This document shows positions 1 to 64,000 of a stretch of 64,000 nucleotides of DNA, one piece after another (positions within the stretch are counted from its first letter, which is position 1; every line of letters starts with the position of its first letter). The notes beneath the pieces are model-generated. The model searched no databases, was not told the origin of the DNA, and saw only the letters and a list, made by a program, of their open reading frames with translations. Source of the DNA: a virus; IMG/VR virus record IMGVR_UViG_3300044475_000063, positions 32,001-96,000 of that record, one strand, 5' to 3'. Position numbers and translations under genes: made by a program.

Positions 1-76
1 ATAGCACCATGACCGAAATCCCCCACGTAATGCCAATCAAAGACTATGAGCGCATCAAGGCGCAGGAGGAAAAGAA

Positions 77-382
77 ATGCCAGCTTTACAAGCAAGCAAT
101 TTCAAATGCTTCATGATTATGCCCGATGGAAAAGAAGTTGAATTGAAAGCATATTGCGAGCCTTTAAACCCGCGCCGCTTTCCATCAAGAATTATGAAAA
201 TGTCACATCGACGGAAAAAGAAAGCAGCTTCGGCATGGCTTAAAAATCTTCTTATTGCGCAGATTCATGCCAAATGTCATTTAACCGACAAAGGCTACCA
301 AGCTTCTGATGTCGAAAAAGTGATGATTGAAACGCTGGATAGTTTTGAAGACAAACCGAAATATAAATTGGAAATACTATGA
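77..382 (+). CDS. hypothetical early protein (101 aa)
   Basis: ATG preceded by an aggagg RBS. Stop overlaps the next start (ATGA at 379-382). Confidence 0.55.
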   Translation: MPALQASNFKCFMIMPDGKEVELKAYCEPLNPRRFPSRIMKMSHRRKKKAASAWLKNLLIAQIHAKCHLTDKGYQASDVEKVMIETLDSFEDKPKYKLEIL

Positions 383-651
383 CCATCAACCTAACCCAAA
401 TCCGCAGCGACTTCGATAACGGCATCATCGTAAGCAAGCAGACTTTGCTTGCTCTGGTGGATTATGCAAAAAGCCTTGAGAAAGATGCGGAGCGCTATCG
501 TTGGCTGCGCGATCCACAAACTGACGTTGCCTTAGTCATTGACAAGTTGTCGCATGAAAAGGATGCATACGGCGGCGATATCTATGAATACCGCGCTAGT
601 GATGAATTGGATTCTGAGATTGATAAGGCAAGGGCTAGCCATGCGCTTTGA
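379..651 (+). CDS. hypothetical early protein with ERYRWLRD motif
   Basis: First ~30 aa (MTINLTQIRSDFDNGIIVSKQTLLALVDYA) are identical to the 49619-50029 product. The C-terminus is unrelated. Confidence 0.65.
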   Translation: MTINLTQIRSDFDNGIIVSKQTLLALVDYAKSLEKDAERYRWLRDPQTDVALVIDKLSHEKDAYGGDIYEYRASDELDSEIDKARASHAL

Positions 652-826
652 ATCCGATAAATCCGGCCTGTACCGCTTCAATACCCAGCAGATGAAGCCG
701 GGGCCGAATGCTACGTTTTTCTGCTGCCGCTGCGCTAAACCAAAACAGATCGTAGGACGCAAAAAAGTAGGCCAGAACGGGCGGCAAAAACTTTACGCTT
801 GTGTGGCTTGCCAGGAGGACAAATGA
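641..826 (+). CDS. small zinc-ribbon-like protein (CxxC...CxxC)
   Basis: 61 aa, homolog of 50029-50214. Start chosen by alignment to copy B. The ORF-track start at 539 is an upstream extension. Confidence 0.65.
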   Translation: MRFESDKSGLYRFNTQQMKPGPNATFFCCRCAKPKQIVGRKKVGQNGRQKLYACVACQEDK

Positions 827-1278
827 GCCTAAAACGCTCAGAGATTAAGCGCAAAGTCTCCTTGCGGCCCTCTTCTATAACTAAGACGCCAAAGCCGCCG
901 AAGATCAAAAGTGCCAAATCTGGCACCTCTAAGGCAGCGCCAGCGCCACGCGCAAAGCTTAAAACAAAGCAACGCGCAGTAACAGATAAGGAAAAAGCGC
1001 TATGGGATGATCTTGCGCAGATTGGCTGCATTGCTTGCTTTAAAGAAGGAATTTACGAGCCTGATGTTTCGATCCATCACATTGATGGTCGAACAAAGCC
1101 TGATTGCCATAAGCTGGTTTTACCGCTGTGCGCAAGTCATCACCAAGACGGCACAGGCAAGAATCCTTATTACATTGCCGTGCATCCTTGGAAGGCTCGT
1201 TTTGAAGCAAGGTTTGGTGCGCAGTTGGAGCTTAGAGCTTTGTGCTTTGAATTGATTCGATATAAGGAGGCGGCATGA
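823..1278 (+). CDS. HNH-type nuclease, Ref/RecA-dependent-nuclease-like (tentative)
   Basis: CxxC ... HHIDGR ... LPLCASHH pattern. aggagg RBS and ATGA overlap. N-terminal ~25 aa shared with the NinG-like 50912-51523. Confidence 0.55.
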   Translation: MSLKRSEIKRKVSLRPSSITKTPKPPKIKSAKSGTSKAAPAPRAKLKTKQRAVTDKEKALWDDLAQIGCIACFKEGIYEPDVSIHHIDGRTKPDCHKLVLPLCASHHQDGTGKNPYYIAVHPWKARFEARFGAQLELRALCFELIRYKEAA

Positions 1279-1595
1279 GGGCGGCGAGGGTTGATGCAAA
1301 CCAAGGGAAAATCGTTGCTGTGCTGCGCAATGCTGGTGTGACTGTGCAGCCTTTGCATACGGTAGGCGGAGGCGTCCCAGACCTCCTATGCGCTTTTCTT
1401 GGCCTAAACTTCCTTGTTGAGGTGAAGGACGGGGCGAAGATTCCAAGCGAACAAAAGCTGACGCCGGATCAAGTAGAGTGGCATCAAAAATGGGGCGCTC
1501 CTGTTCATATTGTTAATTCAGAACAGGCAGCGCTTGAGGTAGTCGAATACTATCAGCGCCGAGTGCGCGAAATGAAAAGGGAAATCCATGACTGA
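1275..1595 (+). CDS. PD-(D/E)xK nuclease (VRR-NUC/resolvase-like, tentative)
   Basis: GVPDLL ... LVEVKD motif. C-terminal YQRRVREMKRE is shared with the end of 50912-51523. Confidence 0.55.
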   Translation: MRAARVDANQGKIVAVLRNAGVTVQPLHTVGGGVPDLLCAFLGLNFLVEVKDGAKIPSEQKLTPDQVEWHQKWGAPVHIVNSEQAALEVVEYYQRRVREMKREIHD

Positions 1596-1800
1596 CAATA
1601 TAAATCACCCGAAGCACTATACCAGCCATCCTAGCGGCATCGAGTGCATCCAGATCACAGAGCATATGTCGTTCAACCTTGGAAACGCGATCAAGTACCT
1701 ATGGCGCGCTGACGAGAAGGGAGCGCCGCTAGATGACTTAAAAAAAGCAGCTTGGTACATTCAGCGCGAGATTGCAAAGCGTGAGCGCGAGGCAAAATGA
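1588..1800 (+). CDS. DUF3310-like phage protein
   Basis: NHPKHY ... IECIQI ... GNAIKYLWR pattern recalled for this family. Confidence 0.6.
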   Translation: MTDNINHPKHYTSHPSGIECIQITEHMSFNLGNAIKYLWRADEKGAPLDDLKKAAWYIQREIAKREREAK

Positions 1801-2099
1801 AAGTCACATACGGCGCACTCGCTGACTTAGTAGGCCAAGCAGAGCCTCTAGACCCAAGCAAGATGCAGTATCGGTCTGTCCCTGCTGTAGTGTGGGTATC
1901 GCGCAAGGATGCCTTAAAGTCTGAGCGAGCATGCAACCAGTGTGTGTTTAAGGGCCAGAAATCTAAAGTCTGTGTCCAAGCTGGGCAACTTGCGCGCCTT
2001 GCTGGTCACAACGACTGCGAGGATAGGGACGTTGAGACAGACAAGACTTTCATCTATGAGCTAGTCCCTACAGACCCACGCCAACTAACCATAGCCTAA
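1797..2099 (+). CDS. conserved hypothetical protein
   Basis: Near-identical to 51894-52196. Followed by a terminator. Confidence 0.65.
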   Translation: MKVTYGALADLVGQAEPLDPSKMQYRSVPAVVWVSRKDALKSERACNQCVFKGQKSKVCVQAGQLARLAGHNDCEDRDVETDKTFIYELVPTDPRQLTIA

Positions 2100-2103
2100 C
2101 CCT

Positions 2104-2126
2104 AAGCCGCCTAGTGCGGCTTTTTT
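2104..2126 (+). terminator. rho-independent terminator
   Basis: AAGCCGC-CTAGT-GCGGCTT hairpin followed by a T-run. Same element at 52201-52223. Confidence 0.75.
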
Positions 2127-2146
2127 GCAACCTCTTCATTTAGTTG

Positions 2147-2175
2147 TTGACGCGTGATAATCTTAGGGCTATGAT
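2147..2175 (+). promoter_or_regulatory. sigma70-like promoter
   Basis: TTGACG - 17 nt - TATGAT. Conserved at 52244-52272. Confidence 0.6.
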
Positions 2176-2212
2176 TCATACATCAGCAGCAAACAACCAA
2201 ACGGAGAAAATC

Positions 2213-2407
2213 ATGAATGCAGACCAAGCAAAAATTATCGGCAAACTCGTAACTGAATCGACCTTGGATTTTCTGGCATCGAAGCACAACACTACCGCCG
2301 TAGTAATTGCCGATCTGGTGCGCGCTGGTCATGAAAACATCAGCAAACAGTTTTATAAACTGATGCAACTAGGTTTGCAACAGGCTATTGTTGAATACAC
2401 TATCTAA
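2213..2407 (+). CDS. hypothetical protein (64 aa)
   Basis: ATG preceded by a ggag RBS. The ORF-track start at 2144 overlaps the promoter. Confidence 0.5.
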   Translation: MNADQAKIIGKLVTESTLDFLASKHNTTAVVIADLVRAGHENISKQFYKLMQLGLQQAIVEYTI

Positions 2408-2447
2408 CCCACCCAGCGCCTTCGGGCGCTACCTGAAAGGATGAATC

Positions 2448-2657
2448 ATGTTTGATGATTACGAAGACGAGCCAGAAGCAAAGCGTATTTTTGATATGGC
2501 CGATCAGTTGGATGATCGATTGGATGATTATGCGCTTGAGCGCTGCAAATCGTCGGAGCACGTTATACGCGGTGGCAATCATGGGCGCGTGTACACCTTT
2601 CACGATGGGAGCAAACTGACCACGGCTGAAACTGGCTATGTTGGTTGCGAATACTGA
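2448..2657 (+). CDS. hypothetical acidic protein (69 aa)
   Basis: aaagga RBS. Its homolog in copy B (52598-52806) has lost the ATG. Confidence 0.55.
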   Translation: MFDDYEDEPEAKRIFDMADQLDDRLDDYALERCKSSEHVIRGGNHGRVYTFHDGSKLTTAETGYVGCEY

Positions 2658-2731
2658 TTGACCGGCCCGCTAGACGGGCCTAAGCCACTAGAACCTAGCG
2701 CAATGGTGCGCTGGTATATTAAGGAGGAAGT

Positions 2732-2920
2732 ATGGATTGGCAGCCTATTGAAGTTTATGACGCGCTCAAAGTTAAGCCAAAAATGGCGGTGTTTCGATTT
2801 GAACCAGTTCCAAGCAAAAATGGTCGGGGCTTGTCTTTGCCGGAGCATTTTGAAATGAAAAGGACTTTCGGCTCTCGTGTCTGCACCCATTTCGTTGAGC
2901 TTCCACAGATTCAAAAATAG
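2732..2920 (+). CDS. hypothetical protein (62 aa)
   Basis: aaggagg RBS upstream of the ATG. Confidence 0.5.
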   Translation: MDWQPIEVYDALKVKPKMAVFRFEPVPSKNGRGLSLPEHFEMKRTFGSRVCTHFVELPQIQK

Positions 2921-2971
2921 CACCTAGCAACCAGCAGTAGAATAAACCAAGTTCACTAAGCGGAGGCTGTC

Positions 2972-3160
2972 ATGATTAGTATCGGTCAGATGGTGCGTGT
3001 TCTGAATTCGGATAATGTGTGTCGTCTTGAATCATGGGAGCGCGATGCTATCCATATGATTCATTCTAAGTCTGTAAATGGGCTGCGGCAGAATCTGCTA
3101 GACCTCCGCGAGTGCCAACTTATCATCACTATTTTTAACAGGGTATATCAAAATGCGTAA
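2972..3160 (+). CDS. conserved hypothetical protein
   Basis: Homolog of 53398-53586. ggagg RBS. Confidence 0.55.
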   Translation: MISIGQMVRVLNSDNVCRLESWERDAIHMIHSKSVNGLRQNLLDLRECQLIITIFNRVYQNA

Positions 3161-3251
3161 ATTGAATTGGGGATTAATCATCGCGCTTCTCACTTGCGTG
3201 ATTATCTGGACTGCTTTTGGCGTGCGTATGTACAGGTACTATCATGGCTAA
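3153..3251 (+). CDS. small single-pass membrane protein (32 aa)
   Basis: MRKLNWGLIIALLTCVIIWTAF... Overlaps both neighbours. Conserved small ORF at 53579-53677. Confidence 0.4.
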   Translation: MRKLNWGLIIALLTCVIIWTAFGVRMYRYYHG

Positions 3252-3453
3252 GATCGGACGACCATCGCACCTTGAAGCAGTAGCTTCTGCGCTTCCTGGC
3301 ACTCGCAACCAGATCGCCAAGCGAGTAGGAATCAGCGCAGCTTGTGTAGGCCGCTTGCTGCGCGTTCTGGAAGCGAATCGGGCGGTTTATGTGGTTACGC
3401 ATGCCGTTCCGAAATGCGGTCCTAAAATGCCTGTATTCGCTTTGAGGCGCTAA
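3244..3453 (+). CDS. small helix-turn-helix DNA-binding protein
   Basis: MAKIGRPSHLEAV...RNQIAKRVGISAACVGRLLRVL. Homolog at 53875-54096. Confidence 0.6.
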   Translation: MAKIGRPSHLEAVASALPGTRNQIAKRVGISAACVGRLLRVLEANRAVYVVTHAVPKCGPKMPVFALRR

Positions 3454-3843
3454 ATGGACCGCGTTGAAATGATCCTCAAGGCCATGCCAGCAACGCGCCT
3501 TGAGATTCAGCTACAAACGCGCATGGGCAAAAGCACGGTGCAGCATATCATTGAGCGATTGCATGAGCGCGGTTGGATTCACATCAGCGGCTGGGAGCGT
3601 ATCCTCAAGAACGGAACGGGCAAGTTCGTCATGCGATATAAAGCAGGTCAAGGCACTGACAAGCCCTGCAAGCTGGAACCAATGCCCCGCGCCGAGCTTG
3701 AAAAGCGCCGCCGCAAAAAGCTTCTCAAGACCGGCGAAATAGAAGAACGCAACAAGCGCAACCTCATGCGGTACTACGAGAAGCGAGCAAAGGAAAAATC
3801 CAAGGCAAAGCCTCAAACGTGGCTTTCTGCGCTTGGTGTGTGA
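3454..3843 (+). CDS. winged-helix-like DNA-binding protein with basic C-terminus
   Basis: TRLEIQLQTRMGKSTVQHIIERLHERGWI. Related to 54089-54502. Confidence 0.55.
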   Translation: MDRVEMILKAMPATRLEIQLQTRMGKSTVQHIIERLHERGWIHISGWERILKNGTGKFVMRYKAGQGTDKPCKLEPMPRAELEKRRRKKLLKTGEIEERNKRNLMRYYEKRAKEKSKAKPQTWLSALGV

Positions 3844-3851
3844 AAAACCTC

Positions 3852-3880
3852 TTGCAATTGGGTTTTTGCTGACCTAGAAT
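3852..3880 (+). promoter_or_regulatory. sigma70-like promoter in front of hairpin RNA
   Basis: TTGCAA - 17 nt - TAGAAT. Confidence 0.55.
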
Positions 3881-3905
3881 TCTAACTGTCAACGCCTGCC
3901 AGCGA

Positions 3906-4046
3906 AGACGAAAAAGAAAATGACTCTGTAGCAGCCCCAAGGTTTTTTGGTGGATCGCAAAATGGAGTGTGGACGTAACAGAGTCCGTTCACACTTCAGG
4001 TTGGCAGACCCGATCCACCAAAGCATCTTGGGGCTTTTTTTCGTCT
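3906..4046 (+). ncRNA. candidate ~150-nt rod-like sRNA ending in an intrinsic terminator
   Basis: Nested pairings: 3906-3915/4037-4046, 3934-3941/4027-4034, 3946-3957/4011-4022, 3964-3975/3986-3997. U7 run at 4035-4041. No ORF. Confidence 0.5.
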
Positions 4047-4271
4047 GCACTGTCTGAATTGACTAGCCTATCGTCGGGAACGAAAGCAACAGGGCGATAG
4101 CGTGAATACTGGAACTGTGGCAAAGCAAGGGAAGCACCAGAATGAGGCGTCGAAGATAGCACCTCACTTGCGCAAGGCTGTCGGGTCAGCGATTCCTCAA
4201 TGGATACGTTGTGATGGGCCTTAGCTAAGTCTAGGTCCGCTCAAACCTCTTGGATAATACGAAAGATAAGA

Positions 4272-4970
4272 ATGAACCTGATGCTTGTAAATACTAAAGA
4301 ACAGACCATGACAAGCAAGGAAATGGCTGAGCTTACAGAAAAGCGCCATGACAGCGTCAAACGGACCATTGAAAACCTTGCTTCTACTGGCGTGATCGGC
4401 CAACCACAAATTGTGGATGGAGAAAAAGCAGGCAACAACGTTGTTGAAAAGCTATATTTGTTTGGGAAGCGTGACAGCTATGTGATCGTTGCCCAGCTTT
4501 CGCCGCTGTTCACTGCCCGACTTGTAGACCGCTGGCAAGAGTTGGAATCCCGAGAATCCTCGGTAGATGGCTTTGAGATTCCCAAGACTTTTGCAGAGGC
4601 ATTGCGGCTTGCTGCTGACCAGCAAGAGACGATTGCAAAACAGGCCTTGCAGATTGAGACGAATGCGCCAAAGGTTGCATTTGCCGAAGCAATTCGCGCC
4701 ACTGAGGGCGTTTGCAGCGTTGAGAAGATCGCAAAAACGCTTGGCTGGGGGCGTAACAAGTTTTTCGACAGGCTGCGCACTGATGGCATTCTGATGGCTA
4801 ACAACCTGCCATATCAGAAGTACATTGACCGCGAGTATTTCACCGTCATTGAGCAGGAACCATACACGGATAGTAAAGGAGTCGTGCACCCTACGTTCAC
4901 GACTCGTGTAACGGGCGCTGGACAGGTGTTCCTTGCCAAAAAGTATGCAAACATCATGGGTGTAGTATGA
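4272..4970 (+). CDS. antirepressor-type regulator (Rha-like N-domain plus KilAC/ANT-like C-domain)
   Basis: N-terminus TSKEMAELTEKRHDSVKRTIENL. C-terminus IAKTLGWGRNKFFDRLRTDGIL...YFTV. Both recognised by eye. Confidence 0.7.
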   Translation: MNLMLVNTKEQTMTSKEMAELTEKRHDSVKRTIENLASTGVIGQPQIVDGEKAGNNVVEKLYLFGKRDSYVIVAQLSPLFTARLVDRWQELESRESSVDGFEIPKTFAEALRLAADQQETIAKQALQIETNAPKVAFAEAIRATEGVCSVEKIAKTLGWGRNKFFDRLRTDGILMANNLPYQKYIDREYFTVIEQEPYTDSKGVVHPTFTTRVTGAGQVFLAKKYANIMGVV

Positions 4971-5272
4971 CTACATTGCCTGATTGGATTCCTGCCGATG
5001 CGTGGGCCGGATACGTTGAAATGCGCAAGAAAAAGCGCGCCGTGATGACTGAGCGCGCTACCGAGCTACGCATTAAAGACCTTGCCAAGCTGCGCGATGC
5101 AGGGCAAGACGTAGGCGCGGTCTTAGATCAATCGACTGCGAACGGCTGGACTGATGTGTATCCGGTGAAAGAGCGCCGTGTCGAGCCGCGCAACCAGTTC
5201 GACACTTCGCGCCTTGGAAAGCACGGGCAGGCTACCGCAAATAACGCACTTGATTGGTTGGAGGGGAAATGA
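4967..5272 (+). CDS. hypothetical protein (replication-region)
   Basis: Start overlaps the previous stop. Function unknown. Confidence 0.55.
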   Translation: MTTLPDWIPADAWAGYVEMRKKKRAVMTERATELRIKDLAKLRDAGQDVGAVLDQSTANGWTDVYPVKERRVEPRNQFDTSRLGKHGQATANNALDWLEGK

Positions 5273-5433
5273 AATACATAATTATTTATAGCGATGGCTG
5301 TTACGAAAAAGCGGGTAGAGGAACTGGTTTTCCCACTACTGAAAAAGATGAGGCAAAAGTTTTTGATTCTGAAGATGATGCTCATGAATATTGCGCGTGG
5401 TTGATAGAGGCAAAAGTTATTCCGTTGAAATAA
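5269..5433 (+). CDS. small hypothetical protein (54 aa), AT-rich
   Basis: ATGA overlap with the upstream stop. TAA lies 1 nt before the next ATG. Below the ORF-track cutoff. Confidence 0.35.
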   Translation: MKYIIIYSDGCYEKAGRGTGFPTTEKDEAKVFDSEDDAHEYCAWLIEAKVIPLK

Positions 5434-5434
5434 T

Positions 5435-6067
5435 ATGATTGATAATCTAGAAGAAAAGCGCCGCTTCGCCTCGCTCATGACTGCCCTTGCTGACTATTAC
5501 GAGAAGTCGCTTTCTAAAGGTGTCCTGTCTCTCTATTGGGAAGGGCTGCGCCAGTATGACTATGAGGCAATCGAAAAGGCCGCATGGGCGCATACGCAAC
5601 TACCAGACGAGGCGGGGCGCTGGATGCCCAAGGTCAGCGACCTAAACAAGATGCTGGCGGGGCGCACCTCTGACCAAGGGCAGAGTGCATGGAGCAAGGT
5701 TGATCGCGCCGTGCGCACCATTGGCCCTTATAGCGACGTTGCTTTTGACGATCCGATTATCCACCGAGTTATTCAGGAAATGGGCGGCTGGATTCATCTT
5801 TGCGGACAAGACGAGAAACAATGGCCTTTCACAGCAAAAGAATTTGTTACGCGCTACCAGTCATACAAAATGACCGGTGATATTCCAGAACATGCGGGCT
5901 ATTTGACAGGAATCGCCTCATCGCAAAATGAGCATTCAGGTAATAAACAAAAGCGCGAGATTCATTTAATAGGCGATAAACAAAAAGCAATCGAATTAAT
6001 CCTTGGCGAGAAAAAGAAAGTCGAATCGCTAGGTTTATCAGTTCCAAAAGCAGCAGACGCTATTTAA
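5435..6067 (+). CDS. hypothetical replication-module protein
   Basis: 210 aa. The last residues VPKAADAI and downstream 39 nt are shared with 56592-56786 (mosaic joint). Confidence 0.55.
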   Translation: MIDNLEEKRRFASLMTALADYYEKSLSKGVLSLYWEGLRQYDYEAIEKAAWAHTQLPDEAGRWMPKVSDLNKMLAGRTSDQGQSAWSKVDRAVRTIGPYSDVAFDDPIIHRVIQEMGGWIHLCGQDEKQWPFTAKEFVTRYQSYKMTGDIPEHAGYLTGIASSQNEHSGNKQKREIHLIGDKQKAIELILGEKKKVESLGLSVPKAADAI

Positions 6068-6079
6068 AAGGAGAAGGAA

Positions 6080-6280
6080 GTGAAGAAAAACGAATACCCT
6101 TATTTGCAAATTATTGTTCACCACGGTCCGACAAATTCAACATCGATAACTGGCGATGAAGGAGTTATTGCTGCTGGGGTTTCATATCTTCCTCGGTCAA
6201 TGCAAAACAAACTTAAGGTGGAAACAATCAAGCGCTGGTCACGATTCATTAAAAGCAAATCAAAAGGAGAAGGAAAATGA
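6080..6280 (+). CDS. hypothetical protein (66 aa)
   Basis: GTG start after an aaggagaaggaa RBS. Confidence 0.45.
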   Translation: MKKNEYPYLQIIVHHGPTNSTSITGDEGVIAAGVSYLPRSMQNKLKVETIKRWSRFIKSKSKGEGK

Positions 6281-6471
6281 AGAAATCTCGTCTTGCATCA
6301 GCAATCAAAGAAGCAAAGCGGTTTTTAGAAATTGCAGAAACCGTAGAAATTGATCCGGACAGCCGTAATGATTACATCTACAGAAGCAAAGAATCGGCAT
6401 CTGTTCGCCGCGCTAGTATGGATTTGACTAATGCACTTGTTGAATTGCGTAAAGGAGATTACACAAAATGA
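6277..6471 (+). CDS. hypothetical protein (64 aa)
   Basis: aaggagaaggaaa RBS. Overlaps the previous stop. Confidence 0.5.
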   Translation: MKKSRLASAIKEAKRFLEIAETVEIDPDSRNDYIYRSKESASVRRASMDLTNALVELRKGDYTK

Positions 6472-6701
6472 GCAAAGCGAAATTAACCGACTGGTTCCCT
6501 GCTGATGTTAAGCCGGTGCATGTGGGTGTGTATGAGGTTCTTTATGAGAATGGCTGCTTTGGTAGCCGATATCGATACTGGAATGGCGTTCGGTTTTGCT
6601 ATCAATGTATGAATTCTCAGAAAGCTTTTCAAAAAAGGAACAATCACACTGGGCTTGACGCCTTTGTATCTTGGCGCGGCATCGCTGAAAAACCAAACTA
6701 A
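6468..6701 (+). CDS. conserved hypothetical protein
   Basis: Homolog of 56800-57033 (WFPADVKPVHVG...WRG.AEKPN). Confidence 0.6.
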   Translation: MSKAKLTDWFPADVKPVHVGVYEVLYENGCFGSRYRYWNGVRFCYQCMNSQKAFQKRNNHTGLDAFVSWRGIAEKPN

Positions 6702-6713
6702 AGGAGAATCACA

Positions 6714-7088
6714 ATGTACACTTCTGGCCGACTGATATACCAAGAGGATAGTGATGTATATACGCACATACTTCGTGATGTGACGGGCAATCGCATCATA
6801 CATCAAGGTCCGCAGGATTCTCGCGGTGAGGCTGAGGCAAATGCGCGAAGGCTTGCCGCATGTTGGAACGTTTGCGATGGGCTTGAAACTGCTGACCTTG
6901 AGGTAGGTGCGACGCTTGGAGATATTTGCGCCGATAGAAACGGCCTTGTAATCAAACTAGGTAAAGCGCAAGAAAAACTAGACATGGCCCGATCTATGCT
7001 GGAAGAGGCTTTAGATACATTTGACGACAACCCAGCAGAGGGCCATGAAATTGCAGACCGTATCCGTAGCTTTTTGGAGGTTAAATGA
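6714..7088 (+). CDS. hypothetical protein (124 aa)
   Basis: aaaggag RBS. Confidence 0.55.
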   Translation: MYTSGRLIYQEDSDVYTHILRDVTGNRIIHQGPQDSRGEAEANARRLAACWNVCDGLETADLEVGATLGDICADRNGLVIKLGKAQEKLDMARSMLEEALDTFDDNPAEGHEIADRIRSFLEVK

Positions 7089-7435
7089 GCAATGCAGAAC
7101 TATTGACTCTGGCAGCTAATGCCGCAGGATTGAAAGTCTTTAGCGTTACTCATCGTGGCATGGGTGGCTACAGTGACGATACTTTGCTCGGCTTGATTAT
7201 TGCGGATAGCGTTGGAACTCTATGGAATCCGCTAGAGAATGATTCTCAGGCGCTGCGCTTGGCGGTTGATTTGGGATTGCGATTGACACTGCCTAAATAC
7301 AAAGGATTTGGCACGACTGCCGATCATCAGGCGGATGGTATTGCTGGTTGCACGGCTTTCCGAGATGACCCAATGGCGCAGACGCGAGAGGCTATTGTGC
7401 GCGCTGCCGCCGAAAAAGGAAGGGCTATGCAATGA
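7085..7435 (+). CDS. hypothetical protein (116 aa)
   Basis: ggagg RBS and ATGA overlap. Confidence 0.55.
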   Translation: MSNAELLTLAANAAGLKVFSVTHRGMGGYSDDTLLGLIIADSVGTLWNPLENDSQALRLAVDLGLRLTLPKYKGFGTTADHQADGIAGCTAFRDDPMAQTREAIVRAAAEKGRAMQ

Positions 7436-7854
7436 AGGTTAAATCTTCCCGATTAATGGGTGTTAATGATATCGACGATTTGTTCAAGGCCAAGGCGCGC
7501 TTGATGCCTGATGATGTGAGCGAGATTCAGCTTAGGGTGCTTCTGGCGCTCGATTCGGCCAAGCGCTCACGCTGCCCACCAGGCCTCGCAAACCTGCTTA
7601 TCAAGCACATGGTCATGGCTGCTGCAATCGGTAGCCAGATGCGAGACCAAAGCTTCTACAATCTGGCGCAAAGGGCCTATGAGGCGCTTTACAACGCTTG
7701 CATGCGAGATACGGTGGACCTTGATCTAACAACCGGCGAGTACAGCGTAATCAAGCGAACGATTGCGCTATACTTGAACCATCTGCCTAAAGTCGAGCGC
7801 GGCTTGTTTGAGTTTGCAAGCAATCATGCTCAGAAAGTTTTAGCGCAAGGTTAA
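7432..7854 (+). CDS. conserved hypothetical protein, last early-right gene (possible late regulator, by position only)
   Basis: Homolog of 57342-57764. Both copies precede the tRNA/packaging region. Confidence 0.6.
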   Translation: MKVKSSRLMGVNDIDDLFKAKARLMPDDVSEIQLRVLLALDSAKRSRCPPGLANLLIKHMVMAAAIGSQMRDQSFYNLAQRAYEALYNACMRDTVDLDLTTGEYSVIKRTIALYLNHLPKVERGLFEFASNHAQKVLAQG

Positions 7855-7856
7855 AA

Positions 7857-7890
7857 ATAGCGGCTAATTTAATAATTAGCCGCTATTTTT
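7857..7890. terminator. bidirectional terminator hairpin
   Basis: 13-bp stem ATAGCGGCTAATT/AATTAGCCGCTAT flanked by A-run and T-run, between convergent genes. Confidence 0.75.
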
Positions 7891-8400
7891 CTATATTTCT
7901 ATATCAGCCCAGCTTTTCCCAAGTTTTATCATGCTTACGGTCGAATGGTGAACATTGAAGAGTTTTCCTAGCTCTTTGTTCGACATTCTAATCATAGAGG
8001 CTAGCTTTATATATCTAGCCTCTTCTTTGGTTAAGATTGATCTAGGATTCAACTCGCCAAAAATAGGTCGGCATGGCGATCTGCCTTTTGAAACCATATC
8101 ATTTGAATTGTCTTGTGCAGTACCAAGAAAAAGATGATTTGGGTTGGTACAGATAGGGTTATCACATTTATGGCATACCATAAAATCACCCGGCTCTATA
8201 CCAAAATGCAAAGCATAAGAAATTCTATGCGCGAATACAGATTGTCCGCGCTTGCCAACATGGGCAAGCCTCGCGTATCCCTTTTTGTCTACGAAACCAT
8301 TCCAAGACCAGCAATTGTCTTGCTTGACAACCTTTGACAGGTATCTCTGTTCTATTTTTGACAGAGGATCATTGATAAGAGGTAAAATAAGAATAGCCAT
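7891..8400 (-). CDS. HNH homing-type endonuclease with C-terminal HTH
   Basis: CWxW...GYAR...HR..Y...CHKCDNP.C.NP.HL..GT...N motif. GGAG RBS before the ATG at 8400 (ORF-track start 8448). AT-rich. Absent from copy B. Confidence 0.8.
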   Translation of the reverse strand: MAILILPLINDPLSKIEQRYLSKVVKQDNCWSWNGFVDKKGYARLAHVGKRGQSVFAHRISYALHFGIEPGDFMVCHKCDNPICTNPNHLFLGTAQDNSNDMVSKGRSPCRPIFGELNPRSILTKEEARYIKLASMIRMSNKELGKLFNVHHSTVSMIKLGKSWADIEI

Positions 8401-8493
8401 GAAGACTCCATGAAAGTCATTTGTGGTTAAAAGCCAACACGTGTGCAACCACTGTTGGCTTTGTCATTCTAACTCAGATACAATGAATTTGTC

Positions 8494-8569
8494 GCGGGGA
8501 TAGCTCAGTTGGTAGAGTCTCTGATTTCCAATCAGATTGTCGTCGGTTCAAGCCCGATTCCCCGCTCCA
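8494..8569 (+). tRNA. tRNA-Gly (anticodon UCC)
   Basis: 76 nt hand-folded cloverleaf: 7-bp acceptor, GCTC/GAGT D-stem, TCTGA/TCAGA anticodon stem, loop TTTCCAA, T-loop TTCAAGC, encoded CCA. Confidence 0.85.
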
Positions 8570-8574
8570 AGAAT

Positions 8575-8708
8575 TAGCGAAGGCAGATAGCCATGAACAA
8601 AAGCGCGTGCGCAAGTAGTCATGCTGGCATACTGGAAGTAGCTAAAGCAAAGCCGCTAATGCGTTATTAGGAATTGCGCCACACAGTTCGGAAACTGCGG
8701 CATGTGGC
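8575..8708 (+). ncRNA. conserved structured RNA module M1 (unknown class)
   Basis: No ORF. Nucleotide-level conservation with 58540-58672. Helix GCCACA/TGTGGC encloses hairpin CAGTT-CGGA-AACTG. Confidence 0.4.
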
Positions 8709-8718
8709 AAGAATAGTT

Positions 8719-9001
8719 GGTCCGATACCGCAGGGGCGCTCGGGACAATAAACGCCCCAGCATAAGCGCCGCCCTCCTTTCCCCAGCTATCGCTAGTGGG
8801 CGCAACAAGTAATTAGGCGTGATTATGCAGAGCCAAGTACAAGGGCGCAGAGCGTGGAAGCCGCTAGTTGTTTGTCTCGCAAGAGACGCCACATAAAACC
8901 AGCCCGTGACGCCCTATTGCAGGGCATATGAGCGAACGAAGTAAGGGCGGCAGTCTTTGCATCTTAGTAGGCCAAGGAAACGTTGGTTGGTTTTATGTGG
9001 T
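8719..9001 (+). ncRNA. conserved structured RNA module M2 (unknown class)
   Basis: 5' two-thirds conserved with 59160-59330. 3' closing helix GCCACATAAAACCA/TGGTTTTATGTGGT corresponds to a different but still complementary helix in copy B. Confidence 0.45.
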
Positions 9002-9086
9002 GCAATGCTCGGGGATTTTTTTGTCTATTGCCTATCTAGAGTAGAATGTCAAGACAGAATTCACCATCACAGATTCAAGGCAAAAC

Positions 9087-9509
9087 ATGGCACTTACTCC
9101 AAAGCAAGCACTATTCGTCAAAGAATACCTAATCGACCTGAATGCAACTCAGGCCGCGATTCGTGCTGGTTATTCGGAAAAGACGGCTTACTCTATTGGT
9201 GAAGAAAACCTGAAGAAGCCTGAAATTGCAGAGGCGATTGCCGAGCATCAACAGGCCAAGGCAAAGAAGCTAGATATCACTGTTGATACGATACTTGCGG
9301 AGCTTGAGGAAGCGCGTCAATTGGCTCTAGAAACTGGTAAGGCTGGCCCAGCAGTTCAGGCTTCGATGGGTAAGGCAAAGATTTTAGGTTTGGAAAAGCA
9401 AGTCATCGATCATACATCTAGCGATGGCACTATGACGCCTAAAGCGCCTATCGTTGTTGACAAGGATACTGCTGCGCAGGTGGCGGCGAATATCAATGGT
9501 GGCATCTGA
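9087..9509 (+). CDS. terS: terminase small subunit (Terminase_2/P27-like)
   Basis: LTPKQALFVKEYLIDLNATQAAIRAGYSEKTAYSIGEENLKKPEI signature. Immediately upstream of TerL. Confidence 0.85.
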   Translation: MALTPKQALFVKEYLIDLNATQAAIRAGYSEKTAYSIGEENLKKPEIAEAIAEHQQAKAKKLDITVDTILAELEEARQLALETGKAGPAVQASMGKAKILGLEKQVIDHTSSDGTMTPKAPIVVDKDTAAQVAANINGGI

Positions 9510-10926
9510 CGACCCAGAGGTAATCAAGGCAGTAACTCGCGCACTATGCCTTGAGGATCACCTATTCTTTACTCGCTACTTCTTTAAGCTGCGCGAGGGG
9601 ATTAAATTCCGCGTCAACTGGCACCATAAGCGCATGGCTGAGGCTATCCAGCGCGTGATTGATGGGCATTGCAAGCGGCTAATCATCAATGTGCCTCCTG
9701 GCTCGTCTAAGACGGAAATGGCGGTTATTAACCTGATTGCGCGTGGGCTTGCGATTAATCCTCGTGCGCGCTTCCTGCACCTATCGTACTCTGCTGACCT
9801 TGCCGAACTGAATAGCGCCAAGGCAAAGGAGCTAATCACGTCCAGCGAGTATCAAGAGTTATTCACGATCCCGATTAAGACCGACTCCAAGGCGCGGGGC
9901 CGCTGGAACGTGGTTGATGAAAAAGGCGTGTCTATCGGCGGATGCTATGCGACCTCGACGCTTGGTCAGGTAACTGGCTTTCGTGCCGGTCACATGGCTG
10001 ATGGGTTTCAGGGCGCGATCATCATCGATGATCCATTAAAGCCTGTAGACAGCCTATCAAAGACCAAGCGCGATGCAGTCAACAATGCCTTTATCAATAC
10101 CGTGCAGAGCCGCAAGGCATCGCCTGATACTCCTATCATCGTCATCATGCAACGCCTCGCAGACGAGGATTTAACGGGCTTCCTGTTGAATGGCGGCGAC
10201 GGCAAAGAGTGGGAGCATGTTTGCATCCCAGCTATTGACGACGATTCCGGCAAGAGCTATTGGCCTGAGAAAGAGCCTATCGAATCGCTCTTGCAACTTA
10301 AGGAAAAGGGTAACTTCACCTTTGAGGGGCAGTACCAGCAGCGACCATATGTGCTAGGTGGTGAAATTATCAGGGGCGAATGGTTCGGGCGCTATAGCGA
10401 ACTGCCGCCGCAGAAATGGTGTGTGCAGCGCGCCGTATTCGCTGATACAGCCATGAAAACAGGCGAGCAGAACGACTACACGGTATTTATTGATGCCGCG
10501 CTCTATACCGATGGCAAGGTACGTATCCTTAACCTATGGCGCAAGAAAGTGAATGCCGTGGGCCTTCTTCAATTAGCCAAAGAGGTTTGGGCCTCGACAG
10601 AAGGGCTAGCTAGCGCCATGTACATTGAAGACAAGGCATCTGGCACCGGCCTAATCCAGCAGCTACAGGAAAACGACGTATTTATCCCGGTTATCCCAAT
10701 CGAGCGCACCAAAGACAAGCTAACCCGCGTCATGGAAGTGCAGCCAAGGATTCAGGCTGGCGGCGTTTTGCTGCCTACCTATGCGCCTTGGGTAACTGAG
10801 TTCATTAGCGAATGTGAGGCATTCACTGCAAACGATAGCCATAAACACGATGACCAAGTAGACCCGCTTGTAGATGCTGTAAATACGTTCATGGCTAACA
10901 GTTTCAACCTATCAGCCTTGGTTTAG
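9496..10926 (+). CDS. terL: terminase large subunit
   Basis: Walker-A-like VPPGSSKTE, IIIDDP Walker B, C-terminal nuclease region. Start at MVASDD overlapping the terS end. Unrelated to the copy B TerL. Confidence 0.85.
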   Translation: MVASDDPEVIKAVTRALCLEDHLFFTRYFFKLREGIKFRVNWHHKRMAEAIQRVIDGHCKRLIINVPPGSSKTEMAVINLIARGLAINPRARFLHLSYSADLAELNSAKAKELITSSEYQELFTIPIKTDSKARGRWNVVDEKGVSIGGCYATSTLGQVTGFRAGHMADGFQGAIIIDDPLKPVDSLSKTKRDAVNNAFINTVQSRKASPDTPIIVIMQRLADEDLTGFLLNGGDGKEWEHVCIPAIDDDSGKSYWPEKEPIESLLQLKEKGNFTFEGQYQQRPYVLGGEIIRGEWFGRYSELPPQKWCVQRAVFADTAMKTGEQNDYTVFIDAALYTDGKVRILNLWRKKVNAVGLLQLAKEVWASTEGLASAMYIEDKASGTGLIQQLQENDVFIPVIPIERTKDKLTRVMEVQPRIQAGGVLLPTYAPWVTEFISECEAFTANDSHKHDDQVDPLVDAVNTFMANSFNLSALV

Positions 10927-10945
10927 ATAAGAGAACATAAATAAA

Positions 10946-10963
10946 AACCCGCCGAAGCGGGTT
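10946..10963 (-). terminator. terminator of the reverse-strand cassette
   Basis: AACCCGC-CGAA-GCGGGTT hairpin. The T-run (TTTTTATTT) follows only on the minus strand. Confidence 0.65.
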
Positions 10964-10970
10964 GATTATG

Positions 10971-11345
10971 TTAGCCGTCGCCGGAGCCGTAGCCGTAGCC
11001 GGAGCCGTAGCCGTAGCCGGAGCCGGAGCCGTAGCCGTAGCCGGAGCCGGAGCCGTAGCTGTCGCCGGAGCCGTCGCCGTAGCCGGAGCCGTAGCCGGAG
11101 CCGTCGCCGGAGCCGGAGCCGTAGCCGTAGCCGGAGCCGGAGCCGTAGCTGTCGCCGGAGCCGTCGCCGTAGCCGGAGCCGTAGCCGGAGCCGTCGCCGG
11201 AGCCGTAGCCGGAGCCGTAGCCGGAGCCGGAGCCGTAGCTGTCGCCGGAGCCGTCGCCGGAGCCGTCGCCGGAGCCGTCGCCGGAGCCGTCGCCGGAGCC
11301 GTAGCCGTAGCCGGAGCCGTCAGTAAAAGTTTTATTGGTAGCCAT
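10971..11345 (-). CDS. (Gly-X)n repeat protein, X = Ser/Tyr/Asp (124 aa)
   Basis: MATNKTFTD then 115 aa with Gly at nearly every second position (57 of 115; the few exceptions are DSY motifs). AAGGA RBS 8 nt before the ATG. Overlaps the upstream gene end. Terminator downstream. Confidence 0.55.
   Translation of the reverse strand: MATNKTFTDGSGYGYGSGDGSGDGSGDGSGDGSGDSYGSGSGYGSGYGSGDGSGYGSGYGDGSGDSYGSGSGYGYGSGSGDGSGYGSGYGDGSGDSYGSGSGYGYGSGSGYGYGSGYGYGSGDG
10974..11318. repeat. hexanucleotide tandem array (GCC-GNN)n, 345 nt, with ~90-nt higher-order repeats
   Basis: Direct reading: gccgga/gccgta/gccgtc/gctgtc units without interruption. Open on both strands. Confidence 0.95.
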
Positions 11346-11706
11346 CAATGCTGTCCTTTGCAGCTTGGGTAGCTGGGATCAGTTCGCAGATGCCAGTCAG
11401 ATAAATTTCTGGGTTGACCACATCGACTTTCCCGCCGTCTTTTTTAAGGCCGTGTTGAGCAACGCCCGATAGCGCAACGCCGTCTTTAGCTTTCCACGAC
11501 CACAGGCGGCGCGAGTTTTTCAGAACTGCGGTATCGCCGTCAACGCTTACGACTTCGCCAGCATGCACACCAGCGGCATAGCAGCGTGCGATTACGTACT
11601 TGCCAACGAATGGATGAGGTAATACGGCTTGATATACTTGAGCCGACGCGCCAAACAAGGCGGCAAGTTCTTTAGCTTGGCCGATGGTGAGTTCGTTAAT
11701 GTTCAA
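11332..11706 (-). CDS. hypothetical protein (124 aa), partner of the repeat gene
   Basis: Reverse-strand ORF with aggagaag RBS. The RRLWSW motif is reminiscent of a phage DUF family. Absent from copy B. Confidence 0.6.
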   Translation of the reverse strand: MNINELTIGQAKELAALFGASAQVYQAVLPHPFVGKYVIARCYAAGVHAGEVVSVDGDTAVLKNSRRLWSWKAKDGVALSGVAQHGLKKDGGKVDVVNPEIYLTGICELIPATQAAKDSIDGYQ

Positions 11707-11841
11707 TTTACTTCTCCTATGGTTTTGCCTTTCGGCGTTGTGCTACGGATGACTAATGATAACTAAGGTTTCTCTATCTGTATATTTGAAATAAACTATA
11801 AAATACTAGAGTAAAATAGAGAAATACTATGAGGGGTTAAG

Positions 11842-13197
11842 ATGGGCCGACCATTGGGAAGTAAGAACAAGCCGAAAGAGCCGCAGCAGAATGTAGTTGT
11901 GACGGACGGGTACGCTGAGGCATTTACGGGAGCAGGAACAAATCGGGACCGTAGCAGCTACACGCGCATCGGGCGCACCGCCATGCTGCAACAGATGGAA
12001 TGTTCGCTACTGTACTTGGGTGATGGCTTTGCGCGCAAGATTGTGGACGTTCCAGCAGAGGAAATGACGCGCTCGGGCCTTGAGCTTGAGGATTTAGAGG
12101 ACGAGGAACTAGAGCAATTCGTCATGGCGCGTCTTGATGATCTGGACGCCATGCGGCACTTTAACGATGCGGTGGCGTGGTCTAGGTTGCACGGCGGCGC
12201 TGTGATGATCTTCGGCCTGAATGATGGCGGCACGCTTGATGTGCCTCTTAATCCCGAAGGGATCAAGAGCGTTGAATTTCTCCGAGTCTATGACCGCTGG
12301 CAAGCGACTATCCAGACCCGCGTGACCGATCCGAACAGCCCGGACTACGGCAAGCCGGACATCTGGCTCATTTCGCCGCTTGATGGTGCGCAACCGTACA
12401 AAGTGCATAACTCGCGCCTTTGGATGTTCGACGGCGACCGCATTCCAGACTTTGACCGCAATGCCAATCTCGGCTGGGGCGCATCGGCCCTGCAAGCCTG
12501 CCAAGATCAGCTTAAGCGCCTCGGCATGGGCCACCAATGGACGCTGGCGATTCTTGAGAGGGCGCAACAGGCAGTTCATAAGATTCCACGCCTCGGCCAA
12601 ACGCTGCAATCCCCAGGCGGCGAAGCAATGGTACGCAAGCGCGTGGACGTTGTAGACATGGTGCGCGGCATCCTGAATACGATTGTTGTAGACGGAGAAG
12701 AGGATTACCAAGTAACAACAGCTACGCTAACCGGCTATACGGACGTGCTAGACCGCTTTGCAGAGGCTTTGGCTGCTACTAGTGGCATCCCAGTATTTAA
12801 GCTGATGGAGCGCACGCAAGGGGGGTTGAGCAATACCGACAAGGGCGCTAGCGATGCTTGGTATGCTCGCATTGAGTCATGGTGGAATAATCTGCTTCGT
12901 AAGCCTCAAGACTTGCTAATCCAGTACATCATGATTTCTAAGAACGGCGAAGCGCCAGATTACAAGCTGTGCATGGCCCCGCTGTCGGTACTGAGCGCGA
13001 CTGAGCAAGCAGAGGTTGATTTGAAGAAAGCACAGGCATTGCAGGCTCGTGCAGATGCAGCTATTAAATTCATGACTGGTGGTGTTCTTGCGGCGGATGA
13101 TGTACGCCCTTCTATCGCGGAAGAATATGGTCTGAAAGAAGATAGCCAAGCGCCGGGGATTATTGAACCAGATGACGGCATGACAGAAAATGGCTAA
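11842..13197 (+). CDS. portal protein (DUF1073/HI1409-like)
   Basis: 451 aa after the terminase. Near-identical core to 62234-63592. Confidence 0.85.
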   Translation: MGRPLGSKNKPKEPQQNVVVTDGYAEAFTGAGTNRDRSSYTRIGRTAMLQQMECSLLYLGDGFARKIVDVPAEEMTRSGLELEDLEDEELEQFVMARLDDLDAMRHFNDAVAWSRLHGGAVMIFGLNDGGTLDVPLNPEGIKSVEFLRVYDRWQATIQTRVTDPNSPDYGKPDIWLISPLDGAQPYKVHNSRLWMFDGDRIPDFDRNANLGWGASALQACQDQLKRLGMGHQWTLAILERAQQAVHKIPRLGQTLQSPGGEAMVRKRVDVVDMVRGILNTIVVDGEEDYQVTTATLTGYTDVLDRFAEALAATSGIPVFKLMERTQGGLSNTDKGASDAWYARIESWWNNLLRKPQDLLIQYIMISKNGEAPDYKLCMAPLSVLSATEQAEVDLKKAQALQARADAAIKFMTGGVLAADDVRPSIAEEYGLKEDSQAPGIIEPDDGMTENG

Positions 13198-14203
13198 ACA
13201 ATGGTTATATCCTCATGCTCAAGAGAGGCAACTTGATAAAGCGATGCAGGCTTATGCACGTCAGGTGATGGCTGACGTTGATGCTGTTATAGTATCCAAC
13301 ATGGGTTACTTCATGTCGAAGGCTAAGCTTGATGCTGAATCTAGCGAAGAACCAGAAGAACAGGAGTCCTGGAGTGAAGAGCTAGCACTTTTAGTGGCTA
13401 TTCTTTTGACGCGATCTGCTAGCTATGATTTCTCAGCAATCTACACTGCTGGTAGAAACATTGCCGCATTTAATGATTATCAATTCAAATCAGTAATTAA
13501 TTCTGTATTAAACGTTGTTCCGCGAATAGCAGAGCCTTTTTTAAACGGAATTCTTTCTGATTGGTATAAAAAAACCACGGATTTAGTTAAAGACAAAGCT
13601 TCTGAATACATAAAGTCAGTAGAGGCAATTATTAGAAATCAGTCGGCAATTGAATCAACTCAAAAAGCAGCAAAAGAAGTAATAGCAAAGAGAAAAGAAG
13701 TTTTCTCAGGCAAAATGACATTCACTGCTATTAATGAAACAGGGATGCTGAACTCAATGCTGCAACGTAGCCGCTTGATGGCAATTGGAGCGCTGTCGTA
13801 CATCTGGACTACTCAACGGGACGAGCGAGTTAGGCCGCTTCACCAGCAAAGGCAAGGTAAGATGTTTTCATGGACTGTTCCTCCATCAGATGGGCATCCA
13901 GGTATGCCGATTCGTTGCCGATGCATCGCTACGCCAGTAATTGATTTCGATTTTGAAGGACAATTCCCAACTGATCCAGCAAAAGTTTTTGAGCTTCGGC
14001 AATATCGACGTGGAGTTTCAGAAAATCAGCGCCTAGAAAGAAATAAAGATTATGGCGCAGCATTTAGAAGTGGGAAATTGACGCCCGGGGAAATTATTTC
14101 TCTTAACAGAGATAAGACCTCTGCACGATCTGTTGTAAACTCCTTATTGACAAGCGGGCGACTCACCCAATCCCAACTAAACAATCTCTACAAGGATTTG
14201 TGA
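13190..14203 (+). CDS. head morphogenesis protein (Mu F / SPP1 gp7-like)
   Basis: RDERVRPLHQQRQGKMFSW...GHPGMPIRCRCIA motif. Follows the portal. Confidence 0.8.
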   Translation: MAKQWLYPHAQERQLDKAMQAYARQVMADVDAVIVSNMGYFMSKAKLDAESSEEPEEQESWSEELALLVAILLTRSASYDFSAIYTAGRNIAAFNDYQFKSVINSVLNVVPRIAEPFLNGILSDWYKKTTDLVKDKASEYIKSVEAIIRNQSAIESTQKAAKEVIAKRKEVFSGKMTFTAINETGMLNSMLQRSRLMAIGALSYIWTTQRDERVRPLHQQRQGKMFSWTVPPSDGHPGMPIRCRCIATPVIDFDFEGQFPTDPAKVFELRQYRRGVSENQRLERNKDYGAAFRSGKLTPGEIISLNRDKTSARSVVNSLLTSGRLTQSQLNNLYKDL

Positions 14204-14685
14204 TGGCTACTAGAGATAGAGACATGGGCTTAAAAAAAATACTGAATGGTATGCGTGTGCTGAAGCGTAAATCAATCACTATCGGCCTTCACGAAGATTT
14301 AGGAATTCATCCCGGAGAGCATAATTCAGAAGGTCTTACTCATGCTCAGATCGGGGCTATACAGGAGTTTGGCGCTACGAGGACATTCTTGGACGGACAT
14401 ACGATGGAGATTCCGTCTCGCCCATTCACAAGAGATTCTTTCGATAGAAACCTAGAAAATATATGGCGAGACATACAGAGGTCATTTGAGGCAGCAAAAC
14501 CAACTGGAAATTTTATACAAGCAATGTTTGATGTTGGCAAGCGTCATGCAGAATACCAGCGGAAAGTAATGGATGCTTGGTCTGATCCGCCAAATTCTGC
14601 GCGGACTATCAAGTACAAAAAGAAAAATGATCCGCTTGATTGGACTGGTGCAATGATCCATGCAGTAAAGGCAAAAATAGAATGA
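14200..14685 (+). CDS. HK97 gp10-like protein (first copy, tentative)
   Basis: IGAIQEFGAT...IPSRPF resembles the NEFGT...IPERSF motif of 22166-22624. Confidence 0.5.
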   Translation: MMATRDRDMGLKKILNGMRVLKRKSITIGLHEDLGIHPGEHNSEGLTHAQIGAIQEFGATRTFLDGHTMEIPSRPFTRDSFDRNLENIWRDIQRSFEAAKPTGNFIQAMFDVGKRHAEYQRKVMDAWSDPPNSARTIKYKKKNDPLDWTGAMIHAVKAKIE

Positions 14686-14888
14686 ATTGCGAAAAAGGAG
14701 ATATTGCTATAGTTACAGCAATCGGAGAATTGGAAGGCAAGGTAGTTATCCTTACTGATCTTATAAAAACCGAAAAGGGGTATGCTTGGAGATATGAGCC
14801 TCCCTTGCTAAAGCTTAAAAATGGCAACGAACAATCTAGCTTATTTGATAGCGCTTTAATGCCTGTAGAAATGAAATTTTCCAATTAG
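14682..14888 (+). CDS. hypothetical protein (68 aa)
   Basis: ATGA overlap with the previous gene. AT-rich. Confidence 0.45.
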   Translation: MNCEKGDIAIVTAIGELEGKVVILTDLIKTEKGYAWRYEPPLLKLKNGNEQSSLFDSALMPVEMKFSN

Positions 14889-14930
14889 GGCACTTCGATA
14901 GGCTATGATCGCCTTTGCAGAGTGGGCAGG

Positions 14931-15128
14931 TCATAACTTCACCACTTCTTCAAGATGAATAGTGGCCTGGAATCGATTTGGAACAAGCGCAGAAAAATAT
15001 GATGAATGCTCTTCAAACCTGATTTCCTTAATCATGTATGTTACGCCAACAATATCAATTAAGCCATTTGAATCGTAGACTTTTTTGTACGCCTCAAAGG
15101 TTTTGCGGTTGTTTGTGGTAATCATCAC
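14931..15128 (-). CDS. hypothetical protein (65 aa), last gene of the reverse-strand island
   Basis: Start overlaps the stop of 15125-15463. Confidence 0.5.
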   Translation of the reverse strand: MMITTNNRKTFEAYKKVYDSNGLIDIVGVTYMIKEIRFEEHSSYFSALVPNRFQATIHLEEVVKL

Positions 15129-15463
15129 GCTTCCCCAAAAAGGGCAGCGACCAGCGGGTCACGTTGCACACGCTCAGGAAGCAACTCACCCTGAACATTG
15201 CGCGGCTTCTTAAAGGTGTAGAACTGCACTTTTTGGCTATCGTCGCCAAGAATTCTCTTCTCGCCTTTAAAAATCCCCTCGGCTTGATAAAGACCACGGA
15301 ACAAGCTCGTGGCCTCCTGAATGCTCAAGCCTAGCTCTTTGGCTACATACTGTGGACAGCTTTCGCCGTCGCGCTCTATGATTTCCTCAACCTCGGCCAT
15401 GAGTTCTAACCGTGACTTCTTCGTAGCCGCCTGCAAAAACTTGATAGTGAGCGATTTAAGCAT
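15125..15463 (-). CDS. hypothetical protein (112 aa)
   Basis: Reverse-strand operon member. Confidence 0.55.
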   Translation of the reverse strand: MLKSLTIKFLQAATKKSRLELMAEVEEIIERDGESCPQYVAKELGLSIQEATSLFRGLYQAEGIFKGEKRILGDDSQKVQFYTFKKPRNVQGELLPERVQRDPLVAALFGEA

Positions 15464-15502
15464 TTTAAGTTCCGATGGTTGATTTGCATTAATCTATCAC
15501 AA

Positions 15503-15649
15503 TCAATGCTGGACTTTTTGAAAGCATTTCTTAGGGCCTTCCCAACTGCCGCCAGATTTTGAGCAATTAGCAATTTCCTTTTCGTTGGCAAGAAATACAA
15601 AGCTCAAGAACGCAACAAAGCATAGAATTGACAGAAAGAGGCGCATCAT
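15503..15649 (-). CDS. small secreted/membrane-anchored Cys-containing protein (48 aa)
   Basis: MMRLFLSILCFVAFLSFVFLA signal-like N-terminus. ATGA overlap with the upstream stop. Below the ORF-track cutoff. Confidence 0.45.
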   Translation of the reverse strand: MMRLFLSILCFVAFLSFVFLANEKEIANCSKSGGSWEGPKKCFQKVQH

Positions 15650-16104
15650 TCCTCCGTGTTGATTGGTTCTTGGCTTAGACCGCGCCAGAAAAGAAGATCA
15701 CTTTTCCACCAAGCATGTTTGCCCATAGACGATGCGCTATTCACATCATAAGCACCATACATGAAAGCAGCTCCATCCCAATAGCGATAGAACTCCTCGC
15801 CGCGATCTACAGTTGCTAGATACACCCCTTTTTTATTCCGATCAGGAAGCTCATTTACTCCATATCGCCAATCAGTTAGAGGAATCGCCGCATTGATTTC
15901 GTCCGCTACTTCGGAGAAGGATTTGACCTTAATTCCACTCATGCGAAGATTAAATGGCCCGTCAACGAAATAGACATAACCACGGCTTGAAATCATGCCG
16001 ATGTTGAATAATCCGCCATTGCGCAGCCCATAGAACTTAGCAATCCTCTCAGCGAAGCGAGTTTTGCCGTTGGGAACGCCGTATATGATTAGGGATGGTT
16101 TCAT
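15646..16104 (-). CDS. hypothetical protein with N-terminal Walker-A-like GVPNGKT
   Basis: MKPSLIIYGVPNGKTRF. ATGA overlap with the lipoprotein gene stop. Confidence 0.55.
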   Translation of the reverse strand: MKPSLIIYGVPNGKTRFAERIAKFYGLRNGGLFNIGMISSRGYVYFVDGPFNLRMSGIKVKSFSEVADEINAAIPLTDWRYGVNELPDRNKKGVYLATVDRGEEFYRYWDGAAFMYGAYDVNSASSMGKHAWWKSDLLFWRGLSQEPINTEE

Positions 16105-16373
16105 TTGCACACCTGTTTTCCATTGTTGTCCATGCGAGGCGTAATTGCTGCGCCTCGGTTATAAGCGCCGTCCCAGCCAAGATAGTGACAGCCGGTGCGC
16201 GCATCAATTAGAACCCACATACCGCTGCGCCCATTTGGTGGGTCTGAGTCATCGCGTACAGTGTTGTCATAGGGCTTCGCTTCGGCTTTTATTGGGGCGA
16301 TTTTAGGCTCACATTGAGGCGAGCCAGAGCAGCCAGATAAAAGAACAAACAAAACACCAAAGAAGATTTTCAT
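16101..16373 (-). CDS. lipoprotein (90 aa)
   Basis: Signal peptide with lipobox LLSGC. Confidence 0.65.
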   Translation of the reverse strand: MKIFFGVLFVLLSGCSGSPQCEPKIAPIKAEAKPYDNTVRDDSDPPNGRSGMWVLIDARTGCHYLGWDGAYNRGAAITPRMDNNGKQVCK

Positions 16374-16618
16374 TTCTCGCGCTCCTTAAGCATGGCATCG
16401 GCAATTAAGAAAGCTTGCTTAGCCGCAAAATCATAAACATCAACAAGATAGTTATCCCCTGGCCGTGTTAAATCGACATTGAGCCACGCTTGCATCGCCT
16501 TTGCCGCGAAGTAGTCACGGATCGAAAGGCCGGGGAATTGCCAAGTATTAGGGCCGTCTTGATGCCCCTCTACGCCAGAAGTAGAAACTGGGAATGCTGG
16601 CTCACTAACTTTGCTCAT
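16370..16618 (-). CDS. hypothetical protein (82 aa)
   Basis: Overlapping start/stop with neighbours. Confidence 0.55.
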   Translation of the reverse strand: MSKVSEPAFPVSTSGVEGHQDGPNTWQFPGLSIRDYFAAKAMQAWLNVDLTRPGDNYLVDVYDFAAKQAFLIADAMLKEREK

Positions 16619-16986
16619 TCCTTCTCTCCCGGCAGCACTACGTCTCCGTCTTGGATGGCGCGGCGGATGGCGGCGTTGGCGATTGTTCGCTTAGAGAACA
16701 AAGCTGCTGAATCGCTTACTGCGTCCAATTCCTCATTGGTCATGCGAGTCTCTGGAGACTTAGGTTCTGGCTTGATGCGGAACGTGCCATGCAGAGGAAA
16801 ATTCCAATCATCATCCTCCATATCCTTAAAGAAAGCTTTGCCATCTGCAACACCAGCGAATCGTTGCACAACTTCTCCGTTTGCCTTGGCAATAATGAAT
16901 TCTGCTAGTTTGTGAGGTTTTTTCATTTGCATTCCTTTGAAGTATATTTCAGAGCGAATTTCTGCCATAAAGTCTACGGCGCTCAT
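16615..16986 (-). CDS. hypothetical protein (123 aa)
   Basis: ATGA overlap with the upstream gene. Alternative internal start at 16926. Confidence 0.55.
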   Translation of the reverse strand: MSAVDFMAEIRSEIYFKGMQMKKPHKLAEFIIAKANGEVVQRFAGVADGKAFFKDMEDDDWNFPLHGTFRIKPEPKSPETRMTNEELDAVSDSAALFSKRTIANAAIRRAIQDGDVVLPGEKE

Positions 16987-17201
16987 TTTGAAAGTTCCCA
17001 GCCTTCCTCTTGAAGCTTTTCAGCATAGAGGCGGTTAATCGAGAACATGTAGTAGAAATTGGCGAAACCGAACGTAAAGAACGAGATAGCCGCTTGAGGC
17101 CACATGCCACGGCTGATGAAAACGAGGAAGCCGAAGAAGAAAGTAGTCCAGCTAAAGCCCTCGGGGACGTGGCGGGTGATGTTGTTGCGGGTTGCGATCA
17201 T
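16983..17201 (-). CDS. two-pass membrane protein (72 aa)
   Basis: Two hydrophobic segments: WTTFFFGFLVFI and AAISFFTFGFANFYYMF. Confidence 0.6.
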   Translation of the reverse strand: MIATRNNITRHVPEGFSWTTFFFGFLVFISRGMWPQAAISFFTFGFANFYYMFSINRLYAEKLQEEGWELSK

Positions 17202-17335
17202 TACATTTCCTTTGGGTGGACTCGTTCGGTTTTAATGAAAAGTGGGATAAAACCAAATAGACACACTTTGGTTGTACGATGAAGTTTTTCATTTTGTGGG
17301 CCAGATAGGTGATAGCTCACATCAAAAGTAATCAT
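17201..17335 (-). CDS. small hypothetical protein (44 aa), first gene of the island
   Basis: TAATG overlap with the next gene. Below the ORF-track cutoff. Confidence 0.35.
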   Translation of the reverse strand: MITFDVSYHLSGPQNEKLHRTTKVCLFGFIPLFIKTERVHPKEM

Positions 17336-17438
17336 TTAAATCTCCTATAAATTATTCAGTAACAACATCATGCCTTAGATGGTTGCGCGTTACCAATAGA
17401 TTTTTTCTATTGAATTTGGATTGTGATATTATTCCGCT

Positions 17439-18530
17439 ATGGCTACCTATCAAAGATACGACCGCGCCGAATTTAAGGCAACCAAGACTGACGAGGGCTT
17501 TCTAGTCGATAGCCCTATCGTCGGTCGAGTCGGCATTCAAGAGTATCGCCGCGCTGATGGCACGATGCGACGTGAGTTGCGCTTGCCTGAGAATGTATTC
17601 CATGCCGATGCGCTGGCTTCAATGCGCGGCAAGCCGATTACTAGCGGCCATCCGGGCTCGGGAAAAGTTACTGCGGCTGATTCTCACCGCGTGACTATTG
17701 GAACGATCCTGAGTGAAGGTCGTCAAGATGGCGATAATATGCGCACCGACATTGTTATCCATAATGTGGCGGCAATGGGGAAGAATAAAGAGCTTTCCCT
17801 AGGATATACGTGCCATATGGACGAAACGCCCGGTGTGCATCCGGTGTATGGCCCTTACGACGCTATTCAAGGCGTCCCAATTACCAATCATTTATCCGTT
17901 GTCCCCGTTGCTCGCGCTGGCGCAATCGCCCGCTTGAACTTGGATAGCATGGATCAGGAAGATTTTTCAACCCAGCAGGAGCAACAAACTATGAGCATGG
18001 TCAAAGTACGACTTGACAGCGGCTTAGAGTATGAATGCGCTCCCGAAGTCTCGGTGGCGCTCGACAAGCTGCGCTCCGATGCTGCGGAAGCTGCAACCAA
18101 ACTCGCGGCCATTCCAACCCTGACGGCAGAGCGCGATACGCTGAAAGCGCGTGTTGACGGCTTTGCGGCAGAACTGACTAAGGCTAAAGACGAAGGCAAG
18201 GCCGCTGGCCGCGCCGAAGTTGAAGCTAAGGCCAAGCTGGATGCGGTTGCTACTGCATTCAAGATCGACGCTAAAGACATGACTGAGCGCCAAGTCAAGG
18301 AAGCGGTTATCAAAGCCGTTACCCCAGCGCTGGTTCTGGATGGCAAAGACGATGCCTATATCGATGTTGCCTTCGCAATGGCCCAAGAGTTCAAAGGCGA
18401 TGCAGCCATGGCAGATCAGCGCCAGAAAGCGCAACATCGCAACGACGGAGGCGATAACAAAGCCCAAGGCAGCATGTCGGCGCGTGACAAAATGATTGCT
18501 CGTATGAGCGGTAAGAAGGAGGACAAATAA
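17439..18530 (+). CDS. prohead scaffold/protease-like protein (DUF2213-like)
   Basis: N-terminal GIQEYRRADG...GKPITSGHP pattern. Ala/Lys/Glu-rich coiled-coil C-terminus. Sits upstream of the capsid gene. Confidence 0.65.
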   Translation: MATYQRYDRAEFKATKTDEGFLVDSPIVGRVGIQEYRRADGTMRRELRLPENVFHADALASMRGKPITSGHPGSGKVTAADSHRVTIGTILSEGRQDGDNMRTDIVIHNVAAMGKNKELSLGYTCHMDETPGVHPVYGPYDAIQGVPITNHLSVVPVARAGAIARLNLDSMDQEDFSTQQEQQTMSMVKVRLDSGLEYECAPEVSVALDKLRSDAAEAATKLAAIPTLTAERDTLKARVDGFAAELTKAKDEGKAAGRAEVEAKAKLDAVATAFKIDAKDMTERQVKEAVIKAVTPALVLDGKDDAYIDVAFAMAQEFKGDAAMADQRQKAQHRNDGGDNKAQGSMSARDKMIARMSGKKEDK

Positions 18531-19018
18531 TGCCTATCCCACAAACTACCTTCGGCCAGTACTCGGCTGCTGGCTTCGCTGGCTTGCTGTACGATTCTGG
18601 CTTCCGCGACACTATGTCTTATTCGGCAGAGGGCGCGATTCCATTCGGCACCTTCGTTAAACTGGGTACGAACAAAGAACGCCAAGTTCTGGCCCCTACC
18701 ACTGCTGCCGGTCAAGCCGCGCTGCTGATTGGCGTAGCTGCCGCAAGCGCCATGGCAGAACAAGCCTACCCTTCGACTGGCGCGGCTGCCGCATATGCTG
18801 CTACTGAAAGCGTATCGGTGCTGAAAGACGGCCGTATTTGGGTCCAAACCAATGATGCCGTAGTAGCTGGTGCAACCGCTAACTTTGTGCTGGCTAACGG
18901 CACTGTTACCGATGAAGCCGTTACTACCGGCATCGAAGCCTTCACGCAACTGACCGTGAAGTTTATCACCGGCACGACTGCTGCTGGCCTCGCTGTTGTG
19001 GAGATTGCGCCAAAATGA
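18530..19018 (+). CDS. head decoration/cement-like protein (tentative)
   Basis: 162 aa between the scaffold and major capsid genes. Confidence 0.5.
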   Translation: MPIPQTTFGQYSAAGFAGLLYDSGFRDTMSYSAEGAIPFGTFVKLGTNKERQVLAPTTAAGQAALLIGVAAASAMAEQAYPSTGAAAAYAATESVSVLKDGRIWVQTNDAVVAGATANFVLANGTVTDEAVTTGIEAFTQLTVKFITGTTAAGLAVVEIAPK

Positions 19019-19995
19019 ACATGAAAACTGACAACATGCACTACGATGCCCAAGACCTGCGCATCATCGAAAACACCGGCCTGCTGCGTGAGGATGCTGG
19101 CGAGTCGGTATTCTTCGCTCGACAACTGGAGTATGTGCGCTCCAAGACCTATGATGTTGAGTACGTCAACCTGTCGGCAATGGAACTGTTCCCGATTGAT
19201 ACTTCGGTTCCCTCTGGCGCGAAGTTCATTACGTGGCGTCAATGGGACGGCGTAGGCTCGGCAAAGATCATCGCCAACTATGCGGACGATCTGCCACGCG
19301 TTGACGTGCAAGCGCTGGAAATGACCACTCCAATCCGTTCGATTGGTGACAGCTACGGCTACGACGTGCAAGAGATTCGTTCGGCGCAGTTCGCTGGCGT
19401 GGCTCTGGACGCAAAGCGCGCTACCCAGGCTCGCAAGGTCATCGACCAGAAGTTCAATCAACTGGCATGGTTTGGCGACACCGTATCAGGTCTGCCGGGC
19501 TTCCTGTCGAACGCGAATATCCCTGCTGTGGTTCTGGCTGCTGATGGTACTGGCTCGTCCAAGACCTTCGCAAGCAAAACGCCAGATAATATCATCCGCG
19601 ATATGAATGCTTTGGTGAACTCGATCTTCGTTACCACGAAGGGCATTCACCGCGCTAACGAACTGTGGATGCCTCTGGCTCAGTATGCCTACATTAGCTC
19701 GACTGCTCGCAGCGCAACCAGCGATACGACCATTCTCGACTTCTTCCTCGCCAACAACCCGTTCATTCAATCGGTCAAGCCGATCTTCGAACTGACTGGC
19801 GCTGGCGCTGGCGGTGTTGATCGCATGGTGGCTGCTGAAAACAGCGCTGATAACTACCAGATGAACATCACCATGCCGTTCATGCAGCACCCTCCACAGC
19901 CTCGCAACCTGTACTTTGAAGTCCCTTGCGAAGCCCGCTTCGGCGGCGTAACCATCGAACGTCCGCTGGCATTTGCATACGCTGACGGCATCTAA
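19015..19995 (+). CDS. major capsid protein
   Basis: 326 aa, by position after scaffold/decoration. Strong terminator downstream. Confidence 0.75.
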   Translation: MNMKTDNMHYDAQDLRIIENTGLLREDAGESVFFARQLEYVRSKTYDVEYVNLSAMELFPIDTSVPSGAKFITWRQWDGVGSAKIIANYADDLPRVDVQALEMTTPIRSIGDSYGYDVQEIRSAQFAGVALDAKRATQARKVIDQKFNQLAWFGDTVSGLPGFLSNANIPAVVLAADGTGSSKTFASKTPDNIIRDMNALVNSIFVTTKGIHRANELWMPLAQYAYISSTARSATSDTTILDFFLANNPFIQSVKPIFELTGAGAGGVDRMVAAENSADNYQMNITMPFMQHPPQPRNLYFEVPCEARFGGVTIERPLAFAYADGI

Positions 19996-20023
19996 ACTCG
20001 CGTGATGGTGAGTGTGTAGCACT

Positions 20024-20051
20024 AGCCCGCCCTTCACCGGGCGGGCTTTTT
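20024..20051 (+). terminator. rho-independent terminator after the capsid gene
   Basis: AGCCCGCCC-TTCACC-GGGCGGGCT followed by TTTTT. Confidence 0.8.
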
Positions 20052-20067
20052 ACTTTTGGGGAATTAC

Positions 20068-21414
20068 ATGGCACTTTTCGGGCGTACAAAACAGCAGGCG
20101 CTAGCTGCGATAGCGCGCACAAAAGATCGCAAGGGGCGTCGTCGCGTAGGTGGAGGGCAGGGGAATATTGTTCCAGCAGTTTCGCCTCTGCGTTTTGTTA
20201 CCACGCAAAACAGGATGGCTAGCGGCCTTGGAACCGTTCCTGCAAATCGTTCTGCATGGGACTTCCGTATGCCTTACGTAATCGCCAGTGGCGACGTGGA
20301 TGGTATCGTTTTCACATGGACCAATCAGAACCCAGCAGCCCCAGACTCAACCGCGCTTTCGCCTATTGTTCTGAATGACGTCTACATCGAAAACTCTAAC
20401 GCAACCGCTGCAAAACAGCTTTCGCTCGACGGACAAAGCTACCCATACACGCTGGTATCTGGAGCCAATGATATCCGGCATGTGAAATTGCTCCCATCCG
20501 ACCTTGGCGTTTCAGTTTTCACGCCCGGCGATACCTTGTACGTAAAAGGCCGTGGCAGCATGACTCCTGGTATGCAGTTCCCGAACATGGCAGACCGTAT
20601 TCCAGTATCGGACGCTAGCAAAATTTTGTGGACCCTCTACGACCCTACCGCTACTACGCCATCCGCGCTGTCAACGCCGGGAGTCCAGACGGTTGTATCG
20701 GGGGCTGCCTTCCCGATTACCAGCAGCGGCGGATTCTGCCCGTTTGCTCTCGGCACGTTTGTGCAGCCGTTGGCCTCTCGTAAGCCAACGTTTGCCGGCT
20801 TCGGCGACAGTAATTTGTTTGGCTTCCGGGATACCGCCCTTTTGTACCATGGAAAAGGCGAATTCCAGCGCATGCTTACTGGCAACGGAACGAATAGCGA
20901 CCTCATGGCAGGCGGGAATTTCTCTGTGACTGGTTACACGATTCAGCAGATTAACCACCCAAAAATCATCTACTGGAGCCAGTTTGCGGACAAGATTATT
21001 GATGAAGTTCTGGTCAATTCGTTTGGCTCCACTGGTGTAACCGACCAAGCCACTATTCGGCCTATTAAACAAGCTCTATGGGACGCCTATAAATCAGCAA
21101 ACCCAAATGCTACGGTGTATAGCTGCGATGTCGGCCCGCGCACTAATGGTGCATGGACACTTGCAGATCAGTCGGACCAAACTTATTTTGCTGGCTTTGG
21201 TCCGGGCGGCAACATTGAGACGTTCCGCACATGGTTTATTGCACAGGCCGGGCTGCCGAACACCTACAACACGCTGGTGCAGTTCACTGCATGGCGCGGC
21301 AGTCCAGACCCGCTGAAATGGCCGGGGGGTGGCCTTACTGATGACGGCACTCACGCGCTATCAACGACCGTAGCAGCAAAAGCAGCACAACTGCGTAGTA
21401 TTGTTTTGTCTTGA
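20068..21414 (+). CDS. protein with C-terminal SGNH/GDSL-type hydrolase domain
   Basis: FAGFGDSNLFGF (block I) and LTDDGTHAL (block V Dxx H). Basic N-terminus. Confidence 0.6.
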   Translation: MALFGRTKQQALAAIARTKDRKGRRRVGGGQGNIVPAVSPLRFVTTQNRMASGLGTVPANRSAWDFRMPYVIASGDVDGIVFTWTNQNPAAPDSTALSPIVLNDVYIENSNATAAKQLSLDGQSYPYTLVSGANDIRHVKLLPSDLGVSVFTPGDTLYVKGRGSMTPGMQFPNMADRIPVSDASKILWTLYDPTATTPSALSTPGVQTVVSGAAFPITSSGGFCPFALGTFVQPLASRKPTFAGFGDSNLFGFRDTALLYHGKGEFQRMLTGNGTNSDLMAGGNFSVTGYTIQQINHPKIIYWSQFADKIIDEVLVNSFGSTGVTDQATIRPIKQALWDAYKSANPNATVYSCDVGPRTNGAWTLADQSDQTYFAGFGPGGNIETFRTWFIAQAGLPNTYNTLVQFTAWRGSPDPLKWPGGGLTDDGTHALSTTVAAKAAQLRSIVLS

Positions 21415-21484
21415 TATTTAGACATAAAAACAGAAATCTTCTGCAAGGTTATAATCTAATTTCATCATCACTACGGAGAATCAA

Positions 21485-21772
21485 ATGAAAATCGAAAACA
21501 TTAGCGCACGTCTGTACATTCTTTCGGATGGTACTAAGCTGATCCCTAACGAAACTACCAAAGGCGTTTCTGACAGTCTTGCAAAAGAAGTCGAGGGCAT
21601 CAAAGAACTAAAGGTGACGCAAGAAACTAAGGCTCAAGAAGTTGAGTTCAAGGAAGTACCAACTACTGTCAAGGAACTGAAAGCGGCGCTTGATAGTCTG
21701 AATGTTGAGTACGCATCGAATGCCGACAAGGCTGAACTGCAAGCCCTGTACGACGAAAACAAAGCCAAGTAA
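21485..21772 (+). CDS. hypothetical head-associated protein with HeH/SAP-like C-terminal motif
   Basis: TVKELKAALDSLNVEY...KAELQALY. Confidence 0.5.
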   Translation: MKIENISARLYILSDGTKLIPNETTKGVSDSLAKEVEGIKELKVTQETKAQEVEFKEVPTTVKELKAALDSLNVEYASNADKAELQALYDENKAK

Positions 21773-21774
21773 TC

Positions 21775-22194
21775 ATGACGACCGCGCTGGAATATTTTCG
21801 CATCATCGGCAAGCAGTTCGCCGCGCTATCTGACGCTGAGGTACAGGCATGGTTAGATATGGCGACGACACTTGGTGCTGCCGGTTGTCTCTTGGGCGAT
21901 CCGGCTAACCTTGCTACGGCGCTTTATGCTGCACACTTGCTGCAACTAGATGCGGAGAATTCCAGCGGCGAAGGCGGGCGCGGGCCTGTGAAGTCAGAGA
22001 AAGAAGGCGACTTGGCCCGCTCCTATGGTACTGGCGGCTATACCGATGGCTGGCTAGGTTCCACAGGCTACGGGCAACAGTACGCAAACATGCAGCTTGG
22101 ATGCACTGGCGCTACGATCATGACGCGCTATGGTCAAGATATCCCACAAGGAATCGAGGTAATCAATGGCCTCCCGCCATACTACAGACCGTGA
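21775..22194 (+). CDS. head-tail adaptor (DUF4054-like, tentative)
   Basis: Position and N-terminal pattern FAALSDAEVQAWLDMA. Confidence 0.55.
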   Translation: MTTALEYFRIIGKQFAALSDAEVQAWLDMATTLGAAGCLLGDPANLATALYAAHLLQLDAENSSGEGGRGPVKSEKEGDLARSYGTGGYTDGWLGSTGYGQQYANMQLGCTGATIMTRYGQDIPQGIEVINGLPPYYRP

Positions 22195-22624
22195 TTTGGG
22201 CCTAAAGCGCTTCATGCGAGAACTTCAGAAGGCGCGAGTCACTGAGGTTGTAGTGGGTGTGCAGCAAGGCTCTGATAACGCCGATGGTGAATCTATTGCT
22301 GAGTATGCCGCATACAATGAGTTCGGCACAGAAAAGATTCCTGAGCGCTCTTTTATGCGCTCAGCGTTTGATGAAAACGTAAATGACCTGAGCAATCAAC
22401 TGGATCGAAGCTATGCGCAGATTCAAGCAGGAACGATGACCGTTTATCGTGCGCTCGGCTTAGTCGGTTTGCGCCATCAAGATCAGATACAGCACAAGAT
22501 TGATACGAACGTGCCGCCGCCCAATGCGCCAGCAACGATTGCAGCTAAAGGATCAAGCCACACGCTGATTGACACAGGCGCTATGCGCGCTTCAATTCGA
22601 TACATTATCAGGCCCGTACGATGA
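22166..22624 (+). CDS. HK97 gp10-like head-tail joining protein
   Basis: IAEYAAYNEFGTEKIPERSFMR motif. Confidence 0.6.
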   Translation: MASRHTTDRDLGLKRFMRELQKARVTEVVVGVQQGSDNADGESIAEYAAYNEFGTEKIPERSFMRSAFDENVNDLSNQLDRSYAQIQAGTMTVYRALGLVGLRHQDQIQHKIDTNVPPPNAPATIAAKGSSHTLIDTGAMRASIRYIIRPVR

Positions 22625-22959
22625 GTTTTAGAAAGCCACAAACGATTATCCGCACTACGCCGGGACAGTATGCCGATGGCAAGTGGGTAGAAGGCGCACA
22701 AGTTACTGTGCCTATTTTGGCATCGGTTCAGCCTGTAACGGCAGAAGATCAGATCGTCATGCCAGCCGGTAAGCGATTGTCAGACTACGTGAAGCTTTAC
22801 ACCTCGACGGAGCTAATCCCGTTGAGTGAAGGTAGTCAGCAGCAGCCTGACCGCTTAGTTTGGCGCGGCAAGGAATATGAATGTATTGAGCTTGGAGTAC
22901 GACAGATGCGGGTAATTGACCACTTCAAAGCGATCTTCTCATTGGTGCAGCAATCATGA
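22621..22959 (+). CDS. head-tail/neck protein (by position)
   Basis: Overlapping starts in the late operon. Confidence 0.5.
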   Translation: MSFRKPQTIIRTTPGQYADGKWVEGAQVTVPILASVQPVTAEDQIVMPAGKRLSDYVKLYTSTELIPLSEGSQQQPDRLVWRGKEYECIELGVRQMRVIDHFKAIFSLVQQS

Positions 22960-23474
22960 TTTCAGATACCGTATTGCAGCGCCTAATTGTGCAAATCAGC
23001 GGCGAACCATCCGGCAAAGTTATCTGGATGAATGAGAATGCGCCGCGCCCCGTTTTGCCATATCTGGCGATTCGGGTTAGCCCTGCGCGCCGCATCAACA
23101 AAGACCGCTATTCAGACGTAGATGCTAACGGAATTCAGACGGTAGTAGGCGACCGAGAATTTACCTTGAGTGTGCAAGCGTTCGGCTACGATAGCCCTGT
23201 CTCGTACTTGCAAGACTTTGCCGACAAGCTGCAACTAATCACGAACAATGACCGCTTCCGCGCCCAAGGAATGGCTTTGCGCGATACAAGTACGGTCATG
23301 GATATTTCTTCGTTGCTGAGCAATACTAAAATCGAGAAACGCGCCAATCTAGATTTGACTATCGGCTATCGCTCGGTGCAGACGGATAATGTGGGCGTCA
23401 TCGAAACCGCAAACATCGAGGGGCGCGACAATGGTATTAATTCGCCCGTTTATACCATCATCGCTAACGTTTAA
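22956..23474 (+). CDS. tail completion/terminator-like protein (by position)
   Basis: Last gene before the sheath. Confidence 0.5.
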   Translation: MISDTVLQRLIVQISGEPSGKVIWMNENAPRPVLPYLAIRVSPARRINKDRYSDVDANGIQTVVGDREFTLSVQAFGYDSPVSYLQDFADKLQLITNNDRFRAQGMALRDTSTVMDISSLLSNTKIEKRANLDLTIGYRSVQTDNVGVIETANIEGRDNGINSPVYTIIANV

Positions 23475-23558
23475 ATCAGAAATAGCAATTGTTTTTACCT
23501 ATTGAAATTAAAGGTATAATCAGTTTTATCTAAACCACGTTTGATAGGAAGCCCGAGA

Positions 23559-24890
23559 ATGGCTACTCTCCAAGACATCACAAATGTAGTTATTACTTTG
23601 AACACTGCTTCTGTTCAGCGTGGTAACTTTGGTATTCCCCTGATTGCTGCTCCTTTGGCGTCTTTCTCTGAGCGAGTCCGTAGCTACACGGATTATGACG
23701 CTCTGAATCCAGATAACCTCCCGGCAAATGTGCAAACCGCACTGTCGGACGCATTCGGCCAAACACCTCGCCCTTCCGTGGTTAAAGTAGGCCGCTTGAG
23801 CATTGCAAGCGTGGTTATTACGCCTGTTGATGCAACGCCTAACGGCGTGTACTCGCTGAACGTAGGCGCTACGCTTGTTTCGGTGACTGCCGTTGCATCG
23901 CCAACCACTACCACTATCGCCGCGCAGCTTGCAGCCGCGATTACTACTGCGCTTGGCGCTGGTGGCACGGCAACCGCATCCGGCGCTAACGTGACGATTA
24001 CTTACAGCGGCAATGTTATCCCGCTAACCAACTTCGTAAAAGTGGCATTCGGCATGATTACCCCATCGTCTACTGCTGGTATCGTCGCAACCGATCTGGC
24101 TGCAATCCAAGCTGCTGATAGCGTTTGGTACTTCCTGATTATGGCGGAGCGTACCAAGCAACGCGTACTAGATGCTGCTGCATGGGTTGAGACGCAAGAC
24201 AAGATGTTCTTCGCCGCAGCAGACGAGGCTGCGATTCTGACTCAAGGCGGCACTACTGACCTTCTGGCGCAATTGAAGGCGCTGAACTATTTCCGAACTG
24301 TTGGCGCATATCACAGCACCGCAGCGACCGAATACGCCGATGCCGCATGGGTTGGCCGCGTCTCGCCTACTCAGCCGGGTTCGGAAACTTGGGCGCTGAA
24401 ACGCCTTGCTAGCGTCACTAGCGACAATCTGTCGAAAACCGATCAAACTACGATCTTTGGCAAAGGCGGCAATACCTTTGAGCGCTATAGCGATCAATTC
24501 TCGCTGACCAATCTGGGTAAAGTTGCTGCTGGTGAGTGGATCGACGTTATCCGCTTCCGCGACTGGCTGAAAGATTACATTCAGACGAGCATGGTTCAAC
24601 TGATGGTGAACCGTGACAAGATTCCGTACACCGATGCGGGTATCCAACTGCTGGCAACCAATCTGCGCGCCTCGCTGCGCCAAGGTCAGACCGTTGGCGG
24701 CATCGCACCGGATGAAACCGCAGAGGATGGCACCAAACGTCCCGGCTTCAATATTACTGTGCCTCGCGCTTCGGAAGTTGACGACGCAACCAAAGCATCG
24801 CGCATCGTCTATCTGAAATTCAACGCCCGCATCGCTGGCGCTATCCATGTAGCCGATATTAACGGCGCGCTGGCTTACAGCCTTGACTAA
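23559..24890 (+). CDS. tail sheath protein (DUF3383-like)
   Basis: 443 aa directly upstream of the tube gene. ATG at 23559 with an aggaag RBS. Confidence 0.75.
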   Translation: MATLQDITNVVITLNTASVQRGNFGIPLIAAPLASFSERVRSYTDYDALNPDNLPANVQTALSDAFGQTPRPSVVKVGRLSIASVVITPVDATPNGVYSLNVGATLVSVTAVASPTTTTIAAQLAAAITTALGAGGTATASGANVTITYSGNVIPLTNFVKVAFGMITPSSTAGIVATDLAAIQAADSVWYFLIMAERTKQRVLDAAAWVETQDKMFFAAADEAAILTQGGTTDLLAQLKALNYFRTVGAYHSTAATEYADAAWVGRVSPTQPGSETWALKRLASVTSDNLSKTDQTTIFGKGGNTFERYSDQFSLTNLGKVAAGEWIDVIRFRDWLKDYIQTSMVQLMVNRDKIPYTDAGIQLLATNLRASLRQGQTVGGIAPDETAEDGTKRPGFNITVPRASEVDDATKASRIVYLKFNARIAGAIHVADINGALAYSLD

Positions 24891-24904
24891 TCAGGAGAAA
24901 ACAA

Positions 24905-25333
24905 ATGAGTGCAGGTGATGTGCAACGTACTTATGACCCGCAACAGGTGATTATCACTGTTGGCGGTGCAATTGTAAGTGGCTTTACGGACGGCGACTTT
25001 ATTACCGTAAGATATGACGAAGAACGCTACAACGTTAAGGCAGGCGCTGATGGCGAGGTAGCACGAGCCAAGAATGCTAACCGTATGGGGACATTTGAAA
25101 TTACCCTTTCGGCTACTAGTGCTGCAAATGCTGAATTGTCGGCGCTGTTCAATCTGGAAATGCTCGGCGGCTTTGACGTAGTTCTGCCTGTTGCTGTGGC
25201 TGACTTGTCTGGAACTTCTGGCGCCTTTGCTTCCAAGTGCTGGATTAAGCAAGCGCCTGATTTCACTCGTGGCAAGGAGGTAGCAGACCAGACGTGGGCT
25301 ATTTCGGCTGCTGATTTGACCATTTCGTACTAA
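24905..25333 (+). CDS. tail tube protein (DUF3277-like)
   Basis: 142 aa between the sheath and chaperone genes. Confidence 0.7.
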   Translation: MSAGDVQRTYDPQQVIITVGGAIVSGFTDGDFITVRYDEERYNVKAGADGEVARAKNANRMGTFEITLSATSAANAELSALFNLEMLGGFDVVLPVAVADLSGTSGAFASKCWIKQAPDFTRGKEVADQTWAISAADLTISY

Positions 25334-25361
25334 GTAGTAACCTCACCATCACGGAGAACAA

Positions 25362-25823
25362 ATGCAACGCGAAACTTTTATCATCGGTAACAAAGAATTC
25401 TCGGCAATGAAGATCGCGCCGTTCCAGGCGAACTCTATTGCTTTGAAACTGCAAAAGATCATCCTGCCAGTATTGGGTGAATTCACTGGTGGCGGCAAAG
25501 GCAACTTGATGGATATGGATATCAGCGGCCCGCTTAAAACGCTGTCTGAGAGCCTTGACGACAAGGTTATGACTGATATCGTGCTGCCGATGTTTAAAGC
25601 CTCTGGCGTGGTTTGCGTAAGCGAGAACGTCAAGGTTGATAGCGAAGGCGCTATCAATAAAGTATTCGTTGACGCCGATGGCTTGGCTGATCTATACGAA
25701 CTGATTTACGAAGTCGCCATGTTCAACTTCAAGCCTTTTTTTATCAAGCTGAAGGACCGCTTTGGAGCCAGCGTTACCGGAGCAAATCAAGCGGAATTGA
25801 CTTCAGCCGTTGCGGCAGTCTAA
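25362..25823 (+). CDS. tail assembly chaperone (G-like)
   Basis: Lies between tube and tape measure. Contains a T7 slippery run near its 3' end. Confidence 0.7.
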   Translation: MQRETFIIGNKEFSAMKIAPFQANSIALKLQKIILPVLGEFTGGGKGNLMDMDISGPLKTLSESLDDKVMTDIVLPMFKASGVVCVSENVKVDSEGAINKVFVDADGLADLYELIYEVAMFNFKPFFIKLKDRFGASVTGANQAELTSAVAAV

Positions 25824-26005
25824 GCCCTACGTTGCAAGATGAGCTTTGGCTATGGCGTCCAATACTAGCTGGGAAATGCACGCTAGAGGGAGTTAAAAGC
25901 GGAGTAGTGACAGTAGAGGATTTGCTTAAGCTAAATGCTTTGCTTGATATGTCTGAATGCTACCAAGCCTATGCAGATGAGAAATCGAAAAGCAGCCGGA
26001 AATGA
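25362..26005 (+). CDS. tail assembly chaperone frameshift product (GT-like)
   Basis: -1 frame extension ...DELWLWRPILAGKCTLEGVKSGVVTVEDLLKLNALLDM... No independent start or RBS. Confidence 0.5.
25736..25742 (+). other. putative -1 frameshift slippery run T TTT TTT
   Basis: Zero-frame codons CCT TTT TTT ATC. The -1 frame is open from here to the TGA at 26003-26005. Confidence 0.55.
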
Positions 26006-26019
26006 CCGGCTGTTTTTTT
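25993..26019 (+). terminator. terminator-like hairpin before the tape measure gene
   Basis: CAGCCGG-AAATGA-CCGGCTG followed by T7. Confidence 0.55.
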
Positions 26020-26030
26020 AAGGAAGAGAG

Positions 26031-27815
26031 ATGATTGTACGGGAGCTTTTAAGTCGCTTCACTTTCGCGGTTAATGAAAGCCAATTGCGCCGCTATGAGC
26101 AAGGCGTGAATAACTTCCGTCGCCAAGCAGACGAGGCTGCGGAATCGTTCCGTAATATCTTCTTGGCCTTTGCTGGCTTTGGCGCTTTGCGCTCTATTGC
26201 GCATGTCGCAGATGATATGCAATCGCTTGAGGCCCGAGTAGGCCAATTGCCGCAAACGATCACGAGTGCTGCTGATGCTTTCGACGTTGTTACGGCCAGC
26301 GCAAGCGCCGCACGTCAATCTATTGACGCATACACCAACTTCTACATTAAGCTGCAACACGCTGGCAAAGATTTCATCAAGACCCAAGAGGAAGGGCTTT
26401 TGATTACTGATACGATCAGTAAAGCCCTTATTCTTGGCGGCGCTACGGCGCAAGAGCAAGCTTCTACGCTGCTCCAATTTGGCCAAGCAATCGGCTCAAA
26501 TGTGCTGCAAGGCGATGAGTTCCGCGCCCTTGCGGAATCCGCGCCTCAATTGGTCGATGCAATTGGTAAGCAACTAGGAATTGCTCGTGCTGACCTGAAA
26601 AAATACGCTAGTGAAGGAAAGCTAACCTCTAAAGTAGTAGTAGAGGCGGTGAAAGCTATTTCTAGCCAGTTCGATGACAGGTTCAAAGAAATGCCGCTGA
26701 CTATCGGATCAGCAACAACTATCGTTGCTAACCGATGGGCTGTATTTATCAATCGCTTGAATCGTGAAAGTTCTGCCGTCACAAAAACTGCTAATTTTTT
26801 CTTGAAGTCGTTTGATACCATCGAAAAAGGTTTGGCGGATATGGTCAAGTTCTTCGGAGGCGCAACCAATACTCTCAAGTTCTTCGGTATCGCCTTGGCT
26901 GCTGCATTGGCTCCGTTCGTGTTCCGCACTGCTGCGGGAGCAATCGCATTCCTGCTTTCTCCTATGGGCCTATTACTGGCTTCGCTGCTGCTGCTTGGCT
27001 TGGCTATTGAGGACTTCTACCAATGGATGACAGGCGGTAAATCTGTATTCCAAGAGTGGTTTGGCAACTTTGATGATGCCAAGAAAAAGCTTGATGAATA
27101 TAGTGGCTGGATTCAGGCAGTGAAAATTGCTGTTGTATCCGCTGTTGGTGTGATGGTTGCAAATTGGATTTGGGCTGCTGGCATTGCCATAGTGAGTGCT
27201 GGGCAAGCATTTGGTGCTTGGATAGCTGGCCTTGTACGTTTTGGTATTGCAATGGCAGTTAATTTATTAGCAGTTGGCGCTTGGGTTGTAGGAATTTTGG
27301 CGCAAACCGCAATTCTTGTGGCTGGTTGGATTGCATCATTCGTAAGTATGGCGCTGGCTGCTGCACCAGTGATTTTACCAATCCTAGCAATTATCGCTGC
27401 TATAGCATTGGTTGTATCAGGTATTTACTACCTGTACAAAAATTGGAATAAAGTATGGACAGGAATAAAAGATATAGCATCTAATGTATGGGATGGTATA
27501 TCAGGCGGATTTAGTGCTATGGTAAATAAGTTAAAAGTCTACTGGAATTCTTTTAAATCATTCTTCGGAATGAAGGTAGATACAACTATCGGCGCAACTG
27601 GAACAGCACCTGTTGTTACTCCTACCGTTGCTGCTGGGGCTGCTGTTTCTGCTGGTGGAGTTGCTGGCGGTAATTCATCTGTTGTTATTAATCAGACTTT
27701 GCCACCAGGAAGCCCGGCGGAAACAGCAGAAGCAGCTAGGGTAGCAACTCAACAGGCTTTGGATGATGCAGCAATTAGCCGTTTATCTCGGCAGATGGGG
27801 CAGGTAGGTGGATGA
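26031..27815 (+). CDS. tail tape measure protein
   Basis: 594 aa. N-terminal tape-measure domain pattern (LQFGQAIGSNVLQGDEFRALAESAPQL). Central hydrophobic Ala/Gly/Ile-rich segments. Confidence 0.85.
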   Translation: MIVRELLSRFTFAVNESQLRRYEQGVNNFRRQADEAAESFRNIFLAFAGFGALRSIAHVADDMQSLEARVGQLPQTITSAADAFDVVTASASAARQSIDAYTNFYIKLQHAGKDFIKTQEEGLLITDTISKALILGGATAQEQASTLLQFGQAIGSNVLQGDEFRALAESAPQLVDAIGKQLGIARADLKKYASEGKLTSKVVVEAVKAISSQFDDRFKEMPLTIGSATTIVANRWAVFINRLNRESSAVTKTANFFLKSFDTIEKGLADMVKFFGGATNTLKFFGIALAAALAPFVFRTAAGAIAFLLSPMGLLLASLLLLGLAIEDFYQWMTGGKSVFQEWFGNFDDAKKKLDEYSGWIQAVKIAVVSAVGVMVANWIWAAGIAIVSAGQAFGAWIAGLVRFGIAMAVNLLAVGAWVVGILAQTAILVAGWIASFVSMALAAAPVILPILAIIAAIALVVSGIYYLYKNWNKVWTGIKDIASNVWDGISGGFSAMVNKLKVYWNSFKSFFGMKVDTTIGATGTAPVVTPTVAAGAAVSAGGVAGGNSSVVINQTLPPGSPAETAEAARVATQQALDDAAISRLSRQMGQVGG

Positions 27816-28468
27816 GTGAGCAAGTAGGGATTCTGTTTAGGGATGGGAAACCATTATCTAGGTTTGAATCTGATCTATTTTCCATGGAGTTTGACGCTGT
27901 TCTTACAGAGGGCCACTCATGGTCAAATGATATTACGTCTAACCCTGTAGAGCGTGGCGTAGATGTTACTGACCATATCCGCGAGATTCCAGATCAAATT
28001 ACACTTGTTGGGTTTGTTACTAATACGCCTTTTCTTGAAGGCGTAGATACAAACACAATTACAGATGACGACGAGGATAAAGTACAAGCAATAATTGATA
28101 GGATGCGTCTTATCAGGGCAGAAAGATCAACTGTAGTCATATATACTAAATATGTTCAATATAAAGATATGGCTATTAAGTCAATAGACTTTACGCGTGA
28201 TTCAAGCAATACAAATTCTGTAATTTTCACAATACAATTCCAGAATATAAAATTGGTTGAAACACAAACAGTTGATGTTCCTGCTGGTATAAGCAAAAAA
28301 CTAGACAAAAAATCTGGCGATGCGGTAAAGAAAAAAACTGAGCCACAAAAGGCAGGCGGGGCAAAGCAGCCGAAGGAGCCTGAAAAGGCAAGTTCCGTAC
28401 TTTCAAACACTTTGCCAAAACTAAAAGATTTTATTTTGGGGAAACAGCCAACAATCCCAGGATCGTAA
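27812..28468 (+). CDS. tail/baseplate-associated protein
   Basis: By position after the tape measure. Lys-rich C-terminus. Confidence 0.5.
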   Translation: MSEQVGILFRDGKPLSRFESDLFSMEFDAVLTEGHSWSNDITSNPVERGVDVTDHIREIPDQITLVGFVTNTPFLEGVDTNTITDDDEDKVQAIIDRMRLIRAERSTVVIYTKYVQYKDMAIKSIDFTRDSSNTNSVIFTIQFQNIKLVETQTVDVPAGISKKLDKKSGDAVKKKTEPQKAGGAKQPKEPEKASSVLSNTLPKLKDFILGKQPTIPGS

Positions 28469-28473
28469 TAATC

Positions 28474-28839
28474 ATGACAATAGCATTTGAAATACCATTA
28501 CTTTCTGAAACTGCGGATCAAACGCTAGATATCACGATTGATAGCATTCCTTACACAATGCGCGTATTGTGGAATGTGCGCTTTGAATACTTCTCTCTAA
28601 GCATCTATGAGAAGGGAGGCGATGCTATCCTGACCAATGTTAAGATGGTTCCATACTTCCCACTGGTAGGCATATATAGGAAATTTCCTTTTGCTGGCGA
28701 TCTTTATTTTCTTCATCGTGGTGGAAAGACCTATCGCCCAGGATATGAGGATATTGGAGGATCGGCCTATGGGCTGTACTACTACGATCCAGAAACGCCG
28801 ATTGAGTACCCTATACCTTTAGAGCCTGTGGAGCCTTGA
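28474..28839 (+). CDS. small baseplate/tail protein
   Basis: By position. Confidence 0.5.
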   Translation: MTIAFEIPLLSETADQTLDITIDSIPYTMRVLWNVRFEYFSLSIYEKGGDAILTNVKMVPYFPLVGIYRKFPFAGDLYFLHRGGKTYRPGYEDIGGSAYGLYYYDPETPIEYPIPLEPVEP

Positions 28840-28840
28840 T

Positions 28841-29773
28841 ATGCCATTGTTCAATAGGGTTGCTGAGTTGGTTGTAGGCCAATCAGGCAAGGAAGGCTTG
28901 CTCATTAAGGATTTGCGTATTTCATTTTCGATTGAGAAGACGCTCACGGAGACGCTTAACACGTCAACAGTTCGCATCTACAACCTGAATCCGACCTCGC
29001 GCAAGCTGGTGGAGACGCCAAACAATGCGGTTATATTGAAAGCTGGATATAGTCAGGACAAAGGGGCGCTGACAATCTTTGTTGGAATCGTGCGCCGCTC
29101 CTTGACAGTGCGCGAGGGTGTTGATTGGGTGACTGAGCTAGAGCTTGATGACGGACTGATTGCATACCGTGACAGCAAGTTTTCGACTAGCTTTGCTCCG
29201 GGCGCAAAAGGCGTTGATGTTCTTAAGCAGGTCGCTGATAAATTCGGCATTACTGTAGGCAAGCTGCCGGATGCAATCGAGCAAAAGATTTACCCTAACG
29301 GCTTCTCGTTCGTTGGCCGCGCTCGTGACGCTATGGCAAAGGTCTGCAATTACTTGGGCCTTGAATGGTCGATTCAAAATCAGACTATTCAAGTTCTGAA
29401 AAAAGGCGGCTACCGAGAGCGCACGGCAATTGTCATTTCACCAGAAACCGGCATGATTAAGTCGCCGCAGCTTGAGGCTAAGACGATGAGTGATAAGCTA
29501 GCAGCAAAGCAGGGCTTGACGACGAATAGCGCAGGCGTAGTGACAAAGAAATCAGATAAACTGACTGTCAGCGGGAATCCGCCAAAAGACCGCCTTGAGG
29601 TGCAGGGATACAAGGTTGAGACTCTTATGCAGCCTACTATCTTGCCTGGTGACGTAGTTAAGATCAAAGCAGAAGGTGTTGATAACTTCTTTAAAGTGGA
29701 GAAAGTTACCCATCAAGGAGATACTCATGGTGATGAATGGGTATCCGAATGCAGCGTACGATTTATAAGTTGA
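28841..29773 (+). CDS. baseplate hub protein (gpD/XkdQ-like, tentative)
   Basis: 310 aa, by position upstream of the spike-like gene. Confidence 0.5.
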   Translation: MPLFNRVAELVVGQSGKEGLLIKDLRISFSIEKTLTETLNTSTVRIYNLNPTSRKLVETPNNAVILKAGYSQDKGALTIFVGIVRRSLTVREGVDWVTELELDDGLIAYRDSKFSTSFAPGAKGVDVLKQVADKFGITVGKLPDAIEQKIYPNGFSFVGRARDAMAKVCNYLGLEWSIQNQTIQVLKKGGYRERTAIVISPETGMIKSPQLEAKTMSDKLAAKQGLTTNSAGVVTKKSDKLTVSGNPPKDRLEVQGYKVETLMQPTILPGDVVKIKAEGVDNFFKVEKVTHQGDTHGDEWVSECSVRFIS

Positions 29774-29774
29774 T

Positions 29775-30449
29775 ATGGCAGAAGAAACTAATGACTTCGT
29801 AGCGAGCCTGCGAACCCTAATTCAAAGCGAACTACTGGACTTCAATACGTCCGTAGAAGGCACTGTGCGAGCCTATGCAAACGGCTTGGCTACGGTTCTT
29901 CCTGACGCTACTAAACGATTTGCAGACGGCGATACGCTGCCCTTCCCCCAGCTTTTCCAAGTTCCCATCCGTTGGCCTTCTTTTAATGGTGGAAGTTGCG
30001 GCATCAAAGGCCCGATTCGTGTAGGTGATAAAGTTCTAGTAGTGTTCGCGCAGCAAGCACGAGATGGGACTGACGACGAACGCCGCTTTGATATGACTGA
30101 TGCCTACGCTATCCCATGCGGAAATGCACAAGCTGGTCAGGCATCAAACAATGCTGACATGATTATGTGGTTTGGTGATGCGTATATCAAATTGACAGAA
30201 AGCGGCGCTCTTGAGATTAATGCCCCAGGCGGCAGTAAGATTATCACGCCAAACAATGAATTTACCGGAAATAATAAAGTTGATGGAAATCAGCAGACTA
30301 TCGGGACAACAACTAATACTGGAGCAACTGCAATGAATGGCGGATTTAGTAGCATTGGCTCTGCAACCAATGATGGTAAAAACATTGGTGACGATCATCG
30401 CCATAGCGGCGTACAAACTGGCACTGGTCAGTCTGGTCCAGTTGTATAA
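29775..30449 (+). CDS. baseplate spike/gpV-like protein (tentative)
   Basis: N-terminal pattern VEGTV...GDKVLVVF typical of gpV/Gp138-N OB folds. Confidence 0.5.
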   Translation: MAEETNDFVASLRTLIQSELLDFNTSVEGTVRAYANGLATVLPDATKRFADGDTLPFPQLFQVPIRWPSFNGGSCGIKGPIRVGDKVLVVFAQQARDGTDDERRFDMTDAYAIPCGNAQAGQASNNADMIMWFGDAYIKLTESGALEINAPGGSKIITPNNEFTGNNKVDGNQQTIGTTTNTGATAMNGGFSSIGSATNDGKNIGDDHRHSGVQTGTGQSGPVV

Positions 30450-30457
30450 TCTAGAAT

Positions 30458-30808
30458 ATGAACGATTTAGCCCTAGACCCTGCAACTGGAGATCTTTCCA
30501 TAGTTGGCTTTGAACTTTATGTAGTTCAAGGCGCTGATGCTGTACGACAACAGCTTGATATGAAATTATCGCTATGGACTGGCGCATGGTTTCTGGATAC
30601 TGAGTTTGGTACACCATATTTGGATAGTGTCTTGGGCAAACAAGTAAGTTTGAATGGTGCTATATCAGCGCTTAAAAAGTCGATCCTTGAAGTTCAAGAC
30701 GTGGATAAAATTACACAATTCAATTTCAGTTTTGATCGACAGCAACGGAAAATAAGCGTTTCTTTTGAATGCTCAACGGCATACGGACTAATTAGGACTA
30801 GCACATGA
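30458..30808 (+). CDS. small baseplate wedge protein (gpW/gp25- or DUF2634-like)
   Basis: 116 aa immediately upstream of the J-like gene. Confidence 0.5.
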   Translation: MNDLALDPATGDLSIVGFELYVVQGADAVRQQLDMKLSLWTGAWFLDTEFGTPYLDSVLGKQVSLNGAISALKKSILEVQDVDKITQFNFSFDRQQRKISVSFECSTAYGLIRTST

Positions 30809-32220
30809 GTTTGACCTCAACAGGGCTTGAGCGACCACGCCTAGCCGAACTAAAGGCCGATCTGGATCAAAGCATTACTGATGTGCTTGGTCCGGTAAAT
30901 GTCGCGCCAGATGCAGTTCTAGGACAGATTGACGGCATCAATGCCGCTGCCTTAGATGATGTATGGGAAGCAGTTCAGGATAATTATGACAGTATGTATC
31001 CATCTAGCGCGGAAGGTGTTAGTTTGGACCGTGCTGTATCGTTCTTGGGCCTTGTGCGAATCCCTGCTGCACCTGTTGTAGTTACAGCAGCTATCTATGG
31101 CACAGAAGGGGCAGTAGTTCCTGTAAATGCGCTGGCACATGCTGACGTACAATATTTCAATACTTCTCAAGTCACGATTACTCAAGCAAGCGTGATTGAT
31201 ACTATTGTTGGTGTTGCAGCCGCATTTGATGCGGTTACTTACACGGTGACACTTAATGGTACGCCATACTCTTATTTGTCAGGCGCTGGCGCTACAAAAA
31301 CTTCTATTGCACTTGGCTTAAAAACTGCAATTGGCGCTGCATATATAGTTTCTGTAACTGACGATAAGCTGCGCATCAGCGCATTGGATGGCGAAACGCC
31401 ATTTCCTATTCTCATAACTGATAATCTGACGCTTGATAGCATCGGCTCTCCTGCTATCTTCGTTTCTGTAGTTAGTGGCGCTCGTGGTTTGCCTGTTGGT
31501 GCATTATCGAATGTAGATACTCCTGTATTCGGCTGGACTGGTATATATAACTTGCTTCCAGGCGCTGGCAGTCGAGATGTTGAGTCAGATATTGATTTGC
31601 GCCTACGTCATGCTACGGCATCTCGTGCTACTGGTTCAGCAACCGTTAAGGCAATTCGTGCGCGCTTGCTAGCAGAGGTTCCAGGGGTTACGGCTGTCTC
31701 TATCTATGAGAATCGTACCAGCAGTGTAGTTTCTTCGCGTCCACCTCATTCATTTGAAGCAGTTGTACAAGGTGGAGTAGACCAGCTTGTAGGAAACAAC
31801 ATTTGGGAAAATAAACCAGCAGGTATAGAAACTTATGGCAACGTGACAGTTAATGTCACTGATGATAATGGCGATCTGCAAGCTACTAAATTTTCGCGCC
31901 CAACCTCTAAATATCTATGGGTACGCGTGACTGTTACCGCACTTTATCCAGAAGAGGATTTGCCGTCAAATACTGAGCAAGCAATCATAGATGCTGTGTT
32001 AGCAACATCAAGCGCGCTCACTGTTGGAGAGGACGTTATTACTCAGCGCTTTATCGGACCGATTTATGCCGCAACTACGGGCATCGGAATGATTACTGTT
32101 GAAACTGCTTTGACTAATTTACCCGGCGATACTCCAACCTACACAACTGCAAACAAAGCAATCTCGTTTGCAGAATTAGCTATTGCTGCTCAAAGTCGAA
32201 TCACGGTACTTGGCCTATGA
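30805..32220 (+). CDS. baseplate J-like wedge protein
   Basis: 471 aa, by size and position. Confidence 0.6.
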   Translation: MSLTSTGLERPRLAELKADLDQSITDVLGPVNVAPDAVLGQIDGINAAALDDVWEAVQDNYDSMYPSSAEGVSLDRAVSFLGLVRIPAAPVVVTAAIYGTEGAVVPVNALAHADVQYFNTSQVTITQASVIDTIVGVAAAFDAVTYTVTLNGTPYSYLSGAGATKTSIALGLKTAIGAAYIVSVTDDKLRISALDGETPFPILITDNLTLDSIGSPAIFVSVVSGARGLPVGALSNVDTPVFGWTGIYNLLPGAGSRDVESDIDLRLRHATASRATGSATVKAIRARLLAEVPGVTAVSIYENRTSSVVSSRPPHSFEAVVQGGVDQLVGNNIWENKPAGIETYGNVTVNVTDDNGDLQATKFSRPTSKYLWVRVTVTALYPEEDLPSNTEQAIIDAVLATSSALTVGEDVITQRFIGPIYAATTGIGMITVETALTNLPGDTPTYTTANKAISFAELAIAAQSRITVLGL

Positions 32221-32873
32221 TGGATTACTCTTCTGTAGCTCGTGTTAGATTGGCGGGTAGAATAAATCAAAAGCCTTTAGTAGAGGCGGTTGCTACTTCT
32301 TTGCCTAAGCAATTGACCATTGTTGAAGCAACTCTTGACCAACTAAAGAATGAGCGCTCAATCGATACAGCAATTGGAGTGCAGCTAGATAGGGTAGGTG
32401 AGATTGTTGGCGAACCACGTAATGGGCGTGATGATGAAACTTATCGTCAATACATAAAATTCCGTGTTTTTGTTAATGTATCAAAAGGTAGGCCGCATGA
32501 TGTAAGCTATGCAACTAGATTTATTACGCAAGGGGATGATATCCAATATCAAGAATTCTTCCCGGCGCAAGTTGTAATGTTTAGTGATGGCTATGCAGCA
32601 AATCAGGATACGCCATCGCTTTTACAAGATGTCTCTCCCGCAGCAGTTTTTGATATCCCTTTAGTAGTTTCATTTGGCGAGACGCCATTTAGAACTTCTA
32701 CAGTTAATATGAATATCGACAATGATTCTGAACTTGCTGGTATACAATTAGGGGTGTTTGTTACGCTTCGTAATAAACGTTTAATGACGTTAAGCGGCAA
32801 GCGAATAAGAATTAAACAAAATTATCGTACATACACTAGCGATACTAGACTAAATGGGGTTTATCAAGCATGA
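32217..32873 (+). CDS. baseplate/tail-fibre adaptor (gpI/DUF2612-like, tentative)
   Basis: By position after the J-like gene. Confidence 0.5.
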   Translation: MMDYSSVARVRLAGRINQKPLVEAVATSLPKQLTIVEATLDQLKNERSIDTAIGVQLDRVGEIVGEPRNGRDDETYRQYIKFRVFVNVSKGRPHDVSYATRFITQGDDIQYQEFFPAQVVMFSDGYAANQDTPSLLQDVSPAAVFDIPLVVSFGETPFRTSTVNMNIDNDSELAGIQLGVFVTLRNKRLMTLSGKRIRIKQNYRTYTSDTRLNGVYQA

Positions 32874-33310
32874 CGACATTTGCTGAAACTTCTGTGCAAT
32901 ATCCAGATGGGCAATCAAATGTCTATCCATTGCCTGAAAATATTATGACTCAAGGATTTGCGCCTAAGCAATCAGGAGTTCGCGGGCAACCTCTAGCGGC
33001 TAATTGGCTTAATTGGCTTTTCCGAGAGCTTTTTCGACGTGTAAATAAAGATAGGCTTACTGATGGGAATGGCTCAGGTATTTTGTCCTCTGCTGATTCT
33101 GATTCGTTTGTAACTATTCATGCTGTTGTAAAAACAGACCCTACAAAATGGATATCCGCTATTGGTTATAAGACTGCAAATGGAGTACCAGCAATGAAAG
33201 TTACTAGTTCAGGAACGCTTGCTTTAGGTACTCTTACAGCAACAGATATCCCAATCACTGGTGCAACTGCAAGCACTATTGCATTGCGTGTAACCGTTAC
33301 GGGGGCATAA
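32870..33310 (+). CDS. tail fibre protein (short)
   Basis: ANWLNWLFRELF motif common at fibre N-termini. AT-rich region. Confidence 0.5.
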   Translation: MTTFAETSVQYPDGQSNVYPLPENIMTQGFAPKQSGVRGQPLAANWLNWLFRELFRRVNKDRLTDGNGSGILSSADSDSFVTIHAVVKTDPTKWISAIGYKTANGVPAMKVTSSGTLALGTLTATDIPITGATASTIALRVTVTGA

Positions 33311-33612
33311 TGGCACTTACCGCAGTTGAAGAAGGACAATTACGCGACCTTCTACAATATTTTTCTGGACTTTCTGACATTGGGGCTTCTTCTTCCGATG
33401 TTATGGCCGCACTTGCTTATGGAGAAGTGGTAGTAACAGACTTGCCAAGTGCTGGGACTTATAATGCTAGTGATGTTTTTTATCTTGCACAAAATGGGCA
33501 GGACGTTAAAACTAGCGTAACAGATTTTGCAACTTATGTAGCCGCTGCTGTTACTGGCGGTATTCCAATCGGCGTAACCGCTGAAGAACTTTACTTCATG
33601 AGTCAATCATAA
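33310..33612 (+). CDS. hypothetical fibre-region protein
   Basis: Abutting starts and stops. Confidence 0.45.
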   Translation: MALTAVEEGQLRDLLQYFSGLSDIGASSSDVMAALAYGEVVVTDLPSAGTYNASDVFYLAQNGQDVKTSVTDFATYVAAAVTGGIPIGVTAEELYFMSQS

Positions 33613-33932
33613 TGGCAAACGGAACTTTAGCCCAAGGCCGATTAACGGCTAATACAATTGTGCCTGTTTATCCTGTACCTTCGGGGAAGGTTACTAACTA
33701 CAATATTAGGATTGTAAATAATGATCCTATTAATGCTGTAGCAATTAGATATACTCATTCAGTTGCTAATAATGCGCAGGCCAATGGTGAATATATGCTT
33801 CCTAAAGATATTGTTTTGGAAGCTGGAGGTTTTTTTGAGGAAACTGCTTTAATGATAAGCGGCAATAGGTTTATTAACCTATTTACAACTGGTAGCCAAG
33901 TAGATTATAACGTTTATGGGTATGAAAAATAA
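33612..33932 (+). CDS. hypothetical fibre-region protein
   Basis: Abutting starts and stops. Confidence 0.45.
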   Translation: MANGTLAQGRLTANTIVPVYPVPSGKVTNYNIRIVNNDPINAVAIRYTHSVANNAQANGEYMLPKDIVLEAGGFFEETALMISGNRFINLFTTGSQVDYNVYGYEK

Positions 33933-34714
33933 TGGGCCATTATACTAAACCTGTTCAAAATACGAACATAATTTCTAGCGCTGCAAATAATATAGCCACT
34001 GGCAAGTTTGGCAATGGTAATGTGGCATTTATTAATTCAACCCAAACATTTACTATTCCAGCTGTTAATATTAGGGTTAGGGGTTGGGGCGCTGGTGGGA
34101 ATGTAGCAGCTATTAGCAATGCTGGCGGCGCTGGTGCTGGTGGATTTTTTCTTAAAACGATTACCGGCCTAACTGTTGGGGCAACTGTTTCAGCTACAGT
34201 TGGGGCAACTGCTGGCTCAAGCACATCTTTTGGAGCTTATGCTTCGGCTACTGGCGGCGCTAGCTCTACAACCTCTTCTGGTGGGGCTGGTGGTAGTGGC
34301 TCTAGTGGCGATATTAATTCCACAGGTGGTTCTGGTGGGGTCAATGGAGCATCTGGCGGTGTAGGGGGGGTTTTTGGAAATGGCGGCGCTGGCTGGTTAT
34401 CTGGCGGAACGTCAAGTATGAATGGCAATTCTGGCGGTGGTTCATCTAGTTCTACTATACCTGCTGGTAATGGTGTATTTGGTCATGGTGGAAATATTAC
34501 AAGCGGCAATGGTGAACCCGGTGATAACTATTCCATAGATTGGATTGGTACTGGTGGTGGCGGCGGTCCTTCCACTGCTGGTAATGGAGCAGGACACGGA
34601 GCAAACGGGGGGGGTGGTGGCGGAAGTACCAATGGAGCAAACTGCGGAGATGGTGGATTCCCTGGCGGTGGCGGCAGGATTGGCGCTCGTGGTCTAATTA
34701 TCGTGGAGTGGTAA
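33932..34714 (+). CDS. glycine-rich domain protein (fibre region)
   Basis: 260 aa with GGxGG-type runs throughout. Contains G7 and G8 homopolymer tracts. Confidence 0.65.
   Translation: MGHYTKPVQNTNIISSAANNIATGKFGNGNVAFINSTQTFTIPAVNIRVRGWGAGGNVAAISNAGGAGAGGFFLKTITGLTVGATVSATVGATAGSSTSFGAYASATGGASSTTSSGGAGGSGSSGDINSTGGSGGVNGASGGVGGVFGNGGAGWLSGGTSSMNGNSGGGSSSSTIPAGNGVFGHGGNITSGNGEPGDNYSIDWIGTGGGGGPSTAGNGAGHGANGGGGGGSTNGANCGDGGFPGGGGRIGARGLIIVEW
34364..34370 (+). repeat. poly-G tract (G7) inside 33932-34714
   Basis: Direct reading. Confidence 0.9.
34607..34614 (+). repeat. poly-G tract (G8) inside 33932-34714
   Basis: Direct reading. Confidence 0.9.
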
Positions 34715-34715
34715 A

Positions 34716-34889
34716 ATGACGTCCTATGCTCGCGTGATTGATGACGTTGCAGTAGAGATTTTTGTTCCATTGCCGGGATTTACGCTTGAAGAATCCTTCA
34801 CGCCAGAAGTAGCGGCAATGTTTCAAGAGGTTCCAGACAATGTAAAAGTTGGATGGATTTATAAAAACGGTAAATGGGTTAAACCATAA
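34716..34889 (+). CDS. small protein (57 aa), possible fibre assembly factor
   Basis: MTSYARVIDDVAVEIFVP... Starts 1 nt after the previous stop. Below the ORF-track cutoff. Confidence 0.4.
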   Translation: MTSYARVIDDVAVEIFVPLPGFTLEESFTPEVAAMFQEVPDNVKVGWIYKNGKWVKP

Positions 34890-34901
34890 TAGGAACTGAA
34901 A

Positions 34902-35006
34902 ATGAAAATTTATGAAATGTCTGGTCATGGCGACCCTCCACCAAAGCCTACTACGCCTCCTACTCCACAAGCAGTTCCCCCAGTAGACGACGAGACGAAA
35001 GTCTAA
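34902..35006 (+). CDS. small Pro-rich protein (34 aa)
   Basis: Short ORF filling the gap. The stop lies 1 nt before the next ATG. Confidence 0.3.
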   Translation: MKIYEMSGHGDPPPKPTTPPTPQAVPPVDDETKV

Positions 35007-35007
35007 A

Positions 35008-35406
35008 ATGCTGTACGCGGCATTTAGTCTGTTAATACTGATTGCCGCTGTCCTCAACAAAGAGGATAAAAAAACGCTCGTGCTCTGCCTAATGGTAAGC
35101 GCGGGTTTTTTTTCGCCACTCCCAAACAACGATTGGTTGATGTTTTATGTTTGTGGCATTTGCACTGAATTGTGCGTTGCCATGTTAGCGTGGCACTTAA
35201 ATTGCGCCGCATCTAGATCAATCGTGGTAGTGTCGCTGTTGATGGCGATATGTCACACAACAGGAATTATTTACGATGGATATCCGCCACTCAGCCCATA
35301 CAGAATTCTCGTGCCAGCGTTTGAGCTTGCAGAGCCGTTTTTCATCATTCTTACTTCGCGTTGGGTTTCAAACCTACTTCACAATCATGAATCGCCGCCT
35401 GTCTGA
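35008..35406 (+). CDS. multi-pass membrane protein (holin candidate)
   Basis: Several hydrophobic helices. Upstream of the endolysin candidate. Confidence 0.55.
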   Translation: MLYAAFSLLILIAAVLNKEDKKTLVLCLMVSAGFFSPLPNNDWLMFYVCGICTELCVAMLAWHLNCAASRSIVVVSLLMAICHTTGIIYDGYPPLSPYRILVPAFELAEPFFIILTSRWVSNLLHNHESPPV

Positions 35407-35815
35407 TTACGCATTGACCGTGTTACGGATTTACATGGGGGGGAATGCCATTGTTGCGTGGCATACGGCTATTAGCGAGCCTAGATCATTGATTGCAGAG
35501 GCTACACGCACTCCAGATTCACTAGTTCTTATTTGGCTTCTAGGCATTGTAGGAGTACTTTTTGCGGTAGACGTTATAATAAATGACATTATGCCGCAGC
35601 GATTTATTTGGAAGCGAGCGCTTAAATACAGGCATTTCCTATTTTCAGCGCTCGCATATTGCTATGTTGCGCAATTGTTTGTCGGTGTTATGGCTCATCA
35701 AGGCTTAGCACTGCTTATTTCTTTCGTCTGGAATGCTTCGATAATTATGATTGCGGCATTCTTGGACGCTAAAAAACGTTCAAGGGACGCGGGATGCGCA
35801 ATGTTATACAACTGA
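35387..35815 (+). CDS. multi-pass membrane protein (holin/antiholin candidate)
   Basis: Start at MNRRLSDY. Hydrophobic helices. Confidence 0.5.
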   Translation: MNRRLSDYALTVLRIYMGGNAIVAWHTAISEPRSLIAEATRTPDSLVLIWLLGIVGVLFAVDVIINDIMPQRFIWKRALKYRHFLFSALAYCYVAQLFVGVMAHQGLALLISFVWNASIIMIAAFLDAKKRSRDAGCAMLYN

Positions 35816-36225
35816 GAAAGTTTGTCTTTGCATGGCTGATAGTTCTTTGGAGCGTAGCCGCATGGGCCGCTGAATCAACCTTTGCAAAAGATATGGCCTC
35901 GATTCCACTAGAGGCTATTCAGTTGACGGTTTTCCTTTCTTTTATTGGTGGCTTAGCATTCACTACCAACAAAATATCAAAGCCCGATGTAGTCGTAAAA
36001 AATGTTTGGCTTGAAATGGCAAAGGACATTCTTGCTTCTGTAGTCGCTGGTCTTGTTACTTTCTTCTTCGGCTTGTGGGTCGGCGCTCCGTGGGCGCTTC
36101 AAGCTGCACTGATTACCATTGCTGGGTTTGGTGGTTCTAAAACCCTTGATAAATACCTCAACGATGCACTGTTTTCTTGGATCGAGAAAGCAAAGGCAGC
36201 GCCTACCGGAGATAAAGCACCATGA
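35794..36225 (+). CDS. membrane protein (holin-associated candidate)
   Basis: N-terminal signal/anchor plus at least 2 TM segments. Confidence 0.5.
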   Translation: MRNVIQLRKFVFAWLIVLWSVAAWAAESTFAKDMASIPLEAIQLTVFLSFIGGLAFTTNKISKPDVVVKNVWLEMAKDILASVVAGLVTFFFGLWVGAPWALQAALITIAGFGGSKTLDKYLNDALFSWIEKAKAAPTGDKAP

Positions 36226-36611
36226 AACTGACTCTTAAGCGCGAACCATCGACTACCAAATCTACGCCGAGTAAGCTGTATGTAGATGGCGTCTTTGAGT
36301 GCTATACGCTTGAGGACGTTGTTAGGCCGTCTAAAATCTACGGTGAGGCGGCGATTCCTGCTGGGACGTACAAAGTTATCATCAATATGTCAAATCGCTT
36401 CAAGCGGCTTCTACCGTTGTTGTTGAACGTGCCGAATTATGAGGGCATCCGTATTCATCCGGGCAACACGGACAAAGACACAGAAGGCTGCATTCTTCCA
36501 GGCGTGACTCGTAGCGTTGATTTTGTCGGCAATAGCCGTGTGGCCTTCGATGCGCTTTTCGCCAAGATGCAGAAGGCGGATTCCATTGAAATTACTATCG
36601 AGCCAGCATGA
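36222..36611 (+). CDS. endolysin candidate, DUF5675-like with His...Cys motif
   Basis: IRIHPGNTDKDTEGCILPG resembles L,D-transpeptidase/peptidase H-x(n)-GC active sites. Lies between membrane proteins and spanins. Confidence 0.55.
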   Translation: MKLTLKREPSTTKSTPSKLYVDGVFECYTLEDVVRPSKIYGEAAIPAGTYKVIINMSNRFKRLLPLLLNVPNYEGIRIHPGNTDKDTEGCILPGVTRSVDFVGNSRVAFDALFAKMQKADSIEITIEPA

Positions 36612-37099
36612 TTTCTATCATCGCCCAATACAAGCGATGGTTTGAGATAGGCACTATTGCGCTGGTGATTATTGGCGCATTGTGGGGCTTTCATGCTTTC
36701 TCGGAAAGGCAGCGCGAGATAGGCAGAAACGAGATTCGCTTAGAATGGCGTGAGGCCGAAGTTAAGCGCATAGAGGCTGAAAACAAACTATTGGCCGTAC
36801 AAAATGCGGCTCGTGATATAGCAAACAAAGAAGGACAAGAACGTGAAAAAGCTATCAATAATGCTTTTGCCGCTAACAGCGCTGCTCTTGTCAGCCTGCG
36901 CGGCACAATCTCAAACCAGCAGGCCCAGCTTGCCACCGCCAATATCGAAACCCTCCGTCGATATTCCAGCACAGCCAGCGCCGTATTTGCAGAATGCGCA
37001 GCAGAATATAGCGAAATGGCAAAAGAAGCTGCAAGAGGCTATAACGCCGCCAGAACGCTAGATCAAGCTTGGCCTACTTCTCCTGCCGAAGCAAAATAG
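36608..37099 (+). CDS. i-spanin (Rz-like)
   Basis: N-terminal TM (IGTIALVIIGALWGF) and a coiled-coil periplasmic domain. Contains the embedded o-spanin ORF. Confidence 0.7.
   Translation: MISIIAQYKRWFEIGTIALVIIGALWGFHAFSERQREIGRNEIRLEWREAEVKRIEAENKLLAVQNAARDIANKEGQEREKAINNAFAANSAALVSLRGTISNQQAQLATANIETLRRYSSTASAVFAECAAEYSEMAKEAARGYNAARTLDQAWPTSPAEAK
36843..37061 (+). CDS. o-spanin (Rz1-like lipoprotein), embedded in the +1 frame
   Basis: MKKLSIMLLPLTALLLSAC lipobox, Pro-rich mature part. Lies wholly inside 36608-37099. Confidence 0.7.
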   Translation: MKKLSIMLLPLTALLLSACAAQSQTSRPSLPPPISKPSVDIPAQPAPYLQNAQQNIAKWQKKLQEAITPPER

Positions 37100-37313
37100 G
37101 AACCCACTTAGCAAGCCATTCCTTGTCTGCTTTCGAGTAACGGCGAAGTTTGATCTTCGCCCGCTTCACGCAAGACAAAAACAGTTCCTCGCTCGATTGA
37201 ATATCGCCAAGACGCCCTATAAGCGCTTGGCGTTCTTCCTCATCACGCATTGAGATATCCATAGAAGCCATCCTTAAAACTATATTCTGAATGGCTTCTA
37301 TGATACCGTCCAA
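37074..37313 (-). CDS. hypothetical protein (79 aa), last gene of the leftward arm
   Basis: Its 3' end overlaps the i-spanin 3' end by 26 nt (convergent). Confidence 0.5.
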   Translation of the reverse strand: MDGIIEAIQNIVLRMASMDISMRDEEERQALIGRLGDIQSSEELFLSCVKRAKIKLRRYSKADKEWLAKWVPILLRQEK

Positions 37314-37358
37314 TTGATTGTTGCTATCAAAATGCGTGGGCCTCGCCTAGTTCGTTGG

Positions 37359-38207
37359 TCATGGCTCGTCCACTTCACGATAGATAAAGCACTTTTCGCA
37401 TTGGTCATTAAGGCCAATACCTGCTGGTTTCCATTGGTGGGTGCATGAATCACTTAAGCCGGCAGCTTTGAGGGCAGCACGACCATCGTCAAGAGCTTTA
37501 GCCCATCGGCCAGCCCAATGGGGCTCTTTCGGTTGGTTCGGCCACGTTACAAGGATATTTCGTAGCGCTTCTACCAGCACCTTGTTAGGCTGTGTTTGCG
37601 CTTCAATATCTCGTGCAAATGCAATCAGCGCCGCGTCAGGAACGTCATCAGATGTTTCTATGCCAAATTGCGCAGCAGTCATCAACACCGCAGTATCATC
37701 TAAGCCATCGCTATGTGTCGCCTTGTTAGGCGCACTGTTGGCGAGAATGGCACGGGCGAACTGCAAGTAACCGAAGCTTTTGCAGAACTCGCTATAGCCG
37801 CCCAACTCATCGAAAATCGCGCCGATACGCTCATCGCTCATCACCACTGGCTTAGCTTGTGCAGCGATGGCGGCGCGGGCGTAGTCCTTCATGGCGCTGA
37901 TGTTCCAGTAGCGCACCTTGGCGATCTCGCCGTCTGCATTTGGCAGCGGTGGAAGTTCCGGCTCTTCCGCTCCGCTGGCTGGTGGAGTGGCAGCGCGGAG
38001 CATCGCTTGCCGCGCCGTCTCGGATTGCGCCAAGGGGATAGCGTGAGGCTTGTCCAGCGCACCGAATAACTTGGCCGCTTCGCGTAATTTGCCATCGCGC
38101 AGCAAGCCGGTGTCTTGCCATTCGATCTCGTCTGCGCAGCATTCCGCCAGATTGGCCGCGACAAATTCCTGCGCTTTGCTGCGCGCATCTTTCATTTCGT
38201 TGCTCAT
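37359..38207 (-). CDS. hypothetical early protein (282 aa), paralog-family member
   Basis: MSDERIGAIFDELGG...FARAILA module similar to the N-terminus of 41436-42938. Confidence 0.6.
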   Translation of the reverse strand: MSNEMKDARSKAQEFVAANLAECCADEIEWQDTGLLRDGKLREAAKLFGALDKPHAIPLAQSETARQAMLRAATPPASGAEEPELPPLPNADGEIAKVRYWNISAMKDYARAAIAAQAKPVVMSDERIGAIFDELGGYSEFCKSFGYLQFARAILANSAPNKATHSDGLDDTAVLMTAAQFGIETSDDVPDAALIAFARDIEAQTQPNKVLVEALRNILVTWPNQPKEPHWAGRWAKALDDGRAALKAAGLSDSCTHQWKPAGIGLNDQCEKCFIYREVDEP

Positions 38208-38464
38208 GCTTTCTCCTTTGCGATAGCCGCATCGATTGCCGCATCAATCCCCATGCCGCCAGCATGGATGCGCTTGCTCATTGGCTCCCAGGTTGAATCG
38301 CCAACATCGCGGAGCCATTTGTATCGCTCAGCATCGGCAGCGAGGGACTCGATGCGAGCGCGGAGTTCGGCGATTTCTGCACGGTACAGTTCGCAGTTAT
38401 GTTCGTGACTGACGAAGCCGTGTTCTCGCAAGCGCTCTTGATGAGTCTTGATTTCGTTGTTCAT
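38204..38464 (-). CDS. hypothetical coiled-coil protein with ERYKWLRD motif
   Basis: Same motif as the 379-651 product. Confidence 0.55.
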   Translation of the reverse strand: MNNEIKTHQERLREHGFVSHEHNCELYRAEIAELRARIESLAADAERYKWLRDVGDSTWEPMSKRIHAGGMGIDAAIDAAIAKEKA

Positions 38465-38467
38465 GGT

Positions 38468-38713
38468 TTATTCCTTAGTTGCGCGATTTTCGTATTGTTC
38501 GGACTCGACAGAGCGCGAGTAAGCGCCGTAGAGGTACATTGGGACAAAGACAGCGGCCATCACGCCAGCGCCTAATAGTGCGCCTTGCCAGCCCCCTTTA
38601 GAGCCAGCCAGCGCGCCAATGAGAAGGAATGCGACTATCAGCAATGTGCCGGGATGCTCCCCTACGTGCGGAAGAGTCCCGCAGCCGCGTATGATGTGGC
38701 GAAGTGTTTTCAT
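38468..38713 (-). CDS. two-pass membrane protein (81 aa)
   Basis: LLIVAFLLIGALAG and LLGAGVMAAVFVPMYLY segments. Confidence 0.55.
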   Translation of the reverse strand: MKTLRHIIRGCGTLPHVGEHPGTLLIVAFLLIGALAGSKGGWQGALLGAGVMAAVFVPMYLYGAYSRSVESEQYENRATKE

Positions 38714-38715
38714 GG

Positions 38716-39132
38716 CTATTCCTTGGTTGCGGTAATGGCGGCTCTTTGGCGATCAATAGACGCCTTGGCGGCATCGCAGCAGCATCCTGCTCCCCGGTGG
38801 TCATGCATGCCGCCGTTCGGGTCTTCGTAGTCGCAGCCTGGATTGCAGAACGGCCAGTCCGGAACAATTTCTATTGCCGTCGCTGTATTTTGTCGCATCA
38901 GGCGGTATTGTTCAGCGTCCTTTGCCATTCTGCTTACTTGCTCTAGCACAGTAACGTTTCCACCGTCTGGTTGATCCATGTAGTAGGTCGATGGAAGCAA
39001 AGAAGCAACTGCATCCATAGCAGCTAGCCAGCCTTCCCCGCGTAGTTGTTCCGCATCATCGCCAGAAGGCGCGGCGGGTGGTTGAGGGGGCATGTCAGTT
39101 TCGCCGCCGATAAAATCGGCTCGCTCCCACAT
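38716..39132 (-). CDS. hypothetical protein, probably the 3' part of a split gene
   Basis: Starts with MWERADFIGGETD, a motif that is internal in paralog 41436-42938. Overlaps 39024-39932 by 109 nt in another frame. Confidence 0.45.
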   Translation of the reverse strand: MWERADFIGGETDMPPQPPAAPSGDDAEQLRGEGWLAAMDAVASLLPSTYYMDQPDGGNVTVLEQVSRMAKDAEQYRLMRQNTATAIEIVPDWPFCNPGCDYEDPNGGMHDHRGAGCCCDAAKASIDRQRAAITATKE

Positions 39133-39932
39133 GCCAGGAAATCTGTATCTGCAAACAGGTTAGCCGTGGCGTTGCGGACATAAGCAGCCACAGCTTTCCC
39201 CAGCAAGTTACCCTCTTCAGTCAGCGTATTCACATACGGATGCTCGATGTGGCTGGCTTCGCTCCAGCCCACCGGACGACATGCTTCCCACCATGCAATA
39301 GCCGCTTTAATGACGCCTTCCGGCACCTCTACAACTGCTTGCAGGGAGGGTGCTGGGTTGGTGTATAGTGGAGTAACTTCCCAATGCTTCGCTTTTTGAT
39401 CTCGCATCTCAACCATTTCTGATTGCGAATTGGTATAACGCATTTTCCCGGTTACAGTATTTACGCAGAACCATGCCAACGGCTCTTGCTTCTCCCCCTC
39501 GCGCAGCACAGGAGCAGCCTTGTAAGCTTGCAAAGCTCGCTCCAGACGATCTCCAACCTCTTCGCCATGACCGTTCTGCCAGCCAGTCCACGATTGTTCG
39601 TTGCAGCCTTCATGCAGAGCATCCAACGCGGCAATTACTTCGTCGGCTAGCATAACCTTGTCTAGGCTTTCGCGCAGCACGCGCTCAGCCTGAACAGGGC
39701 GCGGACGCTTAGTCGCAGGGTCCCAATCTTCTGCTTTCAATTGCGCACGCGGAGGGAACATGGCGGCGTCAATTTCAGCATCAGTCAGCGGTAGCGATTT
39801 CAGCACGCGCTCAGCATTAGCCTGTGCCGCGTTGAGCTTCTGCCACAGTTCCGGCGACTCTCCGCAGTCTTTGAAGTCAACCAGCTTCATCGCCTCTATG
39901 CACTGGCGGAGGGCTTCGTGGGCGGTAATCAT
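39024..39932 (-). CDS. hypothetical early protein, probably the 5' part of a split gene
   Basis: 302 aa. The C-terminal ~36 aa overlap the next ORF out of frame. Confidence 0.5.
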   Translation of the reverse strand: MITAHEALRQCIEAMKLVDFKDCGESPELWQKLNAAQANAERVLKSLPLTDAEIDAAMFPPRAQLKAEDWDPATKRPRPVQAERVLRESLDKVMLADEVIAALDALHEGCNEQSWTGWQNGHGEEVGDRLERALQAYKAAPVLREGEKQEPLAWFCVNTVTGKMRYTNSQSEMVEMRDQKAKHWEVTPLYTNPAPSLQAVVEVPEGVIKAAIAWWEACRPVGWSEASHIEHPYVNTLTEEGNLLGKAVAAYVRNATANLFADTDFLACGSEPILSAAKLTCPLNHPPRLLAMMRNNYAGKAG

Positions 39933-40345
39933 GCGAATGGGCCCGTTCGATTGTCGTCGCCCATCTTCTTCAAACCTTGCAGAATATGGGTTGCCAGAGT
40001 CATGTATTCGCTGATCTGGCTTTCAGTCGGTGGCTCGCTGCTGTATTCGCTGATCGCCTGCAACGTGTCGCATCCGCTGCACGAGCCGTAGCTGACTTTC
40101 ACATACCAGTAATCATCAGGCTGATAACCACCGGCCGCGATTACGAAAACGAGCGTTCCTTGGTAGTCACCGTCATCAATCTGGTGGATGCGGGCCGGAT
40201 CTGGTGAGTCGTATTCGCTATCGCCGCCTACTACGCGAACAACGGCTTCTACGATATCCTTGTAACTGTCAGGATGCTTTGCTGCGAACACAGAACGCAA
40301 CGACTCACGGTTTGCATCAAAGCGCTCGATAAATTCTTTGATCAT
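39929..40345 (-). CDS. hypothetical protein (138 aa)
   Basis: aggagaag RBS. Overlapping stop/start. Confidence 0.55.
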   Translation of the reverse strand: MIKEFIERFDANRESLRSVFAAKHPDSYKDIVEAVVRVVGGDSEYDSPDPARIHQIDDGDYQGTLVFVIAAGGYQPDDYWYVKVSYGSCSGCDTLQAISEYSSEPPTESQISEYMTLATHILQGLKKMGDDNRTGPFA

Positions 40346-40375
40346 TCTCTTCTCCTATGCTGGCACTGCCGGCGG

Positions 40376-40606
40376 TTAGACTTCTGGTGGTGGTGGAAGT
40401 GGCTGCCAATGTGTTGGCTGGCTATCTCGGGTATCACGAGTTCCAAACGTGCGCTCACGGTCATCGGACCAATATGGCCGAGGTTTTTTGGCGTAACGGT
40501 CATCGTTGTACCATCCGAAAACAATCTTATCGCGTTCGCCTCGGCGTGCAAAAAGCATGATTCGGCTACCATCACGCGGAGCGGTTTCGATTGGCAGCCA
40601 GCTCAT
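40376..40606 (-). CDS. DUF551-like protein
   Basis: MSWLPIETAPRDG...THWQPLPPPP pattern. Confidence 0.55.
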   Translation of the reverse strand: MSWLPIETAPRDGSRIMLFARRGERDKIVFGWYNDDRYAKKPRPYWSDDRERTFGTRDTRDSQPTHWQPLPPPPEV

Positions 40607-40749
40607 AGCATCACTCCCTTATACCAAGCCGCAAACTCAGGCGCATAAAACAGCACCACACAGCCAGCCACCAGACCAGCAAAACCGGCAAAGTAGTAGA
40701 GCGCTCCGGTCAGCAACCATGGGCGCGATGTTGGGATGGCGGCCTTCAT
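40603..40749 (-). CDS. small membrane protein (48 aa)
   Basis: LLTGALYYFAGFAGLVAGCVVLFY. ATGA overlaps on both sides. Below the ORF-track cutoff. Confidence 0.4.
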   Translation of the reverse strand: MKAAIPTSRPWLLTGALYYFAGFAGLVAGCVVLFYAPEFAAWYKGVML

Positions 40750-40943
40750 TGCGAAGCCGCCATAGCGTAGATTTCTTCCTGTACCGATTCACGCGGCGTG
40801 CTCATATCGCCGAACTCGGCATAATCAGTAGCCGACCAGTCCCACCACATAGCGATGCCCATGCTTGGAATTTTGTGGGAGCCGATGAAGGTATAACGGA
40901 CGCGCCATTGCAGACGGTGAATTGCTTTGATGATCTTGCTCAT
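40746..40943 (-). CDS. hypothetical protein (65 aa)
   Basis: aggagaga RBS. Confidence 0.5.
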   Translation of the reverse strand: MSKIIKAIHRLQWRVRYTFIGSHKIPSMGIAMWWDWSATDYAEFGDMSTPRESVQEEIYAMAASQ

Positions 40944-41025
40944 GCTTCTCTCCTATTGGTTGTGGGTACTGCCTCAGTGCTTAACCCGGCTCGGGGCCGG
41001 GATGGGTGATGCTGCTGTGATTTGA

Positions 41026-41190
41026 TTATTCCGGCTTTACATCGATCTTGATGATGATGTCGTTGCCTTGGCCGTCGGAAGAGTTAATCATTGCCATAGT
41101 GTCGCCGGTTGCAACGCCAGCGAAGCCATAGGCGGCATTCAAGCGCTGAGTAGCGTAACGAACGATGTCTGCGAGGATTGCGTCTTTCAT
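41026..41190 (-). CDS. small hypothetical protein (54 aa)
   Basis: gaaggagaaacaca RBS before the ATG. Below the ORF-track cutoff. Confidence 0.45.
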   Translation of the reverse strand: MKDAILADIVRYATQRLNAAYGFAGVATGDTMAMINSSDGQGNDIIIKIDVKPE

Positions 41191-41219
41191 TGTGTTTCTC
41201 CTTCTTGGTGGTGGTTGAA

Positions 41220-41300
41220 TTACTTCCCAGCTTTGATGAACTGCGCAGCCATTGGAGCTACGATCAGAGACAGCAGAAGCCAGATGATGAAAATGTGCAT
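41220..41300 (-). CDS. very small hydrophobic peptide (26 aa)
   Basis: MHIFIIWLLLSLIVAPMAAQFIKAGK. aggagaa RBS. First ORF after the internal promoter. Confidence 0.35.
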   Translation of the reverse strand: MHIFIIWLLLSLIVAPMAAQFIKAGK

Positions 41301-41345
41301 GGTGTTCTCCTATTTGCGCTGCGGGATTCGCTGCGGCATGTAGTA

Positions 41346-41374
41346 ACTATACGCACTAGATTATTTAGCGTCAA
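41346..41374 (-). promoter_or_regulatory. near-consensus sigma70 promoter inside the leftward arm, with overlapping palindrome
   Basis: Minus strand TTGACG - 17 nt - TATAGT. Inverted repeat GTCAAC-TTTTAT-GTTGAC at 41370-41387 overlaps the -35. Confidence 0.6.
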
Positions 41375-41410
41375 CATAAAAGTTGACTTGTGTGGAAATA
41401 CAACAGGCGT

Positions 41411-41432
41411 AAAAAAGCCCAGTTAGGGGCTT
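41411..41432 (-). terminator. rho-independent terminator after 41436-42938
   Basis: Minus strand AAGCCCC-TAACT-GGGCTT followed by T6. Confidence 0.65.
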
Positions 41433-41435
41433 GTG

Positions 41436-42938
41436 TTATTCCGCTGGCTTGGCGGCGAGAGCGCGGATAGCCATTGCCTGTTCGGTGAAGGTCACGATGC
41501 CTTGATCGGCCTGATAGTCCTCGATAGTACGCGCCGCTTCCTCAATCCCGGCAGCGCGGCCCTTGGCGAACGCCTCGTCGCGTTCAGCCATCAGCCCGTG
41601 CGTTACCTTGCAGGCTTGCTCATTGGCGCGACGCATGCCTGCCTCGAATGCCTGGCTCAGCGCATCGCCCTGTGCGACAGGTGGCACCTTCCATGCCAGC
41701 GTGTACTTGCCGCATGCGCTTTGTTGCGCTTTCATCATCTCGCCAGGCTTAATATTTACGGGGATTACCCCGGTAACGAAGTTGCCATTGCTATCTGGCC
41801 AGCCACCATTTTCGGCAACGTGGATTTCTACACCGGCCGGTGGCGCATCACCCTGACAAGCACCAGCGTCAACCGCTTTCTGCTTCCAGTATTTGATTTC
41901 CGCCCTGGCGTCCGAAAGCCGTAGATCGGCCAGCGCATCACCCTGCGCGGTGGATGACTGGGCGGAAAACTTCGACACAACGGCTGCTGCTGCGTGAATA
42001 GCGCCGTTGAACGCAAAGCGCTTGTCCGGCGTCATCGAAGGATCAGGCTTTATCGCCAACACAGCGGCGTGAATAGCCTTCGCATCTACTGGTGCTACAT
42101 CTGCCTTCGCTTTCAGCCGCTCAATCTCCCGGCGCACGATGCCCAGCGCGGCGAACTCGTACCCTGTCAGATCGCCATCCGGCACACACGATTGCAGGCC
42201 CAGCAGGTCAACGATGCTGCGCAGGCGCGCGGTGGCGTCGACGTCCCAGGCTGGCGCTGTCTCAGTCTCGCCCCCGGTAAAGTCGGCCGGCTCCCACATG
42301 CCGGGGAGTTCTTCGGCTGGCGCTGCATCTGCTGGGGGATGGGCGGCTTCCAGTTCCCATTCACCGTACATGCCGCCTGTTCCGTTTTCACCAACCACGT
42401 TGTAAGGTTTAGTTTGGTCAGGGTAGATGCGTTGAATCACCCCTTCTCGCTTAAAACTATCCGTGGTTATTACTCGATCCCCGGCAGAGAACTTCATAGC
42501 AACACCTGCCTGCTTGGAGGATGCTGTCACATCAGCGGCTACAGGCGCGGCGGCTGGCTGTGGGGAGGCGACAGTGAGAATCTGACTAGGGACAACCTGA
42601 GACGATGAAGTATCTCCGTCTGCGCGCACTTGATAAAAAATGTGCGGTCGCTTGTCCTTGCTCCAACGGGTTTCAGATTTCGTGATGATGCCGCCGTAAA
42701 TGTGGCCAAACTCGTTGCGTACCTCTACCCTGTCTCCCTTATAAAATGATGGAATTCCTTCCGGCACCGCCACTGTCGGCACGCTGGCTACTGGCGCGGA
42801 CTGGCGGGTGGCGGCGATGGCGCGGGCGAACGCTCGGTAGTTCTCGACGCCGCCCAGCGCTGCATACGGCTCAGCAATCACATCGATCTGCTCGTCGCTC
42901 AGCCCTTGAATGTCTTTGTTCGTTTCCATGGTGGTCAT
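41436..42938 (-). CDS. large hypothetical early protein (500 aa), multi-module paralog-family member
   Basis: Contains LSDEQIDVIAEPYAALGG...FARAIAA and an internal GMWEPADFTGGETE. Confidence 0.65.
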   Translation of the reverse strand: MTTMETNKDIQGLSDEQIDVIAEPYAALGGVENYRAFARAIAATRQSAPVASVPTVAVPEGIPSFYKGDRVEVRNEFGHIYGGIITKSETRWSKDKRPHIFYQVRADGDTSSSQVVPSQILTVASPQPAAAPVAADVTASSKQAGVAMKFSAGDRVITTDSFKREGVIQRIYPDQTKPYNVVGENGTGGMYGEWELEAAHPPADAAPAEELPGMWEPADFTGGETETAPAWDVDATARLRSIVDLLGLQSCVPDGDLTGYEFAALGIVRREIERLKAKADVAPVDAKAIHAAVLAIKPDPSMTPDKRFAFNGAIHAAAAVVSKFSAQSSTAQGDALADLRLSDARAEIKYWKQKAVDAGACQGDAPPAGVEIHVAENGGWPDSNGNFVTGVIPVNIKPGEMMKAQQSACGKYTLAWKVPPVAQGDALSQAFEAGMRRANEQACKVTHGLMAERDEAFAKGRAAGIEEAARTIEDYQADQGIVTFTEQAMAIRALAAKPAE

Positions 42939-43120
42939 TCCTTAGGTTTTGGTTTCACCGCATCGGTGACGTTTTTGCCTGCGGAGTGGAGCAGGTCAGC
43001 GGTGCGACTGAACGGATGACGCCCGGAGTCGGCGGATTCCGGCAGCGTTACCACATCAACCACGACAGCGACTGGGGACAGCGTGACAGCTACAGCGGCT
43101 TTTACGAGTTTTAGCAACAT
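42935..43120 (-). CDS. hypothetical protein (61 aa)
   Basis: Overlapping start/stop with neighbours. Confidence 0.5.
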   Translation of the reverse strand: MLLKLVKAAVAVTLSPVAVVVDVVTLPESADSGRHPFSRTADLLHSAGKNVTDAVKPKPKE

Positions 43121-43864
43121 TCACCCCTCCGTTTTGCTGAGTGCGCGAATGGCGGCGGCATAAGCCAAGCCCATCAGGTTATGTTTATTGCGCGGCGTTA
43201 CGGTACGCTCGTTTGTCTGACCATCAGGGCCGTTTATGACGTGCGTTTCCTGCGTCTGCTCAATCAGCTTCGCCGCCTCTTCCAGCGCAGCAGCGCGGCA
43301 CTGGTGGCCGTAGGTGCGGAGCATGTTGCGGATACGCTGCTGCTCCACGCGGCTCCAATCGCCTTCAATAAGATCAAGCAGCGGCGGCAACTCCCCTGCT
43401 ATGGGCTGGGCCGGTGCTGGGTCATCGCAGCCGGGCTTGCATTGACCGAAGCCTTGGCATGCACAACCACGCAGCGCCGCTTGCGCATGCTGCTGTGGGG
43501 CGGAGGCTCGCTCCTTCAGGTTGCCGACATGGCGAACTGCATCAGCCAGCGCCGCGCGCTCAACACTTAATTCAGCTTGGACATCGGCCACAGCCTTTGC
43601 TGCAACTGCTGCGGTGTGGGCGTCGATGTGGCCTACTAGTGCAGCATGATTCTCGCGGTAATTTTCAATTCTTGCGGCGTATTGGCCTAGCAGGTTGTTG
43701 AATTCAGGCGTGTCTATAGTGCCTGTTATCACGATAGGCTGAGTAAAAAGCACGCGCCCCAACCAGTCGCATTTGTTGACCATTTCTTCTTGCTTTTTTT
43801 TAGTCGTTGCAAACCATTCGGCTTCTTCGTTAGGGCGCATCTGATATATTATTTCTTGGCTCAC
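43121..43864 (-). CDS. hypothetical early protein (247 aa)
   Basis: Operon member. Confidence 0.6.
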   Translation of the reverse strand: MSQEIIYQMRPNEEAEWFATTKKKQEEMVNKCDWLGRVLFTQPIVITGTIDTPEFNNLLGQYAARIENYRENHAALVGHIDAHTAAVAAKAVADVQAELSVERAALADAVRHVGNLKERASAPQQHAQAALRGCACQGFGQCKPGCDDPAPAQPIAGELPPLLDLIEGDWSRVEQQRIRNMLRTYGHQCRAAALEEAAKLIEQTQETHVINGPDGQTNERTVTPRNKHNLMGLAYAAAIRALSKTEG

Positions 43865-44091
43865 TTTGGTTCCTCTTTGATGGTGATTTCGCTTGCTGGT
43901 ATGAGTTCAGGATTGCCAGCTAGATAGACTGCTGTAGACCAACCAGCGCCAATCGGGCTTGGGAAGCGCTGGAACTCTTGAATGTAATGCTTGGTTCCCT
44001 TGTAGACCACAGGCCAGCCCAATTCCTGCGCATTCATTAGCATGCGAGCGTGTTTGTATTCTGCTTCGGCTGGGCTGGTTTTGTCTGTCAT
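43861..44091 (-). CDS. hypothetical protein (76 aa)
   Basis: ATGA overlap with the upstream small ORF. Confidence 0.55.
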   Translation of the reverse strand: MTDKTSPAEAEYKHARMLMNAQELGWPVVYKGTKHYIQEFQRFPSPIGAGWSTAVYLAGNPELIPASEITIKEEPK

Positions 44092-44267
44092 TTTTTTTCT
44101 TCAAAATTAGCGCACGATGTAAGTTCACCATTGTTATTTCGGAAGAAATACAAATCATTACCTTCTCGGCGCTCAACATTATATGTTTTTCCAAGTGTAA
44201 CAATCCCATCTTCAATATCCCACTGTGCAGCAGAATTGGTAGCTTTATATGGGGTGATAGTTTTCAT
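44088..44267 (-). CDS. hypothetical protein (59 aa), AT-rich
   Basis: aggagaggg RBS. Ends in an A8 run overlapping the next start. Below the ORF-track cutoff. Confidence 0.45.
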   Translation of the reverse strand: MKTITPYKATNSAAQWDIEDGIVTLGKTYNVERREGNDLYFFRNNNGELTSCANFEEKK

Positions 44268-44315
44268 TTTTCCCTCTCCTATTTATCCCGCAGCCCAACG
44301 CCGCGCCATGTAGAA

Positions 44316-44344
44316 AGCATACCTATCCAATTATCCGGCGTCAA
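44316..44344 (-). promoter_or_regulatory. sigma70-like promoter
   Basis: Minus strand TTGACG - 17 nt - TATGCT. The -35 overlaps the NinB-like stop codon. Confidence 0.5.
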
Positions 44345-44622
44345 CCAAAATCGCTAAACGATACGCCAATGTTGCAGCCAAGCCACAGCATGAATTCAAT
44401 AAAACAATCAGCGCGTGAAACGTCCATACGCGATGTTTTCTCCGGTAGCGGAATGTCTGAAACGGGCCTGCCGTCTGCCTCTGCAAGCGACGCTTCAAAG
44501 TATGAACACAAGACTATCTTCCACTCAGCAGACGTTAGATAAACGCCTTCGTGATGCCATGAGCGCGCAAAATCGCCTATTAGGGCGTGAATGGCTTTAT
44601 TTTGTTGCGCACTCCTAAGCAT
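44341..44622 (-). CDS. ninB: NinB/Orf-like recombination mediator (short)
   Basis: QNKAIHALIGDFAR...EWK...TSRM...FIEFM aligns by eye with lambda NinB (QNRKLWACLGDVSR...SWK...TSRM...ELLEL). Confidence 0.55.
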   Translation of the reverse strand: MLRSAQQNKAIHALIGDFARSWHHEGVYLTSAEWKIVLCSYFEASLAEADGRPVSDIPLPEKTSRMDVSRADCFIEFMLWLGCNIGVSFSDFG

Positions 44623-45707
44623 TAGTACGCGATGCTCACGTTAGCAACTTTGCCTTGCGCAATCAGCTTTACCGCCATCATTGCCTGCTCTGCTGATAAG
44701 CCTCCAGCAATAAGGCATTCCATTGCATCGCGGTTGATTTTTGCTTTATGTTCCTTGTTGCGCTCGCGTGCGGCTGCTTCGTCAGCTACGCGCTGGGCTT
44801 CCGCTGCAATACGGTCCTGCTCTGCCTTGATCGCACGCTGCTTATCTTCCTCTGCACGCTTCTCGGCGGCGATACGGCGCTGCTCTGCCTCGGCTGCTTC
44901 TGCAATGCGGCGACGTTCTGCGGCTTCGGCGTCACGTTGGGCCTTTTCTTCAGCTTGCTTGATTGCCAGTGCTGCCGCCTCTTCCTTGCGCTTGGCTTCG
45001 GCTTGGGCTGCTTCCAATTCCTTGCGCGCCTTCTCTGCCTCAGCCGCTGCCTTTGCTTCGGATTCGCGCTGGGCCTTCTCTGCTGCCGCTTTGGCAATAG
45101 CCGCTTCATGCTCGGCCTTAGCTCGGGCTTCTGCTTCGGCGCGCAAGCGGGCCAGTTCTGCGGCTTCCTCGTCGCGCTTGATGGCTGCTTGCAGCGTGTC
45201 GTTCAGCTTCTGCAAAACTGCTTCCTTGGTAGTAGCGGCTTGCGCCATCATTTCTTCCCAATCGGCAGTAATGGCGATAGCCTCAACACGCGCAATCTCG
45301 GTTCGGATATCTGCCGCCTCGTTGAATGCACCAAGGTTCTGCGAGATTTCCTCGTAGCGCTTTTGTAGGGCGGCTACACGGTCTTTCTCGCGCTGTTCGA
45401 TTTCGTCCAACTTAGTTTGGTGAACGGTAATCATCGCCTCAATGCGAGATTCAATCTCGGCGGCTTCCGAGTCAACAGCGCGGCCCAATCGCAGGTATTC
45501 TGCCTTAGCTTCCTTGCGGACGCGCTCCAATGCTCCCTTGGTCTTGCGCAGGCTGAATACGTGGCTACGCGCTTCCTTGTTACCTTTGGGCGATTCGTAG
45601 TTGAACACTAGCGCCGCATTGTCCGCTTCCAGCTTTGCCAGTTCGGAATAGAAGGGTTGATAAGCTGCTACTTGCGTGGTTTGTGCATCAAGGATTTCGG
45701 TAGTCAT
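44622..45707 (-). CDS. DUF1351-like protein with long Ala/Glu/Lys/Arg low-complexity coiled coil
   Basis: N-terminal pattern and position next to the SSAP/exonuclease. ~170 aa AEAKR-rich segment. Confidence 0.55.
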   Translation of the reverse strand: MTTEILDAQTTQVAAYQPFYSELAKLEADNAALVFNYESPKGNKEARSHVFSLRKTKGALERVRKEAKAEYLRLGRAVDSEAAEIESRIEAMITVHQTKLDEIEQREKDRVAALQKRYEEISQNLGAFNEAADIRTEIARVEAIAITADWEEMMAQAATTKEAVLQKLNDTLQAAIKRDEEAAELARLRAEAEARAKAEHEAAIAKAAAEKAQRESEAKAAAEAEKARKELEAAQAEAKRKEEAAALAIKQAEEKAQRDAEAAERRRIAEAAEAEQRRIAAEKRAEEDKQRAIKAEQDRIAAEAQRVADEAAARERNKEHKAKINRDAMECLIAGGLSAEQAMMAVKLIAQGKVANVSIAY

Positions 45708-46357
45708 TAGGCTTCTCCATGTTCTTCGTAAATTTGCTCAACACGGCGGCGCAGGTAGGCTTGCGCAACCTTCACTTTTGCGATCATTTTTGCTTCGATT
45801 TCTGCATCGCGCTTGATCGTGGCGCGGGTTACTCGTAAAGCTGGGTCGATATGGTCAACTTCGTGCAGCGATGCTTGCTCCCACTTGCGTAGTTCTTCGG
45901 GAGTGCTTACCATCGTATAGGCTACCTCGCCTTCGTCTACATCGTAAAGAGCCATGTAAGACCACAGTTGATAGTCATAGCCTGATTTCTTTGCGATGGC
46001 TAGAACTTCCTCGCTGGTGGCGGGGAACGTCGCTAGTGACCATGCGTTTTTAATGTCGATAACTTTGGTCTTTGGAACCAAGATATCGCACTCACCAGTT
46101 ACCCATTCATTCGTTAAGCGAACCGTGTTTTTCTCATGGCGCGACAGCGTGACCATGTTGTAAAGGTCAATTGCTGCCTGTTCGCACTCAATGCCCTTTT
46201 TTAAATACTTGGTGTCGATTTCCTCGCGGAAGCCGTAGACGTATTCCTTGGCAATGCCGTTCAGGAAGGTTTTAGCGCCGACACTTAGGCCATCAGCGCC
46301 TTTGCCATCAGCCATCAACTCAGCAATCGAAGAAGCGCGGAAAGTGATATCGATCAT
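45707..46357 (-). CDS. PD-(D/E)xK exonuclease (lambda Exo/YqaJ-like, tentative)
   Basis: ECDIL...VIDIKN motif. ATGA overlap with the annealase stop. ORF-track start 46420 is an extension. Confidence 0.6.
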   Translation of the reverse strand: MIDITFRASSIAELMADGKGADGLSVGAKTFLNGIAKEYVYGFREEIDTKYLKKGIECEQAAIDLYNMVTLSRHEKNTVRLTNEWVTGECDILVPKTKVIDIKNAWSLATFPATSEEVLAIAKKSGYDYQLWSYMALYDVDEGEVAYTMVSTPEELRKWEQASLHEVDHIDPALRVTRATIKRDAEIEAKMIAKVKVAQAYLRRRVEQIYEEHGEA

Positions 46358-47100
46358 TTCTGCACCTCTTTTTGCGCCGCGATCATAGCCAATTCCTGAT
46401 CTGCATTCAGGGTGTACCACGCCTTAATTTCCTCAATTGTGTATTCTCCAGCCTTAACCGACTTCATCGCGTTTTCAAACTTCTTAGCGCTCATGATCGG
46501 CAGCGCCTTGGTTTTGGCTTGCTCGGCTTGACTTGCGCCGTTGCCGTCGTCATCGCTGTTTGCATCGGTCGAAGCGAGGCCGCAAACGGATTCGTAAGTA
46601 ACCGCCTTGGCATAGGTGATTGCGCTCTTAATCTTCTGAATCTCGTTTTTTGCACCAGTTCCATCTGGCGGCACAACGAACGGCACAGATTCAGAGTGGC
46701 CCAGCGAATGCGACAGAATGCACGTTACCTTAATCATGCTGCCGTTTTGCTCGATCTGCCAATCAGCCGACAAGCCGTGCTTACTCAGATAAGGCGCTAC
46801 AGTGTTGACCACGTTGCCAAGCGACGAATACCACGACTTGAACTGAGTATTGTATTTATCCTTGATGATCTTGATTGCCTCGCCTTTGAAAGCAGCCTTA
46901 GCAGCAGTGAAAGCCTTGCGCGCTTCATTGGCATCGTGACGCTCTTTCAAGGCCATCATGCGCTCGATAGTGTCGATATTGCCGCTTTGCAGGGCAACCA
47001 TCAGCATGTTGTCAGGCGTCGCCGACAATGCCGTCTGAGGCTGCGCTACAGGCAAAGCTTGCGCCCGCTGGTCATCGACCAACTGAATTTCTTGGTTCAT
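46354..47100 (-). CDS. single-strand annealing protein, ERF-like
   Basis: FKSWYSSLGNVVNTVAPYLSKHGL ... ILSHSLGHSE ... QKIKSAITYAK matches the ERF pattern recalled from P22 Erf. Confidence 0.6.
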   Translation of the reverse strand: MNQEIQLVDDQRAQALPVAQPQTALSATPDNMLMVALQSGNIDTIERMMALKERHDANEARKAFTAAKAAFKGEAIKIIKDKYNTQFKSWYSSLGNVVNTVAPYLSKHGLSADWQIEQNGSMIKVTCILSHSLGHSESVPFVVPPDGTGAKNEIQKIKSAITYAKAVTYESVCGLASTDANSDDDGNGASQAEQAKTKALPIMSAKKFENAMKSVKAGEYTIEEIKAWYTLNADQELAMIAAQKEVQK

Positions 47101-47104
47101 GGTT

Positions 47105-47685
47105 TCTCCGTGATGGGTAGTGTAAGGAGGGGATTTTCACCCCATTCCTTTTTAAGCGTGGTCGCTGTATGCAATAACTCTGGCGGGACGTTGTTTATCC
47201 TGAGTCTACTCAGAACCCGTCTTTGCATCTTCGATTCTGACCATATCGACCATGGGCATGTGCGCGTTCATGCTAGCGTGTGGTGGCCGGTGCTGATATC
47301 CGGCATTGGGCGTCTTATCCACGTTTCCCCATCCTTACTACCCAGCGTTTGGAACCCTGGTTGACAAGTAAGCGCATCAGCTTGCGCATTCACCACATCG
47401 AAACGGGCTAGGGCTTGATACCTAGCTAATCGTATGTCGGTCATACGACTACCAACCAGTTGCGGAACCCCTTTTTAACGAGTCGGTTAAGCCTCTTTTG
47501 TCGCCTTCAGGTTGGTTAAGCACCCTAAGCTCCGTTTCCGCCGACCTTGCTTAGCACGTCCTTCCGTGCTGCCGTTTCGATGTGGTTCCTAGCACTTACG
47601 CGGCTAGGTTACGATACTAGGAATTAATCCCTTGTCCTAGTAGCTTGCTAGATTCTTTCGCCGTTCTTGGCTCTAGCGGGCCAAA
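47105..47685 (-). ncRNA. large structured RNA candidate R (unknown class), paralog of 59461-59974
   Basis: ~580 nt with no credible ORF. 14-bp long-range helix 47572-47585/47393-47406. Blocks at 47555-47573, 47404-47424 and 47280-47296 are identical to blocks in the plus-strand copy. Confidence 0.5.
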
Positions 47686-47689
47686 AGGA

Positions 47690-47869
47690 TTACTTAACCG
47701 CCTTGTCAATCACGTCAACAAACAGCCAGCCGACGAAAGGCAAGAGAATCAAGCACAAGGTAAGTATAGCAACCTTATCCGCGTCATCGTTATCCTTTTT
47801 GTGTCGCTGCTGCATTTCTTTCCAGCTTTCGTTGCGTTTAGGCCACTTGTCGAATGGATCGTTAAGCAT
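47690..47869 (-). CDS. small C-terminally anchored membrane protein (59 aa)
   Basis: MLNDPFDKW... then AILTLCLILLPFVGWLFV. Confidence 0.5.
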   Translation of the reverse strand: MLNDPFDKWPKRNESWKEMQQRHKKDNDDADKVAILTLCLILLPFVGWLFVDVIDKAVK

Positions 47870-47870
47870 T

Positions 47871-48173
47871 TCATTCCCCTTTGGTGTGAACGTACATATC
47901 ATCGCGCTCGCGCTGCTCTGCGCGCATCTGCTTTTCAAGTGCGCGGCGGTCGCAAAGGTGCGTTACCTCGTAGCATGGGCCGTAGCTCAGTTTGATCCCG
48001 CCGCTTTCTGTTGCAAACTCTACGCCATCGTCTGCATAAACGCGAACGATAGTGCCGTCTTCGATAATACAGGTCAGAGTTACCGCCTGCACCTGCTTTA
48101 CAGGCATGCTTAATCCGCCGCCTATGCTGATATCCGTCTCAAGGTTGCTTACTACTAAGCCGATTGCTGGCAT
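47871..48173 (-). CDS. first leftward early protein (100 aa), unknown function
   Basis: ggagga RBS before the ATG at 48173. Not recognisably a repressor. Confidence 0.55.
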   Translation of the reverse strand: MPAIGLVVSNLETDISIGGGLSMPVKQVQAVTLTCIIEDGTIVRVYADDGVEFATESGGIKLSYGPCYEVTHLCDRRALEKQMRAEQRERDDMYVHTKGE

Positions 48174-48197
48174 ATTTCCTCCGTGTCGATGTGATGA

Positions 48198-48226
48198 ATA
48201 GTACATGCAATCTAGTTGATACGCAA
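48198..48226 (-). promoter_or_regulatory. leftward early promoter
   Basis: Minus strand TTGCGT - 17 nt - TACTAT. Inverted repeat ATACG-N6-CGTAT at 48219-48234 overlaps the -35. Confidence 0.55.
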
Positions 48227-48250
48227 TATCGTATTTTTACAACAGTTAGA

Positions 48251-48279
48251 TTGATGACGGATAACTCTCGTGCTACTAT
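48251..48279 (+). promoter_or_regulatory. rightward early promoter
   Basis: TTGATG - 17 nt - TACTAT. TTGAT(A/G)ACG repeated at 48216-48224 and 48251-48259. Confidence 0.55.
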
Positions 48280-48307
48280 TGAGGCTCAACAACCAAAGAG
48301 GTAACAC

Positions 48308-48571
48308 ATGACCGACATTGAGCAACCCAAGGAAGCAAAGAAGTACCCGAACGACACCAGCGGCAACCTGTTCGACTACATCAAGCGTAAGTTTGACCTT
48401 ACTACAGACGAAGCGCTGGCTCAGAAAACCGGCCTATGGAAGAACGACATCAGCCGCATCCGCAACGGCAAGCGCAAAGGCCTGACCAATAGCAACAAGC
48501 TGAAAATCCACGTATCAACCAAGCTGTCGATAGCAAAGATTGAGCGGCTTATTGCGAAGGAGGAAGAATGA
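48308..48571 (+). CDS. Cro/Ner-like helix-turn-helix regulator
   Basis: First rightward gene. LTTDEALAQKTGLWKNDISRIRNGKR HTH-like segment. Confidence 0.6.
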   Translation: MTDIEQPKEAKKYPNDTSGNLFDYIKRKFDLTTDEALAQKTGLWKNDISRIRNGKRKGLTNSNKLKIHVSTKLSIAKIERLIAKEEE

Positions 48572-48804
48572 GCGACGTTATGTTTTACGGCGTGTTGCGC
48601 ATGCCCTACGAAATGGCGATGGATGGCGAGATTAGCCGCTGGCAGTTCTGGCAGCGCGCACAGGAGGCCGTAGAACGAGTTGCGAAAGCTGAGGCCCGAG
48701 TAGCTGAATTGTCAGCCGCAATCGACAAACTAGCCGCTTGCAAAGGCCGCTATCACACAGAAGCTAATTTTAAGGAACTGCTTGCAGTTCGGGAGGGGAA
48801 ATAA
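48568..48804 (+). CDS. hypothetical protein (78 aa)
   Basis: ggaggaag RBS and overlap. Confidence 0.55.
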   Translation: MSDVMFYGVLRMPYEMAMDGEISRWQFWQRAQEAVERVAKAEARVAELSAAIDKLAACKGRYHTEANFKELLAVREGK

Positions 48805-49142
48805 TGGGCAATGCAATCCGTTTTGGAATACTTGGCGATGCTGGCTTGTCGCCCGTTATCGGTGAAGAATTTGAAATTGATGGAACCAAAGAACAATTTG
48901 CTGTTCACCCTTCTACCTATCGTGAGCGCGTTGAATTAGATTTCCTTTGGTGCGCAACTCATGTTGAAACAGGACTTCGCATTGCAAAAGGAAATGATAT
49001 CGATGAGGTTATTGAATTAGCGCGAGTGGCATGGAAAGATAAAACGCCTGAGCAAATCGAGTCTGCACTGGTTAATGGCCGCGCCATGCGACGCCAAGCA
49101 TTTCTTCAAAATCTAGATATATCTGACTTATGTAATGACTGA
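48804..49142 (+). CDS. hypothetical protein (112 aa)
   Basis: TAATG overlap. Confidence 0.55.
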   Translation: MGNAIRFGILGDAGLSPVIGEEFEIDGTKEQFAVHPSTYRERVELDFLWCATHVETGLRIAKGNDIDEVIELARVAWKDKTPEQIESALVNGRAMRRQAFLQNLDISDLCND

Positions 49143-49202
49143 TATTCCCCACGTAATGCCAATCAAAGACTTTGAGCGCATCAAGGCGCAGGAGGAAAAG
49201 AA

Positions 49203-49622
49203 ATGAAAATCGAACTGACCAAAATAGCAGAAGTTGAAGTCTCGGCGCTGGAAGTTGAAGCGGAAGTACGTTATTGGGAAGATGCTTCAATTGATGGCGT
49301 AGAAGATACCGAAGGCAAGATTCCTCTGCGCGATGGCGATTGCTGGCGTCCAATCATCAATCTGGCGACAGGCTTTATCAAAGACTGGCCGCAAGGCGTA
49401 ACAGCCAATGTTCATTACAAGGTCTGCGACCAAGGGCAATACTGGTTGCTGGATGAGGAAGGAAGGCGCGTAGCCAAGTGGAAGGGTTACTATGTCCCTG
49501 ACAGCCTCCTATGCCCGAATGGTAACGGCTACGGCGATTACATCATTCTCCAAATCGAGCAAGACGGCCATATCAATAGCTGGCGCTCTGCAATCGATAG
49601 CGAAGAATGGGAGGCGGTATGA
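49203..49622 (+). CDS. hypothetical protein (139 aa)
   Basis: aggagg RBS. The upstream 70 nt are homologous to window positions 9-76. Confidence 0.55.
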   Translation: MKIELTKIAEVEVSALEVEAEVRYWEDASIDGVEDTEGKIPLRDGDCWRPIINLATGFIKDWPQGVTANVHYKVCDQGQYWLLDEEGRRVAKWKGYYVPDSLLCPNGNGYGDYIILQIEQDGHINSWRSAIDSEEWEAV

Positions 49623-50029
49623 CCATCAACCTAACCCAAATCCGCAGCGACTTCGATAACGGCATCATCGTAAGCAAGCAGACTTTGCTTGCTCTGGTGG
49701 ATTATGCGATTGAGTTGGAAGGCAAGCCAATCACGCGGCAAGAGTATTGCAGCGAGCGCCCAGCGCGGTTTGTAGTATGTGCCGCCAATAAATACGGCGA
49801 TCTTGTTTTTACCGGCGTGCGGCATTTCTGTCCCGTTATGCAGGTCAATATGCAAGCCTACGATATTCCGGCGCTTCGCAAAGAGCGCGGCGAGGTGCAG
49901 GGCTTCATCGACCAGTTTGGCGTGTTCATGACACGCGAGGAGGCGGCAATCGTGGCAAAAGAATCGGGGCAGCTTGCGCGTTATGGCAATCATTGCCCAA
50001 CCGTTTTGTTTAGCGAGGACTTGTACTGA
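49619..50029 (+). CDS. hypothetical protein sharing its N-terminus with 379-651
   Basis: Identical first ~30 aa, different C-terminal domain (…GFIDQFGVFMTREEAA…LFSEDLY). Confidence 0.6.
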   Translation: MTINLTQIRSDFDNGIIVSKQTLLALVDYAIELEGKPITRQEYCSERPARFVVCAANKYGDLVFTGVRHFCPVMQVNMQAYDIPALRKERGEVQGFIDQFGVFMTREEAAIVAKESGQLARYGNHCPTVLFSEDLY

Positions 50030-50214
50030 TGCGATTTGAGAGCGATAAGATTGGCTTATACCGCCAAGCCACAGCAACGCGCAGCCCCGGCCCGAATAGC
50101 ACCTTTTTCTGCTGCCGCTGCGCTAAACCAAAACAGATCGTAGGACGCAAAAAAGTCGGCCAGAACGGGCGGCAGGCTTTGTATGCTTGTGTGTCTTGTC
50201 AGGAGGTGAAATGA
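50029..50214 (+). CDS. small zinc-ribbon-like protein
   Basis: Homolog of 641-826. Confidence 0.65.
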   Translation: MRFESDKIGLYRQATATRSPGPNSTFFCCRCAKPKQIVGRKKVGQNGRQALYACVSCQEVK

Positions 50215-50915
50215 AGCCGGTAATTATTAGTGATGCTGAACTGTGGCTGGGCGATTGTGCAGAAATTTTGCCGTTGATTGGTAAGGTGGATGCTGTTATT
50301 ACTGACCCACCATATGGTATTGGGGAGCGTAAAGGGACAATTTCCAAGGCCAGAAACCGCAATAATTATGAAAATTTTGATGATACTCCAGAAGCAATAA
50401 AAAATGAGATAGTCCCACGTTTTGAGCTTGCGCTCTCATTGGCTAATAGAGCAATTATGACTCCGGGAGGAAAGTGCTTTTCGATGTATCCGGCCCCTGT
50501 TGATATCGGCATGTCTTTTCAACCTGCAACATCGTCAATGACGCATTGGGGCCGCGCCACTTGCCAGCCAATTTTTTATTATGGGAAAGACCCGATGGCA
50601 GGGAAAACCATTAAGCCAATTCACTATCAGCTAACCGAAGCTCCGGAAAAAAATGGCCATCCATGTCCTAAGCCAATTGGATTTATGATGTGGATGGTTG
50701 ATAGAGGATCATTAAATGGCGAAGTAATTTTAGACCCATTCATGGGAAGTGGCACAACTGGAGTGGCATGTGTTCAACTTGGACGAAAGTTTATTGGCAT
50801 TGAGCGCGATGAACGATATTTTGAAATTGCTTGCCAGCGCATCGAGCGTGCCGTATCTCAAGGCCAGCTTTTTGCGCCAGCGCCTGTTAAACAAATACAG
50901 GAGCCTATGTTTTGA
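50211..50915 (+). CDS. DNA methyltransferase (beta-class N6A/N4C, DPPY)
   Basis: VITDPPYG near the N-terminus and ILDPFMGSGTTGVA near the C-terminus. No cognate nuclease evident. Absent from copy A. Confidence 0.8.
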   Translation: MKPVIISDAELWLGDCAEILPLIGKVDAVITDPPYGIGERKGTISKARNRNNYENFDDTPEAIKNEIVPRFELALSLANRAIMTPGGKCFSMYPAPVDIGMSFQPATSSMTHWGRATCQPIFYYGKDPMAGKTIKPIHYQLTEAPEKNGHPCPKPIGFMMWMVDRGSLNGEVILDPFMGSGTTGVACVQLGRKFIGIERDERYFEIACQRIERAVSQGQLFAPAPVKQIQEPMF

Positions 50916-51523
50916 AGCGCACCGAGCTAAAACGAAAAGTTGGCTTGCGGCCTTCGTCTATAACTAAGATGCCAAAGCCGCCGAAAGGGCCAAGAAAGCG
51001 TAAATGCGTGGTCTGCAAAGAACTGTTTGAGCCGCGCAGCATGACGCACAAAGCCTGTAAGCCAGAATGCGCAGCAATCCACGCAGAAGCGGTCAGGAAG
51101 GTGCAAGAGCGCAAGTCTGATCGAGAGCGCAAGCAAGCATTAAAAACGCGCCAAGACTGGTTACGCGAGGCGCAAGCAGCATTCAATACTTGGATTCGGC
51201 TGCGCGACCATGACCAGCCCTGCATTAGCTGTGGGCGGTTTCATGCTGGCTCCTTTGATGCGGGGCATTTTCGCTCTGTAGGTGCTGCACCAGCTTTGAG
51301 ATTTGATGAGAATAATTGCCATAAACAATGCGTCCCCTGCAACCAACACAAAGGCGGAAACATTCTTGAGTACCGTATCAGACTGATTGAAAAAATAGGC
51401 CGTGTTGCTGTCGAATGGCTAGAGCGTGAGCCGCCGCCAGCTAAGTACACGATTGAGGATGCGCAGCGGATTAAAGCTGAATATCAGCGCCGAGTGCGCG
51501 AAATGAAAAGGGAATTGCCTTGA
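50912..51523 (+). CDS. ninG: NinG/Rap-like recombination protein
   Basis: CxxC...CKPEC...CISCGR...DAGHF...CVPCNQHKGGN pattern. TTG start overlapping the MTase stop. Confidence 0.7.
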   Translation: MKRTELKRKVGLRPSSITKMPKPPKGPRKRKCVVCKELFEPRSMTHKACKPECAAIHAEAVRKVQERKSDRERKQALKTRQDWLREAQAAFNTWIRLRDHDQPCISCGRFHAGSFDAGHFRSVGAAPALRFDENNCHKQCVPCNQHKGGNILEYRIRLIEKIGRVAVEWLEREPPPAKYTIEDAQRIKAEYQRRVREMKRELP

Positions 51524-51897
51524 AACTTACAAAAATTCAGCGCGCAACCTTGCGAGAAATGTTCGGTGGCCTGTGCGCCTATTGCGGCCAGTCATTGGGC
51601 GACCGATGGCATGCTGACCATAAAGAACCAGTGTTGCGAGGATATGCACCTACGAGTGAAGAAAATCCTTTAGGAATCCTGCATACACAGCGCGACCAGA
51701 TAGAAAACCTGATGCCAGCATGTGCGCCATGTAATCTCGATAAGGCCAGCTATTCGCTGGATCAGTGGCGCGGAAAATTGGAGCGCTCGGCATCCTCGTT
51801 GCAGCGTTACAGTTCTACGTACCGCCATGCTTTCAGGTTTGGCCTTGTAGCTCCGATTGCTGAAAAAGTCGTTTTCCACTTTGAGAAAGTCAAATGA
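51520..51897 (+). CDS. HNH endonuclease
   Basis: CAYCG...HADHKEP...NLMPACAPCNLDK. Confidence 0.75.
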   Translation: MKLTKIQRATLREMFGGLCAYCGQSLGDRWHADHKEPVLRGYAPTSEENPLGILHTQRDQIENLMPACAPCNLDKASYSLDQWRGKLERSASSLQRYSSTYRHAFRFGLVAPIAEKVVFHFEKVK

Positions 51898-52196
51898 AAG
51901 TCACCTATGGCGCACTAGCTGACCTAGTAGGCCAAGCAGAGCCACTAGACCCAAGCAAGATGCAGTATCGGTCTGTCCCTGCTGTAGTATGGGTGTCGCG
52001 TAAGGATGCCTTAAAGTCTGAGCGAGCGTGTAACCAATGCATCTTCAAGGGCCAGAAATCGAAAGTCTGCGTACAGGCTGGGCAGCTTGCGCGCCTTGCT
52101 GGGCATAACGACTGCGAGGACCGAGACACTGAGACAGACAAGACTTTCATCTATGAGCTAGTCCCTACAGACCCTCGCCAACTAACCATAGCCTAA
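51894..52196 (+). CDS. conserved hypothetical protein
   Basis: Near-identical to 1797-2099. Confidence 0.65.
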   Translation: MKVTYGALADLVGQAEPLDPSKMQYRSVPAVVWVSRKDALKSERACNQCIFKGQKSKVCVQAGQLARLAGHNDCEDRDTETDKTFIYELVPTDPRQLTIA

Positions 52197-52200
52197 CCCT

Positions 52201-52223
52201 AAGCCGCCTAGTGCGGCTTTTTT
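52201..52223 (+). terminator. rho-independent terminator
   Basis: Same hairpin as 2104-2126. Confidence 0.75.
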
Positions 52224-52243
52224 GCAACTTCGCAATTTTGTTG

Positions 52244-52272
52244 TTGACGCGTGATAATCTTAGGTCTATGAT
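52244..52272 (+). promoter_or_regulatory. sigma70-like promoter
   Basis: TTGACG - 17 nt - TATGAT, as at 2147-2175. Confidence 0.6.
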
Positions 52273-52322
52273 TCTTCACATGGGCAGCGCATTGTGTGCT
52301 GCGGAGATAGGAGCAAGACATC

Positions 52323-52550
52323 ATGGAAACCAGCAAAGAGGGCATCAAGTTTCAAATAAAAGAAACGCACATCGCAGACATCAAAGCTGGCGACACCGTG
52401 CTGCATAACGGGCATCTGAAAACTGTTTGCGGTAAAAATATCAAGAGCGACAAATTCCTCGGCACGTCTTTGTTTGGCGATACATACATGGGTGGTCGCT
52501 TGATGGTTAAGAAAGCTGAGATATTCCACGCAATGCCTGCCCGTCACTAA
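52323..52550 (+). CDS. hypothetical protein (75 aa)
   Basis: ORF after the promoter. Not homologous to the copy A gene at this position. Confidence 0.5.
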   Translation: METSKEGIKFQIKETHIADIKAGDTVLHNGHLKTVCGKNIKSDKFLGTSLFGDTYMGGRLMVKKAEIFHAMPARH

Positions 52551-52597
52551 CCCACCCCGCCCGCGACAAGCGGGCGCTACCTGAAAGGATGAATCAC

Positions 52598-52806
52598 GTT
52601 TGATGACTATGAAGAAGAGCCAGAAGCAAAGCGCATCTTTGACATTGCCGATCAGCTAGATGATCGCTTGGATGATTACGCGCTTGAGCGCTGCAAATCG
52701 TCGGAGGACGTTATACGCGGCGGCAAGCATGGGCGCGTGTACACCTTTCACGATGGGAGCAAATTGACCACGGCTGAAACTGGCTATGTTGGTTGCGAAT
52801 ACTGAT
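52598..52806 (+). pseudogene. homolog of 2448-2657 lacking a start codon (ATG to ACG)
   Basis: Frame otherwise intact and conserved. In-frame TGA lies 2 codons upstream. No internal Met. Confidence 0.5.
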
Positions 52807-52879
52807 TAACCGGCCCGCTAGACGGGCCTAAGCCACTAGAACCTAGCGCAATTGTGCGCTGGTAGATATAGGAGGAAGT

Positions 52880-53170
52880 ATGAGCAAGCATACGCCGGGA
52901 CCTTGGGTAATCAATCGCAATCAAACTGATTGCGGCGAAGATAAAATCAGCATTGAAGCCGCTGATGAATATTTTATCGCGCAAGTTGATCCCGGAGTAA
53001 GTCAAGAAGCAAACGCTAGCCTGATCGCTGCCGCGCCTGAACTGCTGGAAGCTTGCCAATTGATGCTTACTGCAATGAAGCTGGCAAATTGGGAGGGCGA
53101 TTTTGCAGCGCTAAAAGGAATTGCGGCGATTGCCAAAGCAACCGGCGAAACTCATGAGGAGGAAGTATGA
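52880..53170 (+). CDS. hypothetical protein with PGPW...AAAPELLEA motif
   Basis: ggagg RBS. Confidence 0.55.
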   Translation: MSKHTPGPWVINRNQTDCGEDKISIEAADEYFIAQVDPGVSQEANASLIAAAPELLEACQLMLTAMKLANWEGDFAALKGIAAIAKATGETHEEEV

Positions 53171-53346
53171 GTGAAGATGAAAAAGACGAGTGGTTTTCTA
53201 AGGGATACAGTTCCTATACTTCACTGGGAGATATAACGCCACCTGAGAATGCCACTCAAGAACAGAAACACGAATGGTATGAAGGCTGGCAACAGGCTGT
53301 GCGCGACAGTTATGAGTTCCATGATGATTATGGAGCTTCACTTTAG
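53167..53346 (+). CDS. hypothetical acidic protein (59 aa)
   Basis: ATGA overlap. Below the ORF-track cutoff. Confidence 0.4.
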   Translation: MSEDEKDEWFSKGYSSYTSLGDITPPENATQEQKHEWYEGWQQAVRDSYEFHDDYGASL

Positions 53347-53397
53347 CACCTAGCAACCAGCAGTAGAATAAACCAATTTCACTAAGCGGAGGCGGTC

Positions 53398-53586
53398 ATG
53401 GTAACAGTGTCTCAGATGGTAAGGGCGTTAAATTCGGATCAGCATTGCCACATGGCTTCATGGGAGCGTGACGCGGTGCATCGAGCGCATATTCGATCTT
53501 GCCACGGCCTGAAGCCTTATCACCTGACGCTCCGCGAGTGCGAATTAATCATCACTATTTTTAACAGGGTGTACCAAAATGCGTAA
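53398..53586 (+). CDS. conserved hypothetical protein
   Basis: Homolog of 2972-3160. Confidence 0.55.
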   Translation: MVTVSQMVRALNSDQHCHMASWERDAVHRAHIRSCHGLKPYHLTLRECELIITIFNRVYQNA

Positions 53587-53677
53587 ATTCAACTGGCCGT
53601 TTTTGATCGCCATGCTAATCAGCGCTGGCATTTGGGGCGCTGTAATCTGGCGCGTGTGGAGTGCTAATCATGGCTGA
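53579..53677 (+). CDS. small single-pass membrane protein (32 aa)
   Basis: MRKFNWPFLIAMLISAGIWGAVIW. Homolog of 3153-3251. Confidence 0.4.
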   Translation: MRKFNWPFLIAMLISAGIWGAVIWRVWSANHG

Positions 53678-53882
53678 AATTCGCATGACAGAGCGTGAAA
53701 AAGCTTTGAGCCGTGCTAGTGAGGCTGGCGAGAATGATTTTTTTCGCCGTGGCTCAATAAACCCAGCGTATGAAAAAGATGCAGGGCTAAAGCAAGCATG
53801 GGAACAAGGCTATAAGCGCGCCAAACAAAACGAAATTGCGTGGCAAAGGTATGAGCAAAACATCGGGAGATATCATGATTAA
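53670..53882 (+). CDS. hypothetical protein (70 aa)
   Basis: ATG at 53670 overlapping the small ORF end. No copy A counterpart. Confidence 0.45.
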   Translation: MAEIRMTEREKALSRASEAGENDFFRRGSINPAYEKDAGLKQAWEQGYKRAKQNEIAWQRYEQNIGRYHD

Positions 53883-54096
53883 AATTGGACGACCATCGCA
53901 CCTTGAAGCAGTAGCTTCCGCGCTTCCCGGCACTCGCAACCAGATCGCCAAGAGAGTAGGCATCAGCGCTGCTTGTGCAGGCCGTTTGCTGCGCGTTCTG
54001 GACGAAAAAAAGGCGATCTATGTGGTTACACATGCCGTTCCAAAACAAGGCCCCAAAATGCCTATATTCGCGTTGAAGAGGCAAACAAATGGCTAA
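53875..54096 (+). CDS. small helix-turn-helix DNA-binding protein
   Basis: Homolog of 3244-3453. Confidence 0.6.
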   Translation: MIKIGRPSHLEAVASALPGTRNQIAKRVGISAACAGRLLRVLDEKKAIYVVTHAVPKQGPKMPIFALKRQTNG

Positions 54097-54502
54097 GATG
54101 GGCCGTCCCGATTGCCGCGATAAAGTCTTGGCTGCGCTTCCTGGCATCCGTAGCCAAGTTGCAAAACGCGCTGGCGTTGCAGTTTCAAGCGCTGGAAAGT
54201 GGCTCGATATCCTGCACAAGGAAGGCTTGCTCTACATTAGCCAGTGGCGCACTCAAAAGGGTAATGGCGCTCGCTTGCCGCTTTACAAGCTAAAGGTAAC
54301 GGGCAAAGAGGTAGACCGGCCTCGACCACCAGCGCTAGGCGAAGAAACGTACCAGCAGCGCTACAACGAGCGCCATCCGCACCGCCGCACCGAGATTCGC
54401 AAGGCGTATGAAGAACGCCAGCGGCAAGCAGCGCTCAAGCGGAAGAAGGCCATAGCAGCTTGGGCCGCGCCCCTGACTACTGTTGTTTCTAAGTCGTGGT
54501 AA
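54089..54502 (+). CDS. winged-helix-like DNA-binding protein with basic C-terminus
   Basis: Related to 3454-3843. Confidence 0.55.
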   Translation: MAKMGRPDCRDKVLAALPGIRSQVAKRAGVAVSSAGKWLDILHKEGLLYISQWRTQKGNGARLPLYKLKVTGKEVDRPRPPALGEETYQQRYNERHPHRRTEIRKAYEERQRQAALKRKKAIAAWAAPLTTVVSKSW

Positions 54503-54687
54503 CTCTATAGCAGTTTTTTAGTGTAGAATCGTATTCGTTGGGCTAGTAATCCAACACCTCAGACGAAAGCAAAGCATGAACACCTATCAGAGTATTTTCT
54601 GGAGCGACATGGGCGAAAGCCTGTCCTTCCGTCCGGGGTTACGTCCTGCTGGCCTTACTAACCAGCCTCTCCAGAAAGTGCTTTGAT

Positions 54688-55002
54688 ATGAAAATCAAGA
54701 AACTTACCAAGCTACTCAATATTGCCGATCTGGCTATTGAGCATCAAAAAGCGCAAAACGCTACCAAAGAAGCGCAACGCCGCTATCACATCGCATGGCA
54801 GAAATACGAAACTGGTGACGAATGGCGGGGTGATGACGAAGATTTTTACGTCCATCCAGAAGAACGAATATCGCGCCATCATCCTGAATTTGAAGAAGCT
54901 TGCAAGGCAACCAAGGCTGTTTATGAAAAATACAAAGCGAAGAAACGCGCCGAGTACAACATCAGCCGCCGTCTTAAAACAGCAATTCGTAATCTGAAAT
55001 AA
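54688..55002 (+). CDS. hypothetical basic protein (104 aa)
   Basis: ORF after a 185-nt gap. Confidence 0.5.
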   Translation: MKIKKLTKLLNIADLAIEHQKAQNATKEAQRRYHIAWQKYETGDEWRGDDEDFYVHPEERISRHHPEFEEACKATKAVYEKYKAKKRAEYNISRRLKTAIRNLK

Positions 55003-55014
55003 ATAAGGTATCAA

Positions 55015-55944
55015 ATGAGGGACTATTCCAAAATTGGGCCTAAGTTCTGGATCGGGAAAACCGGGAAAGAGCTTCGTGCGCGAGGGCTTGAGGCTCAGAT
55101 TGTCGCAATGTATTTGTTGACTAGCCCTCATGCAAACATGCTTGGCCTCTACTATTGCCCGTTAATGTTCATCGCGCATGAGACAGGAATGGGCATGGAA
55201 GGGGCTAACAAGGGGCTTCAAAGCTGCATTGAAGTGGGGTTTTGTGAGTATGATGTCAACACTGAGATGACTTGGGTTATCGAAATGGCTTCATATCAGA
55301 TAGCAGACAGTCTTGCAGAGAAGGATTTGCGAGTAAAAGGCGTCATGAATGAGTATGCCAGTCTGCCAGATAACCCTTATTTGGCGCGGTTTTACGATAG
55401 ATATGGCCAAGCTTTCCTGATGTCAGAAAAACGGATTCCTCAATGCTCTGAACAAGCCCCTTTGAAGCCCCTTGAAAGCCAAGAGCAGGAACAAGAGCAG
55501 GAACAGAAGAAAGAGCAAGAGCAGGATGGTTACGCCGGGGCTTCGCCCTCGTCGGCCCCGAAAAAAAATCAGATGAGCGTTGTAAGGCAAAACAAGGAGC
55601 CAGCACCGACCAGCGCAACATGGCACTCATATTCCGATGCTTACGAATTGAGGTATAGAGCGCCTCCGGTTAGGAATGCAAAGGTTAATGGTCAGCTTGC
55701 CCAACTGATTGCAAGGCTTGGGGCGGAAGAAGCGCCAGCAGTAGCGGCCTTCTACGTGAGCCACAACAATCGGTACTACATCAACAAGATGCACTCTGTA
55801 GACCTTTTGCTTGCCGATGCTGAAAAACTTAGGACGGAGTGGGCGACAGGGCGTAGGGTCACAGCAACAGCCGCCCAAGAGGCGGATAGGCTACAAGAAA
55901 CCGGCGATATGTGGAGTCGGATCATGGACGAACAAGGAAAGTAA
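55015..55944 (+). CDS. putative replication initiator/replisome organiser (tentative)
   Basis: By position. N-terminal domain, then a QEQEQEQEQKKEQEQ linker and a basic C-domain. Not homologous to copy A at this position. Confidence 0.5.
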   Translation: MRDYSKIGPKFWIGKTGKELRARGLEAQIVAMYLLTSPHANMLGLYYCPLMFIAHETGMGMEGANKGLQSCIEVGFCEYDVNTEMTWVIEMASYQIADSLAEKDLRVKGVMNEYASLPDNPYLARFYDRYGQAFLMSEKRIPQCSEQAPLKPLESQEQEQEQEQKKEQEQDGYAGASPSSAPKKNQMSVVRQNKEPAPTSATWHSYSDAYELRYRAPPVRNAKVNGQLAQLIARLGAEEAPAVAAFYVSHNNRYYINKMHSVDLLLADAEKLRTEWATGRRVTATAAQEADRLQETGDMWSRIMDEQGK

Positions 55945-55947
55945 AAA

Positions 55948-56595
55948 ATGGCATCGAAAGAACTTATTCAGGCAATAGCAGCTACGGCAGAACTATGCGG
56001 TGCAAAGCTATCGGAAGCGGCGGCAAAGATGCTTGTAGCCGATCTGTCGCACTTCAACGAGCAAGACGTTATGGCGGCGTTGTCTCGCGTAAGGAAAAGC
56101 GGCAAGCGATTCTCATTGAGCGCAATCACTGACGAAATGTCTGAGGTTGATGGCCGTCCTGGCGTTGAGGAAGCTTGGGCGCTAGTTCCCCATTCGGAAG
56201 AGGCTTCTGTCGTGTGGACTGAGGAAATAGCAAAAGCGCATGGCGTTGTCTATGATCTTCTGAGAACAGATAAAGTCGCTGCGCGAATGGCATTCAAGGA
56301 AACTTATGTCCGTATTGTTGCGGAAGCAAGGGAGCAAGGTATCCCCGTTAAATGGTTCCCCTCGCTTGGCGGCGATGTGCTGGGCCGTCAGCAAGCATTA
56401 ATTGACGCCGTTAATAAAAATCGCCTCAAGGCAGAATATGCGATCAGGTTATTGCCGCCTGATTATGCTGATGGGCTTTTAGCTCTGACGAATAATCAAA
56501 CTATGATGCTTCCAGCGCCTGATCCAGAAGCAAAAAAACGGGTTTTTCTAATGCTAGAAAATTTGAAACAATCTTTGATTAAAAATCAATCATGA
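55948..56595 (+). CDS. putative replication accessory protein (tentative)
   Basis: By position after the initiator candidate. Confidence 0.45.
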   Translation: MASKELIQAIAATAELCGAKLSEAAAKMLVADLSHFNEQDVMAALSRVRKSGKRFSLSAITDEMSEVDGRPGVEEAWALVPHSEEASVVWTEEIAKAHGVVYDLLRTDKVAARMAFKETYVRIVAEAREQGIPVKWFPSLGGDVLGRQQALIDAVNKNRLKAEYAIRLLPPDYADGLLALTNNQTMMLPAPDPEAKKRVFLMLENLKQSLIKNQS

Positions 56596-56786
56596 GTTAT
56601 GCGATAAGGGCAGAAGCAGAGGCGCGGCATCCTGTCGTAAGTAGTCAAGGCCGCGATCCTAGAGCATGGGCAAAGAGAATAATTTACCGCGCCGAGAGAA
56701 ATGATAAATCTCTCTTGCACGTTCAAATTCAATTTGCTTATGAAGCAATGGGTTTAGAAGTTCCAAAAGCAGCAGACGCTATTTAA
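56592..56786 (+). CDS. hypothetical protein (64 aa)
   Basis: C-terminal VPKAADAI and downstream sequence shared with 5435-6067. Confidence 0.5.
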   Translation: MSYAIRAEAEARHPVVSSQGRDPRAWAKRIIYRAERNDKSLLHVQIQFAYEAMGLEVPKAADAI

Positions 56787-56799
56787 AAGGAGAAGGAAA

Positions 56800-57033
56800 A
56801 TGAAACAGAAATTGACGCCGTGGTTCCCTGCTGATGTTAAGCCGGTGCATGTGGGGTTATATGAAACTGATTGCTACAACACTTGTCAAAAAAGTTACCA
56901 ATTTTGGAACGGAGAATATTGGGGACTTCAATGTTTTGAAGAAGATATCAAACCATTTTTTCCTGAACGTGCAAAAAATAAAAGCCGTTATCAATATGTT
57001 TGCTGGCGCGGCCTTGCTGAAAAACCAAACTAA
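56800..57033 (+). CDS. conserved hypothetical protein
   Basis: Homolog of 6468-6701. Confidence 0.6.
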   Translation: MKQKLTPWFPADVKPVHVGLYETDCYNTCQKSYQFWNGEYWGLQCFEEDIKPFFPERAKNKSRYQYVCWRGLAEKPN

Positions 57034-57045
57034 AGGGGAATTACC

Positions 57046-57333
57046 ATGTACGAAGAATGGGACTACGGGCCTTTCAAGAAAGGGGATGAGGTTGAGCTTT
57101 TTGGCCTTAAAAAAGACATTTTACTAAATGGAAAAACAATTCGTATCTTAGAAGTTTTTCAAGTTGGTGTACTCCAAGGATACTATATGTCAAGCGTGGA
57201 AAATCGTTTGGTAGGATTTGAAAATTGCCGCCGACGTAAGCCGCCAATGACCGGCTTAGATAATATTCTTGCGCTTTTCAAAAAAGAACCAGAAGATCGC
57301 CCAATCAACACTAAGACGCCTGAAATGGCATAG
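57046..57333 (+). CDS. hypothetical protein (95 aa)
   Basis: aaagggg RBS. Confidence 0.5.
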   Translation: MYEEWDYGPFKKGDEVELFGLKKDILLNGKTIRILEVFQVGVLQGYYMSSVENRLVGFENCRRRKPPMTGLDNILALFKKEPEDRPINTKTPEMA

Positions 57334-57341
57334 GAGGGTAA

Positions 57342-57764
57342 GTGGCAACAAAATCATCCCGCCTAATGGGCGCAAAAGGCTTGTACGAGGTGCTGGTTGC
57401 CAAGTCTAGGCTTGAGCCAGAAGATGTGCGCGAGATTCAGCTACGGGTGCTTTTAGCGCTTGATTCGGCAAAGCGCTCGCGCTGCCCACCGGGCCTAGCA
57501 AACCTGCTAATCCGCCACATGATTATGGCAGCAGCAATCGGAAGCCAGATGCGCGATCAGTCGTTCTACAAGCTGGCGCAACGGGCCTATGCAGAGCTTT
57601 ACAAGGCCAGCATGAGAGACACGCAAGACCTAGACCTGACAACCGGCGAGTACAGCGTAATCAAGCGCACAATCGCGCTTTACCTTAACCACTTGCCAAA
57701 CGTAGAGCGCGGCTTGTTTGAGTTTGCAAGTAATCATGCGCAGAAAGTTTTGGCGCAAGGTTGA
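57342..57764 (+). CDS. conserved hypothetical protein (possible late regulator, by position only)
   Basis: GTG start after aggagg. Homolog of 7432-7854. Confidence 0.6.
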   Translation: MATKSSRLMGAKGLYEVLVAKSRLEPEDVREIQLRVLLALDSAKRSRCPPGLANLLIRHMIMAAAIGSQMRDQSFYKLAQRAYAELYKASMRDTQDLDLTTGEYSVIKRTIALYLNHLPNVERGLFEFASNHAQKVLAQG

Positions 57765-57782
57765 AATTATTTGGAGATAATT

Positions 57783-57983
57783 ATGACGTATGAACGTTAC
57801 AAAGTATTAAATGGATCGCAGAGCAAACATTGTTGTTTTGAGGCCACTGTGATTGATACAAATAAGCCAGTAATGTTGCGCGGAGAGAAAATGAGTTGGT
57901 TTCATACCGTAGCTGAATGTTTCGAGTTGGAAGATGCTATGTTAATTTGCGCCGCGCTCAACGCTAAGGAGAAAAAACCATGA
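57783..57983 (+). CDS. hypothetical protein (66 aa)
   Basis: ATG at 57783 (ORF-track start 57771). Confidence 0.45.
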   Translation: MTYERYKVLNGSQSKHCCFEATVIDTNKPVMLRGEKMSWFHTVAECFELEDAMLICAALNAKEKKP

Positions 57984-58234
57984 TGCGAATTAAACTATTC
58001 GGCCTGTTTATCGCCTTCGCCCTGCTGGCGCTGGTGCGCCCGCGCAAGTGCCTGAAACTGTTGGAGGCGGCTGACCGTGGCGTTAAAGCGGCGCACGAGG
58101 CAGAGCTATACCGCCAAATGAACATGCTAGTACAGCGTGCTGAAGAAGTGCCAGCAGCTACGGTAACGGCGGAAGATGCTATGCTAAACGGAGCGCAAAT
58201 AACTGGAATGATTCGGCGTTGCACGGCTATGTAA
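57980..58234 (+). CDS. signal-anchored small protein (84 aa)
   Basis: MMRIKLFGLFIAFALLALV N-terminus. Confidence 0.5.
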   Translation: MMRIKLFGLFIAFALLALVRPRKCLKLLEAADRGVKAAHEAELYRQMNMLVQRAEEVPAATVTAEDAMLNGAQITGMIRRCTAM

Positions 58235-58376
58235 AATTAAGTGTTGTATTTTTGCACTAGCGTTGACTTTGAATAATGGTTAAGGCATCATTACTACATC
58301 GAGCACCACTTTCCAGATAGGACTGGGTTCAAGCAACTTCCGCGCTGGCGAAGTGAAAGGCCAGCAAAAGATCAAA

Positions 58377-58452
58377 GCGCCGTTGGCAGACAGGATGATG
58401 CACCGGAATTCTAGTCCGACGTAAGGGAGTTCGAATCTCTCACGGCGCGCCA
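58377..58452 (+). tRNA. tRNA-Arg (anticodon UCU)
   Basis: 76 nt hand fold: perfect 7-bp acceptor, loop ATTCTAG (U33, UCU, A37), T-loop TTCGAAT, encoded CCA. C27-A43 and G13-A22 mismatches. Confidence 0.8.
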
Positions 58453-58460
58453 GTTTCAAA

Positions 58461-58534
58461 GCGGGTATAGCTGATTGGCACAGCAGAAGCCTTCCAAGCT
58501 TACGACTCGGGTTCGATTCCCGATATCCGCTCCA
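58461..58534 (+). tRNA. tRNA-Gly (anticodon UCC)
   Basis: 74 nt hand fold: acceptor GCGGGTA/TATCCGC, D-stem GCTG/CAGC, loop CTTCCAA, T-arm TCGGG-TTCGATT-CCCGA, CCA. Confidence 0.8.
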
Positions 58535-58539
58535 AGAAT

Positions 58540-58672
58540 TAGCGAAGGCAGATAGCCATGAATGAAAGCGCATGCGCAAGTAGTCATGCTGGCATACTGG
58601 AAGTAGCTAAAGCAAAGCCGCTGATGCGTTATGAGGAATTGCGCCACACAGTTCAAAACTGCGGCATGTGGT
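58540..58672 (+). ncRNA. structured RNA module M1 (copy B)
   Basis: Conserved with 8575-8708. The hairpin loop changes (CGGA to CAAA) while the stems are kept. Confidence 0.4.
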
Positions 58673-58680
58673 AAGATTAT

Positions 58681-58909
58681 GGGCCTGTGGCTGAGAGGAA
58701 AAGCACTCCTAATAATGGAAGGAGACAGGTAAAACTGATTTTCAAGTCGAAAGTTTTGCATGGTACACGGTTTGCAGAAGCACCTATAGCGGCCTGATTC
58801 AGGTGGCGGTTAAACAGCAAGGGAAGCGCGTTTCCAAGCTATGCAAAAGCTAGTAGTAATGCACTAGTACATGAAAATTACATGGGTTCAATTCCCATCA
58901 GGTCCACCA
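58681..58909 (+). ncRNA. tRNA-like RNA with ~150-nt insertion at the variable-arm position
   Basis: Acceptor GGGCCTG/CAGGTCC + A + CCA, D-arm GCT-GAGAGGAAA-AGC, stem CTCCT/AGGAG with 9-nt loop AATAATGGA, T-arm ATGGG-TTCAATT-CCCAT. 229 nt in total. Confidence 0.45.
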
Positions 58910-59150
58910 GTTGCAAGAATAGTAGTTGTAAGAGCCAATGCGAGACCCTGCGCGATCAACCTGCCCGGAGCAGGTTCCGTAAGGAAGGGGTGGCAGACCG
59001 GAAAGACGGTCACTGAATAGCAGTAGTGACGAGAGGACGTGGCAACCGCACGTTTGGCGAAGTTTGCTAATTCGGGACAGGCAACTGAAACATTGGAGTC
59101 ATGACCAATGGAACCAAGAGCTAAAACCTGATTACGTGGTTGACTAATTT
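58910..59150 (+). ncRNA. structured RNA module M3 (copy B only)
   Basis: No ORF. Local hairpins CCTGC-CCGGA-GCAGG, TTCC-GTAA-GGAA, GACCG-GAAAGA-CGGTC, GTCACT-N10-AGTGAC, CGTG-N7-CACG. Confidence 0.35.
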
Positions 59151-59159
59151 TGAATAGTT

Positions 59160-59428
59160 GGGCCGATACCGCAGGGGCGCTCGGGCCAATAAACGCCCCA
59201 GCATAAGCGCCGTCCTCCTTTCCCCAGCTATCGCTAGTGGGCGCAACAAGTAATTAGGCGTGATTATGCAGAGCCAAGTTAAGGGCGCATAGCGTGGAAG
59301 CCGCTAGTAGTTTTGTCTCGCAAGAGACGCCACAAGAAAGCCGATTTGTGAGATACGTGGTATATCAGCGCCCTCATAAGATGAAGTCCCTTGGTTCGAT
59401 TCCGAGGACAAGTCGGCCTCCTTGTGGC
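59160..59428 (+). ncRNA. structured RNA module M2 (copy B) with a tRNA-sized minihelix at its 3' end
   Basis: 5' part conserved with 8719-8890. Helix 59329-59344/59413-59428 encloses 59340-59417, which has a 10-bp acceptor-like stem stacked on T-arm CCTTGG-TTCGATT-CCGAGG. Confidence 0.45.
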
Positions 59429-59460
59429 CCCTACTATAAAACTGTAGGAATATAGATGGT

Positions 59461-59974
59461 GCATAATTCAATTGACGAATTGAATGTATGCCGAATGGTT
59501 CACGAAACGAGCCATTACATATCATCGGCAGCACGGAAGGACGTGGGTAAGCGCTGCAAATAGTCGGCAGAGAGATTGCGGCAATCCTAGGTGATTTGCT
59601 CTCATCATGCCAAGTTAGGTATCAAGCCCTAGCCCGATGATCTGTAATAAAGATTGGATGATGCCGGTCGTTACACGCCTGACTCTCGTTATAGAGTCAC
59701 TACACGCATGCTGATTGATAGGGATGGATACGTAGAACTGGACGCAGGGGCTATCCATAGAGTCTAGGCCTTGACCTAGAGCGCAAACTCCCCTAACTAC
59801 GATATTAGTCAGCAGTCGTGTGGTGCAATGCGGAGGCTGATCCGCGAAGCGTTCTATGAGTCCGATTGATTACCGGGATACTCGCAGGTTGGCTAGGCTT
59901 CGCGGGCCTAAACTTTAGCGCAGAATAATGCCAACAAAGCCAGAGTTCAGCACTGGCCACCACTTCAGTTTCAT
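59461..59974 (+). ncRNA. large structured RNA candidate P (unknown class), paralog of 47105-47685
   Basis: Helix 59521-59528/59634-59641. Blocks at 59527-59545, 59616-59636 and 59947-59963 are identical to blocks in the minus-strand copy. No ORF. Confidence 0.5.
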
Positions 59975-60052
59975 GCCAAGAGTAGCTCAACGGTTAGAGC
60001 GACGGATTAATAACCCGGATTATGCTGGTTCGATTCCAGCCTCGCGGCACCA
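59975..60052 (+). pseudogene. degenerate tRNA-like element ending in CCA
   Basis: D-arm GCTC-AACGGTTA-GAGC and T-arm GCTGG-TTCGATT-CCAGC are good. The acceptor has 2 mismatches and the anticodon stem has only 3 bp (loop TTAATAA). Confidence 0.4.
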
Positions 60053-60074
60053 GTTCTTTCCCGCAGCACCTTTC

Positions 60075-60102
60075 GCCCTGAATCCTATCAGGGCGTTTTT
60101 TT
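60075..60102 (+). terminator. rho-independent terminator closing the RNA island
   Basis: GCCCTGA-ATCCTA-TCAGGGC followed by GTTTTTTT. Confidence 0.8.
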
Positions 60103-60176
60103 GTCTAAAACGCCGCATTCAATTGCCGCATTAAGCCGCAAAAGCCGCACCATGCAAAATGCGCTAATATAGCGGC

Positions 60177-60755
60177 ATGGGACGAAAATCAGCACTCACG
60201 CCCGAGCAATGGGCAACCGTACAGCACCGCCATATCGTAGGCGGTGAATCTATTCGCATGCTTGCAAAAGAGTTCGGAGTCAACGAATCATCCATGCGCC
60301 GCAAGATCGGGCCTAAAGTGGTTGAGGCTGGCGAGACAGAGGACTTGCGAGAGCTAGCAGGGCGAAAAGCAAGAATCGACAGCGAGGCAAAGCGTATCAG
60401 CGCAGAGATTGAAGCGTTGCCGATTGCTAAGCAAATGATTGTTTCCGATCTGGCGCGTAAGCTGGGTGCGATCACAATGCACCTAAGCTCGTCAGGCGAA
60501 TATATGTCCTCATTGGTTCATCGCGTTACTGGTATTGCTTGCGGGCTATCCGAAAAGATTGATGACGCTGACCCAATGAAAAGCATTGACGTGCTTAAGC
60601 AAATTTCAAGCTTGGTTCACCTTGCTAACGAATCCTCGCAAATTCCTATGAACTTGATTAAGGCGAATAAGGAAACGATTGACGCTATGAGCGAAGCAGC
60701 AGAAGGCAATAGCTCGCGCCCAACAGCGCCGGTCTATCAGATCGTCCACGAATGA
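60177..60755 (+). CDS. terS: terminase small subunit (HTH type), unrelated to copy A TerS
   Basis: N-terminal HTH (ESIRMLAKEFGVNESSMRRKI), coiled-coil middle. Overlaps the TerL start. Confidence 0.65.
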   Translation: MGRKSALTPEQWATVQHRHIVGGESIRMLAKEFGVNESSMRRKIGPKVVEAGETEDLRELAGRKARIDSEAKRISAEIEALPIAKQMIVSDLARKLGAITMHLSSSGEYMSSLVHRVTGIACGLSEKIDDADPMKSIDVLKQISSLVHLANESSQIPMNLIKANKETIDAMSEAAEGNSSRPTAPVYQIVHE

Positions 60756-62185
60756 GCGCTATTGAGATTTTCCCGGCGTATGAGGAATATCTGCAGCCGG
60801 CTCGCTTCAAGGTTGCATACGGCGGGCGCGGATCGGCTAAAACGCGCACATTCGTAACCATTCTTCTAAGCAACGTCCTGCATTTTGGCTGGCGAGTTGT
60901 TGCTTTTAGGGAGTTAATGGAAAGCATCGAGGACTCAGTTTATCAAGAAGTGGTTGCAGAGATTACGCGCCGCGAGTGGGATAAATGGTTTGACGTGCTT
61001 AAGACAGAGATTCGCTGTCCTGTCAGCGGTGGTGTATTCAAGTTCTCAGGCATTAAATCGAGCGCTAAGCGCCTCAACAGCCAAAAGCTTAAGGGTTTCT
61101 CAGACTTTGATGCCGCATGGCTGGAGGAGGCCAATCCTGTGTCTGTCGAGTCATGGAATGCGCTCATTCCTACCATGCGTAAGCCGGGTTCAGAAATTTT
61201 CGTATCCTTTAACCCGGAAAACCCACTTGAGGAAACCTATAAGCGGTTTGTGACTGAGCGCAAATACCCTGATTACTTGGGTGGAAAGCGCTATTGCATA
61301 GTCAAAAAGCTGAATTACGATGCAAACCCGCGATTCCCTCAAGAGTTGCGCGACGACATGGAGTTAATGAAGGCGACGGACTTTGAAATGTACCGTCACG
61401 TCTATTTGGGTGAGCCTGTGAGCAATTCTGACTTGTCGATCATCAAGCCGATATGGATTGAAGCGGCAATGGATGCGCACCTGCACATTGCGGACTTCCC
61501 TATGGGAGGCGGCAAGATCGGCGGATTTGACGTATCTGGAGGCGTTGAGGGGGATATTGCAACACCCAAGGCAAACGATCCAAACGCCTTTGCATGGCGT
61601 CATGGCTGCATCCTGCAATCGCTTGAGGAATGGCATGACGAAGACCCTAATCGCGCCGCTGCGACGTGTTATGAGCATGCATATCGCTCTCAAGTGGACA
61701 CGCTCAATATTGACGATATTGGCGTTGGTGCCTCTGTTCCTGGCGAACTAAGGCGCTTGCAGGGCGAAGCCTATGCAAAGAGCGTTAAGATCAAGCAGAT
61801 CAATTTCCACGGCTGGACAGCATCCGAAGGACCGCAAGACCCTGATGCAGAGTACATGCCGGGTAAAACGAACTTTGATATGTTCGCCAACCTCAAGGCG
61901 CAGGGATGGGGAACGCTGGCAGATCGCTTTAGGGCAACTTGGCAAGCGCGTAACGGTCTGCCATACGACAAAGACAAGCTAATCAGCCTGCCTAGTGGTT
62001 TGTCTCTTGTTGACAAGCTTAAGGCAGAACTAGCCCAGCCGCGACGCGAGATTATCAATGGACGATTCAAGGTAGAAGGCAAGAAAAAGCTCAAAGAGCG
62101 CGGCATCCCATCGCACAACTTGGCCGATGCGGTTGTTATGGCATTTGCGCCGGGTGATAGCTTTGATCTATCAGCACTGATATGA
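60752..62185 (+). CDS. terL: terminase large subunit (PBSX/XtmB-like), unrelated to copy A TerL
   Basis: Walker A YGGRGSAKT near the N-terminus, DAAWLEEA Walker B. 477 aa directly upstream of the portal. Confidence 0.8.
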   Translation: MSAIEIFPAYEEYLQPARFKVAYGGRGSAKTRTFVTILLSNVLHFGWRVVAFRELMESIEDSVYQEVVAEITRREWDKWFDVLKTEIRCPVSGGVFKFSGIKSSAKRLNSQKLKGFSDFDAAWLEEANPVSVESWNALIPTMRKPGSEIFVSFNPENPLEETYKRFVTERKYPDYLGGKRYCIVKKLNYDANPRFPQELRDDMELMKATDFEMYRHVYLGEPVSNSDLSIIKPIWIEAAMDAHLHIADFPMGGGKIGGFDVSGGVEGDIATPKANDPNAFAWRHGCILQSLEEWHDEDPNRAAATCYEHAYRSQVDTLNIDDIGVGASVPGELRRLQGEAYAKSVKIKQINFHGWTASEGPQDPDAEYMPGKTNFDMFANLKAQGWGTLADRFRATWQARNGLPYDKDKLISLPSGLSLVDKLKAELAQPRREIINGRFKVEGKKKLKERGIPSHNLADAVVMAFAPGDSFDLSALI

Positions 62186-62233
62186 TTAATTAAATAGGAT
62201 ATATAATTGATTTATTGAATATCGGGATTAATC

Positions 62234-63592
62234 ATGGCACGAACTAAAGGCGCACTCGGCAAAAAGACATTGGAGCGAATGCAGCAAGGCGGAGGTGTAA
62301 CTGTAACAGACTCATATGCTGAGGTCTTTACGGGCGCAGGGACAAATCGGGACCGTAGCAGCTACACGCGCATTGCCCGCACCGCCATGCTGCAACAGAT
62401 GGAATGCTCTCTGCTGTACTTGGGCGACGGCTTTGCGCGCAAGATTGTGGACGTGCCAGCAGAGGAAATGACGCGCTCCGGGCTTGAGCTTGAGGATTTG
62501 GAGGACGAGGAACTAGAGCAGTTCGTCATGGCGCGGCTTGATGATCTGGACGCCATGCGGCACTTTAATGATGCTGTGGCGTGGTCTAGGCTGCATGGCG
62601 GCGCGGTGATGATCTTCGGCCTGAATGATGGAGGCACGCTTGACGTTCCGCTTAATCCAGATGGAATCAAGAGCGTTGAATTCCTCCGAGTTTATGACCG
62701 CTGGCAAGCGACTATCCAGACCCGCGTGACCGATCCGAGCAGCCCGGACTATGGAAAGCCTGATATTTGGCTCATTTCTCCGCTCGATGGTGCGCAACCG
62801 TACAAAGTGCATAACTCGCGCCTTTGGATGTTTGACGGCGACCGCATTCCCGATTTTGACCGCAATGCTAATCAAGGCTGGGGTGCATCGGCGCTACAAG
62901 CTTGCCAAGATCAGCTTAAGCGCCTCGGAATGGGCCATCAATGGACGCTGGCTATCCTTGAGCGTGCGCAACAGGCTGTGCATAAGATTCCGAATCTCGC
63001 GCAGACATTGCAAGCGCCAGGAGGTGAAGCACTGGTACGCAAGCGCGTTGACGTCGTTGACATGGTGCGTGGCATCCTGAATACCATCGTTGTAGACGAA
63101 AAGGAAGCATACGAAGTCACCACGGCCACGCTAACGGGCTATACGGACGTGCTAGACCGATTTGCGGAGGCACTGGCGGCTGTATCGGGCATTCCAGTGT
63201 CCATCCTCATGGGGCGCTCGCAGGGAGGCTTAAGCAATACCGAAAAAGGCACCATGGATGCTTGGTACGCTCGTATCGAATCGATGTGGAATGACATTCT
63301 GCGCAAGCCGCAAGATCGCCTGATTCAGTACATCATGATTGCGCAACAAGGCGAAGCGCCGGACTATAAGCTGTGCATGAAGCCTTTGAGCGTTCTCAGT
63401 GAGCAGGAAGAAGCCGATGTGGAACTGAAAGAGGCGCAAACTTGCAAAGCCCGCGCAGAGGCTGAGAGCATCCGAATTGCTGATGGCGTACTCGATCCGC
63501 TGGAAGTGCGCGAAACGCTCAAGGATGATTATCCTCTGTTCTCCACGCCACCAGAGCCGCCAGAAGCACCAGAGGTAACTAATGGCATCTAA
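62234..63592 (+). CDS. portal protein (DUF1073/HI1409-like)
   Basis: Core nearly identical to 11842-13197. The termini differ. Confidence 0.85.
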   Translation: MARTKGALGKKTLERMQQGGGVTVTDSYAEVFTGAGTNRDRSSYTRIARTAMLQQMECSLLYLGDGFARKIVDVPAEEMTRSGLELEDLEDEELEQFVMARLDDLDAMRHFNDAVAWSRLHGGAVMIFGLNDGGTLDVPLNPDGIKSVEFLRVYDRWQATIQTRVTDPSSPDYGKPDIWLISPLDGAQPYKVHNSRLWMFDGDRIPDFDRNANQGWGASALQACQDQLKRLGMGHQWTLAILERAQQAVHKIPNLAQTLQAPGGEALVRKRVDVVDMVRGILNTIVVDEKEAYEVTTATLTGYTDVLDRFAEALAAVSGIPVSILMGRSQGGLSNTEKGTMDAWYARIESMWNDILRKPQDRLIQYIMIAQQGEAPDYKLCMKPLSVLSEQEEADVELKEAQTCKARAEAESIRIADGVLDPLEVRETLKDDYPLFSTPPEPPEAPEVTNGI

Positions 63593-64000
63593 GACCCGCG
63601 CTTGGTTGTATCCTCACACAGCCGAGCGCAATTACCAGCGAATGCTAACCGCCTACGTGGACGAGTTCACGAAGGAGGGATTGGCGCATCTGAAAGAGCT
63701 TGAATTGCTGCGCATGGATGGTTGGAGCGATGATCTGACAAATGCTATTCTTTACATTCTGCAAACTGCGCTCACGGCAGGGCAAAGGGTAATCGCACGT
63801 CTGCCCGAAGTCTACGCGCAGGTCAACCAGTTCAATGACCGACAGTTTCGGCTAGTGGTCAAGGCTGGCACAGGTCTAGAGATTGGGCCTAGCGGACGAT
63901 TGCCGCCCGGTTCTGTGCCATTCGGTAACGTATCCGACCCGCGCTTGATTCGAGCACGTTTCGGTGTAGGCGTGGACGTTTATCGCTCCGAACCTTGGTT
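63582..64000 (+). CDS. head morphogenesis protein (Mu F-like), 5' partial
   Basis: MASKTRAWLYPHTAERNYQ aligns with MAKQWLYPHAQERQLD of 13190-14203. Runs off the window. Confidence 0.65.
   Translation, partial: MASKTRAWLYPHTAERNYQRMLTAYVDEFTKEGLAHLKELELLRMDGWSDDLTNAILYILQTALTAGQRVIARLPEVYAQVNQFNDRQFRLVVKAGTGLEIGPSGRLPPGSVPFGNVSDPRLIRARFGVGVDVYRSEPW

Follow-up and report, generated by a model that had tools for sequence, protein, structure and literature searches.

An apparently non-coding island of tRNA genes and structured RNAs ahead of the packaging genes of a temperate phage

Phage tRNA arrays are currently viewed as a means of sustaining translation when hosts destroy or deplete tRNAs. 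Small ribozymes occur in phage tRNA clusters, and the GOLLD and ROOL RNAs, whose function is unknown, travel with such clusters, sometimes with embedded tRNAs. In lambdoid phages the place corresponding to the locus described here holds pR'-tR', and Stx phages carry tRNAs there. According to an established rule of tRNA identity, a G3:U70 pair is sufficient for alanine acceptance.

Two other described RNAs are important for our purposes. YrlA, a bacterial Y RNA, was found by its proximity to Ro60, namely a position on the same strand within ~4 kb, and homologs of YrlA have been reported in phages too (PMC4201824). In YrlA the two ends form the Ro-binding stem, the acceptor-like stem is closed by a loop, and a free CCA is missing (PMC4201824; bioRxiv 10.1101/312249). 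The put RNA of phage HK022 is ~70 nt long, folds into two stem-loops in a V shape and binds the zinc-binding domain of the RNA polymerase beta' subunit (PMC9378689).

The window, i.e., the whole 64-kb stretch of viral DNA that was analyzed, contains two related ~50-kb phage genomes in tandem, designated here A and B. In the temperate phage B an island of ~1.9 kb without protein genes (58235-60176, plus strand) lies directly ahead of the packaging genes. The tRNAs of one strand in a non-coding stretch ahead of late genes make it similar to the late-promoter tRNA clusters of Stx phages and to the tRNA arrays of large phages. Unlike in phage tRNA clusters, tRNAs make up the smaller part of the 1.9 kb: the island also includes a 229-nt RNA, an element designated P, and lineage-specific structured modules. 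The island RNAs resemble GOLLD and ROOL in being non-coding, phage-borne and located beside tRNAs, but differ in their tRNA-like architectures and their much smaller size; the Rfam search of the window and the island detected neither GOLLD nor ROOL. With Rfam 15, applied at the gathering score over the whole window and at E <= 10 over the island, only tRNAs and weak tmRNA matches were detected. A blastn search of the island against GenBank phages gave tRNA matches and one relative of the 229-nt RNA, and nothing else.

A preliminary description of this DNA had stated that no plausible CDS exists in 58235-60176, and the ORF scan agrees with it, as the longest ORF there has 101 aa. It is extremely improbable that small protein-coding genes are hidden in the island. 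ORFs of 61-101 aa do occur on both strands, yet the longest of them run antisense across the tRNA genes, and the six longest gave nothing above the Pfam family cut-offs. In addition, the differences between A, B and a related metagenomic island, L193, follow helix-preserving rather than codon patterns, and in the 2.1 kb of L193 that correspond to the island gene callers find no more than two tiny ORFs, both on the minus strand.

A consensus scan yielded a candidate sigma-70-like promoter at 58263-58291 on the plus strand (TTGACT, a 17-nt spacer, CATCAT), which would start the island transcript. L193 shows conservation of both the candidate and the ~25 nt that precede it. It matches the consensus in 9 of 12 positions, and such matches are about as common as chance would give (4 found vs 2.6 expected). 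At the other end of the island, the strong terminator earlier placed at 60075-60102 was located as an intrinsic terminator at 60074-60102 (plus strand), with an 8-bp stem (60074-60095) that includes six G-C pairs and is followed by a run of seven T. It sits 75 nt ahead of the small terminase gene, which begins at 60177, and is kept in L193 at ~4541-4577 as read from the sequence (the blastn match covers L193 4521-4577). Every RNA element of the island is on the plus strand, between the promoter-like site and the terminator. Judged from this gross layout, 58235-60176 looks like a non-coding island of RNA genes arranged as one plus-strand unit.

We consider it rather probable that the island represents non-coding cargo, placed as a unit in the leader of the late (packaging and structural) operon, in which one plus-strand transcript would carry exchanged translation and RNA-repair cassettes, a tRNA-shaped RNA and a cis-acting P element. 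Transcription would start at the sigma-70-like promoter, cross a mosaic of independent RNA genes and end at the strong terminator just ahead of the terminase genes. Host tRNA-processing enzymes (RNase P, RNase E/Z) would cut the precursor at the tRNA-shaped elements and at A/U-rich spacers. The theme of the cargo would be translation and RNA repair, swapped as cassettes between related phages: tRNAs are present in all three versions of the island (A, B and L193), a two-piece tmRNA in L193, an RNA ligase in another relative, L192, and the 229-nt RNA in phage B. A single phage hot spot that swaps tRNAs, a tmRNA, a tRNA mimic and an RNA ligase would point to selection for intact translation RNAs.

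The spacers between modules had been regarded as repeated AAGAATAG-like joints, and the counts do not bear out a repeated signal. The motif AAGAWTWR occurs 19 times in the window compared with 21.6 occurrences expected. Five of its ten plus-strand matches fall in the two islands; this local enrichment is weak, because two of the five are homologous copies, in A and B, of one site. Another word, GAATAGT, is found 13 times in the window vs 4.75 expected, mostly outside the islands. The AAGAATAG-like joints are short A/U-rich spacers and could be RNase E-type cleavage sites.

The preliminary description was right that copy A holds tRNA-Gly, M1 and M2, but A and B are not two copies within one genome: they are homologous sites of two phages. 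The island of phage A (8494-9025, plus strand) includes tRNA-Gly (8494-8569), M1, M2, a unique tail of 108 nt that forms a long hairpin, and a T-run, after which a different small terminase follows. M1 (58535-58680, plus strand) is a lineage-specific non-coding module recognized by its similarity to phage A and L193. Identity between A 8562-8715 and B 58527-58679 is 94%; the 3' 71 nt of M1 are 93% identical to L193 3009-3079, and its 5' part is replaced in L193. No homolog of M1 was found outside A, B and L193 among the fetched loci and in the exact-word scan of IMG/VR, and the corresponding scan with M2 gave no match either.

M2 (59152-59342, plus strand) is a lineage-specific structured RNA, recognized by similarity to the same two islands and by compensatory changes. 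It is 96% identical between A 8711-8893 and B 59152-59334, and 89% identical to L193 3277-3424. M2 contains an H-type pseudoknot (59160-59199) and a GNRA-capped hairpin, GUCUC-GCAA-GAGAC. The pseudoknot stem is GGGGCG/CGCCCC in A and B and GGUUC/GAACC in L193, which amounts to three compensatory pairs, and the tetraloop changes from GCAA to GGAA in L193 with the GNRA pattern kept. Module M3 (58910-59151, plus strand) is present only in phage B and is unexplained: no fetched locus has similarity to it, and its fold z-score is -0.96. A weak match of M3 to the Rfam tmRNA_permuted model (14.8 bits, E = 3.3) is not credible.

In the third version of the island, that of L193, M2, the P core and a part of M1 are retained, and the tRNAs are different ones. 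It contains neither the 229-nt RNA nor M3, and it has an extra two-piece tmRNA, which scores 148 bits with the Rfam beta_tmRNA model (gathering score 84) and 134 bits with tmRNA_permuted. With these models the island of the window reaches the above 14.8 bits at best, and no credible two-piece betaproteobacterial tmRNA was detected there by Rfam. In L192 an RNA ligase gene (PF09414) occupies the island site. M1 (its 3' part), M2 and the flanking sequence are common to A, B and L193; the tRNAs, the 229-nt RNA, M3, P and the tmRNA differ. The modular gain and loss suggested earlier is thus recognizable in the different mixes of modules carried at one site, which supports the view that the modules are real units gained and lost between related phages.

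Synteny via the large terminase led to 16 related viral contigs without the island and almost without tRNAs. The 140-aa gene upstream of the island has no relative in GTDB genomes, and its protein has no sequence match in Pfam, PHROG or PDB; among the metagenomic homologs of this gene, only L193 has the island. When all fetched loci were searched by blastn and nhmmer with the leader, M1, M2, M3 and P, the only matches were 3' halves of tRNAs that resemble a decayed tRNA of the island.

ARAGORN and Rfam agree on both tRNA genes previously proposed for the beginning of the island, tRNA-Arg(UCU) at 58377-58452 (Rfam tRNA, 42.9 bits) and tRNA-Gly(UCC) at 58461-58534 (61.9 bits), the latter homologous to the tRNA-Gly gene of phage A; both are on the plus strand. 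A "degenerate tRNA ending in CCA" was also called by both programs, as a plus-strand tRNA with anticodon AAU and an encoded CCA end at 59975-60052 (47.2 bits). Its acceptor stem contains two mismatches, A.C and A.G, and it is uncertain whether this tRNA is functional. The minihelix described as embedded in M2 proved to be a separate decayed tRNA, the one just mentioned (59343-59414, plus strand; Rfam tRNA, 16.6 bits). It has a 7-bp acceptor stem GAUUUGU/ACAAGUC, a T arm CCUUGG-UUCGAUU-CCGAGG, CAU in the loop position and a broken anticodon stem; the nhmmer matches of its 3' half are real tRNAs.

One could regard the island as mostly a graveyard, i.e., a decayed phage tRNA array with a few live tRNAs, pseudo-tRNAs and neutral spacer, where only the intact tRNAs have a function. 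The clearly decayed tRNA and the tRNA(AAU), with its two mismatches and an anticodon unusual for bacteria, are in line with this, as are M3 and the ~420 nt around P (z = -2.08, unremarkable like that of M3), which have no homolog. About 40% of the island (M3, 59418-59514 and 59648-59974) has neither a homolog nor a significant folding signal. Single-sequence folds are also unremarkable for M1 with M2 (z = 0.07) and for the 229-nt RNA (z = -1.07), although such z-scores are uninformative for the island elements. Nevertheless we find this reading unlikely. The identity of M2 between A and B (96%) exceeds that of the flanking coding genes (77-93%), compensatory changes distinguish M2 from its L193 counterpart, and the 229-nt RNA and P each come from a family that has dozens of members and covaries strongly. 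Helix-preserving substitutions, whose absence had been named as an argument against a functional island, were found in M2, in the long helix of P and in all helices of the 229-nt RNA.

The most tRNA-like component of the cargo unit apart from the tRNAs is the 229-nt RNA, which was delimited by family alignments and helix covariation at 58681-58909 (plus strand), exactly where the preliminary description had placed a tRNA-like RNA of this length. It has a canonical tRNA acceptor stem (7 bp, GGGCCUG/CAGGUCC) with G3:U70, A73 and an encoded CCA (ACCA), a class-II-like D arm with the stem GCU...AGC, and a T arm with a T-loop (AUGGG-UUCAAUU-CCCAU). The anticodon-like arm consists of a 5-bp stem and a 9-nt loop, AAUAAUGGA; across the family the loop has 8-13 nt and the consensus AAAACGGA. 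There is no 7-nt anticodon loop with U33, the length is outside the 70-95 nt of canonical tRNAs, and neither ARAGORN nor the Rfam tRNA model calls it. At the position of the variable arm is a conserved domain of ~150 nt, composed of a hairpin with the loop GUAAAA, the long-range helices P2 and P3, an invariant core, and a hairpin with the loop AGUAAUGC. The invariance of two core motifs is partly due to construction, since the members were retrieved via exact match to them.

About 45 relatives of the 229-nt RNA were recovered (3 viral, ~35 metagenomic and 9 genomic). The blastn match in GenBank phages mentioned above is an unannotated relative in Ralstonia phage RSP15; a 14-mer scan gave chance matches only. 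Most relatives are located within same-strand tRNA arrays of large phages: a tRNA is present at most 1.5 kb away in 36 of 48 loci, and all such tRNAs are co-oriented. Alignments A2 and A6, analyzed with RNAalifold, show covariation in the acceptor stem, the D stem, the hairpins and the T arm. For the long-range helices we used anchored helix counts in place of an alignment-free duplex-energy test, which was too noisy with G+C-rich sequences. In P3 at least 8 of 9 pairs form in 48% of native strand pairings vs 4% of mismatched ones, and in P2 all 7 pairs form in 47% vs 6%. G3:U70 is present in 16 of 28 unique members, all 16 with A73, and is missing in ~40% of the family; G73 occurs only alongside G3:C70. 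Both this family and the P family are absent from Rfam 15. Full-text searches found no description of either in the literature, which does not by itself prove their absence from it.

Most likely, the 229-nt RNA would fold into the L-shape of tRNA. With its G3:U70, A73 and CCA it should be a substrate for charging by alanyl-tRNA synthetase, and codon reading is unlikely because the anticodon-like loop is oversized. A conserved tRNA-shaped RNA that should be chargeable and is unlikely to read codons would be a new element for tRNA arrays. The invariant ~150-nt domain would probably be a docking site for a protein partner, for which the Ro60/RtcB RNA-repair machinery is the best lead.

The alanine identity set, the T arm, the size far above that of tRNA and the presence in phages are all shared with tmRNA (SsrA). 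It is nevertheless very unlikely that the 229-nt RNA acts as a compact tmRNA, rescuing stalled ribosomes through trans-translation. The Rfam tmRNA model does give a local match over the 3' part (25.6 bits, E = 7.6e-8) and similarly weak ones among three relatives searched at E <= 10, but 25.6 bits falls short of the gathering score of 47, and no tmRNA is called by ARAGORN. The window copy contains an in-frame GCA GAA GCA CCU AUA GCG GCC UGA, i.e., AEAPIAA followed by a stop; in most members the stop after ...GCGGCC is missing, and by eye the tag frame is not conserved. A tag peptide was rejected for the family, as neither a frame nor a stop is conserved downstream of the invariant GCACCUAUAGCGGCC. 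Furthermore, where tmRNA has the long P2 helix and the pseudoknot series, the 229-nt RNA shows a true D stem and an anticodon-like hairpin that is local. A true tmRNA does exist in the island of the relative L193.

It is possible, though we are inclined to doubt it, that the 229-nt RNA belongs to the bacterial Y RNAs and, like YrlA, partners Ro60 (Rsr) and tethers it to a nuclease or to RNA-repair machinery. In two Trueperaceae-like loci (L182 and L184) and one of Fibrobacteria (L187), the 229-nt RNA gene is just upstream of Ro60 (TROVE + vWA) and RtcB on the same strand, the kind of position by which YrlA was found. These are three of the nine cellular loci of the family; no Ro60 was found within the 8-kb stretches of the Deinococcus, Variovorax and Achromobacter loci. 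The 64-kb window and the regions flanking the phage loci have no gene for Ro60 or RtcB, and most members lie in tRNA arrays without Ro60 in the fetched flanks. Both RNAs are tRNA mimics with conserved D- and T-like arms (for YrlA see Chen et al. 2014, PMC4201824). YrlA, however, is circularly permuted relative to tRNA, whereas the 229-nt RNA keeps the tRNA order, its ends form an open acceptor stem with encoded CCA, and it has the additional ~150-nt domain. The window copy of the sequence at 58746-58753, GUCGAAAG, fits the YrlA motif GNCGAAN0-1G, but the family consensus at this spot is CGCAAG and not GNCGAA. The position beside Ro60-RtcB genes in some bacteria would tie phage counter-defence to Y-RNA biology and provides a concrete RNA for testing.

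The element P of ~0.5 kb did not hold together as one unit: it is a composite of a 133-nt member of a widespread family (59515-59647, plus strand; identified by 18-mer matches and covariation) and ~420 nt without a homolog. The core, P(+), is a cloverleaf-like RNA closed by the helix P1, UUACAUAUCAU/AUGAUCUGUAA plus CGG/CCG. Within it 'CA', the hairpin GCACG-GAAGGA-CGUGG, a variable arm and the hairpin UAGG-UAUCAAGC-CCUA follow each other. A second copy, P(-), with a 12-bp P1 (ACCACAUCGAAA/UUUCGAUGUGGU), is on the minus strand at 47392-47586, within a non-coding gap of ~590 nt in the leftward early operon. Genes for an Erf-like annealing protein and an exonuclease are downstream of it, and a Cro-like HTH gene is on the other strand. 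P(+) is 430 nt ahead of the 60074 terminator and 11 kb from the early promoter. Each of the two divergent operons has one copy of P, upstream of terminators.

P is most likely a cis-acting structured RNA that would act on the transcript carrying it, either in processive antitermination of the put/nut kind or as a processing or stability signal. Structured non-protein-coding copies upstream of terminators in the leftward early and the rightward operons make it similar to putL/putR of HK022 and nut of lambda. Unlike put, which has ~70 nt and no closing helix, P members have 109-230 nt and are closed by a long helix that covaries, with two invariant hairpins and a variable arm inside. Phage A has the same terminator-before-terminase layout without P, and this weakens the case for P(+) as an antiterminator. 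Beyond the enterobacterial put and nut systems, the P family would be a candidate for the control of phage operons by RNA.

Instead of being an antiterminator, P might be a self-cleaving ribozyme or an RNase-recognition module that cuts the operon transcript, a possible but somewhat unlikely alternative. The 3' hairpin, GCCGG-UAUCAAGC-CCGGC, seems similar to the conserved hairpin of twister ribozymes, GCCGG-UCCCAAGC-CCGG, and to that of twister-sister ribozymes. P1, however, is a continuous helix with no internal loop where twister-type cleavage sites lie. Some P members adjoin or even enclose tRNAs, and the junction mimics the tRNA cloverleaf in its 2-nt linker, D-like arm and T-like arm abutting P1. 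The Rfam searches argue against a ribozyme: no ribozyme or tRNA match was found at E <= 10 for the window copy and a compact member, and no twister or twister-sister match reached the gathering score on 11 P loci.

A bolder proposal, which we make only tentatively, extends the cargo reading to both families. The 229-nt RNA may represent a new class of alanine-accepting tRNA-shaped RNAs whose domain recruits the Ro60/RtcB repair machinery or the ribosome, and P a new class of phage RNA that acts in cis, as a processive antiterminator or as a ribozyme, and is employed once per divergent operon. If this is true, the 229-nt RNA would join tRNA and tmRNA as a third kind of translation-related RNA that can be charged; phage tRNA arrays would spread it, and it would also be fixed in Deinococcus chromosomes. 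Both families are compact, with clear consensus structures and many natural variants, which makes them amenable to direct assays.

The P core has no exact match in GenBank phages. Its 18-mer CGGCAGCACGGAAGGACG was found in 41 IMG/VR contigs, with only one exact-core copy per contig; the invariance of the 18-mer is in part by construction, as the members were retrieved via exact match to it. At least 12 different, fully complementary sequences form the P1 helix in the family, and the stem of the hairpin H2 covaries. In several members a terminator-like hairpin, a ribosome-binding site and an ORF are located downstream of P.

The window contains a tandem pair of related temperate phage genomes of ~50 kb each, designated here phage A and phage B. 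Homologous blocks with 75-100% identity recur between them at a spacing of ~50 kb; thus copy A (8449-9086) and copy B (the island, 58235-60176) represent one site in two phages. Upstream of the site, both phages carry a run of small early genes, the last being a conserved 140-aa gene of unassigned function. Directly downstream are the genes of the small terminase, the large terminase (PF04466), and the portal protein. The early region of phage A also includes a Betaproteobacteria-1 RNA (4066-4186, plus strand; Rfam score 57.2 bits, gathering score 49.4), and Rfam gives no equivalent match in phage B.

The island is RNA-gene cargo in the leader of the late operon and, judging from its sequence, would be transcribed and processed. 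The preliminary description regarded it as ORF-free, and we found no ORF longer than 101 aa. The longest ORFs are antisense to the tRNA genes, and the six longest gave no Pfam match above the cut-off. ARAGORN and Rfam agree on three tRNAs: tRNA-Arg(UCU) at 58377-58452, tRNA-Gly(UCC) at 58461-58534, and a tRNA with the anticodon AAU and two acceptor-stem mismatches at 59975-60052. The proposed terminator is likewise present: a G+C-rich hairpin with an 8-bp stem and a T7 run behind it (60074-60102), 75 nt before the terminase start. A sigma-70-like site (58263-58291) and ~25 nt upstream of it are conserved in a relative.

The composition described for copy A (tRNA-Gly and the non-coding modules M1 and M2) is correct, and a unique tail is added to it. 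The observation behind the preliminary description is real, and the island is richer than was described. Two details were revised. The “minihelix” assigned to M2 is a decayed tRNA located after this module (59343-59414), with an intact acceptor stem and T arm and a broken anticodon stem. The short joints between modules, regarded as a repeated signal, are not over-represented (19 found versus 21.6 expected). Neither a homolog nor a convincing fold signal was found for module M3 (58910-59151), the segments 59418-59514 and 59648-59974, or the copy A tail.

The large terminase led to 16 related viral contigs, all without the island. The single informative contig (L193) was reached through homologs of the 140-aa gene. 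It has a 2.1-kb ORF-free stretch flanked by this gene and a phage-A-like terminase gene. The stretch includes, in order, tRNA-Leu(UAG), tRNA-Leu(UAA), and tRNA-Tyr; only the 3' 71 nt of M1 (58535-58680 in phage B), 93% identical; ~200 nt of unique sequence; M2 (59152-59342 in phage B), 89% identical; the conserved parts of the P element; a two-piece (permuted) betaproteobacterial tmRNA (3958-4380) with the tag ANDAQFKVAAYA; and the same terminator as in the window. The tmRNA scores 148 bits with the Rfam beta_tmRNA model (gathering score 84), and its intervening segment is 127 nt long versus 25 in the model. This tmRNA and the Betaproteobacteria-1 RNA of phage A point to a betaproteobacterial host. 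In another relative (L192), the equivalent site is occupied by protein genes instead of RNA genes, including an RNA ligase gene (PF09414, 7098-8090).

These differing contents indicate that the site is a hot spot exchanging cassettes related to translation RNAs. The flanks CAAGAGTA ... CGGCACCA of the tRNA(AAU) gene are conserved in L193 (3900-4530), where ~600 nt, the tmRNA among them, lie between the two flanks; it looks as if one cassette had taken the place of the other between fixed ends. Phage A alone has an HNH endonuclease gene directly upstream of tRNA-Gly (7891-8448, minus strand), which is a possible driver of the exchange.

Helix-preserving substitutions were looked for and are present in M2 when compared with L193. 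The stem of an H-type pseudoknot changes from GGGGCG/CGCCCC to GGUUC/GAACC with three compensatory pairs, and the hairpin GUCUC/GAGAC keeps a GNRA loop (GCAA to GGAA). Our searches found neither M1 nor M2 beyond the three phages (A, B, and L193).

Two other components, the tRNA-shaped 229-nt RNA (58681-58909) and the P element, belong to widespread structured RNA families that are undescribed as far as Rfam 15 and our literature searches show. Public collections were scanned for both by exact words. For the 229-nt RNA, the lead was a blastn match in Ralstonia phage RSP15, located in an unannotated gap that adjoins its tRNA genes. Two motifs common to both sequences made up a two-block pattern, which retrieved three viral contigs, 37 metagenomic contigs (almost all of them true members), and 12 genomic loci, nine of them true members. 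The Variovorax and Achromobacter members lie within arrays of 27 and 32 tRNAs, and four Deinococcus species have a shorter (~208-nt) stand-alone gene with its own terminator. Further genomic members are from Trueperaceae, Fibrobacteria, and an uncultured bacterium. A tRNA is located within 1.5 kb at 36 of 48 loci, and at least three tRNAs at 25 of 48, all co-oriented with the RNA.

The family has a consistent architecture. The acceptor stem (7 bp, with covariation at every pair) is followed by a class-II-like D arm and an anticodon-like stem of 5 bp, in which compensatory variants are numerous and whose loop of 8-13 nt (consensus AAAACGGA) lacks U33. Then come the hairpin CCG-GUAAMA-CGG, the long-range helix P2, the motif CGCAAG, the long-range helix P3, a hairpin with the loop AGUAAUGC, and a T arm with NCCA at the end. 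P3 closes an invariant core (GGUUGCAGAAGCACCUAUAGCGGCC, a hairpin, and GGUGGC..AACAAGCAAGGGAAGCGCGUUUCCAAG), which contains GCACCUAUAGCGGCC...GCAAGGGAAGC. At least eight of nine P3 positions are paired in 48% of native versus 4% of mismatched strand pairs; for P2, all seven are paired in 47% versus 6%. A tmRNA identity was rejected: no tag frame is conserved, and the Rfam tmRNA model stays below threshold.

The pair 3:70 is G·U in 16 of 28 unique members, and other acceptor positions have at most one G·U. A73 accompanies G3:U70 in all 16 cases; G73 occurs only together with G3:C70. Since G3:U70 in the acceptor helix is sufficient for AlaRS, as established for tRNA-Ala identity, the RNA in the window is probably alanylated.

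Three bacterial genomes, representing two phyla (L182, 4270-7998; L184; L187, 3950-7645), have a 230-nt member immediately upstream of the genes of Ro60 (TROVE and vWA domains) and RtcB. Bacterial Y RNAs characteristically occur in such a position upstream of Ro60 (PMC4201824). The 229-nt RNA is not a YrlA because the latter has a permuted organization and lacks a free CCA (PMC4201824). Ro60 was not found in the window, and the bacterial neighborhoods make it a lead as a candidate protein partner.

The P element was initially taken as a single element of ~0.5 kb. Two of its short blocks recur in L193, on either side of a helix in which the two phages show covariation; the core of the element is at 59515-59647. 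An 18-mer from the first block matches 41 viral contigs. All members have a common layout: the closing helix P1 (5-14 bp), represented by at least 12 unrelated yet complementary sequences and extended by CGG/CCG; the dinucleotide CA; the hairpin GCACG-GAAGGA-CGUGC, which is invariant; a variable arm (54-173 nt); and the hairpin GCCGG-UAUCAAGC-CCGGC with a covarying stem. The predicted junction resembles a cloverleaf. In four contigs (L208, L201, L212, and L225), either a whole tRNA or a T arm is enclosed by the variable arm. No Rfam model matches the element, and the exact core was not found in cultured-phage records.

A second copy (47392-47586, minus strand) is located where the leftward early operon is interrupted by ~590 nt of non-coding sequence, with a 111-aa ORF on one side, Erf-like and exonuclease genes downstream, and a Cro-like gene across. 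Thus there is one copy per divergent operon, each before terminator-like hairpins, similarly to putL/putR of HK022 (PMC9378689). However, the structure differs from that of put, and the late leader of phage A has no P element. Therefore antitermination is one of two live hypotheses; P may instead act in RNA processing.

The packaging-gene region of phage A includes a dense 12/18-nt periodic direct repeat (10906-11373; a 174-nt register present in 23 overlapping copies) without a counterpart in phage B. Two independent public assemblies, corresponding to 59250-62371 and 59250-61612, are 100% identical to the window. Both break at 59250, within the M2 segment common to phages A and B, and this shared break suggests that both phages were also present in the underlying samples.

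What the first reader, a model, noticed from the sequence alone, without database searches (positions are those of the whole stretch)
58681..58909. tRNA-shaped RNA with a 9-nt anticodon-position loop and a ~150-nt structured insertion where the variable arm belongs
The ends form a good 7-bp acceptor (GGGCCTG/CAGGTCC, one G-U) followed by A and an encoded CCA. A class-II-like D-arm (GCT/AGC), a 5-bp stem CTCCT/AGGAG and a canonical T-arm (ATGGG-TTCAATT-CCCAT) are present. However, the loop on the anticodon stem is AATAATGGA (9 nt). About 150 nt of hairpin-rich sequence lie between that stem and the T-arm. This is not an anticodon-loop intron, because both halves of the anticodon stem are adjacent. 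A tRNA scaffold carrying a large insertion recalls tRNAs embedded in large phage RNAs, tRNA-like domains of Y/YrlA RNAs, and decoys for tRNA-targeting defence nucleases. None of these can be established from sequence alone.
Basis: seen in the sequence. Interest (0 to 1): 0.6.

Follow-up and report, generated by a model that had tools for sequence, protein, structure and literature searches.

The report
tRNA-shaped phage RNA, giant extra arm
This 229-base stretch is a real phage gene for an RNA shaped like a transfer RNA that cannot read codons and carries a large conserved extra domain; it belongs to an uncatalogued RNA family that, in several bacteria, lies in RNA-repair (rsr-rtcB) operons.

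Summary
The stretch has a 7-bp acceptor stem with G3:U70, A73 and an encoded CCA. It also has a D arm, a 5-bp stem with a 9-nt loop, about 155 nt of structured insert, and a canonical T arm.

It is not a chance fold. I collected 61 relatives from phage and metagenome contigs, Ralstonia phage RSP15 and bacterial chromosomes. All helices covary.

The insert sits in the variable-arm position. It is a three-way junction: P5; P6 enclosing a near-invariant core; and the P8 hairpin. The 'anticodon' loop is 9-20 nt, opens with a conserved A-rich run, and cannot decode.

- It is not a tmRNA. It has no conserved reading frame, scores below the Rfam threshold, and its bacterial carriers have a canonical tmRNA elsewhere.
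- It is not an intron-containing tRNA.
- It matches no Rfam 15 family.

In seven bacterial genomes of three lineages, family members lie 1-4 kb upstream of rsr (Ro60) and rtcB on the same strand, often inside tRNA arrays. This phage, four other carrier phages and several bacterial carriers have no detectable Ro60.

Best reading: a non-decoding tRNA mimic acting as a scaffold, linked to tRNA damage and repair. Its function is unproven. Earlier windows of this scan noted the same family on other DNA.

The parts
58681..58687 (+). Acceptor stem, 5' strand (GGGCCTG). It pairs with 58899-58905, and the third pair is G:U.
   Evidence: All 7 pairs covary across 61 members, with 96.7% of cells paired. 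Position 3:70 is G:U in 33 of 61.
58690..58704 (+). D arm (GCT / GAGAGGAAA / AGC), with the GG in the loop.
   Evidence: All 3 pairs show changes on both sides, with 97.8% of cells paired.
58706..58724 (+). Anticodon-position arm: stem CTCCT/AGGAG with the 9-nt loop AATAATGGA (58711-58719).
   Evidence: The stem covaries (helix 3, 84.8% paired). In relatives the loop is 9-20 nt and starts AAAA(A)C(G). It has no U33 and no 7-nt format.
58726..58737 (+). P4 mini-hairpin: CAG-GTAAAA-CTG.
   Evidence: All 3 pairs covary, with 94.6% paired. The loop GUAAMA is conserved in the phage-type members.
58738..58744 (+). P5, 5' strand (ATTTTCA). It pairs with 58872-58878 and is the base of the giant variable-arm domain.
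   Evidence: Helix 6: all 6 modelled pairs show changes on both sides, with 80.4% paired. On the unfitted alignment 62.7% pair.
58746..58753 (+). Junction element GTCGAAAG, which reads as a C-GNRA-G mini-hairpin.
   Evidence: CGNAAG is present in 32 of 68 members. The Deinococcus forms have a longer GNRA-capped hairpin here. In the window it also fits the YrlA motif GNCGAAN0-1G, but only 6 of 68 members do.
58754..58761 (+). P6, 5' strand (TTTTGCAT). It pairs with 58841-58848 and closes the conserved core.
   Evidence: Helix 7: all 8 pairs show changes on both sides.
58769..58838 (+). Conserved core. In order: GG(58769-70)...TTTGCAGAAGCACCTATAGCGGCC, a variable hairpin (58793-58803), then AAACAGCAAGGGAAGCGCGTTTCCAAG.
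   Evidence: These are the most conserved blocks of the family. The internal hairpin covaries (helix 10, 99% paired). A second core type, with partly compensating changes, occurs in rsr-linked Deinococcota copies. The two motifs are invariant in my main sample partly by construction, because the search pattern required them.
58841..58848 (+). P6, 3' strand (ATGCAAAA).
   Evidence: See the P6 5' strand entry.
58850..58867 (+). P8 hairpin: CTAGT-AGTAATGC-ACTAG.
   Evidence: The stem covaries (helix 11, 88% paired). The loop AGUARUG is conserved in phage-type members. The hairpin is absent from the short Deinococcus forms.
58872..58878 (+). P5, 3' strand (TGAAAAT).
   Evidence: See the P5 5' strand entry.
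58882..58898 (+). T arm: ATGGG-TTCAATT-CCCAT.
   Evidence: 99.7% of cells paired. The GTTCRANYC loop is conserved.
58899..58909 (+). Acceptor stem 3' strand (CAGGTCC), discriminator A, and encoded CCA.
   Evidence: Seen directly in the sequence. A73 is present in 52 of 61 members and an encoded CCA in 41 of 61.

Best explanation
This is a genuine, single-copy RNA gene of a roughly 49-kb phage unit. It belongs to a widespread, uncatalogued family of 183-290-nt tRNA-shaped RNAs.

Shown here:
- a complete tRNA body: acceptor stem, D arm, T arm and A73-CCA;
- a conserved, over-long, A-rich loop in the anticodon position that cannot decode;
- a covarying three-way-junction domain (P5; P6 with a conserved core; P8) in the variable-arm position;
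- a location inside the phage's tRNA cluster, upstream of the terminase gene.

Inferred:
- It is transcribed with the neighbouring tRNAs and released by RNase P and 3'-end tRNA processing.
- Its G3:U70/A73/CCA end makes it a plausible AlaRS substrate.
- It does not take part in decoding. It acts as a tRNA mimic and protein-docking scaffold. The tRNA body gives stability and entry to tRNA enzymes. The extra domain binds a partner from the tRNA damage, surveillance and repair machinery.
- The most likely partner is a Ro60/Rsr-RtcB-type system supplied by the host, by analogy with Y RNAs.
For: - Family and structure: 61 members with strong covariation in every helix.
- The loop does not decode: 9-20 nt, beginning AAAA(A)C(G).
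- Genomic setting: tRNA-Arg, tRNA-Gly and tRNA-Ile flank it in the window, with a terminator at 60074. Relatives sit in dense tRNA arrays.
- Link to rsr-rtcB: members lie 1-4 kb upstream of rsr on the same strand in G003 and G248 (Trueperaceae type), G004 (Fibrobacteria) and G245, G257, G206 and G217 (variant core). rtcB follows rsr in G003 and G004, and in the related locus L213. This meets the criterion Chen et al. 2014 used for Y RNA candidates (PMC4201824).
- Alanine-type end: G3:U70 in 33 of 61 members, always together with A73.
- Precedent: tRNA-like Y RNAs, and the predicted b7a-tRNA of RtcB operons (PMC4201824; bioRxiv 10.1101/312249).
Against: - No TROVE/Ro60 gene is detectable in this phage or in four other carrier phage records. 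Only one of the five has RtcB.
- None is detectable in the Variovorax and Achromobacter carriers, or in five Deinococcota carriers.
- Seven Deinococcus copies of the main core type lie far from rsr.
- The rsr link could be a by-product of the RNA travelling with tRNA arrays that happen to precede rsr.
- The YrlA Ro-binding motif is not conserved: 6 of 68 members.
- No protein neighbour is conserved across the loci.
- There are no expression, processing or charging data. No RNA run holds the stretch.
Confidence: 0.4

Rival explanations
1. It is a decoy or sponge for tRNA-targeting enzymes, such as anticodon nucleases or other tRNA-directed defences or toxins. It would be expressed with the phage's spare tRNAs to protect translation.
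For: It always travels with tRNA arrays in phages and mobile elements. It has a full tRNA body. In bacteria it sits in operons thought to answer tRNA damage (10.1101/312249).
Against: The loop in the anticodon position resembles no real anticodon loop. A decoy would not obviously need a 120-nt conserved extra domain. No defence or nuclease gene is linked to it.
Confidence: 0.15
2. The tRNA frame is only a processing and stability scaffold. The conserved core is an autonomous functional RNA, for example a ligand or protein aptamer or a small ribozyme, unrelated to Ro60 or RNA repair.
For: The core has very high sequence conservation, with GNRA loops and A-rich loops typical of compact tertiary folds. 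Many carriers lack Ro60.
Against: No Rfam riboswitch or ribozyme family matches at E up to 10. The D arm, the T arm and the acceptor identity are themselves conserved beyond what a mere scaffold needs.
Confidence: 0.2
3. It is a miniature tmRNA-like, alanine-charged RNA that enters stalled ribosomes.
For: G3:U70, A73 and CCA are present. Rfam tmRNA gives a sub-threshold hit of 25.6 bits. The window reads GCA GAA GCA CCT ATA GCG GCC TGA (AEAPIAA-stop), with the stop in a hairpin loop.
Against: - The Rfam alignment uses an internal CGGCCTG (58790) as its 5' strand, which does not fit relatives such as L053.
- The frame is not conserved. In this frame the stop lies 0 to about 20 codons downstream of the shared GCG GCC in other members, and indels are not multiples of three.
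- Twenty-eight of 61 members lack G3:U70.
- Four bacterial carriers have a canonical tmRNA elsewhere, at 160-188 bits.
- tmRNA has no D stem and no anticodon arm.
Confidence: 0.08
4. It is a tRNA (Ile-AAU, as ARAGORN suggests) interrupted by a new kind of intron that is excised to give a working tRNA.
For: ARAGORN in relaxed intron mode calls tRNA-Ile(aat) with a 132-nt intron. P5 would bring the insert's two ends together.
Against: - The loop is 9-20 nt and its sequence is conserved as AAAA(A)C(G). It is not a set of anticodons, and it has no U33.
- There is no group I or group II signature in Rfam.
- Removing the insert would still leave the non-decoding loop.
- The insert is the most conserved part of the gene.
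Confidence: 0.03

Closest known systems
YrlA / bacterial Y RNAs bound by Ro60 (Rsr) (Rfam RF02553; Chen et al. 2014, PMC4201824)
   Same: Both are non-decoding tRNA mimics with D-like and T-like arms. Both are encoded within a few kb upstream of rsr on the same strand, next to rtcB in some species, and both also occur in phages. M. smegmatis YrlA is cut by RNase P and receives CCA.
   Different: - YrlA is circularly permuted. Its ends lie in the Ro-binding stem at the anticodon position, and its acceptor stem is a closed stem-loop.
- Here the ends are a normal acceptor stem with CCA, an anticodon-like arm is kept, and the large domain sits in the variable-arm position.
- The GNCGAAN0-1G motif is not conserved (6 of 68 members).
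- There is no Rfam YrlA hit.
- Most carriers, including this phage, lack Ro60.
tmRNA (Rfam RF00023)
   Same: Both have a tRNA-like acceptor stem and T arm with G3:U70, A73 and CCA. In both, a large structured body emerges roughly where a class-II variable arm would. Both occur in some phages.
   Different: This RNA has no conserved tag reading frame and no pseudoknot series. It is 229 nt rather than about 360. It has a real D stem and an anticodon-position arm. It scores 25.6 bits against the cut-off of 47. Its bacterial carriers have a separate canonical tmRNA.
Class II tRNAs (Ser, Leu, Tyr, Sec) and tRNA-Ala
   Same: The cloverleaf has a 3-bp D stem and an extra arm between the anticodon and T arms. 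The acceptor stem carries the tRNA-Ala identity set.
   Different: The extra arm region is about 155 nt with a three-way junction, instead of at most about 25 nt. The anticodon loop is 9-20 nt and does not decode.
b7a-tRNA (band-7-associated tRNA) predicted by Burroughs and Aravind 2016, as described in bioRxiv 10.1101/312249
   Same: Both are tRNA-like RNAs predicted to be part of RtcB RNA-repair gene neighbourhoods, occasionally next to rsr.
   Different: b7a-tRNA is described as strongly resembling an authentic tRNA and as linked to a Band-7 protein. I saw no Band-7 gene in the flanks I scanned. The original paper was not available to me, so identity could not be tested.
Group I intron-containing bacterial tRNAs
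   Same: Both are tRNA genes interrupted by a structured insert of more than 100 nt.
   Different: Those inserts lie in the anticodon loop, have group I cores and are spliced out. This insert lies in the variable region, has no Rfam intron match, and is the conserved functional-looking part of the gene.

Membership tests
tRNA (RF00005) | Cloverleaf with a 7-bp acceptor stem, a D arm, a T arm with a GTTCRANYC loop, and a discriminator plus CCA | tested here: met
   Seen in the sequence. The helices covary.
tRNA (RF00005) | A 7-nt anticodon loop with U33 and a decodable anticodon | tested here: not met
   The loop is 9 nt here (AATAATGGA) and 9-20 nt in relatives, with a conserved AAAA(A)C(G) start.
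tRNA (RF00005) | Recognised by tRNA detectors (Rfam gathering score, default ARAGORN) | tested here: not met
   The Rfam tRNA model gives no hit over the stretch even at E up to 10. ARAGORN calls it only in relaxed intron mode.
tmRNA (RF00023) | Score at or above the Rfam gathering threshold of 47 bits | tested here: not met
   The score is 25.6 bits. The alignment covers only the T arm and acceptor stem, and it uses a wrong internal 5' strand.
tmRNA (RF00023) | Alanine identity: G3:U70 with ACCA | tested here: met
   Present in the window. In the family it holds for 33 of 61 members.
tmRNA (RF00023) | A conserved tag-peptide reading frame with a resume codon and a stop | tested here: not met
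   The window's AEAPIAA-stop frame is not kept in RSP15, L053, L038, L049 or the Deinococcus copies. Indels are not multiples of three.
tmRNA (RF00023) | It is the genome's ssrA gene | tested here: not met
   Four bacterial carriers have a canonical tmRNA elsewhere, at 160-188 bits.
YrlA / Y RNA (RF02553) | Encoded within about 4 kb of rsr (a TROVE protein) on the same strand | tested here: not met
   This phage has no TROVE gene. The feature is met by seven bacterial relatives. It is not met by seven Deinococcus copies or by the carriers that lack TROVE.
YrlA / Y RNA (RF02553) | Permuted topology: the 5' and 3' ends lie in the Ro-binding stem and the acceptor stem is closed by a loop | tested here: not met
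   The ends form the acceptor stem with CCA. The YrlA layout is taken from PMC4201824.
YrlA / Y RNA (RF02553) | The Ro-binding motif GNCGAAN0-1G | tested here: inconclusive
   The window has GTCGAAAG at 58746-58753, but only 6 of 68 family members fit the motif.
YrlA / Y RNA (RF02553) | Physical binding to Ro60/Rsr | not testable with these tools
   This needs co-IP, CLIP or EMSA.
Group I intron in a tRNA gene | A group I core, inserted in the anticodon loop | tested here: not met
   There is no Intron_gpI hit at E up to 10. The insert lies after the complete anticodon-position hairpin.

The most novel reading that the evidence does not exclude
The family could be a new class of aminoacylatable, anticodon-less tRNA-like effector RNA. 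On this reading it is an alanine-charged molecule with its own RNA 'anticodon-arm' mimic and a docking domain. It would act directly in rescuing or repairing the translation apparatus after tRNA or ribosome damage, for example as an SmpB-independent A-site entrant or as the RNA cofactor that guides RtcB-type ligation. Phages would carry it inside their tRNA arrays to keep translation running under host attack.
Probability: 0.12. Interest if true: 0.9.

Novelty: new variant of a known kind. Interest (0 to 1): 0.68.

Why it matters
The family is well supported by covariation and is widespread: phage tRNA arrays, Deinococcota, Fibrobacteria and mobile tRNA arrays in Burkholderiales. It is absent from Rfam 15 and from the papers I could search.

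It joins three topics that are usually treated apart: the spare tRNA sets of phages, tRNA mimicry by Y RNAs, and the Rsr-RtcB RNA-repair operon.

It also gives concrete, tractable systems in which to ask what tRNA-like cofactors do in RNA repair and surveillance. These are Ralstonia phage RSP15, named Deinococcus species, and a Trueperaceae operon laid out as RNA, then tRNA-Glu, tRNA-Gln and tRNA-Lys, then rsr and rtcB.

If the alanine identity is functional, this would be a second natural class of chargeable non-decoding tRNA-like RNA, beside tmRNA.

Tried and rejected
1. tmRNA reading. It was rejected for four reasons: the Rfam score is below threshold, the alignment is in the wrong register, the frame is not conserved, and carriers have a canonical tmRNA elsewhere.
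2. Internal alternative 5' end at 58790 (CGGCCTG). This is a coincidence of this copy and does not fit relatives such as L053.
3. Viral scan with the second core motif. It returned mostly an unrelated, abundant phage coding gene and no new members. The scan was wasted.
4. The YrlA motif GNCGAAN0-1G as a family feature. Only 6 of 68 members have it.
5. Ro60 or RtcB in the phage. Pfam TROVE and RtcB searches of the whole 98-kb record found nothing. I looked at a 500-aa ORF with no known family (window 41436-42938, minus strand) as a possible hidden Ro60-like protein. It has no Pfam or PHROG hit, its Atlas model is poor (pTM 0.19), and nothing resembles Ro60.
6. A conserved protein neighbour. All-against-all comparison of ORFs in 54 family loci found none shared beyond close relatives.
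7. BLAST of two other family members against GenBank phages found nothing. Only the window's copy finds RSP15.
8. Expression. No RNA holder is listed for the stretch.
9. Burkholderiales chromosomes. No true member was found in 150 further genomes sampled.
10. Papers. Chen et al. 2000 and Burroughs and Aravind 2016 were not available.

Full report
**What is in the window**

There is a 7-bp acceptor stem, GGGCCTG/CAGGTCC, whose third pair is G:U, followed by A and CCA. There is a 3-bp D stem with a GG-containing loop. A 5-bp stem, CTCCT/AGGAG, carries the 9-nt loop AATAATGGA. About 155 nt follow, then a canonical T arm, ATGGG-TTCAATT-CCCAT.

The stretch lies in an ORF-poor RNA island. tRNA-Arg(UCU) and tRNA-Gly(UCC) lie upstream and tRNA-Ile(AAU) downstream. 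A weak promoter-like site sits at 58263 and a strong terminator at 60074-60095. All of this lies just upstream of the small and large terminase genes and the portal gene.

The record is an IMG/VR phage contig of 98,391 bp. The RNA occurs in it once.

Standard detectors do not call the stretch. Default ARAGORN finds nothing. The Rfam tRNA model gives no hit. Rfam tmRNA gives 25.6 bits against a cut-off of 47. ARAGORN calls 'tRNA-Ile(aat) with a 132-nt intron' only in relaxed intron mode.

**It is a conserved family**

BLAST found an unannotated relative in Ralstonia phage RSP15. Its acceptor stem is completely rewritten (AGTGGAT/ATCCACT) but still pairs.

Pattern scans with the two most conserved core blocks recovered more copies:
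- three further viral contigs, of 113-425 kb;
- 41 metagenome contigs;
- 9 genome contigs: five Deinococcus, a Trueperaceae MAG, a related uncultured MAG, a Fibrobacteria MAG, Variovorax sp. WDL1 and Achromobacter anxifer.

A BLAST survey of 301 Deinococcota genomes added about 20 more. These include a group with a different core.

Because the pattern scans required the two core motifs, the invariance of those motifs in the main sample is partly by construction. The BLAST-derived copies show that they do vary.

**Structure**

From MFE folds of about 19 members and the alignments I derived a common architecture. In order it runs:
- acceptor stem, D arm, and the anticodon-position arm;
- the P4 mini-hairpin (CNG-GUAAMA-CNG);
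- P5, a long-range helix between the segment after P4 and the segment just before the T arm;
- a GNRA-type mini-hairpin at the junction;
- P6, a second long-range helix that encloses the conserved core, GCACCUAUAGCGG, then a hairpin, then UGG..AGCAAGGGAAGCG;
- P8, a hairpin with loop AGUARUG, missing in the short Deinococcus forms;
- T arm, acceptor 3' strand, and usually ACCA.

On a MAFFT alignment that was not fitted to this structure, 81.5% of cells pair, against 35-49% for slid partners. 37 of 55 pairs change on both sides, and no shuffle out of 500 reaches the observed values.

A covariance model (R1) scores the window copy at 223 bits. It separates 61 family members (at least 44.5 bits, 183-290 nt) from ordinary tRNAs (at most 41.6 bits).

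On those 61 members, 89.4% of cells pair against at most 50% when slid, and 48 of 54 pairs show changes on both sides. That alignment is fitted to the model, so it leans towards the structure.

P7, a possible helix AGAAGC/GCGUUU inside the core, is not supported by covariation.

**What it is not**

*Not a decoding tRNA.* The loop is 9-20 nt and begins with a conserved AAAA(A)C(G). It has no U33.

*Not an intron-bearing tRNA.* The insert is the most conserved part. It has no group I signature. Removing it would leave the same non-decoding loop.

*Not a tmRNA.*
- The Rfam alignment borrows an internal CGGCCTG at 58790 as its 5' strand. That does not fit relatives such as L053.
- The attractive frame AEAPIAA-stop in the window is not kept elsewhere, and indels are not multiples of three.
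- Four bacterial carriers have a canonical tmRNA elsewhere, at 160-188 bits.

**Acceptor identity**

G3:U70 is present in 33 of 61 members, and always together with A73. CCA is encoded in 41 of 61. All three occur together in 26 of 61.

By established knowledge of AlaRS, which recognises G3:U70 in the acceptor helix independently of the anticodon, these copies should be chargeable with alanine. That is an inference and was not tested. The 28 members without G3:U70 show that alanylation cannot be universal.

**Genomic company**

In phage and metagenome contigs the RNA sits inside dense tRNA arrays. No protein neighbour is shared across loci.

I tested that lead on my own loci.

Members upstream of rsr, on the same strand:
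- Trueperaceae MAG: RNA, then tRNA-Glu(UUC), tRNA-Gln(UUG) and tRNA-Lys(CUU), then rsr, then rtcB. A related MAG, which appears as locus L213 and as genome G248, shows the same.
- Fibrobacteria MAG: the RNA abuts a TROVE-like ORF, followed by rtcB.
- Four Deinococcota genomes with the variant core: the RNA lies 1-3.6 kb upstream of rsr. In the two loci I examined (L242, L244) it sits inside an array of about 12 tRNAs, with two further long tRNA-like RNAs.

This meets the criterion Chen et al. 2014 used to nominate Y RNAs: within 4 kb of rsr and on the same strand (PMC4201824).

Evidence against an obligate link:
- Seven Deinococcus copies with the main core type lie far from rsr.
- Five Deinococcota carriers show no TROVE gene.
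- The Variovorax and Achromobacter carriers show none.
- None of five carrier phage records, including this one, has TROVE, and only one has RtcB.
- In 150 further Burkholderiales genomes no true member was found, so in that order the RNA is a rare element.

**Comparison with known RNAs**

YrlA and Yrn1 are tRNA mimics bound by Rsr. M. smegmatis YrlA is even cut by RNase P and receives CCA.

YrlA, however, is circularly permuted relative to a tRNA. Its Ro-binding stem sits at the anticodon position. The present family keeps the tRNA order and places its large domain in the variable-arm position.

The YrlA motif GNCGAAN0-1G occurs in the window (GTCGAAAG) but in only 6 of 68 members. The nearly invariant GG..CAGAAGC / GUUU.CC region recalls the bulged GGUCCGA/UUGACC Ro site. 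That resemblance is my own reading and is untested.

A predicted 'b7a-tRNA' of RtcB operons is mentioned in bioRxiv 10.1101/312249. I could not obtain the original description, and I saw no Band-7 gene in the flanks I scanned.

I found no paper describing this family.

**Verdict**

The object is a new, well-supported member of an uncatalogued family of tRNA-shaped RNAs.

The most likely mode of action is a non-decoding tRNA mimic. It would be matured by the tRNA-processing enzymes, and its giant variable-arm domain would dock a partner from the tRNA damage, surveillance and repair machinery. Ro60/Rsr-RtcB is the leading candidate where that operon is present.

The fold, the conservation and the genomic setting are shown. 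Processing, charging, the partner and the benefit to the phage are inferred.

No expression data could be obtained.

Earlier windows of this scan had already noted this same stretch (e1-3635873) and the same family on other DNA (e1-1088969).

Noticed in passing
whole record G000; window 9454-10926 and 60752-62185: The 98-kb 'complete' record looks like two related phage units of about 49.2 kb in tandem. ORFs of matching length recur at that spacing: 595 and 594 aa at genome positions 8787 and 58031, 218 and 218 aa, 310 and 310 aa, 474 and 471 aa. There are two different large ORFs in the terminase position, each just upstream of a portal-sized ORF. Only the one at 60752 was confirmed as terminase by Pfam. 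Only the second unit carries the 229-nt RNA.
   Followed up: partly
window 4066-4186 (+): There is a match above threshold to the Rfam Betaproteobacteria-1 RNA motif (RF02932, 57 bits). This hints at a betaproteobacterial host.
   Followed up: no
window 59975-60052 (+): tRNA-Ile with the unusual anticodon AAU and two mismatched pairs in the acceptor stem (Rfam 47 bits). It sits just before the island's terminator.
   Followed up: no
window 58535-58680 and 58910-59974: The rest of the ORF-free island between the tRNAs is also structured. Earlier notes of the scan describe tandem tRNA-shaped modules there. Model R1 does not hit them.
   Followed up: no
window 41436-42938 (-): A 500-aa ORF with no Pfam or PHROG family. 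Its Atlas model has low confidence (pTM 0.19). It may be disordered, novel, or not a real gene.
   Followed up: partly
L219:2164-2445 (Deinococcus yunweiensis chromosome): The first 22 nt of the RNA gene are duplicated about 71 nt upstream of a second, slightly different 5' end. A DUF4062 gene lies just downstream. This looks like a rearrangement or insertion at the RNA gene, as happens at tRNA and tmRNA genes.
   Followed up: no
L244:774-1000(-), L244:559-715(-), L242:313-541(-): Between the variant-core RNA and rsr lie two other long tRNA-like RNAs, of 227-229 nt and 157 nt. The 227-229-nt RNAs have G3:U70 and end in ACCA; the 157-nt one ends in UCCA. Each has its own large insert. They may correspond to the several Rsr-locus RNAs reported for D. 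radiodurans.
   Followed up: partly
L212:4720-5108: In the Trueperaceae operon the RNA is followed by tRNA-Glu(UUC), tRNA-Gln(UUG) and tRNA-Lys(CUU), directly before rsr and rtcB. From my own knowledge, Glu, Gln and Lys tRNAs are classic targets of anticodon nucleases.
   Followed up: no
L211 (Variovorax sp. WDL1) and L218 (Achromobacter anxifer): The RNA sits inside chromosomal arrays of 25-35 tRNA genes packed into 8 kb. These are presumably mobile tRNA-array units or prophages.
   Followed up: no

Follow-up and report, generated by a model that had tools for sequence, protein, structure and literature searches.

The tRNA clusters of phages have long been known to hold small RNAs without an assigned role, RNA C and RNA D of phage T4 being examples. 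Another familiar element is the RNase III processing stalk, an irregular stem of about 20 bp formed by the sequences that flank a unit, as in the stems of rRNA operons and at the early RNA sites of phage T7. T4 RNA C and D, small RNAs in a phage tRNA cluster, are the published parallel to the locus described here (PMC3014915). GOLLD and ROOL are structured RNAs, often carried by prophages, that lie next to tRNAs and are possibly co-transcribed with them (PMC5737381).

The module examined here, M2, has the features of the phage tRNA-cluster small stable RNAs, an expression used as the name of a kind and not of a homology family: it is non-coding and structured, and it lies in an ORF-free island on the strand of the tRNAs. 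M2 differs from T4 RNA C and D in being longer, with a defined five-helix domain and an exchangeable hairpin, and in occurring upstream of the terminase genes of mosaic phages of about 50 kb rather than in a T4-like phage; no sequence relation is expected. Compared with GOLLD and ROOL, it is far smaller, and its neighbors are shuffled cassettes instead of one conserved architecture. M2 is a previously undescribed RNA within a known kind of locus.

The window, the whole stretch of 64,000 nucleotides that was analyzed, corresponds to bases 32001-96000 of an IMG/VR virus record that is 98,391 bases long and has a terminal repeat of 127 bases. Self-comparison resolves this record into two collinear mosaic units of about 49-50 kb each, of which about 21 kb per unit aligns with the other unit at 70-100% identity. 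Coding stretches are 79-93% identical between the units, the terminase types differ, and a related complete record (G001) measures 54.5 kb. Where an earlier note on this DNA spoke of two genome copies, the record is instead two different, related mosaic phage genomes of about 50 kb joined head to tail. It could be a true heterodimer or dimer, two prophages in tandem, or two strains joined during assembly. In the window, the units extend over about 1-18010 and 18011-64000. Another structured RNA of unit 1, at 4066-4186, matches the Rfam family Betaproteobacteria-1 (RF02932) above the cut-off with 57.2 bits, which gives a weak hint of a betaproteobacterial host.

The two M2 copies, A in the first unit and B in the second, occupy orthologous positions, and no other stretch longer than 150 nt is as well conserved between the units as M1 and M2. 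The earlier note estimated the identity of the 5′ domains at about 90%; the similarity is real and the figure was too low, as alignment of A 8711-8893 with B 59152-59334 gives 95.7% over 184 columns, with 98% in the first 128 nt. Every motif and position that the note quoted is present in the sequence. The features are collected in Table 1.

Table 1. Positions in the window of M2, its helices, the hairpins that follow it, and the elements of the two islands.
Feature	Position	Strand	Description
M2 5′ domain, copy A	8711-8887	+	95.7% identical to copy B; covariance model R1, 185 bits
M2 5′ domain, copy B	59152-59328	+	Covariance model R1, 189 bits
H1	59174-59179/59194-59199	+	Hairpin with conserved CAAUAA in the loop
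H2	59201-59211/59257-59269	+	11-bp long-range helix enclosing a conserved C-rich internal loop and a variable inner hairpin (59222-59241)
H3	59273-59275/59284-59286	+	3-bp hairpin, 9-nt loop
H4	59291-59294/59302-59305	+	Hairpin, 7-nt loop
H5	59315-59328	+	5-bp hairpin with GNRA cap
Type-2 long hairpin, copy A	8888-9001, flank 9002-9008	+	17 consecutive pairs, branched tip; z -4.6
Type-1 long hairpin, copy B	59329-59428	+	8 bp, 3x3 internal loop, 10 bp, tRNA-like apical insert; z -4.3
Degenerate tRNA-like element, copy B	59343-59415	+	CAU anticodon loop, weak anticodon stem, no encoded CCA; relaxed ARAGORN cloverleaf
Second unit in B	59680-59831	+	Small hairpin (59680-59699), type-2 long hairpin (59699-59824), conserved 3′ flank; z -3.1
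Island A	about 7855-9086	+	Holds tRNA-Gly
Island B	about 58235-60176	+	Holds tRNA-Arg, tRNA-Gly, and tRNA-Ile
Promoter-like site	8455-8484		Island A
Promoter-like site	58263-58291	+	Before the tRNA-Arg/tRNA-Gly start of island B; weak, 9/12 matches in a consensus scan
Intrinsic terminator	60074-60102	+	Closes island B, before the 192-aa ORF at 60177 and the large terminase subunit gene; terminator scan

Each M2 copy sits in an ORF-free + strand island between early-region genes and terminase genes. The islands, bracketed by promoter-like and terminator sites, also hold tRNAs of the same orientation. Two small possible ORFs separate a 140-aa gene from island B. The 192-aa ORF downstream of island B matches no family and is likely, from its position, to be the small terminase subunit. 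The island ends in two further loci, on contigs L006 and L008, hold GC-hairpin and T-run sequences equivalent to the island B terminator, of which island A keeps only the T-run half (9009-9024). Island A also lacks the tRNA-Arg, the tRNA-Ile, and several modules of island B, and it looks like a shortened island, a deletion derivative. The modules around M2 vary: it is preceded by M1 in A, by another module in B, by a tRNA-like RNA in L006, and by something else in L008. The tRNA-like gene of L006 (3022-3119, with a 21-nt insert; relaxed ARAGORN) has its 3′ end exactly at the start of M2. Also in island B, ARAGORN with introns allowed and a relaxed threshold draws a 229-nt tRNA-shaped gene at 58681-58909, interrupted at the anticodon loop by an insert of 132 nt and ending in an encoded CCA; a weak Rfam tmRNA match at 58790-58909 (25.6 bits) falls in this module, which is other than M2. 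We propose that M2 forms one cassette in a phage operon of tRNAs and non-coding RNAs, giving a + strand stable RNA that is processed together with the tRNAs, an interpretation that we hold to be somewhat probable.

Homologs of M2 are rare. Four exact or degenerate probes from different parts of the module were run against IMG/VR, with candidate matches checked by BLAST, and they returned only two true homologs beyond A and B, namely 3118-3298 of L006 and 4062-4238 of L008, at about 75-80% identity and on contigs of one metagenome; the remaining IMG/VR matches of these probes were chance matches. Metagenome contigs and 185,579 species genomes, searched with one probe each, likewise gave chance matches and no M2 homolog, and the INPHARED phage collection holds no BLAST match for M2 or its neighbors. 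The covariance model R1 finds exactly one M2 copy per genome of about 50 kb. Two relatives that have the upstream 140-aa gene were scanned with R1, and M2 is absent from both, so phages of this type can do without it. Searches of Rfam with E values up to 10 yield no family for the 5′ domain. A cmscan search, which the earlier note had proposed, thus leaves M2 without a family, and only the copy B insert scores, as a tRNA below the cut-off (16.6 bits). M2 is a real but rare RNA family of four copies, which matches no Rfam model and no phage record searched.

The fold of the 5′ domain was derived from RNAalifold and from pair counts on the four homologs. The domain spans about 170 nt of a folded RNA of about 180 bases, comprises five helices, and has a single-stranded lead in copy B. 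Across the four sequences, 98.5% of the pair cells hold standard pairs, and seven pairs are changed on both sides, a count to be read with the caveat that the sequences form two close pairs and hold few independent events. In a control with the partners slid by 1-3 columns, 33-47% of the cells pair, and zero to one pair shows changes on both sides. H4 is rewritten at three pairs in L008, and the GNRA loop varies from GCAA to GUAA. H2, the longest helix, is almost invariant and gives little evidence either way. A and B differ at 10 sites, two of them 1-nt indels, and every one of these sites is unpaired; with 66 of the 194 columns paired, the chance of this is about 0.016. The folding energy of the whole domain is mildly better than that of shuffled sequences (z of -1.8 and -1.2).

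The pairs also indicate the strand. The G.U pairs of M2 would become A.C mismatches on the opposite strand, and therefore the RNA would be read on the + strand, like the tRNAs. A protein-coding reading was rejected, as every reading frame is interrupted in at least one of the four sequences. Taken together, the substitutions establish the 5′ domain as a predicted RNA fold under selection on the + strand. The earlier note regarded M2 as a functional RNA and proposed a homolog alignment to score covariation; the alignment bears it out as a functional-looking structured RNA, through the covariation and the substitutions that avoid the helices.

The same comparison bears on the possibility that the region represents neutral debris left by a tRNA array in decay, with the similarity of the M2 copies arising from recent recombination between the two units. 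The tRNA-like insert of copy B is degenerate, island A is shortened and its terminator truncated, these phage genomes are mosaic, and some relatives are without M2, all of which would fit such decay. However, the homologs at 75-80% identity, on other metagenome contigs, retain all helices via compensatory changes, the 5′ domain gives no match to the tRNA model at E up to 10, and the A/B differences avoid the paired columns. We therefore regard decay as quite improbable.

The fold leaves several conserved segments unpaired: the C-rich internal loop CCCUCC, the hairpin loop CAAUAA, the 7-nt loop UGRAAGC, and the GNRA tetraloop. A pseudoknot between the C-rich loop and the cargo of the downstream hairpin gave marginal values (p = 0.024, 0.2, 0.07, and about 1) and was not adopted. 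The alternative pairing of 59160-59166 with 59413-59419, pointed out in the earlier note, is present in copy B and is conserved in none of the other three homologs; a conserved helix joining the 5′ and 3′ ends of M2 was not found. A terminator flagged after H4 in copy B by the terminator scan was dismissed, since its T-run is absent in L006. Two known RNA classes were also considered and rejected. In the case of Y RNA/YrlA, the Y-RNA-like heptamer at the 5′ end of copy A (8720-8726) is not conserved in B, L006, or L008, and there is no Rfam match; a TROVE (Ro60) domain is found in none of the three virus records, while control genomes do score. For tmRNA or permuted tmRNA, 59152-59428 gives no match to RF00023 or RF04321 at E up to 10, and the relaxed tmRNA mode of ARAGORN finds nothing.

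The position of M2 upstream of the terminase genes suggests further roles. M2 could be a cis-acting leader of the late (packaging) operon that controls terminator read-through or terminase translation, comparable to phage antitermination RNAs. In line with this, the island lies between early-region genes and terminase genes in A, B, and L008, the terminase of B, L006, and L008 has a terminator in front of it, and the CCCUCC loop resembles an anti-Shine-Dalgarno sequence. We nevertheless find this role unlikely: M2 lies 0.1 to 0.8 kb away from the terminator and the start of the terminase, with varying modules in between, other genes occupy about 4 kb ahead of the large terminase gene in L006, the downstream genes belong to different families, and no leader or antitermination family of Rfam matches.

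The variety of the downstream genes is also relevant to the idea that M2 acts as DNA, its inverted repeats serving as sites of recombination, packaging (cos/pac), or protein binding. The large terminase types beside M2 are PHROG 38 in A, PHROG 2 in B, and PHROG 31467/5653/2 in L008; the small ones are PHROG 51 in A and PHROG 1482 in L008, and the candidate in B has no family. M2 thus adjoins three large-subunit and two small-subunit types, and it is therefore not a packaging site. Its location just upstream of the terminase genes, and the conserved inverted-repeat arms that clearly take part in cassette exchange (see below), would be expected of a DNA site. In contrast, the strand-specific G.U pairs and the compensatory changes point to RNA, the GNRA and T-loop features are RNA motifs, and the same M2 stands beside different terminase families. 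A role as DNA is accordingly very improbable, and we return to M2 as a cassette of a tRNA/non-coding RNA operon.

In all four loci, H5 is abutted without a linker by a long hairpin that starts with GCYACA and ends with UGUGGY. Six such hairpins share the GCYACA/UGUGGY base, have stems of 17-20 bp, differ in their tips, and fold with z of -3.1 to -6.5 against dinucleotide shuffles. Alignment of arms and flanks divides them into two types. Type 2, with the 3′ flank UGCAAWGC, comprises the copy A hairpin, 4229-4314 of L008, and the second hairpins of B (59699-59824) and L006 (3626-3711); the flank of copy A at 9002-9008 is shared with B 59825-59831, L008, and L006. Type 1 is present only in B (59329-59428) and L006 (3291-3389), which share an 8-bp base and have distal helices of 10-11 bp that are wholly different in sequence. 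Beyond M2, the long hairpin recurs once or twice per island, each time after a small abutting hairpin. The second hairpins of B and L006 are again preceded by such a hairpin, in a pattern like that of H5, and the small hairpin with its long hairpin is thus a repeated building block.

The two types change how the copies should be compared. The earlier note reported a copy A pairing of 8888-8901 with 8988-9001, which exists and extends to 17 consecutive pairs, and a copy B helix of 59329-59344 with 59413-59428, which also exists. It further held that these closing helices covary between A and B. The alignment of arms and 3′ flanks indicates instead that the true ortholog of the copy A helix is B 59699-59824 and not 59329-59428, B and L006 carrying an extra unit between M2 and the type-2 hairpin. 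The two helices compared in the note are not orthologs, so they show no mutual covariation.

The note was right in that a long helix always follows M2 and that its inserts are exchangeable, as the type-2 hairpins at B 59699-59824 and L008 4229-4314 illustrate. These two are identical over 16 bases of the 5′ arm and over 27 bases that cover the 3′ arm and 3′ flank, while their interiors are unrelated and of unequal length. Cargo swapping between conserved arms is real, and it is whole-cassette exchange rather than stepwise compensatory mutation. Recombination within the conserved arms would be the simplest route for exchanging the tips. A stronger version of this idea is that the GCYACA/UGUGGY stem is a natural "cassette holder", a conserved stalk with the length of an RNase III stem for mounting, excising, and exchanging unrelated small RNAs, tRNA-like ones among them, with M2 as a dedicated platform domain that works together with the stalk cargo. 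We consider this version doubtful; if true, it would describe a modular RNA system in which function is swapped by recombination in the arms. M1 ends in a short hairpin (8678-8708 and 58643-58672) with a stalk-like base and almost no insert, which may be an "empty" version of the stalk.

Exchange of this kind also has to be set against the view that the whole island, of 1.2-2.4 kb, is one large ornate RNA in which M2 is a single domain. The region is long, ORF-free, dense in helices, and adjacent to tRNAs in a phage, which are properties of GOLLD and ROOL (PMC5737381), and the GNRA loop and the conserved unpaired segments could make tertiary contacts. However, the order of modules and the neighbors differ in every genome, no conserved long-range helix leads from M2 to the other modules, and the pairing of the C-rich loop with the cargo is marginal, as given above. 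Moreover, the GOLLD and ROOL covariance models have no match at E up to 10 in 57500-61500 or 7500-9600. A single ornate RNA therefore has only a slender chance of being correct.

The insert of the copy B hairpin was described in the earlier note as a 78-nt tRNA-sized element, a minihelix with a T-arm and no normal anticodon arm. The T-arm holds, with 6 bp and a canonical 7-nt T-loop, whereas the minihelix does not, as relaxed ARAGORN draws equivalents of both the D-arm and the anticodon arm. The resulting 73-nt cloverleaf resembles a tRNA (RF00005) in having a 4-bp D-stem, a D-arm with GG, and a 7-nt anticodon loop of the form Y-U-CAU-A-A. It departs from one in that only three of the five anticodon-stem pairs form, the acceptor stem has a G.G mismatch at its base, where it meets the T-arm, and the sequence lacks an encoded CCA. 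The leader and trailer of the insert pair and lengthen the acceptor helix, and the whole is buried in the 8-bp outer helix. The RF00005 score of 16.6 bits covers model positions 9-63 only and compares with a cut-off of 29 bits, and neither default ARAGORN nor Rfam at its gathering threshold calls the element. The insert is a degenerate or repurposed tRNA(CAU). No other IMG/VR copy of the 20-mer at the 3′ side of its T-arm and acceptor was found. None of the inserts of A, L006, and L008 resembles a tRNA over its whole length; that of L008 has a T-arm-like hairpin on its 5′ side.

For M2 as a cassette of a tRNA/non-coding RNA operon, we propose the following course of events. The island would be transcribed from its own promoter together with the tRNAs, in B up to the terminator that closes the island, and the transcript would be cut into stable small RNAs by the host enzymes that process tRNA and rRNA. 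The stems of about 20 bp could be RNase III-like processing stalks or protective 3′ hairpins. By analogy, the hairpins of the M2 islands resemble RNase III stalks in their stems of about 20 bp, their free interior, and their place in a putative polycistronic stable-RNA transcript, and all six have the stem length of such a stalk, about two helical turns built from flanking sequences. The conserved loops of M2 may bind a protein or RNA partner.

The locus adds a well-delimited RNA domain, supported by covariation, to the RNAs of phage tRNA clusters. Unrelated inserts between identical helix arms show that RNA cassettes are shuffled in phages at particular joints of the structure. Should the stems turn out to be processing stalks, each island would be an operon of small RNAs that can be exchanged, with M2 as a tractable member in which to look for a partner and a function. 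The weight of these points is modest, as the family is tiny, with four copies, and has no assigned function.

Two further features of the window deserve mention. The tRNA at 59975-60052 is called tRNA-Ile with anticodon AAU by ARAGORN and scores 47 bits with the Rfam tRNA model; for tRNA-Ile in bacteria, AAU is unusual, and GAU is the normal anticodon. At 10906-11373, between the terminase and portal genes, unit 1 alone has a dense tandem array whose periodicity is 12 and 18 nt.
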